Of a stretch of 64,000 nt of DNA, positions 1 to 64,000 are shown one piece after another. The stretch is from Eledone cirrhosa (lineage: Eukaryota). The stretch is taken from NCBI GenBank assembly GCA_964016885.1, contig OZ024764.1, positions 19,096,001 to 19,160,000 of the forward strand. The letters run 5' to 3'. The stretch's first letter is position 1; the number at the start of each line of letters is the position of its first letter. The notes beneath the pieces were generated by a model. It was not told the DNA's origin. It saw only the letters and a list, made by a program, of their open reading frames with translations, and did not search any database. The translations under genes and the position numbers were made by a program.

Positions 1-3000
1 CCCAGGCCACACTGTAAAGTGGTCATGTAGGTGTCACAACAAAAAGTACCCAGTCCACACTGTAAAGTGGTCATGTAGGTGTCACAACAAAAAGTACCCA
101 GTCCACACTGTAAAGTGGTCATGTAGGTGTCACAACAAAAAGTACCCAGTCCACACTGTAAAGTGGTCATGTAGGTGTCACAACAAAAAGTACCCAGTCC
201 ACACTGTAAAGTGGTCATGTAGGTGTCACAACAAAAAGTACCCAGTCCACACTGTAAAGTGGTCATGTAGGTGTCACAACAAAAAGTACCCAGTCCACCC
301 TGTAAAGTGGTCATATATGTGTCACAACAAAAAGTACCCAGTCCACCCTGTAAAGTGGTCATGTATGTGTCACAACAAAAAGTACCCAGTCCACACTGTA
401 AAGTGGTCATGTATGTGTCACAACAAAATTACCCAGTCCACACTGTAAAGTGGTCATGTAGGTGTCACAACAAAAAGTACCCAGTCCACACTGTAAAGTG
501 GTCATGTAGGTGTCATAACAAAAAGTACCCAGTCCACACTGTAGAGTGGTCAGGTAGGTATCATGACAAAAAGTACCCAGTCCACACTGTAAAGTGGTCA
601 TGTAGGTGTCACAACAAAAAGTACCCAGTCCACACTGTAAAGTGGTCATGTAGGTGTCATAACAAAAAGTACCCAGTCCACACTATAAAGTGGTCAGGTA
701 GGTGTCACAACAAAAAGTACCCAGTCCACACTGTAAAGTGGTCATGTAGGTGTCACAACAAAAAGTACCCAGTCCACACTGTAAAGTGGTCATGTAGGTG
801 TCATAACAAAAAGTACCCAGTCCACACTGTAAAGTGGTCAGGTAGGTGTCACAACAAAAAGTACCCAGTCCATACTGTAAAGTGGTCATGTAGGTGTCAC
901 AACAAAAAGTACCCAGTCCACACTGTAAAGTGGTCATGTATGTGTCACAACAAAAAGTACCCAGTCCACACTGTAAAGTGGTCATGTAGGTGTCACAACA
1001 AAAAGTACCCAGTCCACACTGTAAAGTGGTCATGTAGGTGTCATAACAAAAAGTACCCAGTCCACACTGTAGAGTGGTAAGGTAGATGTCATGACAAAAA
1101 GTACCCAGTCCACACTGTAAAGTGGTCATGTAGGTGTCACAACAAAAAGTACCCAGTCCACACTGTAAAGTGGTCATGTAGGTGTCATAACAAAAAGTAC
1201 CCAGTCCACACTGTAAAGTGGTCAGGTAGGTGTCACAATAAAAAGTACCCAGTCCACACTGTAAAGTGGTCATGTAGGTGTCACAACAAAAAGTACCCAG
1301 TCCACACTGTAAAGTAGTCATGTAGGTGTCATAACAAAAAGTACCCAGTCCACACTGTAAAGTGGTCAGGTAGGTGTCACAACAAAAAGTACCCAGTCCA
1401 CACTGTAAAGTGGTCATGTAGGTGTCACAACAAAAAGTACCAAGTCCACACTGTAGAGTGGTCAGGTAGGTATCATGACAAAAAGTACCCAGTCCACACT
1501 GTAAAGTGGTCATGTAGGTATCATGACAAAAAGTACCCAGTCCACACTGTAAAGTGGTAATGTAGGTGTCACAAAAAAAAACAACACCCAGTCCACACTG
1601 TAAAGTGGTCATGTAGGTGTCACGACAAAAAGTACCCAGTCCAGCTCTGTAAAGTGGTCATGTAGGTGTCACAACAAAATATACCCAGTCCACACTGTAA
1701 AGTGGTCATGTAGGTGTCACAACAAAAAGTACCCAGTCCACACTGTAAAGTGGTCATGTAGGTGTCACAACAAAAAGTACCCAGTCCACACTGTAAAGTG
1801 GTCATGTAGGTGTCACAACAAAAAGTACCCAGTCCACACTGTAAAGTGGTCATGTAGGTGTCACAACAAAAAGTACCCAGTCCACACTGTAAAGTGGTCA
1901 TGTAGGTGTCACAACAAAAAGTACCCAGTCCACCCTGTAAAGTGGTCATATATGTGTCACAACAAAAATTACCCAGTCCACCCTGTAAAGTGGTCATGTA
2001 TGTGTCACAACAAAAAGTACCCAGTCCACACTGTAAAGTGGTCATGTAGGTGTCACAACAAAAAGTACCCAGTCCACACTGTAAAGTAGTCATGTAGGTG
2101 TCATAACAAAAAGTACCCAGTCCACACTGTAAAGTGGTCAGGTAGGTGTCACAACAAAAAGTACCCAGTCCACACTGTAAAGTGGTCATGTAGGTGTCAC
2201 AACAAAAAGTACCCAGTCCACACTGTAAAGTGGTCATGTAGGTGTCATAACAAAAAGTACCCAGTCCACACTGTAAAGTGGTCAGGTAGGTGTCACAACA
2301 AAAAGTACCCAGTCCACACTGTAAAGTGGTCATGTAGGTGTCACAACAAAAAGTACCCAGTCCACACTGTAAAGTGGTCATGTATGTGTCACAACAAAAG
2401 GTACCCAGTCCACACTGTAAAGTGGTCATGTAGGTGTCACAACAAAAAGTACCCAGTCCACACTGTAAAGTGGTCATGTAGGTGTCATAACAAAAAGTAC
2501 CCAGTCCACACTGTAGAGTGGTCAGGTAGGTATCATGACAAAAAGTACCCAGTCCACACTGTAAAGTGGTAATGTAGGTGTCACAAAAAAAAACAACACC
2601 CAGTCCACACTGTAAAGTGGTCATGTAGGTGTCACGACAAAAAGTACCCAGTCCACCTCTGTAAAGTGGTCATGTAGGTGTCACAACAAAAAGTACCCAG
2701 TCCACACTGTAAAGTGGTCATGTAGGTGTCATAACAAAAAGTACCCAGTCCACACTGTAAAGTGGTCAGGTAGGTGTCACAACAAAAAGTACCCAGTCCA
2801 CACTGTAAAGTGGTCAGGTAGGTGTCACAACAAAAAGTACCAAGTCCACACTGTAGAGAGGTCAGGTAGGTATCATGACAAAAAGTACCCAGTCCACACT
2901 GTAAAGTGGTCATGTAGGTATCATGACAAAAAGTACCCAGTCCACACTGTAAAGTGGTAATGTAGGTGTCACAAAAAAAAACAACACCCAGTCCACACTG

Positions 3001-6000
3001 TAAAGTGGTCATGTAGGTGTCACGACAAAAAGTACCCAGTCCCCCTCTGTAAAGTCGTCATGTAGGTGTCACAACAAAAAGTACCCAGTCCACACTGTAA
3101 AGTGGTCATGTAGGTGTCACAACAAAAAGTACCCAGTCCACACTGTAAAGTGGTCATGTAGGTGTCATAACAAAAAGTACCCAGTCCACACTGTAAAGTG
3201 GTCAGGTAGGTGTCACAACAAAAAGTACCCAGTCCACACTGTAAAGTGGTCATGTAGGTGTCACAACAAAAAGTACCCAGTCCACACTGTAAAGTGGTCA
3301 TGTAGGTGTCATAACAAAAAGTACCCAGTCCACACTGTAAAGTGGTCAGGTAGGTGGCACAACAAAAAGTACCCAGTCCACACTGTAAAGTGGTCATGTA
3401 GGTGTCACAACAAAAAGTACCAAGTCCACACTGTAGAGTGGTCAGGTAGGTATCATGACAAAAAGTACCCAGTCCACACTGTAAAGTGGTCATGTAGGTA
3501 TCATGACAAAAAGTACCCAGTCCACACTGTAAAGTGGTAATGTAGGTGTCACAAAAAAAAACAACACCCAGTCCACACTGTAAAGTGGTCATGTAGGTGT
3601 CACGACAAAAAGTACCCAGTCCACCTCTGTAAAGTGGTCATGTAGGTGTCACAACAAAAAGTACCCAGTCCACACTGTAAAGTGGACATGTAGGTGTCAT
3701 GACAAAAAGTACCCAGTCCACACTGTAAAGTGGTCATGTAGGTGTCACAACAAAAAGTACCCAGTCCACACTGTAAAGTGGTCATGTAGGTGTCACAACA
3801 AAAAGTACCCAGTCCACACTGTAAAGTGGTCATGTAGGTGTCACAACAAAAAGTACCCAGGCCACACTGTAAAGTGGTCATGTAGGTGTCACAACAAAAT
3901 ATACCCAGTCCACACTGTAAAGTGGTCATGTAGGTGTCACAACAAAAAGTACCCAGTCCACACTGTAAAGTGGTCATGTAGGTGTCACAACAAAAAGTAC
4001 CCAGTCCACACTGTAAAGTGGTCATGTAGGTGTCACAACAAAAAGTACCCAGTCCACCCTGTAAAGTGGTCATATATGTGTCACAACAAAAGGTACCCAG
4101 TCCACCCTGTAAAGTGGTCATGTATGTGTCACAACAAAAAGTACCCAGTCCACACTGTAAAGTGGACATGTAGGTGTCACAACAAAAAGTACCAAGTCCA
4201 CACTGTAGAGTGGTCAGGTAGGTATCATGACAAAAAGTACCCAGTCCACACTGTAAAGTGGTCATGTAGGTATCATGACAAAAAGTACCCAGTCCACACT
4301 GTAAAGTGGTAATGTAGGTGTCACAAAAAAAAACAACACCCAGTCCACACTGTAAAGTGGTCATGTAGGTGTCACGACAAAAAGTACCCAGTCCAGCTCT
4401 GTAAAGTGGTCATGTAGGTGTCACAACAAAATATACCCAGTCCACACTGTAAAGTGGTCATGTAGGTGTCACAACAAAAAGTACCCAGTCCACACTGTAA
4501 AGTGGTCATGTAGGTGTCACAACAAAAAGTACCCAGTCCACACTGTAAAGTGGTCATGTAGGTGTCACAACAAAAAGTACCCAGTCCACACTGTAAAGTG
4601 GTCATGTAGGTGTCACAACAAAAAGTACCCAGTCCACACTGTAAAGTGGTCATGTAGGTGTCACAACAAAAAGTACCCAGTCCACCCTGTAAAGTGGTCA
4701 TATATGTGTCACAACAAAAATTACCCAGTCCACCCTGTAAAGTGGTCATGTATGTGTCACAACAAAAAGTACCCAGTCCACACTGTAAAGTGGTCATGTA
4801 GGTGTCACAACAAAAAGTACCCAGTCCACACTGTAAAGTAGTCATGTAGGTGTCATAACAAAAAGTACCCAGTCCACACTGTAAAGTGGTCAGGTAGGTG
4901 TCACAACAAAAAGTACCCAGTCCACACTGTAAAGTGGTCATGTAGGTGTCACAACAAAAAGTACCCAGTCCACACTGTAAAGTGGTCATGTAGGTGTCAT
5001 AACAAAAAGTACCCAGTCCACACTGTAAAGTGGTCAGGTAGGTGTCACAACAAAAAGTACCCAGTCCACACTGTAAAGTGGTCATGTAGGTGTCACAACA
5101 AAAAGTACCCAGTCCACACTGTAAAGTGGTCATGTATGTGTCACAACAAAAGGTACCCAGTCCACACTGTAAAGTGGTCATGTAGGTGTCACAACAAAAA
5201 GTACCCAGTCCACACTGTAAAGTGGTCATGTAGGTGTCATAACAAAAAGTACCCAGTCCACACTGTAGAGTGGTCAGGTAGGTATCATGACAAAAAGTAC
5301 CCAGTCCACACTGTAAAGTGGTAATGTAGGTGTCACAAAAAAAAACAACACCCAGTCCACACTGTAAAGTGGTCATGTAGGTGTCACGACAAAAAGTACC
5401 CAGTCCACCTCTGTAAAGTGGTCATGTAGGTGTCACAACAAAAAGTACCCAGTCCACACTGTAAAGTGGTCATGTAGGTGTCATAACAAAAAGTACCCAG
5501 TCCACACTGTAAAGTGGTCAGGTAGGTGTCACAACAAAAAGTACCCAGTCCACACTGTAAAGTGGTCAGGTAGGTGTCACAACAAAAAGTACCAAGTCCA
5601 CACTGTAGAGAGGTCAGGTAGGTATCATGACAAAAAGTACCCAGTCCACACTGTAAAGTGGTCATGTAGGTATCATGACAAAAAGTACCCAGTCCACACT
5701 GTAAAGTGGTAATGTAGGTGTCACAAAAAAAAACAACACCCAGTCCACACTGTAAAGTGGTCATGTAGGTGTCACGACAAAAAGTACCCAGTCCCCCTCT
5801 GTAAAGTCGTCATGTAGGTGTCACAACAAAAAGTACCCAGTCCACACTGTAAAGTGGTCATGTAGGTGTCACAACAAAAAGTACCCAGTCCACACTGTAA
5901 AGTGGTCATGTAGGTGTCATAACAAAAAGTACCCAGTCCACACTGTAAAGTGGTCAGGTAGGTGGCACAACAAAAAGTACCCAGTCCACACTGTAAAGTG

Positions 6001-9000
6001 GTCATGTAGGTGTCACAACAAAAAGTACCAAGTCCACACTGTAGAGTGGTCAGGTAGGTATCATGACAAAAAGTACCCAGTCCACACTGTAAAGTGGTCA
6101 TGTAGGTATCATGACAAAAAGTACCCAGTCCACACTGTAAAGTGGTAATGTAGGTGTCACAAAAAAAAACAACACCCAGTCCACACTGTAAAGTGGTCAT
6201 GTAGGTGTCACGACAAAAAGTACCCAGTCCACCTCTGTAAAGTGGTCATGTAGGTGTCACAACAAAAAGTACCCAGTCCACACTGTAAAGTGGACATGTA
6301 GGTGTCATGACAAAAAGTACCCAGTCCACACTGTAAAGTGGTCATGTAGGTGTCACAACAAAAAGTACCCAGTCCACACTGTAAAGTGGTCATGTAGGTG
6401 TCACAACAAAAAGTACCCAGTCCACACTGTAAAGTGGTCATGTAGGTGTCACAACAAAAAGTACCCAGGCCACACTGTAAAGTGGTCATGTAGGTGTCAC
6501 AACAAAATATACCCAGTCCACACTGTAAAGTGGTCATGTAGGTGTCACAACAAAAAGTACCCAGTCCACACTGTAAAGTGGTCATGTAGGTGTCACAACA
6601 AAAAGTACCCAGTCCACACTGTAAAGTGGTCATGTAGGTGTCACAACAAAAAGTACCCAGTCCACCCTGTAAAGTGGTCATATATGTGTCACAACAAAAG
6701 GTACCCAGTCCACCCTGTAAAGTGGTCATGTATGTGTCACAACAAAAAGTACCCAGTCCACACTGTAAAGTGGACATGTAGGTATCATGACAAAAAGTAC
6801 CCAGTCCACACTGTAAAGTGGACATGTAGGTATCATGACAAAAAGTACCCAGTCCACACTGTAAAGTGGTAATGTAGGTGTCACAAAAAAAAACAACACC
6901 CAGTCCACACTGTAAAGTGGTCATGTAGGTGTCACGACAAAAAGTACCGAGTCCACCTCTGTAAAGTGGTCATGTAGGTGTCACAACAAAAAGTACCCAG
7001 TCCACACTGTAAAGTGGTCATGTAGGTGTCATAACAAAAAGTACCCAGTCCACACTGTAGAGTGGTCAGGTAGGTATCATGACAAAAAGTACCCAGTCCA
7101 CACTGTAAAGTGGTCATGTAGGTGTCACAACAAAAAGTACCCAGTCCACACTGTAAAGTAGTCATGTAGGTGTCATAACAAAAAGTACCCAGTCCACACT
7201 GTAAAGTGGTCAGGTAGGTATCATGACAAAAAGTACCCAGTCCACACTGTAAAGTGGTCATGTAGGTGTCACAACAAAAAGTACCCAGTCCACACTGTAA
7301 AGTAGTCATGTAGGTGTCATAACAAAAAGTACCCAGTCCACACTGTAAAGTGGTCAGGTAGGTATCATGACAAAAAGTACCCAGTCCACACTGTACAGTG
7401 GTCATGTAGGTGTCACAACAAAAAGTACCCAGTCCACACTGTAAAGTGGTCATGTAGGTGTCATAACAAAAAGTACCCAGTCCACACTGTAAAGTGGTCA
7501 GGTAGGTGTCACAACAAAAAGTACCCAGTCCACACTGTAAAGTGGTCATGTAGGTGTCACAACAAAAAGTACCCAGTCCACACTGTAAAGTGGTCATGTA
7601 TGTGTCACAACAAAAGGTACCCAGTCCACACTGTAAAGTGGTCATGTAGGTGTCACAACAAAAAGTACCCAGTCCACACTGTAAAGTGGTCATGTAGGTG
7701 TCATAACAAAAAGTACCCAGTCCACACTGTAGAGTGGTCAGGTAGGTATCATGACAAAAAGTACCCAGTCCACACTGTAAAGTGGTAATGTAGGTGTCAC
7801 AAAAAAAAACAACACCCAGTCCACACTGTAAAGTGGTCATGTAGGTGTCACAACAAAAAGTACCCAGTCCACCTCTGTAAAGTGGTCATGTAGGTGTCAC
7901 AACAAAAAGTACCCAGTCCACACTGTAAAGTGGTCATGTAGGTGTCACAACAAAAAGTACCCAGTCCACCTCTGTAAAGTGGTCATGTAGGTGTCACAAC
8001 AAAAAGTACCCAGTCCACACTGTAAAGTGGTCATGTAGGTGTCACAACAAAAAGTACCAAGTCCACACTGTAGAGAGGTCAGGTAGGTATCATGACAAAA
8101 AGTACCCAGTCCACACTGTAAAGTGGTCATGTAGGTATCATGACAAAAAGTACCCAGTCCACACTGTAAAGTGGTAATGTAGGTGTCACAAAAAAAAACA
8201 ACACCCAGTCCACACTGTAAAGTGGTCATGTAGGTGTCACGACAAAAAGTACCCAGTCCCCCTCTGTAAAGTGGTCATGTAGGTGTCACAACAAAAAGTA
8301 CCCAGTCCACACTGTAAAGTGGTCATGTAGGTGTCACAACAAAAAGTACCCAGTCCACACTGTAAAGTGGTCATGTAGGTGTCATAACAAAAAGTACCCA
8401 GTCCACACTGTAAAGTGGTCAGGTAGGTGTCACAACAAAAAGTACCCAGTCCACACTGTAAAGTGGTCATGTAGGTGTCATAACAAAAAGTACCCAGTCC
8501 ACACTGTAAAGTGGTCAGGTAGGTGGCACAACAAAAAGTACCCAGTCCACACTGTAAAGTGGTCATGTAGGTGTCACAACAAAAAGTACCAAGTCCACAC
8601 TGTAGAGTGGTCAGGTAGGTATCATGACAAAAAGTACCCAGTCCACACTGTAAAGTGGTCATGTAGGTATCATGACAAAAAGTACCCAGTCCACACTGTA
8701 AAGTGGTAATGTAGGTGTCACAAAAAAAAACAACACCCAGTCCACACTGTAAAGTGGTCATGTAGGTGTCACGACAAAACGTACCCAGTCCACCTCTGTA
8801 AAGTGGTCATGTAGGTGTCACAACAAAAAGTACCCAGTCCACATTGTAAAGTGGACATGTAGGTGTCATGACAAAAAGTACCCAGTCCACACTGTAAAGT
8901 GGTCATGTAGGTGTCACAACAAAAAGTACCCAGTCCACACTGTAAAGTGGTCATGTAGGTGTCACAACAAAAAGTACCCAGTCCACACTGTAAAGTGGTC

Positions 9001-12000
9001 ATGTAGGTGTCACAACAAAAAGTACCCAGGCCACACTGTAAAGTGGTCATGTAGGTGTCACAACAAAATATACCCAGTCCACACTGTAAAGTGGTCATGT
9101 AGGTGTCACAACAAAAAGTACCCAGTCCACACTGTAAAGTGGTCATGTAGGTGTCACAACAAAAAGTACCCAGTCCACACTGTAAAGTGGTCATGTAGGT
9201 GTCACAACAAAAAGTACCCAGTCCACCCTGTAAAGTGGTCATATATGTGTCACAACAAAAGGTACCCAGTCCACCCTGTAAAGTGGTCATGTATGTGTCA
9301 CAACAAAAAGTACCCAGTCCACACTGTAAAGTGGACATGTAGGTGTCATGACAAAAAGTACCCAGTCCACACTGTAAAGTGGTCATGTAGGTGTCACAAC
9401 AAAAAGTACCCAGTCCACACTGTAAAGTGGTCATGTAGGTGTCACAACAAAAAGTACCCAGTCCACACTGTAAAGTGGTCATGTAGGTGTCACAACAAAA
9501 AGTACCCAGGCCACACTGTAAAGTGGTCATGTAGGTGTCACAACAAAAAGTACCCAGTCCACACTGTAAAGTGGTCATGTAGGTGTCACAACAAAAAGTA
9601 CCCAGTCCACACTGTAAAGTGGTCATGTAGGTGTCACAACAAAAAGTACCCAGTCCACACTGTAAAGTGGTCATGTAGGTGTCACAACAAAAAGTACCCA
9701 GTCCACACTGTAAAGTGGTCATGTAGGTGTCACAACAAAAAGTACCCAGTCCACACTGTAAAGTGGTCATGTAGGTGTCACAACAAAAAGTACCCAGTCC
9801 ACCCTGTAAAGTGGTCATATATGTGTCACAACAAAAAGTACCCAGTCCACCCTGTAAAGTGGTCATGTATGTGTCACAACAAAAAGTACCCAGTCCACAC
9901 TGTAAAGTGGTCATGTATGTGTCACAACAAAATTACCCAGTCCACACTGTAAAGTGGTCATGTAGGTGTCACAACAAAAAGTACCCAGTCCACACTGTAA
10001 AGTGGTCATGTAGGTGTCATAACAAAAAGTACCCAGTCCACACTGTAGAGTGGTCAGGTAGGTATCATGACAAAAAGTACCCAGTCCACACTGTAAAGTG
10101 GTCATGTAGGTGTCACAACAAAAAGTACCCAGTCCACACTGTAAAGTGGTCATGTAGGTGTCATAACAAAAAGTACCCAGTCCACACTATAAAGTGGTCA
10201 GGTAGGTGTCACAACAAAAAGTACCCAGTCCACACTGTAAAGTGGTCATGTAGGTGTCACAACAAAAAGTACCCAGTCCACACTGTAAAGTGGTCATGTA
10301 GGTGTCATAACAAAAAGTACCCAGTCCACACTGTAAAGTGGTCAGGTAGGTGTCACAACAAAAAGTACCCAGTCCATACTGTAAAGTGGTCATGTAGGTG
10401 TCACAACAAAAAGTACCCAGTCCACACTGTAAAGTGGTCATGTATGTGTCACAACAAAAAGTACCCAGTCCACACTGTAAAGTGGTCATGTAGGTGTCAC
10501 AACAAAAAGTACCCAGTCCACACTGTAAAGTGGTCATGTAGGTGTCATAACAAAAAGTACCCAGTCCACACTGTAGAGTGGTAAGGTAGATGTCATGACA
10601 AAAAGTACCCAGTCCACACTGTAAAGTGGTCATGTAGGTGTCACAACAAAAAGTACCCAGTCCACACTGTAAAGTGGTCATGTAGGTGTCATAACAAAAA
10701 GTACCCAGTCCACACTGTAAAGTGGTCAGGTAGGTGTCACAATAAAAAGTACCCAGTCCACACTGTAAAGTGGTCATGTAGGTGTCACAACAAAAAGTAC
10801 CCAGTCCACACTGTAAAGTAGTCATGTAGGTGTCATAACAAAAAGTACCCAGTCCACACTGTAAAGTGGTCAGGTAGGTGTCACAACAAAAAGTACCCAG
10901 TCCACACTGTAAAGTGGTCATGTAGGTGTCACAACAAAAAGTACCAAGTCCACACTGTAGAGTGGTCAGGTAGGTATCATGACAAAAAGTACCCAGTCCA
11001 CACTGTAAAGTGGTCATGTAGGTATCATGACAAAAAGTACCCAGTCCACACTGTAAAGTGGTAATGTAGGTGTCACAAAAAAAAACAACACCCAGTCCAC
11101 ACTGTAAAGTGGTCATGTAGGTGTCACGACAAAAAGTACCCAGTCCACCTCTGTAAAGTGGTCATGTAGGTGTCACAACAAAATATACCCAGTCCACACT
11201 GTAAAGTGGTCATGTAGGTGTCACAACAAAAAGTACCCAGTCCACACTGTAAAGTGGTCATGTAGGTGTCACAACAAAAAGTACCCAGTCCACACTGTAA
11301 AGTGGTCATGTAGGTGTCACAACAAAAAGTACCCAGTCCACACTGTAAAGTGGTCATGTAGGTGTCACAACAAAAAGTACCCAGTCCACACTGTAAAGTG
11401 GTCATGTAGGTGTCACAACAAAAAGTACCCAGTCCACCCTGTAAAGTGGTCATATATGTGTCACAACAAAAATTACCCAGTCCACCCTGTAAAGTGGTCA
11501 TGTATGTGTCACAACAAAAAGTACCCAGTCCACACTGTAAAGTGGTCATGTAGGTGTCACAACAAAAAGTACCCAGTCCACACTGTAAAGTAGTCATGTA
11601 GGTGTCATAACAAAAAGTACCCAGTCCACACTGTAAAGTGGTCAGGTAGGTGTCACAACAAAAAGTACCCAGTCCACACTGTAAAGTGGTCATGTAGGTG
11701 TCACAACAAAAAGTACCCAGTCCACACTGTAAAGTGGTCATGTAGGTGTCATAACAAAAAGTACCCAGTCCACACTGTAAAGTGGTCATGTAGGTGTCAC
11801 AACAAAAAGTACCCAGTCCACACTGTAAAGTGGTCATGTAGGTGTCATAACAAAAAGTACCCAGTCCACACTGTAAAGTGGTCAGGTAGGTGTCACAACA
11901 AAAAGTACCCAGTCCACACTGTAAAGTGGTCATGTAGGTGTCACAACAAAAAGTACCCAGTCCACACTGTAAAGTGGTCATGTAGGTGTCATAACAAAAA

Positions 12001-15000
12001 GTACCCAGTCCACACTGTAAAGTGGTCATGTAGGTGTCACAACAAAAAGTACCCAGTCCACACTGTAAAGTGGTCATGTAGGTGTCACAACAAAAAGTAC
12101 CCAGTCCACACTGTAAAGTGGTCAGGTAGGTGTCACAACAAAAAGTACCCAGTCCACACTGTAAAGTGGTCATGTAGGTGTCACAACAAAAAGTAGCCAG
12201 TCCACACTGTAAAGTGGTCATGTATGTGTCACAACAAAAGGTACCCAGTCCACACTGTAAAGTGGTCATGTAGGTGTCACAACAAAAAGTACCCAGTCCA
12301 CACTGTAAAGTGGTCATGTAGGTGTCATAACAAAAAGTACCCAGTCCACACTGTAGAGTGGTCAGGTAGGTATCATGACAAAAAGTACCCAGTCCACACT
12401 GTAAAGTGGTAATGTAGGTGTCACAAAAAAAAACAACACCCAGTCCACACTGTAAAGTGGTCATGTAGGTGTCACGACAAAAAGTACCCAGTCCACCTCT
12501 GTAAAGTGGTCATGTAGGTGTCACAACAAAAAGTACCCAGTCCACACTGTAAAGTGGTCATGTAGGTGTCATAACAAAAAGTACCCAGTCCACACTGTAA
12601 AGTGGTCAGGTAGGTGTCACAACAAAAAGTACCCAGTCCACACTGTAAAGTGGTCATGTAGGTGTCACACAAAAAGTACCCAGTCCACACTGTAAAGTGG
12701 TCATGTAGGTGTCATAACAAAAAGTACCCAGTCCACACTGTAAAGTGGTCAGGTAGGTGGCACAACAAAAAGTACCCAGTCCACACTGTAAAGTGGTCAT
12801 GTAGGTGTCACAACAAAAAGTACCAAGTCCACACTGTAGAGAGGTCAGGTAGGTATCATGACAAAAAGTACCCAGTCCACACTGTAAAGTGGTCATGTAG
12901 GTATCATGACAAAAAGTACCCAGTCCACACTGTAAAGTGGTAATGTAGGTGTCACAAAAAAAAACAACACCCAGTCCACACTGTAAAGTGGTCATGTAGG
13001 TGTCACGACAAAAAGTACCCAGTCCCCCTCTGTAAAGTGGTCATGTAGGTGTCACAACAAAAAGTACCCAGTCCACACTGTAAAGTGGTCATGTAGGTGT
13101 CACAACAAAAAGTACCCAGTCCACACTGTAAAGTGGTCATGTAGGTGTCATAACGAAAAGTACCCAGTCCACACTGTAAAGTGGTCAGGTAGGTGTCACA
13201 ACAAAAAGTACCCAGTCCACACTGTAAAGTGGTCATGTAGGTGTCACAACAAAAAGTACCCAGTCCACACTGTAAAGTGGTCATGTAGGTGTCATAACAA
13301 AAAGTACCCAGTCCACACTGTAAAGTGGTCAGGTAGGTGGCACAACAAAAAGTACCCAGTCCACACTGTAAAGTGGTCATGTAGGTGTCACAACAAAAAG
13401 TACCAAGTCCACACTGTAGAGTGGTCAGGTAGGTATCATGACAAAAAGTACCCAGTCCACACTGTAAAGTGGTCATGTAGGTATCATGACAAAAAGTACC
13501 CAGTCCACACTGTAAAGTGGTAATGTAGGTGTCACAAAAAAAAACAACACCCAGTCCACACTGTAAAGTGGTCATGTAGGTGTCACGACAAAAAGTACCC
13601 AGTCCACCTCTGTAAAGTGGTCATGTAGGTGTCACAACAAAAAGTACCCAGTCCACACTGTAAAGTGGACATGTAGGTGTCATGACAAAAAGTACCCAGT
13701 CCACACTGTAAAGTGGTCATGTAGGTGTCACAACAAAAAGTACCCAGTCCACACTGTAAAGTGGTCATGTAGGTGTCACAACAAAAAGTACCCAGTCCAC
13801 ACTGTAAAGTGGTCATGTAGGTGTCACAACAAAAAGTACCCAGGCCACACTGTAAAGTGGTCATGTAGGTGTCACAACAAAATATACCCAGTCCACACTG
13901 TAAAGTGGTCATGTAGGTGTCACAACAAAAAGTACCCAGTCCACACTGTAAAGTGGTCATGTAGGTGTCACAACAAAAAGTACCCAGTCCACACTGTAAC
14001 GTGGTCATGTAGGTGTCACAACAAAAAGTACCCAGTCCACCCTGTAAAGTGGTCATATATGTGTCACAACAAAAGGTACCCAGTCCACCCTGTAAAGTGG
14101 TCATGTATGTGTCACAACAAAAAGTACCCAGTCCACACTGTAAAGTGGACATGTAGGTGTCATGACAAAAAGTACCCAGTCCACACTGTAAAGTGGTCAT
14201 GTAGGTGTCACAACAAAAAGTACCCAGTCCACACTGTAAAGTGGTCATGTAGGTGTCACAACAAAAAGTACCCAGTCCACACTGTAAAGTGGTCATGTAG
14301 GTGTCACAACAAAAAGTACCCAGGCCACACTGTAAAGTGGTCATGTAGGTGTCACAACAAAAAGTACCCAGTCCACACTGTAAAGTGGTCATGTAGGTGT
14401 CACAACAAAAAGTACCCAGTCCACACTGTAAAGTGGTCATGTAGGTGTCACAACAAAAAGTACCCAGTCCACACTGTAAAGTGGTCATGTAGGTGTCACA
14501 ACAAAAAGTACCCAGTCCACACTGTAAAGTGGTCATGTAGGTGTCACAACAAAAAGTACCCAGTCCACACTGTAAAGTGGTCATGTAGGTGTCACAACAA
14601 AAAGTACCCAGTCCACCCTGTAAAGTGGTCATATATGTGTCACAACAAAAAGTACCCAGTCCACCCTGTAAAGTGGTCATGTATGTGTCACAACAAAAAG
14701 TACCCAGTCCACACTGTAAAGTGGTCATGTATGTGTCACAACAAAATTACCCAGTCCACACTGTAAAGTGGTCATGTAGGTGTCACAACAAAAAGTACCC
14801 AGTCCACACTGTAAAGTGGTCATGTAGGTGTCATAACAAAAAGTACCCAGTCCACACTGTAGAGTGGTCAGGTAGGTATCATGACAAAAAGTACCCAGTC
14901 CACACTGTAAAGTGGTCATGTAGGTGTCACAACAAAAAGTACCCAGTCCACACTGTAAAGTGGTCATGTAGGTGTCATAACAAAAAGTACCCAGTCCACA

Positions 15001-18000
15001 CTATAAAGTGGTCAGGTAGGTGTCACAACAAAAAGTACCCAGTCCACACTGTAAAGTGGTCATGTAGGTGTCACAACAAAAAGTACCCAGTCCACACTGT
15101 AAAGTGGTCATGTAGGTGTCATAACAAAAAGTACCCAGTCCACACTGTAAAGTGGTCAGGTAGGTGTCACAACAAAAAGTACCCAGTCCACACTGTAAAG
15201 TGGTCATGTAGGTGTCACAACAAAAAGTACCCAGTCCACACTGTAAAGTGGTCATGTATGTGTCACAACAAAAAGTACCCAGTCCACACTGTAAAGTGGT
15301 CATGTAGGTGTCACAACAAAAAGTACCCAGTCCACACTGTAAAGTGGTCATGTAGGTGTCATAACAAAAAGTACCCAGTCCACACTGTAGAGTGGTAAGG
15401 TAGATGTCATGACAAAAAGTACCCAGTCCACACTGTAAAGTGGTCATGTAGGTGTCACAACAAAAAGTACCCAGTCCACACTGTAAAGTGGTCATGTAGG
15501 TGTCATAACAAAAAGTACCCAGTCCACACTGTAAAGTGGTCAGGTAGGTGTCACAATAAAAAGTACCCAGTCCACACTGTAAAGTGGTCATGTAGGTGTC
15601 ACAACAAAAAGTACCCAGTCCACACTGTAAAGTAGTCATGTAGGTGTCATAACAAAAAGTACCCAGTCCACACTGTAAAGTGGTCAGGTAGGTGTCACAA
15701 CAAAAAGTACCCAGTCCACACTGTAAAGTGGTCATGTAGGTGTCACAACAAAAAGTACCAAGTCCACACTGTAGAGTGGTCAGGTAGGTATCATGACAAA
15801 CAGTACCCAGTCCACACTGTAAAGTGGTCATGTAGGTATCATGACAAAAAGTACCCAGTCCACACTGTAAAGTGGTAATGTAGGTGTCACAAAAAAAAAC
15901 AACACCCAGTCCACACTGTAAAGTGGTCATGTAGGTGTCACGACAAAAAGTACCCAGTCCACCTCTGTAAAGTGGTCATGTAGGTGTCACAACAAAATAT
16001 ACCCAGTCCACACTGTAAAGTGGTCATGTAGGTGTCACAACAAAAAGTACCCAGTCCACACTGTAAAGTGGTCATGTAGGTGTCACAACAAAAAGTACCC
16101 AGTCCACACTGTAAAGTGGTCATGTAGGTGTCACAACAAAAAGTACCCAGTCCACACTGTAAAGTGGTCATGTAGGTGTCACAACAAAAAGTACCCAGTC
16201 CACACTGTAAAGTGGTCATGTAGGTGTCACAACAAAAAGTACCCAGTCCACCCTGTAAAGTGGTCATATATGTGTCACAACAAAAATTACCCAGTCCACC
16301 CTGTAAAGTGGTCATGTATGTGTCACAACAAAAAGTACCCAGTCCACACTGTAAAGTGGTCATGTATGTGTCACAACAAAAAGTACCCAGTCCACACTGT
16401 AAAGTGGTCATGTAGGTGTCACAACAAAAGTACCCAGTCCACACTGTAAAGTGGTCATGTAGGTGTCATAACAAAAAGTACCCAGTCCACACTGTAGAGT
16501 GGTCAGGTAGGTATCATGACAAAAAGTACCCAGTCCACACTGTAAAGTGGTCATGTAGGTGTCATAACAAAAAGTACCCAGTCCACACTGTAAAGTGGTC
16601 AGGTAGGTGTCACAACAAAAAGTACCCAGTCCACACTGTAAAGTGGTCATGTAGGTGTCACAACAAAAAGTACCCAGTCCACACTGTAAAGTGGTCATGT
16701 AGGTGTCATAACAAAAAGTACCCAGTCCACACTGTAAAGTGGGCAGGTAGGTGTCACAACAAAAAGTACCCAGTCCACACTGTAAAGTGGTCATGTAGGT
16801 GTCACAACAAAAAGTACCCAGTCCACACTGTAAAGTGGTCATGTATGTGTCACAACAAAAAGTACCCAGTCCACACTGTAAAGTGGTCATGTAGGTGTCA
16901 CAACAAAAAGTACCCAGTCCACACTGTAAAGTAGTCATGTAGGTGTCATAACAAAAAGTACCCAGTCCACACTGTAAAGTGGTCAGGTAGGTGTCACAAC
17001 AAAAAGTACCCAGTCCACACTGTAAAGTGGTCATGTAGGTGTCACAACAAAAAGCACCCAGTCCACACTGTAAAGTGGTCATGTAGGTGTCATAACAAAA
17101 AGTACCCAGTCCACACTGTAAAGTGGTCAGGTAGGTGTCACAACAAAAAGTACCCAGTCCACACTGTAAAGTGGTCATGTAGGTGTCATAACAGAAAGTA
17201 CCCAGTCCACACTGTAAAGTGGTCAGGTAGGTGGCACAACAAAAAGTACCCAGTCCACACTGTAAAGTGGTCATGTAGGTGTCACAACAAAAAGTACCAA
17301 GTCCACACTGTAGAGTGGTCAGGTAGGTATCATGACAAAAAGTACCCAGTCCACACTGTAAAGTGGTCATGTAGGTATCATGACAAAAAGTACCCAGTCC
17401 ACACTGTAAAGTGGTAATGTAGGTGTCACAAAAAAAACAACACCCAGTCCACACTGTAAAGTGGTCATGTAGGTGTCACAACAAAAAGTACCCAGTCCAC
17501 CTCTGTAAAGTGGTCATGTAGGTGTCACAACAAAAAGTACCCAGTCCACACTGTAAAGTGGTCATGTAGGTGTCATAACAAAAAGTACCCAGTCCACACT
17601 GTAAAGTGGTCAGGTAGGTGTCACAACAAAAAGTACCCAGTCCACACTGTAAAGTGGTCATGTAGGTGTCACAACAAAAAGCACCCAGTCCACACTGTAA
17701 AGTGGTCATGTAGGTGTCATAACAAAAAGTACCCAGTCCACACTGTAAAGTGGTCAGGTAGGTGTCACAACAAAAAGTACCCAGTCCACACTGTAAAGTG
17801 GTCATGTAGGTGCCACAACAAAAAGTACCCAGTCCACACTGTAAAGTGGTCATGTATGTGTCACAATAAAAAGTACCCAGTCCACACTGTAAAGTGGTCA
17901 GGTAGGTGTCACAACAAAAAGTACCCAGTCCACACTGTAAAGTGGTCATGTAGGTGTCACAACAAAAAGTACCCAGTCCACACTGTAAAGTGGTCATGTA

Positions 18001-21000
18001 GGTGTCATAACAAAAAGTACCCAGTCCACACTGTAAAGTGGTCAGGTAGGTGGCACAACAAAAAGTACCCAGTCCACACTGTAAAGTGGTCATGTAGGTA
18101 TCACAACAAAAAGTACCAAGTCCACACTGTAGAGTGGTCAGGTAGGTATCATGACAAAAAGTACCCAGTCCACACTGTAAAGTGGTCATGTAGGTATCAT
18201 GACAAAAAGTACCCAGTCCACACTGTAAAGTGGTAATGTAGGTGTCACAAAAAAAAACAACACCCAGTCCACACTGTAAAGTGGTCATGTAGGTGTCACG
18301 ACAAAGAGTACCCAGTCCACCTCTGTAAAGTGGTCATGTAGGTGTCACAACAAAAAGTACCCAGTCCACACTGTAAAGTGGTCATGTAGGTGTCACAACA
18401 AAAAGTACCCAGTCCACACTGTAATGTGGTCATGTAGGTGTCACAACAAAAAGTACTCAGTCCACACTGTAAAGTGGTCATGTAGGTGTCACAACAAAAA
18501 GTACCCAGTCCACACTGTAAAGTGGTCATGTAGGTGTCACAACAAAAAGTACCCAGTCCACCCTGTAAAGTGGTCATATATGTGTCACAACAAAAATTAC
18601 CCAGTCCACCCTGTAAAGTGGTCATGTATGTGTCACAACAAAAAGTACCCAGTCCACACTGTAAAGTGGTCATGTATGTGTCACAACAAAAAGTACCCAG
18701 TCCACACTGTAAAGTGGTCATGTAGGTGTCACAACAAAAAGTACCCAGTCCACACTGTAAAGTGGTCATGTAGGTGTCATAACAAAAAGTACCCAGTCCA
18801 CACTGTAGAGTGGTCAGGTAGGTATCATGACAAAAAGTACCCAGTCCACACTGTAAAGTGGTCATGTAGGTGTCATAACAAAAAGTACCCAGTCCACACT
18901 GTAAAGTGGTCAGGTAGGTGTCACAACAAAAAGTACCCAGTCCACACTGTAAAGTGGTCATGTAGGTGTCACAACAAAAAGTACCCAGTCCACACTGTAA
19001 AGTGGTCATGTAGGTGTCATAACAAAAAGTACCCAGTCCACACTGTAAAGTGGGCAGGTAGGTGTCACAACAAAAAGTACCCAGTCCACACTGTAAAGTG
19101 GTCATGTAGGTGTCACAACAAAAAGTACCCAGTCCACACTGTAAAGTGGTCATGTATGTGTCACAACAAAAAGTACCCAGTCCACACTGTAAAGTGGTCA
19201 GGTAGGTGTCACAACAAAAAGTACCCAGTCCACACTGTAAAGTGGTCATGTAGGTGTCATAACAAAAAGTACCCAGTCCACACTGTAAAGTGGTCAGGTA
19301 GGTGGCACAACAAAAAGTACCCAGTCCACACTGTAAAGTGGTCATGTAGGTATCATGACAAAAAGTACCCAGTCCACACTGTAAAGTGGTAATGTAGGTG
19401 TCACAAAAAAAAACAACACCCAGTCCACACTGTAAAGTGGTCATGTAGGTGTCACAACAAAAAGTACCCAGTCCACCTCTGTAAAGTGGTCATGTAGGTG
19501 TCACAACAAAAAGTACCCAGTCCACACTGTAAAGTGGTCATGTAGGTGTCATAACAAAAAGTACCCAGTCCACACTGTAGAGTGGTCAGGTAGGTATCAT
19601 GACAAAAAGTACCCAGTCCACACTGTAAAGTGGTCATGTAGGTGTCATAACAAAAAGTACCCAGTCCACACTGTAAAGTAGTCATGTAGGTGTCATAACA
19701 AAAAGTACCCAGTCCACACTGTAAAGTGGTCAGGTAGGTGTCACAACAAAAAGTACCCAGTCCACACTGTAAAGTGGTCATGTAGGTGTCACAACAAAAA
19801 GCACCCAGTCCACACTGTAAAGTGGTCATGTAGGTGTCATAACAAAAAGTACCCAGTCCACACTGTAAAGTGGTCAGGTAGGTGTCACAACAAAAAGTAC
19901 CCAGTCCACACTGTAAAGTGGTCATGTAGGTGCCACAACAAAAAGTACCCAGTCCACACTGTAAAGTGGTCATGTATGTGTCACAATAAAAAGTACCCAG
20001 TCCACACTGTAAAGTGGTCATGTAGGTGTCACAACAAAAAGTACCCAGTCCACACTGTAAAGTGGTCATGTAGGTGTCATAACAAAAAGTACCCAGTCCA
20101 CACTGTAGAGTGGTCAGGTAGGTATCATGACAAAAAGTACCCAGTCCACACTGTAAAGTGGTAATGTAGGTGTCACAAAAAAAAACAACACCCAGTCCAC
20201 ACTGTAAAGTGGTCATGTAGGTGTCACGACAAAAAGTACCCAGTCCACACTGTAAAGTGGTCATGTAGGTGTCACAACGAAAAGTACCCAGTCCACACTG
20301 TAAAGTGGTCATGTAGGTGTCATAACAAAACGTACCCAGTCCACACTGTAAAGTGGTCAGGTAGGTGTCACAACAAAAAGTACCCAGTCCACCTCTGTAA
20401 AGTGGTCATGTAGGTGTCACAACAAAAAGTACCCAGTCCACACTGTAAAGTGGTCATGTAGGTGTCACAACGAAAAGTACCCAGTCCACACTGTAAAGTG
20501 GTCATGTAGGTGTCATAACAAAACGTACCCAGTCCACACTGTAAAGTGGTCATGTAGGTGTCATAACAAAACGTACCCAGTCCACACTGTAAAGTGGTCA
20601 GGTAGGTGTCACAACAAAAAGTACCCAGTCCACACTGTAAAGTGGTCATGTAGGTGTCATAACAAAAAGTACCCAGTCCACACTATAAAGTGGTCATGTA
20701 GGTGTCACAACAAAAAGTACCCAGTCCACACTGTAAAGTGGTCATGTAGGTGTCATAACAAAAAGTACCCAGTCCACACTGTAAAGTGGTCATGTAGGTG
20801 TCATAACAAAAAGTACCCAGTCCACACTGTAAAGTGGTCATGTAGGTGTCATAACAAAAAGTACCCAGTCCACACTGTAAAGTGGTCATGTAGGTGGCAC
20901 AACAAAAAGTACCCAGTCCACACTGTAAAGTGGTCATGTAGGTATCACAACAAAAAGTACCAAGTCCACACTGTAGAGAGGTCAGGTAGGTATCATGACA

Positions 21001-24000
21001 AAAAGTACCCAGTCCACACTGTAAAGTGGTCATGTAGGTATCATGACAAAAAGTACCCAGTCCACACTGTAAAGTGGTCATGTAGGTGTCACAAAAAAAA
21101 ACAACACCCAGTCCACACTGTAAAGTGGTCATGTAGGTGTCACGACAAAGAGTACCCAGTCCACCTCTGTAAAGTGGTCATGTAGGTGTCACAACAAAAA
21201 GTACCCAGTCCACACTGTAAAGTGGTCATGTAGGTGTCACAACAAAAAGTACCCAGTCCACACTGTAATGTGGTCATGTAGGTGTCACAACAAAAAGTAC
21301 TCAGTCCACACTGTAAAGTGGTCATGTAGGTGTCACAACAAAAAGTACCCAGTCCACCCTGTAAAGTGGTCATGTAGGTGTCACAACAAAAAGTACCCAA
21401 TCCACACTGTAATGTGGTCATACAGGTTTCACAACAAAAAGTACCCAGTCCACACTGTAATGTGGTCATATAGGTGTCACAACAAAAAGTACCCAGTCCA
21501 CACTGTAAAGTGGTCATGTAGGTGTCACAACAAAAAGTACCCAGTCCACACTGTAAAGTGGACATGTAGGTGTCATGACAAAAAGTACCCAGTCCACACT
21601 GTAAAGTGGTCATGTAGGTGTCACAACAAAAAGTACCCAGTCCACACTGTAAAGTGGTCATGTAGGTGTCACAACAAAAAGTACCCAGTCCACACTGTAA
21701 AGTGGTCATGTAGGTGTCACAACAAAAAGTACCCAGGCCACCCTGTAAAGTGGTCATGTAGGTGTCACAACAAAATATACCCAGTCCACACTGTAAAGTG
21801 GTCATGTAGGTGTCACAACAAAAAGTACCCAGTCCACACTGTAAAGTGGTCATGTAGGTGTCACAACAAAAAGTACCCAGTCCACCCTGTAAAGTGGTCA
21901 TATATGTGTCACAACAAAAGGTACCCAGTCCACCCTGTAAAGTGGTCATGTATGTGTCACAACAAAAAGTACCCAGTCCACACTGTAAAGTGGTCATGTA
22001 TGTGTCACAACAAAAAGTACCCAGTCCACACTGTAAAGTGGTCATGTACGTGTCACAACAAAAAGTACCCAGTCCACACTGTAAAGTGGTCATGTAGGTG
22101 TCACAACAAAAAGTACCCAGTCTACACTGTAAAGTGGTCATGTAGGTGTCACAACAAAAAGTACCCAGTCCACACTATAAAGTGGTCATGTAGGTGTCAC
22201 AACAAAAAGTACCCAGTCCACACTGTAAAGTGGTCATGTAGGTGTCACAACAAAAAGTACCCAGTCCACACTGTAAAGTGGTCATGTAGGTGTCACAACA
22301 AAAAGTAACCAGTCCACCCTGTAAAGTGGTCATATATGTGCCACAACAAAAAGTACCCAGTCCACCCTGTAAAGTGGTCATGTATGTGTCACAACAAAAA
22401 GTACCCAGTCCACACTGTAAAGTGGTCATGTAGGTGTCATAACAAAAAGTACCCAGTCCACACTGTAGAGTGGTCAGGTAGGTATCATGACAAAAAGTAC
22501 CCAGTCCACACTGTAAAGTGGTCATGTAGGTGTCACAACAAAAAGTACCCAGTCCAGACTGTAAAGTGGTCATGTAGGTGTCATAACAAAAAGTACCCAG
22601 TCCACACTGTAAAGTGGTCAGGTAGGTGTCACAACAAAAAGTACCCAGTCCACACTGTAAAGTGGTCATGTAGGTGTCACAACAAAAAGTACCCAGTCCA
22701 CACTGTAAAGTGGTCATGTAGGTGTCATAACAAAAAGTACCCAGTCCACACTGTAAAGTGGTCAGTTAGGTGTCACAACAAAAAGTACCCAGTCCACACT
22801 GTAAAGTGGTCATGTAGGTGTCACAACAAAAAGTACCCAGTCCACACTGTAAAGTGGTCAGGTAGGTGGCACAACAAAAAGTACCCAGTCCACACTGTAA
22901 AGTGGTCATGTAGGTATCACAACAAAAAGTACCAAGTCCACACTGTAGAGTGGTCAGGTAGGTATCATGACAAAAAGTACCCAGTCCACACTGTAAAGTG
23001 GTCATGTAGGTATCATGACAAAAAGTACCCAGTCCACACTGTAAAGTGGTAATGTAGGTGTCACAAAAAAAAACAACACCCAGTCCACACTGTAAAGTGG
23101 TCATGTAGGTGTCACGACAAAGAGTACCCAGTCCACCTCTGTAAAGTGGTCATGTAGGTGTCACAACAAAAAGTACCCAGTCCACACTGTAAAGTGGTCA
23201 TGTAGGTGTCACAACAAAAAGTACCCAGTCCACACTGTAATGTGGTCATGTAGGTGTCACAACAAAAAGTACTCAGTCCACACTGTAAAGTGGTCATGTA
23301 GGTGTCACAACAAAAAGTACCCAGTCCACCCTGTAAAGTGGTCATGTAGGTGTCACAACAAAAAGTACCCAATCCACACTGTAATGTGGTCATACAGGTT
23401 TCACAACAAAAAGTACCCAGTCCACACTGTAATGTGGTCATATAGGTGTCACAACAAAAAGTACCCAGTCCACACTGTAAAGTGGTCATGTAGGTGTCAC
23501 AACAAAAAGTACCCAGTCCACACTGTAAAGTGGACATGTAGGTGTCATGACAAAAAGTACCCAGTCCACACTGTAAAGTGGTCATGTAGGTGTCACAACA
23601 AAAAGTACCCAGTCCACACTGTAAAGTGGTCATGTAGGTGTCACAACAAAAAGTACCCAGTCCACACTGTAAAGTGGTCATGTAGGTGTCACAACAAAAA
23701 GTACCCAGGCCACCCTGTAAAGTGGTCATGTAGGTGTCACAACAAAATATACCCAGTCCACACTGTAAAGTGATCATGTAGGTGTCACAACAAAAAGTAC
23801 CCAGTCCACACTGTAAAGTGGTCATGTAGGTGTCACAACAAAAAGTACCCAGTCCACACTGTAAAGTGGTCATGTAGGTGTCACAACAAACAGTACCCAG
23901 TCCACCCTGTAAAGTGGTCATATATGTGTCACAACAAAAGGTACCCAGTCCACCCTGTAAAGTGGTCATGTATGTGTCACAACAAAAAGTACCCAGTCCA

Positions 24001-27000
24001 CACTGTAAAGTGGTCATGTATGTGTCACAACAAAAAGTACCCAGTCCACACTGTAAAGTGGTCATGTAGGTGTCACAACAAAAAGTACCCAGTCTACACT
24101 GTAAAGTGGTCATGTAGGTGTCACAACAAAAAGTACCCAGTCCACACTATAAAGTGGTCATGTAGGTGTCACAACAAAAAGTACCCAGTCCACACTGTAA
24201 AGTGGTCATGTAGGTGTCACAACAAAAAGTACCCAGTCCACACTGTAAAGTGGTCATGTAGGTGTCACAACAAAAAGTACCCAGTCCACCCTGTAAAGTG
24301 GTCATATATGTGCCACAACAAAAAGTACCCAGTCCACCCTGTAAAGTGGTCATGTATGTGTCACAACAAAAAGTACCCAGTCCACACTGTAAAGTGGTCA
24401 TGTAGGTGTCATAACAAAAAGTACCCAGTCCACACTGTAGAGTGGTCAGGTAGGTATCATGACAAAAAGTACCCAGTCCACACTGTAAAGTGGTCATGTA
24501 GGTGTCACAACAAAAAGTACCCAGTCCACACTGTAAAGTGGTCATGTAGGTGTCATAACAAAAAGTACCCAGTCCACACTGTAAAGTGGTCAGTTAGGTG
24601 TCACAACAAAAAGTACCCAGTCCACACTGTAAAGTGGTCATGTAGGTGTCACAACAAAAAGTACCCAGTCCACACTGTAAAGTGGTCATGTATGTGTCGC
24701 AACAAAAAGTACCCAGTCCACACTGTAAAGTGGTCATGTAGGTGTCACAACTAAAAGTACCCAGTCCACACTGTAAAGTGGTCATGTAGGTGTCATAACA
24801 AAAAGTACCCAGTCCACACTGTAAAGTGGTCATGTAGGTGTCACAACAAAAAGTACCCAGTCCACACTGTAAAGTGGTCATGTAGATGTCATAACAAAAA
24901 GTACCCAGTCCACACTGTAGAGTGGTAAGGTAGGTATCATGACAAAAAGTACCCAGTCCACACTGTAAAGTGGTCATGTAGGTGTCACAACAAAAAGTAC
25001 CCAGTCCACACTGTAAAGTGGTCATGTAGGTGTCATAACAAAAAGCACCCAGTCCACACTGTAAAGTGGTCATGTAGGTGTCACAACAAAAAGTACCCAG
25101 GCCACACTGTAAAGTGGTCATGTAGGTGTCACAACAAAAAGTACCCAGTCCACACTGTAAAGTGGTCATGTAGGTGTCATAACAAAAAGTACCCGGTCCA
25201 CACTGTAAAGTGGTCATGTAGGTGTCACAACAAAAAGTACCCAGTCCACACTGTAAAGTGGTCAGGTAGGTGTCACAACAAAAAGTACCCAGTCCACACT
25301 GTAAAGTGGTCATGTAGGTGTCACAACAAAAAGTACCCAGTCCACACTGTAAAGTGGTCATGTAGGTGTCATAACAAAAAGCACCCAGTCCACACTGTAA
25401 AGTGGTCAGGTAGGTGTCACAACAAAAAGTACCCAGTCCACACTGTAAAGTGGTCATGTAGGTGTCACAACAAAAAGTACCCAGTCCACACTGTAAAGTG
25501 GTCAGGTAGGTGTCACAACAAAAAGTACCCAGTCCACACTGTAAAGTGGTCATGTAGGTGTCACAACAAAAAGTACCAAGTCCACACTGTAGAGTGGTCA
25601 GGTAGGTATCATGACAAAAAGTACCCAGTCCACACTGTAAAGTGGTCATGTAGGTGTCACAACAAAAAGTACCAAGTCCACACTGTAGAGTGGTCAGGTA
25701 GGTATCATGACAAAAAGTACCCAGTCCACACTGTAAAGTGGTCATGTAGGTGTCACAACAAAAAGTACCCAGTCCACACTGTAAAGTGGTCATGTAGGTG
25801 TCACAACAAAAAGTACCAAGTCCACACTGTAAAGTGGTCATGTAGGTATCATGACAAAAAGTACCCAGTCCACACTGTAAAGTGGTAATGTAGGTGTCAC
25901 AAAAAAAAAACAACACCCAGTCCACACTGTAAAGTGGTCATGTAGGTGTCACGACAAAAAGTACCCAGTCCACCTCTGTAAAGTGGTCATGTAGGTGTCA
26001 CAACAAAATATACCTAGTCCACACTGTAAAGTGGTCAGGTAGGTGTCACAACAAAAAGTACCCAGTCCACACTGTAAAGTGGTCATGTAGGTGTCACAAC
26101 AAAAAGTACCCAATCCACACTGTAAAGAGGTCATGTAGGTGTCACAACAAAAAGTACCCAATCCACACTGTAAAGAGGTCATGTAGGTGTCACAACAAAA
26201 AGTACCCAGTCCACACTGTAAAGTGGTCATGTAGGTGTCACAACAAAAAGTACCCAGTCCACACTGTAAAGTGGTCATGTAGGTGTCACAACAAAAAGTA
26301 CCCAGTCCACACTGTAAAGTGGTCAGGTAGGTGTCATAACAAAAAGTACCCAGTCCACCCTGTAAAGTGGTCATATATGTGCCACAACAAAAAGTACCCA
26401 GTCCACCCTGTAAAGTGGTCATGTATGTGTCACAACAAAAAGTACCCAGTCCACACTGTAAAGTGGTCATGTATGTGTCACAACAAAATTACCCAGTCCA
26501 CACTGTAAAGTGGTCATGTAGGTGTCACAACAAAAAGTACCCAGTCCACACTGTAAAGTGGTCATGTAGGTGTCATAACAAAAAGTACCCAGTCCACACT
26601 GTAGAGTGGTCAGGTAGGTATCATGACAAAAAGTACCCAGTCCACACTGTAAAGTGGTCATGTAGGTGTCACAACAAAAAGTACCCAGTCCACACTGTAA
26701 AGTGGTCATGTAGGTGTCACAACAAAAAGTACCCAGTCCACACTGTAAAGTGGTCATGTAGGTGTCATAACAAAAAGTACCCAGTCCACACTGTAAAGTG
26801 GTCAGGTAGGTGTCACAACAAAAAGTACCCAGTCCACACTGTAAAGTGGTCATGTAGGTGTCACAACAAAAAGTACCTAGTCCACACTGTAAAGTGGTCA
26901 TGTAGGTGTCATAACAAAAAGTACCCAGTCCACACTGTAAAGTGGTCAGTTAGGTGTCACAACAAAAAGTACCCAGTCCACACTGTAAAGTGGTCAGGTA

Positions 27001-28329
27001 GGTGTCACAACAAAAAGTACCCAGTCCACACTGTAAAGTGGTCATGTAGGTGTCACAACAAAAAGTACCCAGTCCACACTGTAAAGTGGTTATGTATGTG
27101 TCGCAACAAAAAGTACCCAGTCCACACTGTAAAGTGGTCATGTAGGTGTCACAACAAAAAGTACCCAGTCCACACTGTAAAGTGGTTATGTATGTGTCGC
27201 AACAAAAAGTACCCAGTCCACACTGTAAAGTGGTCATGTAGGTGTCATAACAAAAAGTACCCAGTCCACACTGTAGAGTGGTCATGTAGGTGTCATAACA
27301 AAAAGTACCCAGTCCACACTGTAGAGTGGTAAGGTAGGTATCATGACAAAAAGTACCCAGTCCACACTGTAAAGTGGTCATGTAGGTGTCACAACAAAAA
27401 GTACCCAGTCCACACTGTAAAGTGGTCATGTAGGTGTCATAACAAAAAGCACCCAGTCCACACTGTAAAGTGGTCAGGTAGGTGTCACAACAAAAAGTAC
27501 CCAGTCCACACTGTAAAGTGGTCATGTAGGTGTCACAACAAAAAGTACCCAGTCCACACTGTAAAGTGGTCATGTAGGTGTCATAACAAAAAGTACCCAG
27601 TCCACACTGTAAAGTGGTCAGGTAGGTGTCACAACAAAAAGTACCCAGTCCACACTGTAAAGTGGTCATGTAGGTGTCACAACAAAAAGTACCCAGTCCA
27701 CACTGTAGAGTGGTCAGGTAGGTATCATGACAAAAAGTACCCAGTCCACACTGTAAAGTGGTCATGTAGGTGTCACAACAAAAAGTACCAAGTCCACACT
27801 GTAAAGTGGTCATGTAGGTATCATGACAAAAAGTACCCAGTCCACACTGTAAAGTGGTAATGTAGGTGTCACAAAAAAAAACAACACCCAGTCCACACTG
27901 TAAAGTGGTCATGTAGGTGTCACGACAAAAAGTACCCAGTCCACCTCTGTAAAGTGGTCATGTAGGTGTCACAACAAAATATACCTAGTCCACACTGTAA
28001 AGTGGTCATGTAGGTGTCACAACAAAAAGTACCCAGTCCACACTGTAAAGTGGTCATGTAGGTGTCACAACAAAAAGTACCCAATCCACACTGTAAAGTG
28101 GTCATGTAGGTGTCACAACAAAAAGTACCCAGTCCACACTGTAAAGTGGTCATGTAGGTGTCACAACAAAAAGTACCCAGTCCACACTGTAAAGAGGTCA
28201 TGTAGGTGTCACAACAAAAAGTACCCAGTCCACACTGTAAAGTGGTCATGTAGGTGTCACAACAAAAAGTACCCAGTCCACACTGTAAAGTGGTCATGTA
28301 GGTGTCACAACAAAAAGTACCCAGTCCAC
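1..28329. repeat. 48-bp tandem satellite, about 590 monomers, open at the window start; consensus cccagtccacactgtaaagtggtcatgtaggtgtcacaacaaaaagta
   Basis: Uninterrupted, directly visible 48-bp period with recurrent variants (gtcataac, tcaggtagg, ggtatcatgac, a longer acaaaaaaaaacaacaccc unit, a cacctctgt unit). Confidence 0.99.
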
Positions 28330-28355
28330 TGGGTACTTTTTGTTGTGACACCTAC
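28298..28355. repeat. Perfect 28-bp inverted repeat (fold-back) terminating the satellite
   Basis: gtaggtgtcacaacaaaaagtacccagt-cc-actgggtactttttgttgtgacacctac; the arms are exact reverse complements. Confidence 0.97.
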
Positions 28356-28462
28356 TTTTTGTGCTGAGGTGGCTAGCTGCTGGTGTGAGCCTCACGAGAT
28401 GGAATGGCTCTTCCAGCACATCTAGAAAAACATGACCCTCCAATATCTAGTATTTAGTAACA

Positions 28463-28616
28463 AACTAGACCACCCGGGACCTGTTGGGTCACGTACCCTT
28501 AAAACTATTTTTTAAAAGTCATTTAAAAATAATTTTTAAATAGTTAAAATATAGACATATATATATACACATACGTATATATATATATATATACATTCGT
28601 ATATATATATACATTC

Positions 28617-28665
<49 letters not shown>

Positions 28666-28856
28666 TATTTTATTAAACAACACCAGCAGCTCCCTCTCTC
28701 TCACAACCACTATCTCTTTCTCTCCCTATATTTATGAAGGTACTCAGAAAACCCCGTATCTTGGGAACCTGTGCTCCAATTTATACAAAACTTGTTTTAT
28801 TCCTTTCAAAGTATCTCCCCATTATGCACTGTTTTAGCTGTATTAAATTATGGACA
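28463..28856 (-). mobile_element. Non-autonomous Helitron-like element, 5'-truncated, with internal (TA)n
   Basis: The reverse complement matches 61321-61769; its 3' end reads gtgacccaacaggtcccgggtggtCTAGt (hairpin plus CTAG). Confidence 0.65.
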
Positions 28857-28872
28857 AGACACATTAGTAGTA

Positions 28873-30192
28873 TCACATCATCATTTTATGTCCACTTTTC
28901 CCTGCTTGCAAGGGTGGGATGGGTCTTATTCAGCACAGCATCTCTCCACTTGTCACGGTCCTTCATCATCTCCACCGTGAGCTTCAGTGATCTGAGGTCT
29001 GTTCTCACCACCTCCGCCCATGTTTTTCGTTGTCTACCTCTACCACGTCTTCCTTCAACTGGCATTTCCTGGCACTTCTTTACCCAGCGGTCATCCTCCA
29101 TGTGCATCACATGTCCATACCACTTCAGTCTCCTCTCTCGCGCACTACATTCTATCCCTCTTATACACAGTTTCTCTCAACACATCCATGTGTTCACGCA
29201 CATTGACATTGCACATCCAACGGAGCATGCTGGCCTCATTTCTCTCCAGCCATCGCATATTCTCTGCAGTTGCTGCCCATGTCTCACTACCATGCAGCAT
29301 CGCGCTCCTCACACAGGCATCATATAACCGGCCTTTCGTACGCAGGGAGAAACCCTTCTTCGTCAACAGAAGAAGCAGCTCCCTAAACTTCTTCCAACCT
29401 GTCCTTATTCTAGATACTATGGCCTTGGAACAGCCCCCCCCCCCTGCTAATCTGATCTCCTAGGTACCGGAAGCTATCAACCACTTCTATAAAACCTACC
29501 TGCATTTGAAAAATGTGTCTATCAATGCGACTTCTACTGTCAAATTTCCCTGTACATCTACTGCATACATAGTTTTCCCTACCTGTTAGTTTGCCTGCTA
29601 TCCCACTACATCTCTTGTGTACCCAGGATCTGCATTGTGTACATTCTATAGAATTTATGCCAGTTCATTTTCTGCATATCAAACATGGCCATTTCCCTGA
29701 CGGAATCAGTATTGTCCTCTCTTCTATTTATCAACACTTTAGTCTTAGCTAGGTTCACTCTCAGTCCTCTTGCTTCCAACTGCTGTTTCCATAGCCAGAA
29801 TTTATTCTCTAGCACCTCTACTGATTCTGCTATAAGAACCAGATCGTCAGCATAGAGAAGTTCCCATGGACAGCCAGTCTTAAACTTCTCTGTTATGGCT
29901 TGGAGGACTATAATGAACAAGAGCGGGTTGAAGACCGAACTTTGATGTACTCCTACTTGTATCTGGAATTCCTCACTAAACTCCATTCCTACTCTCACTT
30001 TACTGACAGCACCTCTGTACAAAGTTTGCACTGTCCTCACAAGCCATTCCTCAACACCTAGTTTCCTTAGGGACCACCAGGCTAAGTATAGTGGCTTATT
30101 TTTCTCTAAGAACCTCTCTTGTATTGTCTCACCAAGAAGAGGGCATCTGTTGTACTCTTCCCAGGCACAAAACCAAACTGCATCTCATCAGT
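28873..30192 (-). mobile_element. 5'-truncated degenerate RTE-clade LINE (RT and C-terminal region), copy A only
   Basis: ORF fragments GVHQSSVFNPLLFIIVL, ELLYADDLVLIAE, LHGSETWA, RGRGRQRKTW; (GAT)n-like tail near 28875; empty site in copy B near 52385. Confidence 0.9.
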
Positions 30193-30261
30193 TTAGTACC
30201 AACGTATATAGATAATATAGCTTCAAATTAAAGTTAGTAAACGACAGTTTGGAGAAATCTG

Positions 30262-30712
30262 TAACATTTATTAAACATTGCTCAAGTTTGTCAATTCTAT
30301 AGCACAATAGTTTGTTAGTTAAAGTGTTTAGTTAGATATTCTACATATAAAGAAGAGAGAATACTTTACCACAAATATTACAGTGGTATAATGATTTTCC
30401 CATCTCTTCTGGAAAATATTCCTATGTTGATGTAAATATTTCTATTGTTCATAATTTTATCAAATGTGATCTTTGTCAATATCCAAATATTTGAAAACTC
30501 CTTTGTAAATATCTAAAGTTTAATCAGAATGTAAAATCATCTTGTAAATATTCCAGACAGTGAAAAAGGAAAATGTTGTTATTTATCTCAATTCAGTAGA
30601 AATATTTCACCATAATTCACCACAGACTAAACAAGTTTATATCACTTGTATGTAACATCTTTCTGTTGTCTTTAAAAGACTCTTTTCTGTCAAGGTCATG
30701 TGATATTCTGAA
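30262..30712 (-). pseudogene. Finger-less relic of a ZNF last exon (acceptor, 5'UTR-like segment, AATAAA); duplicated at about 52445-52893
   Basis: Minus-strand acceptor ctactatttcag|aatatc parallels ttattatttcag|aatacc at 35720; aaaatcatcttgtaaatattccagacagtgaa matches 35121-35152; tttatt near 30268. Confidence 0.45.
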
Positions 30713-31006
30713 ATAGTAGAGAAACATGATTAAGATATTTAGAAAATAGAGATACAACAGTGAAAACTTTACTACATCTCTATATTAATAGATATAAACC
30801 TTACATGGTGACACAAACACTGCAACACTAACTTACAGGAAAACATCTAGTTACTTGATCTAGTTACTTCAATCAGGTGAAGAGATAAACTAGATTGACT
30901 TCATTCTCATCAGAAAATAGGATAGACAGATGGTTGGGAATATTAACTCCTTTACTGGAGAAGGACGTACAACTCAACATAGACTAGATACTAGGTGTAA
31001 GATCTA

Positions 31007-32165
31007 GAGGGACTGACAGATACAAGACTATCTGGAGATAGAAGAGTTGGAGAGTAAAAGATCTCCCTGTTAAATATAAGATCTAAAGCATAAAGGAATT
31101 GAGAGAGAGACTGAGCATAAGAGGAATCAAATGCTGCGTGCAGGAGAGGCGGTTACGCTGGTATGGACATGTGATGCGTATGAAGGATGACAGCTGCATA
31201 AAAAGGTGCAGAGCACTAGAAGTTGATGGAAACCGCGGAGTGGGGAGACCCAAGATGACTTGGGATGAGGTGATAAAAGCCGACCTTACCCAACTACACC
31301 TCTCAAAGTCAATGACACACGACCGTGACTTCTGGCGTCACGCAGTAATACAGGGTACCCGACCTCCCATGGGTACATGCTGAAGCATATAAACAATATG
31401 CCCCCACCGCAAGGTGGTCGTGGAGGTGCCACGGCAAAAAAACACCCAGCCCACACTGTAAAGTGGACGTGTAGGCGCCACGAAAAAGCACCCAGCACTC
31501 ACTGTAAATGAGGTTGGTGTTAGGAAGGGCATCCAGCTGTAGAAATCAAGCCAGATCAGTTCCTGTATGAGAAAGGCATGGTCAGCCGACCAGACACTGC
31601 CCACAACAGGACAACCTGTCTAACCCATGCTAGCGTGGAAGAACGGACGTAAAACGGTGATGATGATGATGATGAGAGGGACTGTGAGAGAGGTACAAGA
31701 CAACCTAGAGAAAAGGGTAGGGATAGTAAAAGATCTCCCTGTTAAATATAAGATCTAGAGGGACTGTGAGAGAGGTACAAGACAACCTAGAGAAAAGGGT
31801 AGGGATAGTAAAAGATCTCCCTGTTAAATATAAGATATAGAGGGACTGTGAGAGAGGTAAAAGACAACCTAGAGAAAAGGGTAGGGATAGTAAAATATCT
31901 CCCTGTTAAATATAAGATCTAGAGGGACTGTGAGAGAGATACAAGACAACCTAGAGAAAAGGGTAGGGATAGTAAAATATCTCCCTGTTAAATATAAGAT
32001 CTAGAGGGACTGTGAGAGAGGTACAAGACAACCTAGAGAAAAGGGTAGGGATAGTAAAATATCTCCCTGTTAAATATAAGATCTAGAGGGACTGTGAGAG
32101 AGGTACAAGACAATCTAACAAAAGGGGTAAGGACAGTAAAAGATCTCCCTGTTAAATATAAATTC
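31007..32165. repeat. 82-bp minisatellite (about 7 units), interrupted by an RTE 3' fragment
   Basis: Unit gagggactgtgagagaggtacaagacaacctagagaaaagggtagggatagtaaaagatctccctgttaaatataagatcta; period 31681 to 31763. Confidence 0.95.
31086..31675 (+). mobile_element. RTE LINE 3' fragment (ORF end, structured 3' UTR, (GAT)n tail), copy A only
   Basis: RRLRWYGHVMRM..GVGRPKMTWDEVI; near-identical to the reverse complement of 48306-48880; gatgatgatgatga tail; absent from the copy B 82-bp array. Confidence 0.92.
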
Positions 32166-32342
32166 AGAGATGTTCTACATGATACATATGATAAGGAGGA
32201 GGAGATTGATAACTATGACATAGAAGATATCTGGAAGTTTCTTTCAGACAGCCTGTTGTGAACCACTGATGAGATCTGTAGTTGATGTAAGCTGCCAGCC
32301 AGATGAGTGTTGCCTTGGTGATGGAATAGTACAGTAGATAGA

Positions 32343-32711
32343 AGCCGACCTTACCCAATTACACCTCTCAAAGGCAATGACACACGACCGTGACCTCTGG
32401 CGTCACGCAGTAATACAGAGTACCCAACCTCCAATGGGTACAAGCTGAAGCATATAGACAATATGCCCCCACCGCAAAAAAGCACCCAGCCCACACTGTA
32501 AAGCGGACGTGTAGGCGCCACGAAAAAGCACCCACCACTCACTGTAAATGAGGTTGGTGTTAGGAAGGACATCCAGCTGTAGAAATCAAGCCAAATCAGT
32601 TCCTGTATGAGCAAGGCATGGCCAGCCAACCAGACACTGCCCACAACAGGACAATCCGTCTAACCAATGCTAGCGTGGAAGAACGGACGTAAAACGGTGA
32701 TGATGATGATG
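32343..32711 (+). mobile_element. RTE LINE 3' fragment with (GAT)n tail, shared by both duplicates
   Basis: Matches 31278-31675 apart from a deletion of one 3'UTR module; same position in copy B at 53933-54308. Confidence 0.9.
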
Positions 32712-32915
32712 GTAGAAGTTGAAATCTAAAACAACTGAAGAGAAAGGAGGAGAACAACAATATCAAATAGTTAAAATGGAAGCTAGATATTAGGCTTACA
32801 AATTATTGATTTCTGTTGTTATTGTTAAATTCTGTTTAATCTGTGATATGTGAGACAATGTACAGGACAATAGAATTAATATCAATGTCTGACTAGCAAC
32901 AACAAAAGTTTTCAT

Positions 32916-32921
32916 TTTATT
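32916..32921 (-). terminator. Putative polyadenylation signal of ZNF copy A
   Basis: AATAAA on the minus strand about 270 nt after the stop, followed by a GU-rich tract (aacttttgttgttgct); conserved in copy B near 54512. Confidence 0.5.
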
Positions 32922-33191
32922 GGCAGGTTTAAATTACAGAAGTTCCCAAACCTTTACTAAAAATACAAATATATATCTTACCTGTTAAAGTATAATAAAT
33001 CAAAGTTTAATGTGAAAAACTTCAATTTACACAAAATCTTCAAACACTGCTTCAAAAATGGAAACCTGGTGTTTATGATCCCTGTCATAGGTAAAACCTA
33101 CAAGGTTGACCCCAGTTTTAGCCAGGATGATGGATCTACACATTTGTTGTTGTTGTTGTAGTATGATGTAATGAGTTTGATATTAACACAG

Positions 33192-34895
33192 CTAAACTTC
33201 TGTATGAATACGCACATGCTGGGTTAAGTTACCTCTAAGAGAGAATGAATTACCACAGATGTCACAGTGATATGGCTTCTCTCCTGTATGAGTACGTTTG
33301 TGGGGAGCTAAGCTACTTCTGTCAGCGAATGATTTACCACAGATGTCACAGTGATATGGCTTCTCTCCCGTATGAATACGTATGTGGCTAGTTAAGCCAC
33401 TTCTGTTAGTGAATGATTTACCACAGATGTCACAGTGATATGGCTTCTCTCCTGTATGAGTACGTTTGTGGGTAGCTAAGCTACTTCTGTCAGCGAATGA
33501 TTTACCACAGATGTCACAATGATATGGCTTCTCCCCTGTATGAATACGTTTGTGAGTAGTTAAGGTACTACTGCGACTGAATGATTTACCACAGATGTCA
33601 CAGTGATATGTCTTCTCTCCTGTATGAATACGATGGTGTTTAGTTAAGGTACTACTCTGACTGAATGATTTACCACAGATATCACAGTGATATGGCTTCT
33701 CTCCCGTATGAATACGTTTGTGAGTAATTAGGTGACTACTACGAGAGAATGATTTACCACAGATATCACAGTGATATGGCTCTTCTCCTGTATGAATACG
33801 TTTGTGTGTAATGAAGCTACTACTGCCAGAGAATGATTTACCACAGATATCACAGTGATATAGGTTCTCTCCTGTATGAATACGTTTGTGGCTAGTTAAG
33901 GTATTTCTGAGACTGAATGATTTACCACAGATATCACAGTGATATGGTTCCTCTCCTGTATGAATACGTTTGTGAGTAGTTAAAATTCTACTCTGACTGA
34001 ATGATTTACCACAGATATCACACTGATATGGCTTCTCTCCTGTATGAATACGTTGGTGTTTAACAAAGCTACTTCTGTCAGAAAATGTTTTACCACAGAT
34101 ATCACAGTGATATGGTTTCTCTCCTGTATGAATACGTTTGTGGCTAGTTAAGGTATTTCTGAGACTGAATGATTTACCACAGATATCACAGTGATATGGT
34201 TCCTCTCCTGTATGAATACGTTTGTGAGTAGTTAAAATACTACTCTGACTGAATGATTTACCACAGATATCACACTGATATGGCTTCTCTCCTGTATGAA
34301 TACGTTGGTGTTTAACAAAGCTACTTCTGTCAGAAAATGTTTTACCACAGATATCACAGTGATATGGTTTCTCTCCTGTATGAATACGTTTGTGGCTAGT
34401 TAAGGTATTTCTGAGACTGAATGATTTACCACAGATGTCACAGTGATGTGGCTTCTCTCCTGTATGAATTTGCTTGTGAACTCTGATGTTACTACCGTAA
34501 CTAAATGATTTACCACAGATATCACAGTGATATGGCTTCTCTCCTGTATGAATACGTTTGTGAGTAGTTAGGTTATAACTACAAGTGAATGATTTACCAC
34601 AGATATCACAGTGATATGGCTTCTCTCCTGTATGAATACGTTTGTGAGTAGTTAGGTGATTATTAATAGAGAATGTTTTACCACAGATATCACAGTGATA
34701 TGGTTTCTCTCCTGTATGAATATGTTTGTGACGAGTTAAGCTACTACTGTGACTGAATGATTTGTTACAGATATCACACTTATAAGGCTCCTCTCCTGTA
34801 TGAATACGTTTGTGAGTAGTTAGGTGATTACTACGAGAGAATGATTTACCACAGATATCACAGTGGAATGGTGATTTTACTATATTTTTCGACAT
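33192..34895 (-). CDS. C2H2 zinc-finger protein, 567 aa, 20 tandem fingers, no effector domain, single coding exon
   Basis: Intact ORF of 28-aa repeats Y/F-x-C-x2-C-x3-F-x5-L-x2-H-x3-H with TGEKP linkers. Confidence 0.95.
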
Positions 34896-35714
34896 ATCTC
34901 CTACTAAAAGATATCAATCACCTCAGTTTCTCACATAATTCACAGTTTTAATATTTTTCTCCTGTCAATATATGAATATATGGATATTTTTCTTCTTTAT
35001 GTTTATAATAATATTCCTAAAACATATTCCTCCAGATATATTTCCATCAACTTGGTCTTTCTTTATATTTAAAGATGATAGAAACTGTTTTGTAGATCTC
35101 TTCAAGTTTAATATACATATAAAATCATCTTGTACATATTCCAGACAGTGAAGAATCTAATTTTTCTGGTCTTCATTTGATTAGTTATTCCTGTAATAAT
35201 GGAAATATTTCTACTCCTGTAGTTCCATCAACTATCATCTTTGTCAATATATGAAGATCTTACAAAATCATGTGTAAATTTCTTCAGCTTTATTTTGTAT
35301 CTTCTACATATTCCAGACAGCAAAGAATAGGAGTGTTATTGAGTTTACAAGAAATATTTCACAGTATTTCTCCCCTAGATTTATATAAACAAGGTTGTAT
35401 CTGTTCTGTATAACAGCTCCCTTTAATCTTTAAATAATGGTGTTGATGAAACAACTGATATAAAAGTGTTTTATCCTTTTCATACCAGTCTTTATATTTA
35501 TCTAAAAACTTTCCATTGTAAGTTCATGAAATTGTGCAAAATTATGTTCCAAATAGCAGCTTAATACTGAGAAATTTAATTATATTACTAAATCCCTTCA
35601 AAGTGTTGAGTGTTTTTAAAATTATTTGAAAATGATGGGTAGTGTCTTTCATTAGAAATGGTTAATGTTGAGGATATGTCTGATGTAACGTGCTCCTTAA
35701 TGCCAATGTCCTCT

Positions 35715-35742
35715 GGTATTCTGAAATAATAAAAGAACATTA
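35715..35742 (-). other. Putative 3' splice acceptor of the ZNF last exon (copy A)
   Basis: Minus strand atgttcttttattatttcag|aataccag: pyrimidine tract plus CAG, conserved in copy B. Confidence 0.6.
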
Positions 35743-35865
35743 TAAGATACTGAGAAACTTGTAATACATCAGTACAAATTTCATAGAATATTTCTATATT
35801 GATAAATGGACTGTAATAAATACTAAGGCCTTCTTTGGTGAAGAATGTCCTGACTAACATAGGTT

Positions 35866-36742
35866 AGTTATTAGTGGCAGTAGATTATACTGACTGATAA
35901 AAGTAGTTATTAGTGACATTAGATTAAACTGACTGATAAAAGTAGTTATTAGTGACATTAGATTAAACTGACTGATAAAAGTAGTTATTAGTGACATTAG
36001 ATTACACTAACTGATAAAAGTAGTTAATAGTGAGATTAGATTAAACTGACTGATAAAAGTAGTTATTAGTGACATTAGATTATACTGACTGATAAAAGTA
36101 GTTATTAGTGACATTAGATTATACTGACTGATAAAAGTAGTTATTAGTGACATTAGATTATACTGACTGATAAAAGTAGTTATTAGTGACATTAGATTAT
36201 ACTGACTGATAAAAGTAGTTATTAGTGGCATTAGATTAAACTGACTGATAAAAGTAGTTATTAGTGACATTAGATTAAACTGACTGATAAAAATAGTTAT
36301 TAGTGACATTAGATTAAACTGACAGATAAAAGTAGTTATTAGTGACATTAGATTAAACTGACTGATAAAAGTAGTTATTAGTGACATTAGATTAAACTGA
36401 CAGATAAAAGTAGTTATTAGTGACATTAGATTAAACTGACTGATAAAAGTAGTTATTAGTGACATTAGATTATACTGACAGATAAAAGTAGTTATTAGTG
36501 ACATTAGATTAAACTGACTGATAAAAGTAGTCATTAGTGACATTAGATTAAACTGACTGATAAAAGTAGTTATTAGTGACATTAGATTAAACTGACAGAT
36601 AAAAGTAGTTATTAGTGACATTAGATAATACTGACAGATAAAAGTAGTTATTAGTGACATTAGATTATACTGACTGATAAAAGTACTTATTAGTGACATT
36701 AGATTATACTGACTGATAAAAGTAGTTATTAGTGATATCAGA
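35866..36742. repeat. 39-bp AT-rich minisatellite (about 22 units), putatively intronic
   Basis: Unit attagattatactgactgataaaagtagttattagtgac. Confidence 0.97.
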
Positions 36743-36746
36743 TTAA

Positions 36747-36954
36747 CCCTTTAGTATTTACATTACTCTATATTTACTATTATATTTTCACAGAAAATGC
36801 TTTATCTCACATAATATCAAATCTATGAGATTTTCATGTTATTTATTTTGAGAACAATACCTTAACATAAGTATAAGTGACCAGTTACGGCCAGTTTGAA
36901 CAGAAAGACATGAGACAATTCTGGCCAGATATGGCCAGTTTATATACTAAAGGG
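36747..36954. mobile_element. piggyBac-type MITE with TTAA target duplication; paralogue at 58707-58914
   Basis: ttaa|ccctttagtat ... atactaaaggg|ttaa. Confidence 0.8.
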
Positions 36955-36961
36955 TTAAAGA

Positions 36962-37587
36962 AATTAGGTGTAGAAGAATGGCTTGTGAGAAGCTGTCAGT
37001 AAAGTGTGTCTAGTGAGGAATTGAAGGTACAGGTAGGAGTTCATCATGGTTTAGTTCTTAGCCCACTGTTGTTCATCATAGTTCTCCAAGCCATAACAGA
37101 GAGGTTTAAGACTGGCTGTCTATGGAAACTTCTCTATGTAGATGACCAACTATAGATATAGAATTTGAAATGGTAAGTTCTGAGAATATACTTAGCCAAA
37201 ACTAAAGTGCTAATGGATAGGAGAGAAGACCCTGACCCCTTCAGGAAAGTGGCCCTGCTCCATATGTAGAAAAGGAATAAGTAGAGATAACCACAATGAC
37301 AGAGACCTAGTTATAATAGCAGGGGACTTGAATGGTCATGTTGAACAGTTCCAGGATGGATACACTGGGGTACATGGTGGTCATGGTTATGGCTCAAGAA
37401 ATGAAGAAGGAGTGAGGCTTCTTGTATTTTGTGATGCAAGTGAACTAACCATTTGCAACACTTCAAGAAACCTACCAACCACCTAATAACCTACCAATCA
37501 GGTGAGCACATGAGACAGATTGACTTCGTGCTAGTTAGGGAGTAAGACAGATAGATGGTGTCAAATACTAAGGCATACCCCAGGGAA
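36962..37587 (+). mobile_element. Old rearranged RTE LINE fragments (RT piece followed by AP-endonuclease piece)
   Basis: VGVHHGLVLSPLLFIIVLQ-like segment, then a GD-NGHV..HGGHGYGSRNEEG segment (clearer in the copy B ORF 59256-59453). Confidence 0.8.
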
Positions 37588-37597
37588 CAAAGTAGCA

Positions 37598-37957
37598 GGA
37601 AACGACTAGATTTGTAGATAAAGAAGTGGGAGACAGGATTATCAGAGTTAAGAAGAGCTACACACTTCTCCAGTTGGCTGGGAAATAATTATCTTTCCTT
37701 AATTTTATTGCTCGACCTCTTAGATGTTTGCAATCGACTTTTCTTCCTGAAAACGGAAACCCTAATCCTAATACTGGGAAATAAAACGTCTATTGCAAGT
37801 ATCTAAGGGGTCCAGAGAAAATATACTGGAAAAGGGGTATAGCAAGAATTCTAAGAAAAATAATTATTCCCACCCAACGTGAGGTGTGAGTAGATCTGTG
37901 AAACTACATCTCTCTGTATACTTTCACCCTACTTTTTCTACAAATCTAGTCGTTTCC
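37598..37957. mobile_element. MITE with long imperfect terminal inverted repeats; paralogue at 62171-62528
   Basis: ggaaacgactagatttgtaga ... tctacaaatctagtcgtttcc (21-bp perfect ends, imperfect pairing further in). No TSD recognised; superfamily uncertain. Confidence 0.75.
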
Positions 37958-38102
37958 GTGAGGGTACCTGGTTATTTCAGCACCGTAGCCTCACCTTACT
38001 GAGGTGTCAGGTGATATCCGTAAGAGTACCTGGTTATCTCAGCACCTTAGCCTCACCATCACCCGTTGTAATGCTGCCAGTGTGTTGGCTTGCCTCAAAG
38101 TG
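37958..38102 (+). mobile_element. CRE-like LINE C-terminal relic with about 62-bp tandem duplication; paralogue at 62529-62715
   Basis: Translates as ..WLSQHLSLTITRCNAASVLACLK, versus WLFQHFSLAITRGNTDSVLACLK in the element at 38482-38560. Confidence 0.75.
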
Positions 38103-38149
38103 TGTAGTTAACCCCTAGGGTGTGAGGTGTGGCCTATTATCACACTGTA

Positions 38150-41100
38150 AATTCAATTTATTCACGTTTATAATAACATATATAATGACACAATGCTTAG
38201 AGGAAAGTCATAGAATCACTTATATCAACACAAGTGGATAAGTTCCTTCAGAATGAAAATATAAACAGAGCATATAAATAAATTTACAGTAGAATAACAT
38301 AACAAATATGTTTTAAATATATAAATAACATTACAAATGCCTCGGTAACACTATAAAGGATGATACAATGAAAGATAAATTACTTCAATGTTGCAATATT
38401 AAAGAAAATGTGAAGGAAGGGGTGGACAACGGAGCCAACACCAGAGCAAAAGACAGCAACGAGGGGTACTGGGAAACCGCTCTAATGAGTTTTGAGGCAA
38501 GCCAGCACACTGTCAGTGTTACCTCGGGTGATGGCGAGGCTGAAGTGCTGGAACAGCCAAACGCCCTCGCGATTTCGCCAGTTACCTCTATAAGGCGAGC
38601 CGCCAGTGAGGAAAGGAACCTCGCAGTCAGCGGCCCAACTCCCCCAAACGTCTCGAAGGCCACAGGCCAAAAAATGTAGCTGGCCGACAGATCAGAGTAT
38701 TTGAGGGTCTTACTCCGCTCGGCTGCCGAAGCTGTGGCTCTCGTCCTTACCGCAGCATCAAGGATGTGGGAAAGAGCAAAGGAGTCACTAACAGTGACGT
38801 CCCAGATTAAGCACCTGCCTCTCGACCAGGGGCACAGGGTAAGGCTGTCAGGTCTTTTGCCGTCACTTCTGGACAACCCAGATGGTTCCAAGACTGAGGG
38901 GATGTTTGCCCGGGCCAAAGCTCTCTTCAGAATAAAGTTTAGCTCCGTGTGACGGGCGAAGTGGCCGGCATCCAGGCGGCAAGAAAGACCGTGGAGGCCT
39001 GTGGAGTCGAGGAGCTAGCCACATCTCAAACCCATGCAGACGTCAGCTCCCACTCTGAGGGTGATGGAGACACGAAGTTCATCCAGGCTGAGTAGGCCTC
39101 CAACGTTGGCCACGGGTAAGGCATCGACCCAGTCACTGAAGTATTTGGCGCTGGCAGATGGTAAGTGGCACCTTGTAAACTGATCTGAGAGGACGAAGAG
39201 GGAATCGAAGGTGGCATTCCAACGTATCCTGTCCCAAGTTCTCTGACTTCAACTGTCCTCCACCTTCTCAGGAAGAGACAAGCCCAACTCACTCCATTGC
39301 TGGAGAGCTTCACACAACTCCCTGTTGGAACTAGTCCATGTTGGAGAGGAGAGGATGCTGCAAGCTTGGGTGGAGGAAAGGAAGCAGGGGAGAGAGAGGG
39401 ACGAACACTTACTAACATTGACCAGACACTCGAGTCTCTCGAAGATTAGGTCGTCGAAGCGTTGGAGGCAGGATGGAAATCTGTGAGAGGGGCTGACCCT
39501 GAGCAGATACAGAAGCTTAGGAATAGACAGGTAGTTCCTGAGTAAGAAGAAACCTTGATGGGGTTCGATATCTTCAATATTCCTCAGCAACTGCTCAAGG
39601 CCAACCATCTTCGATTGGATGGTTGACTCGAAGGTCAGGTCTGTGATTGGGCGTCCTAAGGAGCACCAAGCCGACGGGGGAGGGACCGTGATGAAAGGGA
39701 AGGACTCTGCGAACAGGTCGATCAGCTGTTGGTGTTAAGAAGCCGGGTGGTTGAGAATCCAAAGCTCACATTTGGAGCTATTGATCTGGAGACCCCGGCG
39801 CCAAGCTCCTCCACCATCCTGTTGGCAGTGGCGAGAACCATATCCGGAGTTCCCCCCACCAGGCGTCGTCAAGCTACCAGACATTGAGGTCCAACTCAGC
39901 CCCCATCATGGTGACGTCATCAATGTCCAGTGCGGGGGGGGGGGGTCCCGAGTGGGTCACCCTGTTGGACTCCTGAGGCAGAGGTGATGATCTGGTCACT
40001 GAAAGAGAGGTAGGAGGGCTCCCGATAAGCCTGCTAAGCAAAGTGGTAGAGTTGTGGGACCCTCTCTCTTACGGCTGACGGAGTGGAAGGCATTCCTTGG
40101 AGACCAACAGCAATCACGCCTTTGCACTGAGGCGGCGAGGTGTGCAGCCAACCGCAATGCGGCGCAGGTCCCCGTTGGGCTTGGTGAGACCAAATAGCTT
40201 CGCACCGAAGAACAGTGGGCGGATGAACGTGAGAACGTTCACTGATTCACAAACTGAGTCAGACTCTGCAAGAGCTCGAGTCCGGCATCACCGGCCGATA
40301 AGGAGATACCATCCTTGAGGTAATTCCCGCGCCTGACCTAGCGGGGAAGGATGAAATCGCCTTTCTGATGATATTGGTGGTGTAAACCGGTCTCAAATAT
40401 TCTGGTGGTTCGGGCCAGTGTTGCTGATCATCTGGGGGTGCTTCTCTTTCAGACGCTCACGAGAGTCAGAGTTAGTTGGAGCAAGGGAGGACAGCCCCTT
40501 TAATGTCAAATTCGCTGAATTTGGCATTGACGGCTCGCTTGAGGTCTACCGGTTGTCTGTTGGTGGACACCGAGCTCGGAGACGAACTGAGATGAGACGT
40601 GGTTGGGGTGGACTCAAACAGCTGGAACTGCCGCTTGAGAGAGGACTTGAGGGAACCCGAGTTCGCATTGTGCACGTGAAGAGAGATGAGGGGAAACAAA
40701 AACAATTTCTGCCAGTCTATTGTTGGACGAGCAAACGTTTTTCAGTAAATTAGAGAGGGCACCTGCAAAGCTGTTCCGACCTCCCTTAAGGTTCCGGTTA
40801 ACGAGCTTTGATTTGGAGAAGCCCGGGGGGGGGGGGGCAGTGGAAAGTCGTCGGTAGAGTGTTGGTCATCCCCACGGAATAGTCGGAGCTGAAGTGGCAC
40901 CGATGACAGGTCCAGTGTTGAAGCCTTTCGGCTTGAGCTTTGGTGATGCCGACACAGCTTCTGTTGTAGCTTGCGTGGCATAGGTGACATTTAATTGTCT
41001 TTAAGTACTGGTTAGTGCGGGCACAGAGGGCGCAATCAGGTGGCGGGCTGGCAACAGCCGGCAGTAGAGGGCCAGCGTTGGAATTCGGTGAAGGGAGTGA

Positions 41101-41750
41101 GTCAGTAAAGGAGACAGCAGTGGTTCTAACGGTGAGACTAAAGCGGGAGTTGGGTAGTGAGCTAACAGTTGTAGGGGTGGTGTGGTTGGCCGGGTTGAAT
41201 TCGTTCGGAATCTGCCGTGAAGGAGAGGAGGGGTAGGTGGGGTCAAGTTAGCTCCTCTCGTGCGTGCTGCAGTTGGTGGAGAATGAGAGGTCGAAGGCTG
41301 ACCGGTTGTCACATTAGTCGTTCCACCAAGCAGGTCTCTTGGTCGTTCAACGCATGCCACCGCCACCTAGAGTGGACTAGGTTAAAGTGGTGGCAACTTT
41401 AGCAATCGGCAATCGCCGGTGATAGTTCGGTCGAAACATCGGGCCACCGGCGGGTTGAACGAATACCTAGGTGGGCTGTGCGCGAGGAGGAAGTAAGGGT
41501 TGAGCAAGAGGAGGGATGGAAGGTGGAGAAGGAGTGAGAAGATGATGAGTGCGTAGAGAGGAGTGTGGTCATGTGAGAGGCAGGTAAATACAGTGGGAGA
41601 GAAAGAGCACTGAACATGCAAAGAGAAGGAAAATAAAAACGCTAGAAATACAAAATCTAAGGCTGTGAGTTTGTGTAATAGTTCGCATGGGTAAATCCGC
41701 AGTAAAAACCGAAATTGTGAGTTTGTGTAAAAAAAAAAAGAAAAAAAAAA
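38150..41750 (-). mobile_element. Degenerate CRE-clade non-LTR retrotransposon (RT, Zn-knuckle, restriction-like endonuclease), copy A only
   Basis: Minus-strand motifs KPNGDLRRIAVGCTPRRL (near 40150), GVQQGDP (near 39960), W*LDD (near 39870), HGLSC..RH (near 38970), KRPDSLTLCPWSRGRCLIWDVTV..AE..K..KY..PVAFETFG. Copy B lacks 38146-42257. Confidence 0.85.
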
Positions 41751-42699
41751 ACATGGGCAAGACTTAAGTAAAATCAAAACCTGAATGATAGTGATACAAG
41801 ATGTTTACAATTACGGAGTGATTATATTACTGGACCTGAATTCTATCAAGTGGTCAAAGCTTCTAATTCTGTGAAATAGAATGGAAGTATGGATTGACCT
41901 TTCAGTCACACCTGACTATAAATAGATTCAGGTTATTTCAAGAGGGAGATGGGATGGTTCCTCGCCATTTATAATTATTTATATTTTATATTTGGGGGGT
42001 TTGATTTTGAAAAATTGTAAGTGTATGTTAAGGAGGAAAGTATAATTGTGTGATACAATTGCTCCAGGTTGGTTCCCTACGTTGGTGCCACAAACAATTC
42101 TTTTTTCCTCCGAACATCTGTTATTCCTCTCCGTAGATTATAAATGGTAAAATCCGTTCGATCCAACCGAATGGAAAATCCAGTTCCTTGAAGAATATTT
42201 TGAGTTGTCTCGGACAAAGCAAAAAAAGGGGAAAGTTGAAAATCTTTACCTCGTTTCGTGGTGAATTGCCATCTCCCACTGTGTTTTTCTTTCCTTTATC
42301 ATTATTGTTCAATAAATTATATTATTATACACAGTTTAGACAATATATTTGTAATGTCTTTCTCAAGGAATTGCCAGCAATTTATAATGTTATTTACACA
42401 CGTTATTTATGTATATATTTAAAACATATTTACAACGTTATTCTACTGTAAATTTATATAATTGTAATAAAATATATTAATTATATCATCACATAATATA
42501 AAAACGACCTTTAGAATATTTAAATATTTAGTTTTGTTAATTTATTTTTCAGCAACAACAAAAGTTTTCACTTTAATTAATTAGAGGTAGGTAAAATATA
42601 GATAATTACGATAACATTTTATATTTCCAGTAATGAAACAAACAAGAAAATATATATTTGTGATGTGAAAAGTGAGCTTAAATCTACAATATTAATAGA

Positions 42700-42845
42700 C
42701 ATAATACTTACATTATAGTCTCAGGTGTTTAGTATTTACAGAAATGTTTTCTAAATGATGTTGTAGGAAAACTAACACGTGGACAGGAAGTCGACAACTG
42801 CACCACTGCGCATGCTTCAATGTTTTTTTTGTGACGTAAAATATT
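42700..42845 (-). promoter_or_regulatory. Putative ZNF promoter and non-coding first exon with splice donor (copy A)
   Basis: Clustered CACGTG, CAGGAAGT (ETS-like), TGCGCATGC (NRF1-like) and TGACGTAA (CRE-like) motifs in AT-rich DNA; minus-strand donor aat|gtaagta near 42711; conserved in copy B. Confidence 0.55.
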
Positions 42846-43184
42846 TTTACCGAATTAAATTATGTCAAGTTTGTAATAAAAAAATGAAGTTGAAAACAGT
42901 AAATGTAATTAAAATAGAGAAAGTAAGGTGTTGGTGGTGAAGAATGGACGGTAGACGTTTCACCTCAGTCTAGGTAGTGTATTTTACCTGTGTCACTCGG
43001 ACAATAGCCAGCTATGACCACTACACCAACCACTCTCTCCTTCAGGTGGTGTCCACTTTCGTGAGTCTGTAGAATAACAGGGCAGTTGGAAGACAGAAGA
43101 CAGCAGAGGAGGTCTTGACTTGAAAAGAGTATCACTTGGTACCTCGATATAACCTGTTGGTAGAAATAGTAGGGTGCTGGATCA

Positions 43185-43420
43185 CTCGAGTACCCTGGCA
43201 GAGATCACCGGGTATCTCGGTAAGATTGGGTCATATGGAGGATAAGTTGCCAGAACAGCTAAGTACCCTGACAGAGATCACCGTGTATCTCGTTAAGATC
43301 GGGTCATATGGAGGCTAAACCGCCAGAACAGCTAAGTACCCTCACAAGAGTCATCGGGTATCTCAGTAAAGCCAGCCGCCAACAGTGACAACAACTTCGT
43401 TGTCAGCAGCCCAGCTTCTC
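43185..43420 (-). mobile_element. CRE-like C-terminal relic with about 75-bp tandem duplication
   Basis: The reverse complement reads GLLTTKLLSLLAAGFTEIPDDSCEGT*LF, similar to GPLTARFLSSLAARLIEVTGE..EGVWLF; the segment agtaccctg.cagagatcaccg..tatctcg is repeated. Confidence 0.55.
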
Positions 43421-43667
43421 AAACATCACAGACTGGAATAAATACTTTGCCGATAATTACTGGTAGTTTAACTTTTATTTCGTTCGTCTACGGAAGCAGT
43501 GACCCTCACTTTTACTACAGCATGTAGGATGTGGGAGGGAGACAAAAACATCACTAACTGGGGTCTCACAAATGTGACAGTTAGTTTTGAAAATATATAT
43601 ACAAGATACAAGATAAATGACTAGACTGAAATATATTTGATAGGGAATAAAGAGTAGAATATTCTAG

Positions 43668-43818
43668 TCTGTGGTGTTGGAGAAGTTTGGAGGAGATAGG
43701 TCCCTGACAACGAGGTTCTTGTTATCGTTGGCAGCTCTCCTTACCGAGGTGTCAGGTGATACATATGAGGGTGTTTGGTAGTTCCAACATCTTAGCCTTG
43801 CTATCACTCGAGGTAAGA
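43668..43818 (+). mobile_element. CRE-like C-terminal relic
   Basis: Translates as VVLEKFGGDRSLTTRFLLSLAALLTEVSGDTYEGVW*FQHLSLAITRG. Confidence 0.7.
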
Positions 43819-44969
43819 CTGTCTCAGAAAGTATTAGAGGGAGACTCCGGCACCCCATGTGATGTGAGACTGGTTGACAGAGTGTTGACTTAATATTTTC
43901 ATTTGTTGTGATTCTATGTGAAATATATCTCTATGTAAGTAACTTGGTTCCGTGAATCATTGTGAATCTCGTAAATACTTAAACAGAAATCTACTTAGGA
44001 CACAAAATAAAGCAGAGTCCATTGTACAAAACATATAAAGAACGTATATCAAAAAGAAGGGGGGGTGTAACAAGAGTTGTCTCCCCTGACATGTGTTTTA
44101 TAGTAGTGTACGTTTGTGTGTTTCTCTATCTCTCTATATATATATATAAATATATATTTTTTTTACGATCGACTTTTCGTCAAATCGGACCGAGGAAACA
44201 ATGTTTCCGTTGGTCTTTCCAATTGCTAATATTATCTATCGGTCGCAACTCCAGAAGACGGCAAAAGACTGTCTCATACTTCTTTGAAAGATGTTTTCAA
44301 ACAAACACGTGTACAAAATCCTATTGTGTTAAAAGTAATAATTACGTATGAAACAAATTATTCATTAAAGTAATTAGCAAATACGTTTTATATATGGTGT
44401 CTAGCAGAGTGACCCACTCGCATCACTCCTATTGGTGCTGACAGTTGACAACATGGTCTAGTTACCCCTGTCTGGTACCTAGATGACACAACCCTGGGTG
44501 GCCCAGCTATGACAGGTTAAGGCTTCTCTATACCCCAGTATATTACAGTCCAACATAACTGGGATGACATCAATTGTAGGTCTCTTCACACTGGTCACCA
44601 TCGAGACCTCAGAAGTACTTGGACCCCGTACTGCCAAGCTCCTCTGTAAGATCAGAACGTCGGTGGCCCTTATGAGGAGAGAGACCCTCGAGGTTGATGT
44701 AGCTGTTCCATGAGTGACACTGTCCATCGTCCAGGAGGGGGTGGGATACTTCTGTAGTCTTGTCCACAGGGCACAACACTTCTGCCCCCTTGACCTAGAC
44801 CCAAAGCTCAATTTTTGCTTTTTGCTGAATTGTGGGTACTTTTGTATTTAGTTCTTTTGTGACCCTTCTTTGAAATGTAGTCTTTGTGTCATGTGGTGAC
44901 CTCCTGGTAGTTAATGTAGCAGAAGTCATTGAAGGACATGCTGCCCTCCCTAGTGTTGGTAACCTACAT

Positions 44970-46390
44970 CAGACACATCAAACATGCGGCCCTTTGCAAG
45001 CAAAGCTGCGGCCCACACAAAGGTTTTTACAGTGCGAGCATGTTTCATTTTCGTAATATAAAATTTAAAAATTTTTCGATACAATTATTTTTTTGGTGCA
45101 ATTTTTGTCAACTACTTTTAACTTTCTTTCAAAATTTCAAAAGTTTTTGTTTTTGAAATGGTTAGTGCTCCTCCAGCTAAGAGAAAAAGGAAATTGAACG
45201 AAGAAGGGCAAGTGTTTCAAGAAAAGTGGGAATTACAGTATTTTTGCCCAACGGTGAACAGAAAGATACACTGTTTAATTTGCAACAACTACATCGCCAC
45301 GACAAAAGAGTACAATTTAAAAAGACATTATGAAACAAACCCCCGATCTTACGATAAATATGAAGGCCCAATGTGTGTTTCAAGACTCAAAGAATTGAAG
45401 TCTAACTTCACACAGCAATAGACCTGTTTTATGTTAATTCAGGAAGAGAATGTCACTTCCGTTACTGCAAGCTATGAACTCAGTCAAATGATTGCCATGA
45501 GTGGGAAATCTTACAGTGAAGGAGATTTTGTAAAGCAATGTCTTGTAAAAACAGCTGAAATTGTCCAGAGAAAGCAGAGTTATTCAAAGACATTTCATTA
45601 ACCAGGAACACTGTTGCTGAACAGATTAATGAATTGTCAGGTGATCTGAAACAAGAGTTAAAGGCTGTATCATCAAGGTTTGAACATGTTTCTATTGCTA
45701 TTGAAGAGACTGGCTCCAACATCTGGCTTTTGTTGTGGATATTACTGCACAATTAACTGATCTTAATTTGAAATTACAAGGTAAAAACAAACCCATCACT
45801 CAGTTGTATGATGACATCACGTTCTTCATTAGAAAACTTAGCTTATGGAAGTCTCCATTGTCAGATGAAAATGTAATTCATTTTCTTATGTGCAAAGAGC
45901 TGAAAATCACTGCCCATACTGAGTCTGTACTTAGCTTAACAAAAACTTCTCAGAGAACAAGGCTGACAGATCAACACTTGTCATTTCTGATTAAAGTTGG
46001 AACTGTACAGACATTTCAGCCAGACATACCAAAAATTGTCAACAGAAAGAAGTGTCAAGCCTCAGGACAAAAGACTAAAAATGGTTGAATAGTAGCAAAT
46101 AAATGTTCAGTTTTCAACTGTTGTTATTTGTGTACAATGTATTTGTTGCTGTTACAATCTGCAAGTATGTGTTGACATGTTAAATTTTAGTTTTTTGTCA
46201 AACTACTTCATTACTTTGTATTCATGAATGCTGCTAAAACATTTGTATGTACATTGTATGTTTCTAAATTTAAGTAACAAATCTTTCTGCAATATATTTT
46301 ATTAAATGACAAATTAGTTGTAGTGTGCAACCCTCAGACAACACATGTGACCTATGTGGCCCTTGGGGAACCCTCAATTTGTTATGTCTC
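44970..46390 (+). mobile_element. Internally deleted hAT transposon (Buster/SPIN group, GTF2IRD2-like transposase pseudogene)
   Basis: 8-bp TSD acctacat at 44962-44969 and 46391-46398 (central TA); degenerate TIRs cagacacatcaaa / tttgttatgtctc; ORF pieces KRKLNEEGQVFQEKWELQYF..CLIC..EYNLKRHY, LNLKLQGK, RTRLTDQHL. Confidence 0.9.
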
Positions 46391-46689
46391 ACCTACATGA
46401 TAAACACACCCAACACAGGCTGTAATGTGGTTGGTCATGTGAAGGACATCTAGCTATAGAAAGCTTGCCCAACAATAGTGTCGGTAAACCCTTCAATCAT
46501 GACAAAGACATGACAACCTTTTCTGTGCACTCAGTAGCAAATGAGACCTTATGTAAATAAGTCTCAGATCCTTGGTCTGTCTGGGAGATCAATAGCCTCA
46601 CTTCAGTACTTACTTGGTTGAAGTAGACTCATTAAACCCTTGCTAGCAGGGAAATCTGATGTTGATTATGTAACCTCAACCTCTTCTTA

Positions 46690-47200
46690 TTAACCCACTT
46701 ATTCCAGAGAGGGTCTTGGGGGCAGAATCCTCAAACACTCCCTTCAACAGGTCCTGTCAGAAGCAACCCACTCCAACTGATCTGGCTGGATCTCCCAGAG
46801 AGACCAGCCAAGCTCATGGATGTTATGTGACCATCTTGCTCAAGTCTACCCCTGGGTCTCCTGCCGGTTAGTTTAGCCTGTAAAATCTATCCAGTGATTC
46901 TTTCCTCAGACATTCTAACCACATGGCCATAGTATTGCAGCTGTGATCTCTCAATTCGGAGAAGTAACAGCTCCACCTGGAGTGACTCTCTGATCTCAGA
47001 GCTATGTACTTTATTGAGAAAAGTTCCTTCGAAGACCCTTCAGAGGAATCCCATATCTGCCATTTGTATTCCCAATCATATTCTTTTGGTCATTACCCAA
47101 GATATGTGACCATAGGTAAGGGTTGGCACAAAAACCTAATTGAAGACAGCAAGTTTGGCTTTTATGCCTACCTCCATTCTTCTGATTAGTGAATATTGGA
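46690..47200 (-). mobile_element. Old RTE-type LINE C-terminal fragment
   Basis: The reverse complement gives QLQYYGHVVRMSEER..GRRPRGR-like sequence. Confidence 0.6.
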
Positions 47201-47224
47201 GCTGGTGCATTACTGATATTTCAC

Positions 47225-47564
47225 TGCCCACACTGCAAAGTGGTTGGGTAGGAGATATGACAAAAAGCACCCAACCAACACTGTAGAGAACACACAGTCA
47301 ACATTATAAGGTGGTCATGTAGGTGATATGATAAAAAGAAACCAGCCCACACTGCAAAGAACACACAGTCAACATTATAAGGTGGTCATGTAGGTGATAT
47401 GACAAAAAGAAACCAGCCCACACTGCAAAGAACACACAGCCAACACTATAAGGTGGTCATGTAGGTGATATGACAAAAAGAAACCAGCCCACACTGCAAA
47501 GAACACACAGCCAACACTATAAGGTGGTCATGTAGGTGATATGACAAAAAGAAGCCAGCCCACA
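47225..47564. repeat. 71-bp tandem repeat (about 4.5 units) related to the 48-bp satellite
   Basis: gaacacacag at 47288, 47359, 47430 and 47501; the unit contains gtggtcatgtaggtg..gacaaaaag..ccagcccacact. Confidence 0.93.
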
Positions 47565-48306
47565 CTATAAAGTGGTCATGTAGGTGTCACAACAAAAAAC
47601 ACCCAGTCCACACTGTAAAGTGGTCATGTAGGTGTCACAACAAAAAGTACCCAGTCTACACTGTAAAATGGTCATGTAGGTGTCACAACAAAAAGTACCC
47701 AGTCCACACTGTAAAGTGGTCATGTAGGTGTCACAACAAAAAGTACCCAGTCCACACTGTAAAGTGGTCATGTAGGTGTCACAACAAAAAGTACCCAGTC
47801 CACACTGTAAAGTGGTCATGTAGGTGTCACAACAAAAAGTACCCAGTCCACACTGTAAAGTGGTCATGTAGGTGTCACAACAAAAAACACCCAGTCCACA
47901 CTGTAAAGTGGTCATGTAGGGGTCACAACAAAAAGTACCCAGTCTACACTGTAAAGTGGTCATGTAGGTGTCACAACAAAAAGTATCCAGTCTACACTGT
48001 AAAGTAGTCATGTAGGTGTCACAACAAAAAACACCCAGTCCACACTGTAAAGTGGTCATGTAGGTGTCACAACAAAAAGTACCCAGTCTACACTGTAAAA
48101 TGGTCATGTAGGTATCACAACAAAAAGTACCCAGTCCACACTGTAAAGTGGTCATGTAGGTGTCACAACAAAAAGTACCCAGTCTATACTGTAAAGTGGT
48201 CATGTAGGCGTCACAACAAAAAGTACCCAGTCCACACTGTAAAGTGGTCATGTAGGTGTCACAACAAAAAGTACCCAGTCTATACTGTAAAGTGGTCATG
48301 TAGGTC
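47565..48306. repeat. Second array of the 48-bp satellite (about 15 monomers)
   Basis: Same consensus and orientation as 1-28329. Confidence 0.98.
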
Positions 48307-51022
48307 ATCATCATCACCGTTTTACGTCCGTTCTTCCACGCTAGCATGGGTTAGACGGGTTGTCCTGTTGTGGGCAGTGTCTGGTCGGCTGACCATGGCT
48401 TGCTCATACAGGAACTGATCTGGCTTGATTTCTACAGCTGGATGCCCTTCCTAACACCAACCTCATTTACGTGTGGCGCCTACACGTCCACTTTACAGTG
48501 TGGGCTGGGTGCTTTTTTGCCATGGCACCTCCACGACCACCTTGCGGTGGGGGGGTGTGGGCGCATATTGTCTATATGCTTCAGCTTGTACCCATGGAAG
48601 GTCGGGTACTCTGTATTACTGCGTGACGCCAGAAGTCACGGTCGTGTGTCATTGCCTTTGAGAGGTGTAATTGGGTAAGGTCGGCTTTTATCACCTCATC
48701 CCAGGTCATCTTGGGTCTCCCCACTCCGCGGTTTCCATCGACTTCTAGTGCTCTGCACCTTTTTATGCAGCTGTCATCCTTCATACGCATCACATGGCCA
48801 TACCAGCACAACCGCCTCTCCTGCACACAGCATTTGATTCCTCTTATGCTCAGTCTCTCTCTCAATTCATTTATGCTTTGTCGTTCACGTATATTACTGT
48901 TACACATCCATCGGAGCATGCAGGCTTCCTTTCTCTCTAATCTACGTAAATCTTCCACCTTCAGCGCCCAGGTCTCACTACCATGCAACATTGCTGTTCG
49001 GATACACGCATCATACAGTCTGCCTTTCATTCTGAGGGAGAAGCCTTTTGCAGCTAGCAGTGCTAGTAGTTCCCTAAACTTCTTCCATCCCGTTCTTACC
49101 CTAGTTATTGTACTTTCTGAACACCCACCTCCGCTGCTAATTTGGTCACCTAGGTAGCAGAAGCTGTCTACTCTTTCTACAGAGCCCTCCCAGAGATTGG
49201 TGGTACTTGTTTCCTGTGGCTGTTTGCTGTCTTAGCACAGCTGCTGCATGTGAATCCTACATTCTTAATTAAGCTTCCTGAGATCCCGCTACATCTCGTG
49301 TACCGATTGTTTGCATTTGGGGCAGAGAATGGAGTTCCTACCTACACCTTTCCTACATACTGAGCAAGGCCATTTCCCTGAGGGGATCTGGGTTCTGTTT
49401 TCTTGTCTACTTACAAGGACCTTAGTCTTTGAGACCCTTTCTTTCTAGTCCCTGCTTCCAAGTTTGGAATTTATTCTCTAGTTCTACCATAGATTCAGCT
49501 ATGAGTGCGAGGTCATCAGCATACAGGAGTGCCCATGGGCAACTGGTCTTAAACTCCTCCGTTATTGCCTGCAGGACTATGATGAACAGGAGGGGGCTAA
49601 GAACAGAGCCCTGGTGGACCCCAACCTGTATGCTAAATTCCTCGCTATACTCATTGCTAATCCTAACTTTGCTGACTGCTCCCCTATACATGGCTTGTAC
49701 CACTTTCACAAGCCATTCATCTACTCCTAGTTTTCTAAGAGCCCACCAGATTACAGCACATGGAACTCTGTCAAAGGCTTTCTCAAGGTTGACAAATGCC
49801 AAGTAGAGTGGCTTACTTTTAGCTAGGTACTTTTCCTGTAATTGCCTCACAAGGAAGAGGGCATCAGTGGTGCCTCTTCCTGGTACAAACCCAAATTGCA
49901 TCTCGTCTATTTTCACCCGGTCCCTAATCAACTGTGCTATAACTCTTTCTATTACTTTCATGACCTGGTCCATCAACTTTATACCTCTATAGTTTCCTCT
50001 ATCTAGTGCATCGCCTTTACCTTTGTAGCAGTTGACAATGATGCTACTGCACCAATCTTTTGGTATGGCACCTTCTAGTATTACCTGGTTAACAATACAT
50101 GTGGTTATAGTGTGACCTACAGACCCAGATGCCTTCAGCATCTCGGCAGATATACCTGATGGACCGGTTGCCTTCCCCATCTTCATATCTTTGATTGCCT
50201 TACTTACTACGCTGCTGCTGGTCCCTCTATAGAGTCTACTTGGGGTAGGGTCTCTTCTTCCCATGCATTCTCCTCATTTAGTAATCTATCATAATGACTC
50301 TTCCATGCATCTTTCTTCTCAGCACTTGTGAGGGCAAGCTCACCTTTATCATTCCAGATACACTTCTCTCCAATGACATCACAACTATCTCTGACACACT
50401 GCCTCGCAATCTTGAATACCTCCTGTTTCTGGTCCTCACGTTGCAAAACATGCTTGAATTTTCTATCCTCTGCTTCCATCTTGGTCTCTATGTGATGTAC
50501 CCTGCTCCCCCCGTTCTTCCATTCTTTCCATGCCTGTCTCTTGGCCTTAACTGCTTCATCTACCTTGTTCCACCACTAAGTCACTCTCCTCCTGCTTGAG
50601 GTCTTACTCCAGCCACAGACCTCATCCGTCGCCTCTAGTAAATTATTTTTTAGGAACTCCCAGTTCTCTTCTACATTAAATGTCTCTATCTGTTCTTCTT
50701 TACTGTCGTAGGCGTTGAGTAAAATATCTTTAAATCTGTTACTGGTTGAGGGGTCTTTCAGCTTCCAGATCTTTCTTCTCCAGGTTGGCCTCTGTTTCCG
50801 GGTTCATCTAGTTCTAACTGTGAGGTCGCTGACAACTAAGCTATGTTGGGAGGTACATTCCTCACTAGGGAAGGCCTTTGTGTTTACGACCATCCATCTG
50901 TCACGTCCTCTGATGAGGATAAAATCTAACTGACTAGAGTGCTCCCCTGATCTATAGGTGATCAGGTGGTTGTCGGGTTTTTTAAAGTTTGTGTTACATA
51001 TTGACATGTCATTGGCGTCACA
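48307..51022 (-). mobile_element. 5'-truncated RTE LINE (end of AP endonuclease, RT, C-terminus, 3' UTR, (GAT)n tail), frameshifted
   Basis: ICNTNFKKPDNHLITYRSG..LDFIL; KGKGDALDRGNYRGIKL, QFGFVPGRGTTDA, LEKAFDRVP, GVHQGSVLSPLLF, YADDL; catcatcatcacc tail at 48307. Confidence 0.96.
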
Positions 51023-51232
51023 GGTGTCACAACAAAAAGCACCCAGCCCACACTGTAAAGTGGTCCTGATGGTGAGATGGTAAAATGCACCCAGTACTCA
51101 ATGTAAATAAGGTTGGTGCTAGGAAGGGCATCCAGCTGTAGAAACCAAACCAAAATTTGTTCAGTAAGAGCAACACGTTATCACCTGACCTGGCTTTGCT
51201 TACAACAGGATAACTCGTCTAACCCATGCCAT
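51023..51232 (+). mobile_element. Terminal part of the RTE/SINE 3' UTR that hosts the 71/48-bp arrays
   Basis: ggtgtcacaacaaaaagcacccagcccacactgtaaagtggtc continues the interrupted monomer, then ggttggtgctaggaagggcatccagctgtagaaa..aacccatgc. Confidence 0.8.
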
Positions 51233-51429
51233 ATGAAATTAGAGGTTCTTCTCTAAAAATATATAATTATCTATTATATTAATGTTAATGATAAAGAATA
51301 AATAATATAATAAATATACCACCATAGGTGCTGAGGTGGCTAGCTGCTGGTGTGAGCCTCGCGAGATGGAATGGCTCTTCCAGCACATCTAGAACAACAT
51401 GACCCTCTAATATCTAGTATTTAGTAACA

Positions 51430-52352
51430 AACTAGACCACCCGGGACCTGTTGGGTCACGTTCCCTTAAAACTATTTTTTAAAAATCATATTAACATAGT
51501 TTTTAAATAGTTAAAATATACACATACGTATATATATATATATCTACAGTCAGTAGGCATCTCTATCAAAACACACCCCCGTCCCACCACCTCCACCCCA
51601 TCCACACCGCCCCTTTCAATGTAAAGTTATTTTGGTCCCACAACATCCAGGCCGAAACAAATGAGATCGTGTAGGTGTCACGACAAAAAAACACAGTCCA
51701 CGCTGTAAATGTGGCCGTGTAGGCAACACGGTAAAAACCTCCCAGCCCCACACTGTAAATGTGGTTGGTGTTAGGAAGGGCATCCAGCTGTAGAAAACCC
51801 GCCAGACAGTCCACGCTGCAATGTGGCCGTGTAGGCAACACGGTAAAAACCTCCCAGCCCCACACTGTAAATGTGGTTGGTGTTAGGAAGGGCATCCAGC
51901 TGTAGAAAACCTGCCAGACAGTCCACACTGTAATGTGGCCGTGTAGGTAACACGGTAAAAACCTCCCAGCCCCACACTGTAAATGTGGTTGGTGTTAGGA
52001 AGGGCATCCAGCTGTAGAAAACCCGCCAGACAGTCCTATGCGAGCAAGACAACCACTCTTGCCTCAAGTGGGAAAACCCCCGTCCAAACCCATGCAAGCG
52101 TGGAACACGGACGCTAAACCTGATGATGATGATGATGATGATGATATATATATATATATACACACACACATATTTTATTAAACACCACCACCGGCTCCCT
52201 TTCTCTCACAACCACTATCTCTTTCTATCCCTATATTTATCAAGGTACACAGAAAACCCTGTATCTTGGGAACCTGTGCTCCAATTTATACAAAACTTGT
52301 TTCATTCCTTTCAAAGTATTTCCCCATTATGCACTGTTTTAGCTGTATTAAA
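51430..52352 (-). mobile_element. Helitron-like element (paralogue of 28463-28856), interrupted in its (TA)n tract
   Basis: Same sequence as copy A, with an insertion at about 51545-52145. Confidence 0.65.
51545..52145 (+). mobile_element. RTE-related 3' fragment/SINE with three 112-113-bp internal repeats and a (GAT)n tail, copy B only
   Basis: Repeat starts at 51698, 51811 and 51923; contains ggttggtgttaggaagggcatccagctgtagaaa; ends aacccatgcaagcgtggaa..gatgatgat; flanked by (TA)n. Confidence 0.85.
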
Positions 52353-53186
52353 TTACAGACAAAACACAATTACAGAGTTTTAGTAGTATATAGATAATAT
52401 AGCTTCAATTTAAAGTTAGTAAACGACAGTTTGGAGAAATCTGTAACATTTATTAAACATTGCTCAAGTTTGTCAATTCTATAGCACAATAGTTTGTTAG
52501 TTAAAGTGTTTAGTTAGATGTTCTACATATAAAGAAGAGAGAATACTTTACCACAAATATTACAGTGGTATAATGATTTTCCCATCTCTACTGGAAAATA
52601 TTCCTATGTTGATGTAAATATTTCTATTGTTCATAATTTTATCAAATGTGATCTTTGTCAATATCCAAATATTTTGAAAACTCCTTTGTAAATATCTAAA
52701 ATTTAATCAGAATGTAAAATCATCTTGTAAATATTCCAGACAGTGAAAAAGGAATATGTTGTTATTTATCTCAATTCAGAAGAAATATTTCACCATAATT
52801 CACCACAGACTAAACAAGTTTATATCACTTGTATGTAACATCTTTCTGTTGTCTTTAAAAGACTCTTTTCTGTCAAGGTCATGTGATATTCTGAAATAGT
52901 AGAGAAACATTATTAAGATATTTAGAAAATAGAGATACAGCAATGAAAACTTTACTACATCTCTATATTAATAGATATAAACCTAACATGGTGACACAAA
53001 CACTGCAACACTAACTTACAGGAAAACATCTAGTTACTTGATCTAGTTACTTCAATCAGGTGAAGAGATAAACTAGATTGACTTCATTCTCATCAGAAAA
53101 CAGGATAGACAGATGGTTGGGAATATTAACTCCTTTACTGGAGAAGGACGTACCACTCAACATAGACTAGATACTAGGTGTAAGAT

Positions 53187-53755
53187 CTAGAGGGACTGAC
53201 AGATACAAGACTATCTGGAGATAGAAGGGTTGGAGAGTAAAAGATCTCCCTGTTAAATATAAGATCTAGAGGGACTGTGAGGGTGGTACAAGACAACCTA
53301 GAGAAAGAGGTAGGGACAGTAAAACATCTCCCTGTTTAATATAAAATCTAGAGGGACTGTGAGAGAGGTTCAAGACAACCTAGAGAAAAGGGTAGAGATA
53401 GTAAAATATCACCGTTAAATATAAGATCTAGAGGGACTGTGAGAGAGGTACAAGACAACCTAAATAAAGGGTAGGGATAGTAAAAGATCTCCCTGTTAAA
53501 TATAAAATCTAGAAGGACTGTGAGAGAGGTATAAGACAACCTAGAGAAAAGGGTAGGGATAGTAAAATATCTCCCTGTTAAATATAAGATCTAGAGGGAC
53601 TGTGAGAGAGGTACAAGACAACCTAGAGAAAAGGGTAGGGATAGTAAAATATTTCCCTGTTAAATATAAGATCTAGAGGGACTGTGAGAGAGGTACAAGA
53701 CAATCTAACAAAAGGGGTAAGGACAGTAAAAGATCTCCCTGTTAAATATAAATTC
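53187..53755. repeat. 82-bp minisatellite (about 7 units), copy B
   Basis: Same unit as 31007-32165, uninterrupted. Confidence 0.95.
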
Positions 53756-53932
53756 AGAGATGTTCTACATGATACATATGATAAGGAGGAGGAGATTGAT
53801 AGCTTTGACATAGAAGATATCTGGAAGTTTCTTTCAGACAGCCTGTTGTGAACCACTGATGAGATCTGTAGTTGATGTAAGCTGCCAGCCAGATGAGTGT
53901 TGCCTTGGTGATGGAATAGTACAGTAGATAGA

Positions 53933-54308
53933 AGCCGACCTTACCCAATTACACCTCTCAAAGGCAATGACACACGACCGTGACCTCTGGCGTCACGCAG
54001 TAATACAGAGTACCCGACCTCCCATGGGTACAAGCTGAAGCATATAGACAATATGCCCCCACCGCAATAAAGCACCCAGCCCACACTGTAAAGTGGACGT
54101 GTAGGCGCCACGAAAAAGCACCCAGCACTCACTGTAAATGAGGTTGGTGTTAGGAAGGACATCCAGCTGTAGAAATCAAGCCAAATCAGTTCCTGTATGA
54201 GCAAGGCATGGTCAGCCAACCAGACACTGCCCACAACAGGACAACCCGTCTAACCAATGCTAGCGTGGAAGAACGGACGTAAAACGGTGATGATGATGAT
54301 GATGATGA
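53933..54308 (+). mobile_element. RTE LINE 3' fragment (paralogue of 32343-32711)
   Basis: Near-identical sequence and position. Confidence 0.9.
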
Positions 54309-54766
54309 TAGAAGTTGAAATCTAAAACAACTGAAGAGACAGGAGGGGAACAACAATATCAAATAGTTAAAATGGAAGCTAGATATTAGGCTTACAAATT
54401 ATTGATTTCTGTTGCTATTGTTAAAATCTGTTTAATCTGTGATATGTGAGACAATGTACAGGACAATAGAATTAATATCAATGTCTGACTAGCAACAACA
54501 AAAGTTTTCATTTTATTGGCAGGTTTAAATTACAGAAGTTCCCAAACCTTTACTAAAAATACAAATATATATCTTACCTGTTAAAGTATAATAAATCAAA
54601 GTTTAATGTGAAAAACTTCAAACACTACTTCAAAAATGGAAACCTGGTGTTGATGATCCCTGTCATAGGTAAAACCTACAAGGTTTACCCCAGTTTTAGC
54701 AAGGATGATGGATCTACACAATTGTTGTTGTTGTAGTATGATGTAATGAGTTTGATATTGACACAG

Positions 54767-56132
54767 CTAAACTTCTGTATGAATACGCACATGCTTGGTT
54801 AAGTTACCACTTTGAGAGAATGATTTACCACAGATGTCACAGTGATATGGCTTCTCTCCTGTATGAGTACGTTTGTGGGTAGTTAAGGTATTACCCTGAC
54901 TGAATGATTTACTACAGATGTCAATGATATAGCTTCTCTCCTGTATGAATTTGTTTGTGAACTCTGACGCTACTACTGTGACTGAATGATTTACCACAGA
55001 TATCACAGTGATATGGCTTCTCTCCTGTATGAATACGTTTGTGAGTAGTTAGGTGATTACTCTGAGAGAATGATTTACCACAGATATCACAATGATATGG
55101 GTTCTCTCCTGTATGAATACGTTTGTGAGAAGTTAGGTTATTATTTTTAGAGAACGTTTTACCACAGATATCACAGTGATATGGGTTCTCTCCTGTATGA
55201 ATACGTTTGTGAGTAGTTAGGTGATGACTACAAGTGAATGATTTACCACAGATATCACAATGATATGGGTTCTCTCCTGTATGAATACGTTTGTGAGTAG
55301 TTAGGCTATTATTTTTAGAGAACGTTTTACCACAGATATCACAGTGATATGGTTTCTCTCCTGTATGAATATGTTTGTGATTAGTTAAGGTATTACTGCG
55401 ACTGAATGATTTACCACAGATATCACAGTGATATGGATTCTCTCCTGTATGAATACGTTTGTGAGTAGTTAAGGTATTATTGTGACTGAATGATTTACCA
55501 CAGATGTCACAGTGATATGGCTTCTCTCCTGTATGAATACGTTTTTGAACTCTGACGCTACTACTGTCACTGAATGATTTATCACAGATATCACAGTGAT
55601 ATGGCTTCTCTCCTGTATGAATACGTTTGTGAGTAGTTAAGGTATTATTGTGACTGAATGATTTACCACAGATATCACAGTGATATGGCTTCTCTCCTGT
55701 ATGAATACGTTTGTGAGTAGTTAAGGTATTATTGTGACTGAATGATTTACCACAGATGTCACAGTGATATGGCTTCTCTCCTGTATGAATACGTTTTTGA
55801 ACTCTGACGCTACTACTGTCACTGAATGATTCATCACAGATATCACATTGATATGGCTTCTCTCCTGTATGAATACGTTGGTGTTTAAGGAAGCTACTTC
55901 TGCCAGGGAATGATTTACTACAGATACCACAGTGATATGGCTTCTCTCCTGTACCAATACACTTATGAATAGTTAAGGTATAAGTTTGAGAAAATGATTT
56001 ACCACAGATATCACAGTGATATGGCAACTCTTCCGTATGATTTAGTTTGTGTCTAGTTAATTTATTATTTTTAGAGAATGATTTACCACAGATATCACAG
56101 TGGAATGGTGATTTTACTATATTTTTCGACAT
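54767..56132 (-). pseudogene. C2H2 zinc-finger paralogue, about 16 fingers, frameshift in finger 15 (leaves a 403-aa, 14-finger ORF)
   Basis: Same N-terminus [12 protein letters not shown] and C-terminus HVRIHTEV as copy A; tatcattgacatc instead of tatcactgtgacatc near 54922 (2-nt loss); three fingers lack a Zn-ligand His (HKCIG, VRVQKRIH x2). Confidence 0.85.
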
Positions 56133-56957
56133 ATCTCATAAAAGATATCAATCACCTCAGTTTCTCACATAATTCACAGTTTTAATATTTTTCTCCTCTC
56201 AATATATGGATAGTTTTCTTCTTTATGTTTATAATATTATTCTTAAAACATATTCCTCCAGATATATTTTTATCAACTTTGGTCTTTCTTTATATTTAAA
56301 GATGATACAAACTGTTTTGTAGATTTCTTCAAGTTTAATATACATATAAAATCATCTTGTACATATTCCAGACAGTGAAGAATCTAATTTTTCTGGTCTT
56401 CATTTGATTAGTTATTCCTGTAATAATGGAAATATTTCTACTCCTGTAGTTCCATCAACTATCATCTTTGTCAATATATGAAGATCTTACAAAATCATGT
56501 GTAAATTTCTTCAGCTTTATTTTGTATCTTCTACATATTCAAGACAGCAAAGAATAGAAGTGTTATTGAGTTTACAAGAAATATTTCACAGTATTTCTCC
56601 CATAGATTTATATAAACAAGGTTGTATCTGTTCTGTATAACAGCTTCCTTTAGTCTTTAAATAATGGTGTTGATGAAACAACTGATATAAAAGTGTTTTA
56701 TCCTTTTCATACCAGTCTTTATATTTATCTAAAAACTTTCCATTATAACTTCATGAGATTGGGCAAAGTTATGTTCCAAATAGCAGCTTAATACTGAGAA
56801 ATTTAGTTATATTACTAAATCCCTTGAAAGTGTTGAGTGTTTTCAAAATTATTTGAAAATGATGGGTAGTGTCTTTCATTAGAAATGGTTAATGTTGAGG
56901 ATATGTCTGATGTAACGTGCTCTTTAATGCCAATGTCCTCTGGTATTCTGAAATAAT

Positions 56958-57126
56958 TGTTTCTACTTTAGGCACAAGGCCAGCAAATTACCCAGTGCAT
57001 TACTGGTACTTTATTTTATCGACCCCGTAAGGATGAAAGGCAAAGTCAACCTCGGTGGGATTTGAACTCAGATCGTAAAGGGACGTAACTATGCTGGAAA
57101 GCATGGCGTCCGACCTTCTACCGATA
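56958..57126 (-). mobile_element. tRNA-derived SINE (Meta-domain-like centre) with 18-bp TSD, copy B only
   Basis: Minus-strand box B gagttcaaatccc, then gactttgcctttcatccttacggggtcgataaa..gtaccag; TSD ctggtattctgaaataat at 56940-56957 and 57127-57144. Confidence 0.88.
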
Positions 57127-57284
57127 CTGGTATTCTGAAATAATAAAAGAACATTATAAGATTCTCAGAAACTTGTAATACATCAGTACAAATTTCATAT
57201 AATATTTCTATATTGATAAATGGACTGTAATAAATACTAAGGCCTTCTTTGGTGAAGAATGTGCTGACTAACATAGGTTAGTTA

Positions 57285-58702
57285 TTAGTGGCAGTAGATT
57301 ATACTGACTGATAAAAGTAGTTATTAGTGACATTAGATTATATTGACTGATAAAAGTAGTTATTAGTGACATTAGATTAAACTGACTGATAAAAGTAGTT
57401 ATTAGTGACATTAGATTATACTGACTGATAAAAGTAGTTATTAGTGACATTAGATTATACTGACTGATAAAAGTAGTTATTAGTGGCATTAGATTATACT
57501 GACTGATAAAAGTAGTTATTAGTGGCATTAGATTAAACTGACTGATAAAAGTAGTTATTAGTGACATTAGATTATACTGACTGATAAAAGTAGTTATTAG
57601 TGGCATTAGATTATTCTGACTGATAAAAGTAGTTAATAGTGACATTAGATTATACTGACTGATAAAAGTAGTTATTAGTGACATTAGATTAAACTGACTG
57701 ATAAAAGTAGTTATTAGTGACATTAGATTATACTGACTGATAAAAGTAGTTATTAGTGACATTAGATTATTCTGACTGATAAAAGTAGTTATTAGTGACA
57801 TGAGATTAAACTGACTGATAAAAGTAGTTATTAGTGACATGAGATTAAACTGACTGATAAAAGTAGTTATTAGTGACATGAGATTAAACTGACTGATAAA
57901 AGTAGTTATTAGTGGCATTAGATTAAACTGACTGATAAAAGTAGTTATTAGTGACATGAGATTAAACTGACTGATAAAAGTAGTTATTAGTGACATTAGA
58001 TTAAACTGACTGATAAAAGTAGTTATTAGTGACATTAGATTATACTGACTGATAAAAGTAGTTATTAGTGACATGAGATTAAACTGACTGATAAAAGTAG
58101 TTATTAGTGACATGAGATTAAACTGACTGATAAAAGTAGTTATTAGTGACATGAGATTAAACTGACTGATAAAAGTAGTTATTAGTGACATGAGATTAAA
58201 CTGACTGATAAAAGTAGTTATTAGTGACATTAGATTAAACTGACTGATAAAAGTAGTTATTAGTGACATTAGATTATACTGACTGATAAAAGTAGTTATT
58301 AGTGACATGAGATTAAACTGACTGATAAAAGTAGTTATTAGTGACATGAGATTAAACTGACTGATAAAAGTAGTTATTAGTGACATGAGATTAAACTGAC
58401 TGATAAAAGTAGTTATTAGTGACATTAGATTAAACTGACTGATAAAAGTAGTTATTAGTGACATTAGATTATACTGACTGATAAAAGTAGTTATTAGTGA
58501 CATTAGATTAAACTGACTGATAAAAGTAGTTATTAGTGACATTAGATAATACTGACAGATAAAAGTAGTTATTAGTGACATTAGATTATACTGACTGATA
58601 AAAGTAGTTATTAGTGACATTAGATTATACTGACTGATAAAAGTAGTTATTAGTGGCAGTAGATTATACTGACTGATAAAAGTAGTTATTAGTGATATCA
58701 GA
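57285..58702. repeat. 39-bp minisatellite (about 36 units), copy B
   Basis: Same unit as 35866-36742, with a private gacatgag variant. Confidence 0.97.
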
Positions 58703-58921
58703 TTAACCCTTTAGTATTCACATTACTCTATATTTACTATTATATTTTCACAGTAAATGCTTTATCTCACATAATATCAAATCTATGAGATTTTGATGTT
58801 ACTTATTTTGAGAACAATACCTTAACATAAGTATAAGTGACCAGTTATGGCCAGTTTGAACAGAAAGATGTGGGAGAATTCTGGCCAGATATGGCCAGTT
58901 TATATACTAAAGGGTTAAAGA

Positions 58922-60500
58922 AATTAGGTGTAGAAGAATGACTTGTGAGAAGCTGTCAGTAAAGTGTGTTTAGTGAGTAATTGAAGGTACAGGTAGGAGT
59001 TCATCATGGTTTAGTTCTTAGCCCACTGTTGTTCATCATAGTTCTCCAAGCCATAACAGAGAGCTTTAAGACTGGCTGTCAATGGAAACTTCTCTATGTA
59101 GATGACCAGCTATAGATATAGAATTTGAAATGGTAAGTTCTGAGAATATACTTAGCCAAAACTAAAGTGGTAATGGATAGGAGAGAAGACCCTGACCCCT
59201 TCAGGAAAGTGGCCCTGCTCCATATGTAGAAAAGGAATAAGTAGAGATAACCACAATGACAGAGGACAAAGATCTAGTTATAATAGCAGGGGACTTCAAT
59301 GGTCATGTTGGACAGCTCCAGGATGGATACACTGGGGTACATGGTGGTCATGGTTATGGCTCAAGAAATGAAGAAGGAGTGAGGCTTCTTGTATTTTGTG
59401 ATGCAAGTGAACTAACCATTTGCAACACTTTAAGAAACCTACCAACCACCTAATAACCTACCAATCAGGTGAGCACATGAGACAGATTTACTTCTTGCTA
59501 CTAGAGAGGTTCTTAGAGAAGAATAAACCACTATACTTAGCTTTTGTTCACCTAGAAAAGGCCTTTGATAGAGTACCCCAATCTGTCATCCGGTGGTCCC
59601 TAAGGAAACTAGGTGTAGAGGAATAGTTTGTGAGGACAATGCAAGCTATGTACAGAGGTGGTGTCAGTAAAGTGAGGGTAGGAATGGAGTTTAATAAGGA
59701 ATTCCAGATACAAGTAGGAGTACATCAGGGTCGGTCCTCAGCCCGCCCTTGTTCATTATAGGCCTCCAAGCCATAAAAGAGGAGTTTAAGACTGGCTGCC
59801 CATGGGAACTTCTCTAGGCTGACGATGTGGTTCTTATAGCAGAATCAGTAGAGGAGCTAGAGAATAAATTCTGGCTATGGAAACAGCAGTTGGAAGCAAG
59901 AGGACTGAGAGTGAACCTAGCTAAGACTAAAGTGTTGAGTAGAAAAGAGGACAAAACTGTCATTCCATCAGGGAAATGGCCTTTTTCAATATGTAGAAAA
60001 GGAACTGGCATAAATTCTATAATGTACACAATGCAAATTTTGGGTACACAAGAAATGTAGTGGGATAGCAGGCAAACTAACAGGTAGGGAAAACTACATA
60101 TGCAGTAGAGGTACAGGGAAATTTGACAGTAGAAGTCGCATTGATAGACACATTTTTCAAATGCAGATAGGTTCTATAGAAGTGGTTGATAGCTTCCGGT
60201 ATCTAGGTGATCAAATTAGCATGGGAGGAGGGTGCTCAGAGGCCATAGTATCTAGAATAAGGACGGGTTGGAAGACGTTTAGGGAGCTGCTTGCTCTGTT
60301 GACAAAGAAGGGTTTCTCCCTAAGAACGAATGGCTGGTGATGCCTGCATGAGATGTGTGATGCTGCACGGTAGTGAGACATGGACAGCAACTGCGGAGGA
60401 TATGCAACGGCTGGAGAGAGATGAAGCAAGTATGCTCCGTTGGATGTGCAATGTCAATGTGCATCAACGACCAAGCATAGATGAGTTGAGAGAGAATGCA
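58922..60500 (+). mobile_element. RTE LINE fragments: shared old pieces to about 59490, then a copy-B-specific RT and C-terminal piece
   Basis: AGDFNGHVG; LYLAFVHLEKAFDRVP; ENKFWLWKQQLEARGLRVNLAKTKV; LHGSETW. Same subfamily as 28873-30192, opposite strand. Confidence 0.9.
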
Positions 60501-60519
60501 CAACATGGCCATACCACTG

Positions 60520-60905
60520 CATGTGTCTCCTGTGAAACACATCCTTGAGGTTGTCGATCAGCAGTTTTTTTAGGAGCTCAGTTGAGCTGACATCATCCTC
60601 AATGGTCACACTACACATCCAGTGGATCATAGCTCTGTCATTTCTTCAGAGTCAATTCAGACAGTCAGATAACATGGCCCAGGTCTCGCTGGCATGAAAC
60701 AACACACTTCTCCCACAGGTGTTATAAATCTGCCTCATGGTGTCTAATGGTAGCCAGCATGTCTTGAGGATTAGGAGAAGCTGCCTAAACTTGTTACCTG
60801 TGGAGTGGCACAGCACAATGGCAGTGAACTTGGCTCCACTTCCAGCTGACATGTCACACAGGTAGCAGAAAGATGTCACCACTTCCAGCTTGTCCTCACC
60901 AACAG
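60520..60905 (-). mobile_element. Old RTE fragment
   Basis: EVVTSFCYLCD..RSVLFHASETW on the minus strand. Confidence 0.7.
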
Positions 60906-60932
60906 GCCTCTAGTTATAAAGGTTATCATTGA

Positions 60933-61281
60933 CCAACACTGACACCCCTCAGGGTAGACTGAACCAACACTTACACCCCCCAGGGGTGGACTGAACCAAC
61001 ACTAACACCCCCCTGGGGTGGACTGAACCAACACTAACACCCCCCAGGGTAGACTGAACCAACACTAACACCCCCCAGGGTGGACTGAACCAACACTAAC
61101 ACCCCCCAGGGTGTACTGAACGAACACTAACATCCCCCAGAGTGGACTGAACCAACACTAACACCCCCAGAGTGGACTGAACCAACACTAACACCCCCAG
61201 AGTGGACTGAACCAACACTAACACCCCCCCAGGGTGTACTGAACCAACACTAACACCCCCCAGGGTGGACTGAACCAACAT
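60933..61281. repeat. 30-32-bp minisatellite (about 11 units)
   Basis: Unit cccccagggtggactgaaccaacactaacac with a variable C-run. Confidence 0.95.
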
Positions 61282-61320
61282 TTACCACAGGTCTATAAAT
61301 AACTGTATTACCCTATCATG

Positions 61321-61622
61321 ATACTATAACATTATAAACCTAAAACTCTGTGATTGTGTCTTGTCTGTAATGTAATACAGCTAAAACGGGGCATAATGGG
61401 AAAATAGTTTGAAAGGAAGTTGACCCTGAAATGGGAATACAAATGGGATAAAATAAGTTTCACATAAATCAGAGCACAGGTTCCCGAGATATGGGTTTTT
61501 TCTGGTACCTTTATAAATAGAGAGAGAAAGATAATGGGTGTGTGTGAGAGAGATAGCTGGTGGTGCTGTTGAACAAAGTTATAAAATTAGAACAAGTGAC
61601 TTGTGTGTGTCTGTGACAGACA

Positions 61623-61667
<45 letters not shown>

Positions 61668-61769
61668 TACTAATTTCATTTTAGATTATAGACATGTCTG
61701 TGTATATTTTGATTATTTAAAAATTATTTTTAAAGGGAACGTGACCCAACAGGTCACAGGTGTTCTAGT
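61321..61769 (+). mobile_element. Non-autonomous Helitron-like element with internal (TA)n
   Basis: 5' atactataacattataaa..; 3' hairpin GTGACC-caaca-GGTCAC 7 nt before CTAG|t; homologous to 28463-28856. Confidence 0.7.
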
Positions 61770-61819
61770 AAGATTATAAATACAAACACACATAAGATAG
61801 AATCTACTCAAACCTTAAT

Positions 61820-62050
61820 ATCTCAGACCCCAGTAGATTACTGGAACTTTAATTTATCCACTCCGTTAGAATGAAAGACAAAGTTAACTTTGGTGGGATT
61901 TGAACTCATAACATAAAGGGTTGAAATCCCGCCGAGGTTAGCTTTGCCCTCCATCTTTACGGGGTTGATTTAAGATCTTATAATAGTTTCTGATTAAGAC
62001 ACAAGGTCGACAATGTTTGGGGGGGAATAAGTTGATTAAATCAAACACAG
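61820..62050. mobile_element. Two oppositely oriented fragments of the tRNA-derived SINE
   Basis: gaaagacaaagttaactttggtgggatttgaac (minus copy) followed by gttgaaatcccgccgaggttagctttgccctccatc (plus copy). Confidence 0.75.
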
Positions 62051-63209
62051 TTACTGTGAGATCACTTCTTTGATAGTTTGTTTAAAAATAACTGATTCAC
62101 AATTTACGTATGAAAAGTTGACAAAGATTTACAAGTGGTGTTATCAATAAATAGGGTCTTCAAAGTAGCAGGAAACGACTAGATTTGTAGATAAAGAAGT
62201 GGGAGACAGGATTATCAGAGTTTAGAAGAGCTACACACTTCTCCAGTTGGCTGGGAAATAATTATCTTTCCTTAATTTTATTTCTCGACCTCTTAGATGT
62301 TTGCAATCGACTTTTCTTCCTGAAAACTGAAACCCTAACCCTAATACTGGGGAATAAAACGTCTATTGCAAGTATCGAAGGGGTCCAGAGAAAATATTGA
62401 AAAGGGGTCTAGAAAAAAATCTAAGAAAAATAATTATTTCCCACCCAACGTGAGGTGTGAGTAGATCTGTGAAACTACATCTCTTCGTATACTTTCACCC
62501 TGCTTTTTCTACAAATCTAGTTGTTTCCGTGAGGGTACCTGGTTATTTCAACACCTTAGCCTCACCTTACCGAGGTGTCAGGTGATACCCGTGAGGGTAC
62601 CTGGTTATTTCAGATCCTTAGCCTCACCATACCGAGGTGTCAGGTGATACCAGTGAGAGTACCTGGTTATTTCAACACCTTAGTAATGCTGCCAGTGTGT
62701 TGGCTTGCCTCAAAGTGTGTAGTTAACCCCTAAGGTGTGAGGTGTGGCCTATTATCACACTTGGTGGTCAATTGCCATCTCCCACTGTGTTTTGCTTTCC
62801 TTTATCATTATTGTTCAATAAATTATATTATTACACACAGTTTAGACAATATATTTGTAATGTCTTTCTCAAGGAATTGCCAGCAATTTATAATGTTATT
62901 TACACACTTATGTTATTTATGTATATATTTAAAACATATTTACAACGTTATTCTACTGTAAATTTATACAATTGTAATAAAATATATTAATTATATCATC
63001 ACATAATATAAAAACGACCTTTAGAATATTTAAATATTTAGTTTTGTTAATTTATTTTTCAGCAACAACAAAAGTTTTCACTTTAATTAATTAGAGGTAG
63101 GTAAAATATAGATAATTACGATAACATTTTATATTTCCAGTAATGAAACAAACAAGAAAATATATATTTGTGATGTGAAAAGTGAGCTTAAATCTAGAAT
63201 ATTAATAGA

Positions 63210-63365
63210 CATAATACTTACATTATAGTCTCAGGTGTTTAGTATTTACAGAAATGTTGTCTAAATGATATTGTAGGAAGACTAACACGTGGACAGGAAG
63301 TCGACAACTGCACCACTGCGCATGCTTCAATGTCAAAGGTCAAGTTTTTGTGTGACGTAAATATT
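63210..63365 (-). promoter_or_regulatory. Putative ZNF promoter and first exon (copy B)
   Basis: Same E-box/ETS/NRF1/CRE-like motif cluster and splice donor as 42700-42845. Confidence 0.55.
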
Positions 63366-63402
63366 TTTACCGAATTAAATTATGTGAAGTTTGTAATAAA
63401 AA

Positions 63403-64000
63403 CGTGGGTATGGTGTGGCGTGCGGTGGCCGGAAGCGGGGGATTGCCCGACCGGAAGGGTGCTTGGCCGGAAGGATGCTCGACCGGAAGGGCCAGCAGAT
63501 GGCGCTCTCTAGTGGTGACCAGCAACGGTGTAGACGCGAGTTTTGGCATCTCCCGGTGTTAAGGAGTTGGACGCACGTGGGAGAGGAAAGACCAGCAGTG
63601 GAATTTAGCGGCGCCTATGAAAAGCGGTGACATAGCTTTTTCTAACCACAAGCTATTTCGGCACTGGAAACTGAGATCTGATTGAAAAAAAATAAATAAA
63701 TAAAGCTACTGGAAAAACAGAGAGGAGTCTGTTGTTTTTTTTTATCACGTACCGCAAGACAAATTAGAAGATGGCGTCAAGACTACGAACAAGCGAAGCT
63801 ATCAGGGCATTTACCGGGGTAGGTGTTGTCGCTTGGCTGCGAAAAGTCCGGCTGGTCGCAAGCTTGCAGAAGATAGAAGATGTGGCTGGCCTCATGGCAC
63901 TGTACCTCGAGGGGGACGCGTTGGTACTCTTCCTTGAGTTGGACGAACACAGCCAAAGAGATGCGCAAAAGATTGAGAGGCGCATGATGGAAGCGTTCGC
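63403..64000 (+). mobile_element. 5' end of a Ty3/Gypsy LTR retrotransposon (putative LTR about 63414-63761, then gag)
   Basis: Abrupt CpG-rich sequence replacing the copy A flank; AATAAA near 63691; Gag-like ORF follows. Confidence 0.7.
63771..64000 (+). CDS. gag: Gypsy Gag N-terminus, runs off the window end
   Basis: My translation: MASRLRTSEAIRAFTGVGVVAWLRKVRLVASLQKIEDVAGLMALYLEGDALVLFLELDEHSQRDAQKIERRMMEAF. The F-x-G..W..L-x-G-x-A..F pattern fits retrotransposon capsid. Confidence 0.7.
   Translation, partial: MASRLRTSEAIRAFTGVGVVAWLRKVRLVASLQKIEDVAGLMALYLEGDALVLFLELDEHSQRDAQKIERRMMEAF

Follow-up and report, generated by a model that had tools for sequence, protein, structure and literature searches.

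The host element and the layout of its 3′ untranslated region

The window, by which we mean the whole 64,000-nt stretch of the Eledone cirrhosa genome analysed here (contig OZ024764.1), contains the end of an RTE-type LINE open reading frame at 31085..31383 on the plus strand. This copy is truncated on its 5′ side and closes with the stop codon TGA at 31381-31383 (C-terminal tblastn match, 95%); its homology to other copies begins 427 nt ahead of the terminal unit described below. Longer copies of the host LINE have a single open frame of 743 aa, with an Exo_endo_phos (APE endonuclease) domain followed by an RVT_1 (RT) domain, and RVT_1 is also found in the window's own longer copy. We call the element an RTE-type LINE from this ORF architecture and its (GAT)n tail, rather than from a tree. 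The tail is a microsatellite with no poly(A): (GAT)n ends at least 29 of the 30 nearest LINE copies, which share 99% mutual identity, and 30/30 of which extend upstream into the end of the RTE ORF. More widely, an RTE C-terminal match lies at most 900 nt upstream of 97 of 310 terminal units (44-100% identity, among the matches listed), some of these matches being neighbouring elements.

The module begins 21 nt past the stop codon. Its repeating unit is about 48 nt long and consists of a hairpin with a GNRA loop and a predicted H-type pseudoknot, with 1-3 units per element. All features of the flagged copy are on the plus strand. Hairpin 1 (31404..31417) has 5 bp and the GNRA loop GCAA. It is followed by pseudoknot unit 1 (31417..31446), which would comprise a 7-bp S1 (31417-31423/31429-31435), a 1-nt L1 (31424), a 4-bp S2 (31425-31428/31443-31446) and a 7-nt A-rich L3 (31436-31442). 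Hairpin 2 (31451..31466) has a GUAA loop and the stem 31454-31457/31462-31465, or in another register 31451-31454/31463-31466; it leads to a second, degenerate pseudoknot unit (31468..31492). Next come hairpin 3 (31498..31512), where one pair varies between U-A and A-U among copies, and the terminal unit (31512..31552), whose stem (31512-31517/31533-31538) is followed by an A-rich stretch and GCC. The terminal stem-loop of the module has 89,589 exact matches in the 3.0-Gb genome. A 3′ terminal stem-loop with the (GAT)n tail (31616..31675) ends the element; within it (31616-31660) the LINE and a SINE version (L058) differ in sequence, with the pairing intact in both.

An earlier note on this DNA had assigned tandem hairpins and pseudoknots to a LINE 3′ UTR, and this placement is borne out, since the layout follows the ORF stop in several RTE subfamilies; LINE families A, B, E and F all have 1-3 units in the 3′ UTR. 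The module is absent from the upstream part shared by 30 copies of the Eledone RTE, a part that may stop short of the true 5′ end. Three module matches upstream of the RTE ORF were rejected as 5′-UTR copies, as all lie in unshared flanks.

The four stretches quoted in the earlier note, the 71-mer (47385) and the satellite minor variant are all present where it put them, and its pseudoknot reading holds for some of them. In a pseudoknot scan, the score of unit 1 was reached by 0/300 dinucleotide shuffles, that of the unit at 51667 by 0/300 and that of the 71-mer by 1/300, whereas the units at 31468 and 51714 score 0 in a scan demanding an L1 of at least 1 nt and no mismatch. The unit at 31468 does not stand as an intact pseudoknot: S1 has only 4 pairs, and the S2 pairing of GGCG with CACC contains a C-A mismatch that had gone unflagged. 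The unit at 51714, as drawn, has no L1 base and an S2 of only 3 pairs. The hairpin said to precede each pseudoknot is present, but is better drawn with GNRA tetraloops (GCAA, GUAA).

S2 is 3-5 bp long, with stacking of about -5 to -7.6 kcal/mol before loop costs. Layout alone is weak evidence because a loose pseudoknot scan of 28331-64000 matches 112 times on the plus strand and 60 times on the minus strand, mostly through AT-rich chance or one unrelated array; G+C-rich stems set unit 1 apart from these chance layouts. The unit geometry and the GNRA loops fit the sense strand only, and the reverse strand of unit 1 has no equivalent A-rich layout. The MFE fold of 31395-31670 gives a z-score of -0.67, which is uninformative because knots are outside the model.

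The A-rich stretch and GCC behind the terminal stem may form a third pseudoknot with a long L1. Such a knot can be drawn in 7/24 groups (0 and 3 in control windows), and in a comparison with shuffles 6 were found against a mean of 4.0 (maximum 9), which is not significant. In contigs of four runs, which we guess to be RNA, the terminal unit is deeply covered, with a related hairpin and A-rich flanks; strand, ends and folding are not readable from contigs.

Further copies lie in the same window. One on the plus strand (32464..32712), duplicated near 54050-54300, has lost 25 nt of pseudoknot 1 (GCAA to GCAA) through the recurrent deletion that is discussed below. The 3′ UTR of the longer RTE-type copy, on the minus strand (48307..48560), has unit 2 partly deleted, with ORF pieces including the RT domain reaching to about 51020. 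An older, decayed two-unit copy with its terminal unit is at 51030..51140 (plus strand), and a B-family tail at 51665..52145 (plus strand) comprises B1, B2 and then 3 tandem copies of a 112-nt block made of unit and terminal unit.

The unit has also been multiplied into arrays. A 48-bp satellite built of it occupies 1..28329, and local 71-bp and 48-bp arrays occupy 47248..48305, all on the plus strand. S1 is fully paired in only 19 of the 438 satellite units parsed (about 588 in all), which make up the minor variant, and the 5′ CpG is kept in 0/438. The tcatg/catga variants of the satellite and the 71-mer are, by their sequence, the product expected from double decay of facing CpGs. They had been offered as covariation, but are no evidence for it, because CpG decay suffices to produce them and the arrays, unlike active elements, are not expected to be selected as RNA. 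Satellites and local arrays would be by-products of the tandem unit, decaying through CpG loss.

Several other observations belong to this region. At 28320-28360, where the 48-bp array gives way to unique DNA, its last unit is followed by an inverted copy of itself, which makes a short fold-back. A segmental duplication pairs about 28330-37500 with about 51330-59400; each duplicate has an 82-bp and a 39-bp array, and a minus-strand C2H2 zinc-finger ORF (33192-34913 and 54921-56135). Minus-strand frames at 38385-41250 resemble what we take to be another non-LTR element, with a PHD-like finger. Outside the window, independent local arrays with 48-bp and 97-bp periods occur at seven loci (L081, L090, L266, L281, L283, L320 and L327), each with its own variants, and some are still joined to the terminal unit.

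Pairing among dispersed copies

For a wider comparison, a sequence-only profile was applied to 1.25 Mb of Eledone loci and yielded 911 different full-length units, of which 367 are dispersed. Among the dispersed units, 34 fell in no type, and 14 types had at least 5 loci.

The clearest two-sided change is in S2. One dispersed, amplified subfamily is defined by a transversion of a pair, with GGAG/CUCC (U-A to A-U) next to a GGUG/CACC unit of the same element. Judged by eye in the first 100 genome matches, an A on the 5′ side of S2 has the partner U on the 3′ side in 49 cases, and a U on the 3′ side has the partner A on the 5′ side in 68. The same compensation test on an S1 core pair gave 1 of 100 (by eye), and the S1 core is invariant in this genome; pair 2 of S1 does vary (U-A, U-G, C-G). 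In the hairpins, the pair in hairpin 3 is U-A in 63, A-U in 50 and mismatched in 3 of 116 copies, and the closing pair of hairpin 1 is U-A in 35, U-G in 6, C-G in 16 and mismatched in 2 of 59 copies. An amplified lineage with S2 GGAA/UUCC was also considered and rejected, as the whole pattern has only 28 matches. The compensatory changes total five or six lineage events. Since the partners in several pairs differ jointly from one active lineage to another, selection has likely maintained the fold.

A test on 17 rows gave pairing in 86.9% of cells, with 6/15 pairs changing on both sides and 0/500 shuffles equal, a result biased in that the rows were picked by hand, partly by their stem letters, and S2 was partly misaligned. 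Private double changes kept pairing in 16 of 23 cases, which indicates that CpG decay can mimic covariation.

The 14 types give a mixed picture. In the standard register, only 4 keep all 10 core pairs, and the other 10 break 1-3 of them; unit 2 (A2) breaks 3/10. The earlier note's statement that both stems change sequence yet keep pairing thus applies to some positions, in S2 and the hairpins, and fails in 10/14 types. It overstated the covariation: the true non-CpG changes exist, but it had not seen them, and the S1 core, as noted, does not vary.

These breaks are central to one alternative, namely that folding, with weak conservation, is confined to the hairpins and S1, that S2 is incidental, and that slippage multiplied a unit with no selected role beyond that of the neighbouring terminal unit and tail. 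S2 is broken in 7/14 types in the standard register, abundant lineages (B2c, A2) have a weak S2, and across the 14 types the proposed pairs rank no higher than spurious column pairs. B-type units nevertheless regain S2 in a shifted register, and the hinge base between the 5′ strand of S2 and the 3′ strand of S1 pairs with one stem or the other in 14/14 types (permutation P 0.012, the types not being independent) and in 353/363 copies. Each sampled family, moreover, retains at least one unit in which both stems can form, a pattern that fits redundancy and is not proof of S2. With the transversion in S2 also counting against it, we consider this alternative rather unlikely.

On this evidence, folding of the hairpin and S1 is strongly suggested, and closure of the knot by S2 moderately so. 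Tandem units would then be redundant, such that one may decay while another stays intact.

Footprints, SINEs and other animals

The recurrent 25-nt deletion has one end in each of two GCAA motifs, the loop of hairpin 1 and the one where S1 ends, and takes away the body of knot 1. It is present in 97 copies genome-wide, compared with 11,837 intact two-unit copies, whereas two control deletions in the same element, with equal or longer microhomologies, have 2 and 5 copies. The deletion arose repeatedly, because 20 of the 97 copies, when sampled, differ in subfamily markers and span several subfamilies. A plausible route is an RT that halts once it is two bases inside S1 and then pairs again within the open tetraloop; DNA slippage at the hairpin, helped by the A-run, would give the same product. 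The deletion supports S1, not S2: S1 alone suffices for it, as the alternative with an incidental S2 would have it.

Truncated copies of the B family bear on a different alternative, in which the knots do form but their job is to protect the RNA or process it by blocking an exonuclease (5′-to-3′ or 3′-to-5′), or to aid translation of a LINE RNA without poly(A), in the manner of the tobamovirus upstream pseudoknot domain (UPD). Tandem compact H-type knots with an A-rich L3, in the 3′ UTR of a (GAT)n-tailed element, are what such a role might look like, and truncated copies have fewer 5′ starts inside knot B2 (8 in 20 nt) than in its flanks (16 and 9 per 11 nt), as would be expected of a protected core. 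The counts are small, however, and starts are also few further upstream (7 in 20 nt); they were made by eye on 38 + 24 usable loci beside TA runs, with 3 unclear loci dropped, and are subject to search-gap bias. A pile-up of 5′ truncations at one knot edge was rejected on similar grounds, with peaks at both edges, small numbers and the search bias. Retention of the unit by a non-coding SINE argues against translation, as such an element has no use for a translation enhancer, and the UPD and xrRNA families of Rfam are unmatched. A protective or translational role is, in our judgement, unlikely.

The SINE in question has a tRNA head, fused to the module where the hairpin begins. Behind it come 1 or 2 units, the terminal unit and, with the central part of the UTR missing, an RTE-type tail; the head and CORE labels of this SINE are tentative ones, given by eye. 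The selected job would lie in RNP assembly or in holding the template rather than in translation.

Matches in other animals comprise at least 123 metagenome stretches and 9 stretches in prokaryote bins. A prokaryotic origin was rejected for the terminal unit in the prokaryote assemblies (L254-L262), which reflect contamination of the bins by animal hosts; their contigs include an RTE ORF 52% alike to the Eledone LINE endonuclease. Viral contigs gave 0 matches. Among the matches listed from other animals, 29/120 rows have a tRNA-like B box ahead of the terminal unit, and in two RTEs of other animals (L189 and L254) this unit adjoins the RTE ORF upstream, in the 5′ UTR. The terminal unit thus fits the body of an RTE-derived SINE, an RTE 5′-UTR piece between a tRNA head and an RTE-type tail; this evidence of 5′-UTR origin covers the terminal unit alone. 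Upstream of the terminal unit in L189 there is also a near-perfect hairpin of about 110 nt, with miRNA-model matches below cut-offs, which is probably a small inverted-repeat element.

A comparable knot lies upstream of the terminal unit in 4 of the 132 other-animal stretches listed (0-3 in shuffles). In two of these (L174 and L226) layout and spacing agree with the Eledone unit and S1 is GAGA/UCUC, yet none of the four (L174, L187, L152 and L226) resembles that unit significantly in sequence (29-75 of 500 shuffles). The knot is thus dispensable for the majority of elements with the terminal unit, a further point for an incidental S2.

A function at the DNA level is another reading: the conserved stretch would be a factor-binding site or a piece of promoter, and its pairings would simply follow from short inverted repeats. 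Animals share the sequence of the terminal unit, which occurs in RTE 5′ UTRs and directly behind SINE heads, and the stem of this unit has no covariation across animals, with 827 of 1000 partner swaps as good as the flanks' own partners. Set against this, the hairpins and S2 have changes on both sides of a pair as well as wobble intermediates, the transcribed strand is the one that bears the GNRA loops and the A-rich L3, and the module has a 3′ position in the Eledone genome. We regard a DNA-level function as highly improbable.

A candidate function and its known counterparts

The explanation that we favour, at a probability of roughly 0.45, is that selection maintains the module as a cis-acting RNA fold that serves retrotransposition; the RTE protein would probably bind it to choose its template or keep hold of it, much as with the 3′-UTR pseudoknot of R2. 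This explanation is preferred because a non-coding SINE has kept whole units and because the R2 pseudoknot does a job of this kind. Three functions had been proposed for the module, namely RNA stability, translation and RT recruitment; by analogy, RT recruitment fits best and translation worst.

A bolder extension, which we hold to be doubtful and speculative, makes the module a mobile, position-independent RTE RNA domain. Hairpin-knot and terminal units would then belong to one cross-animal pseudoknot family, located in the 5′ UTR in some lineages and here moved to the 3′ UTR and stacked up to 3 deep; bound by the RTE protein and causing RT to pause and jump, it would have seeded tens of thousands of SINE bodies as well as kilobase satellites.

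If the favoured explanation is right, one conserved SINE body would acquire a function, and the seeding of satellites by a 48-mer would be explained. The natural compensatory variants, the deletions and the SINE retention would then serve as a mutant panel for the 3′-UTR pseudoknot as a general handle for non-LTR proteins. To our knowledge, recognition of RNA by RTE proteins beyond the last stem-loop is poorly known. RTE UTRs are meanwhile being engineered for gene insertion, according to the part of one report consulted (PMC13708176).

A literature search found no description of the module, and the exact terminal motif is absent from the full texts searched; Akasaki 2010, Ohshima and Okada 1994, Ruminski 2011 and Repbase may cover the SINE or LINE families. 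The comparison drew on portions of PMC5786205, PMC9115989, PMC13708176, PMC8501958, PMC4683447, PMC11601368 and PMC4758252. Neither the supplement of PMC5786205 (six motifs searched, in a file whose wrapped lines could hide a match) nor that of PMC4758252 (bar one file) yielded the terminal motif. The earlier note had proposed a search of Rfam, and this matched no pseudoknot family: for 28300-64000, 31380-31680 and eight related loci there was no relevant family, just chance miRNA and snoRNA matches with E up to 5-10.

Within the RTE clade, the parts of Kojima 2018 that we compared describe conserved pieces of RTE 5′ UTRs as the bodies of tRNA-headed SINEs with RTE-type tails; their function is left open there, with the speculation that the 5′-UTR domains are a factor-binding site or a piece of promoter (PMC5786205). 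In Eledone, by contrast, the coding LINEs themselves have the piece, located in their 3′ UTR together with tandem knots. No pseudoknot is proposed in parts 1-4 of 5 of that paper (PMC5786205). In the portion of its supplement compared, the "unknown body" of a moth SINE, HaSE1, has by eye an S1-S2-S1-A-rich-S2-like layout (PMC5786205).

Ribozymes offer another pseudoknotted RNA in RTE UTRs. HDV-like ribozymes are held by RTE 5′ UTRs (cited in the parts of Kojima 2018 compared, PMC5786205), and the 5′ UTR of the RTE Perere-3 has twister variants (PMC8501958, in part). These lie at the 5′ end and cleave, whereas the Eledone unit consists of two predicted crossing helices only, with no catalytic core found; cleavage at the unit would cut the ORF from the tail. 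HDV-like, twister and hammerhead ribozymes had no Rfam match, and a descriptor, run with no positive control, found nothing in 4/4 stretches.

The plant-virus analogy of the earlier note goes no further than shape. Like the tobamovirus UPD, as given in the part of the source compared (PMC4683447), the module is predicted to have compact H-type pseudoknots in succession within a 3′ UTR that lacks poly(A), one of the two units being degenerate in this copy. It differs in having hairpins between the knots and in being kept by a non-coding SINE, and where a UPD is followed by a tRNA-like structure, a stem-loop and (GAT)n stand instead. Membership of the tobamovirus UPD was rejected, there being neither a tRNA-like 3′ end nor an Rfam match.

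The closest counterpart is vertebrate R2, where, in the part of the work compared, a 3′-UTR pseudoknot is bound by the R2 protein and compensatory mutants restore activity (PMC11601368). The two have in common a pseudoknot, a predicted one in Eledone, that lies in a non-LTR 3′ UTR ahead of a 3′ stem, as well as a purine stretch rich in A and a fold kept despite sequence divergence. R2 has a single knot in the last 65 nt, with a 6-nt hinge to the 3′ stem and recognition through a zinc finger of an RLE-type protein (PMC11601368). The Eledone element, of APE type, has 1-3 knots, each with a GNRA hairpin, and they are at least 165 nt from the tail: the last knot ends at 31492 and the tail begins near 31658, so that the position is not that of R2. 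Binding has been shown for R2, while the Eledone unit has a predicted fold and a proposed role in binding. By this comparison the Eledone unit is neither a UPD nor an R2 module, but may work like the latter.
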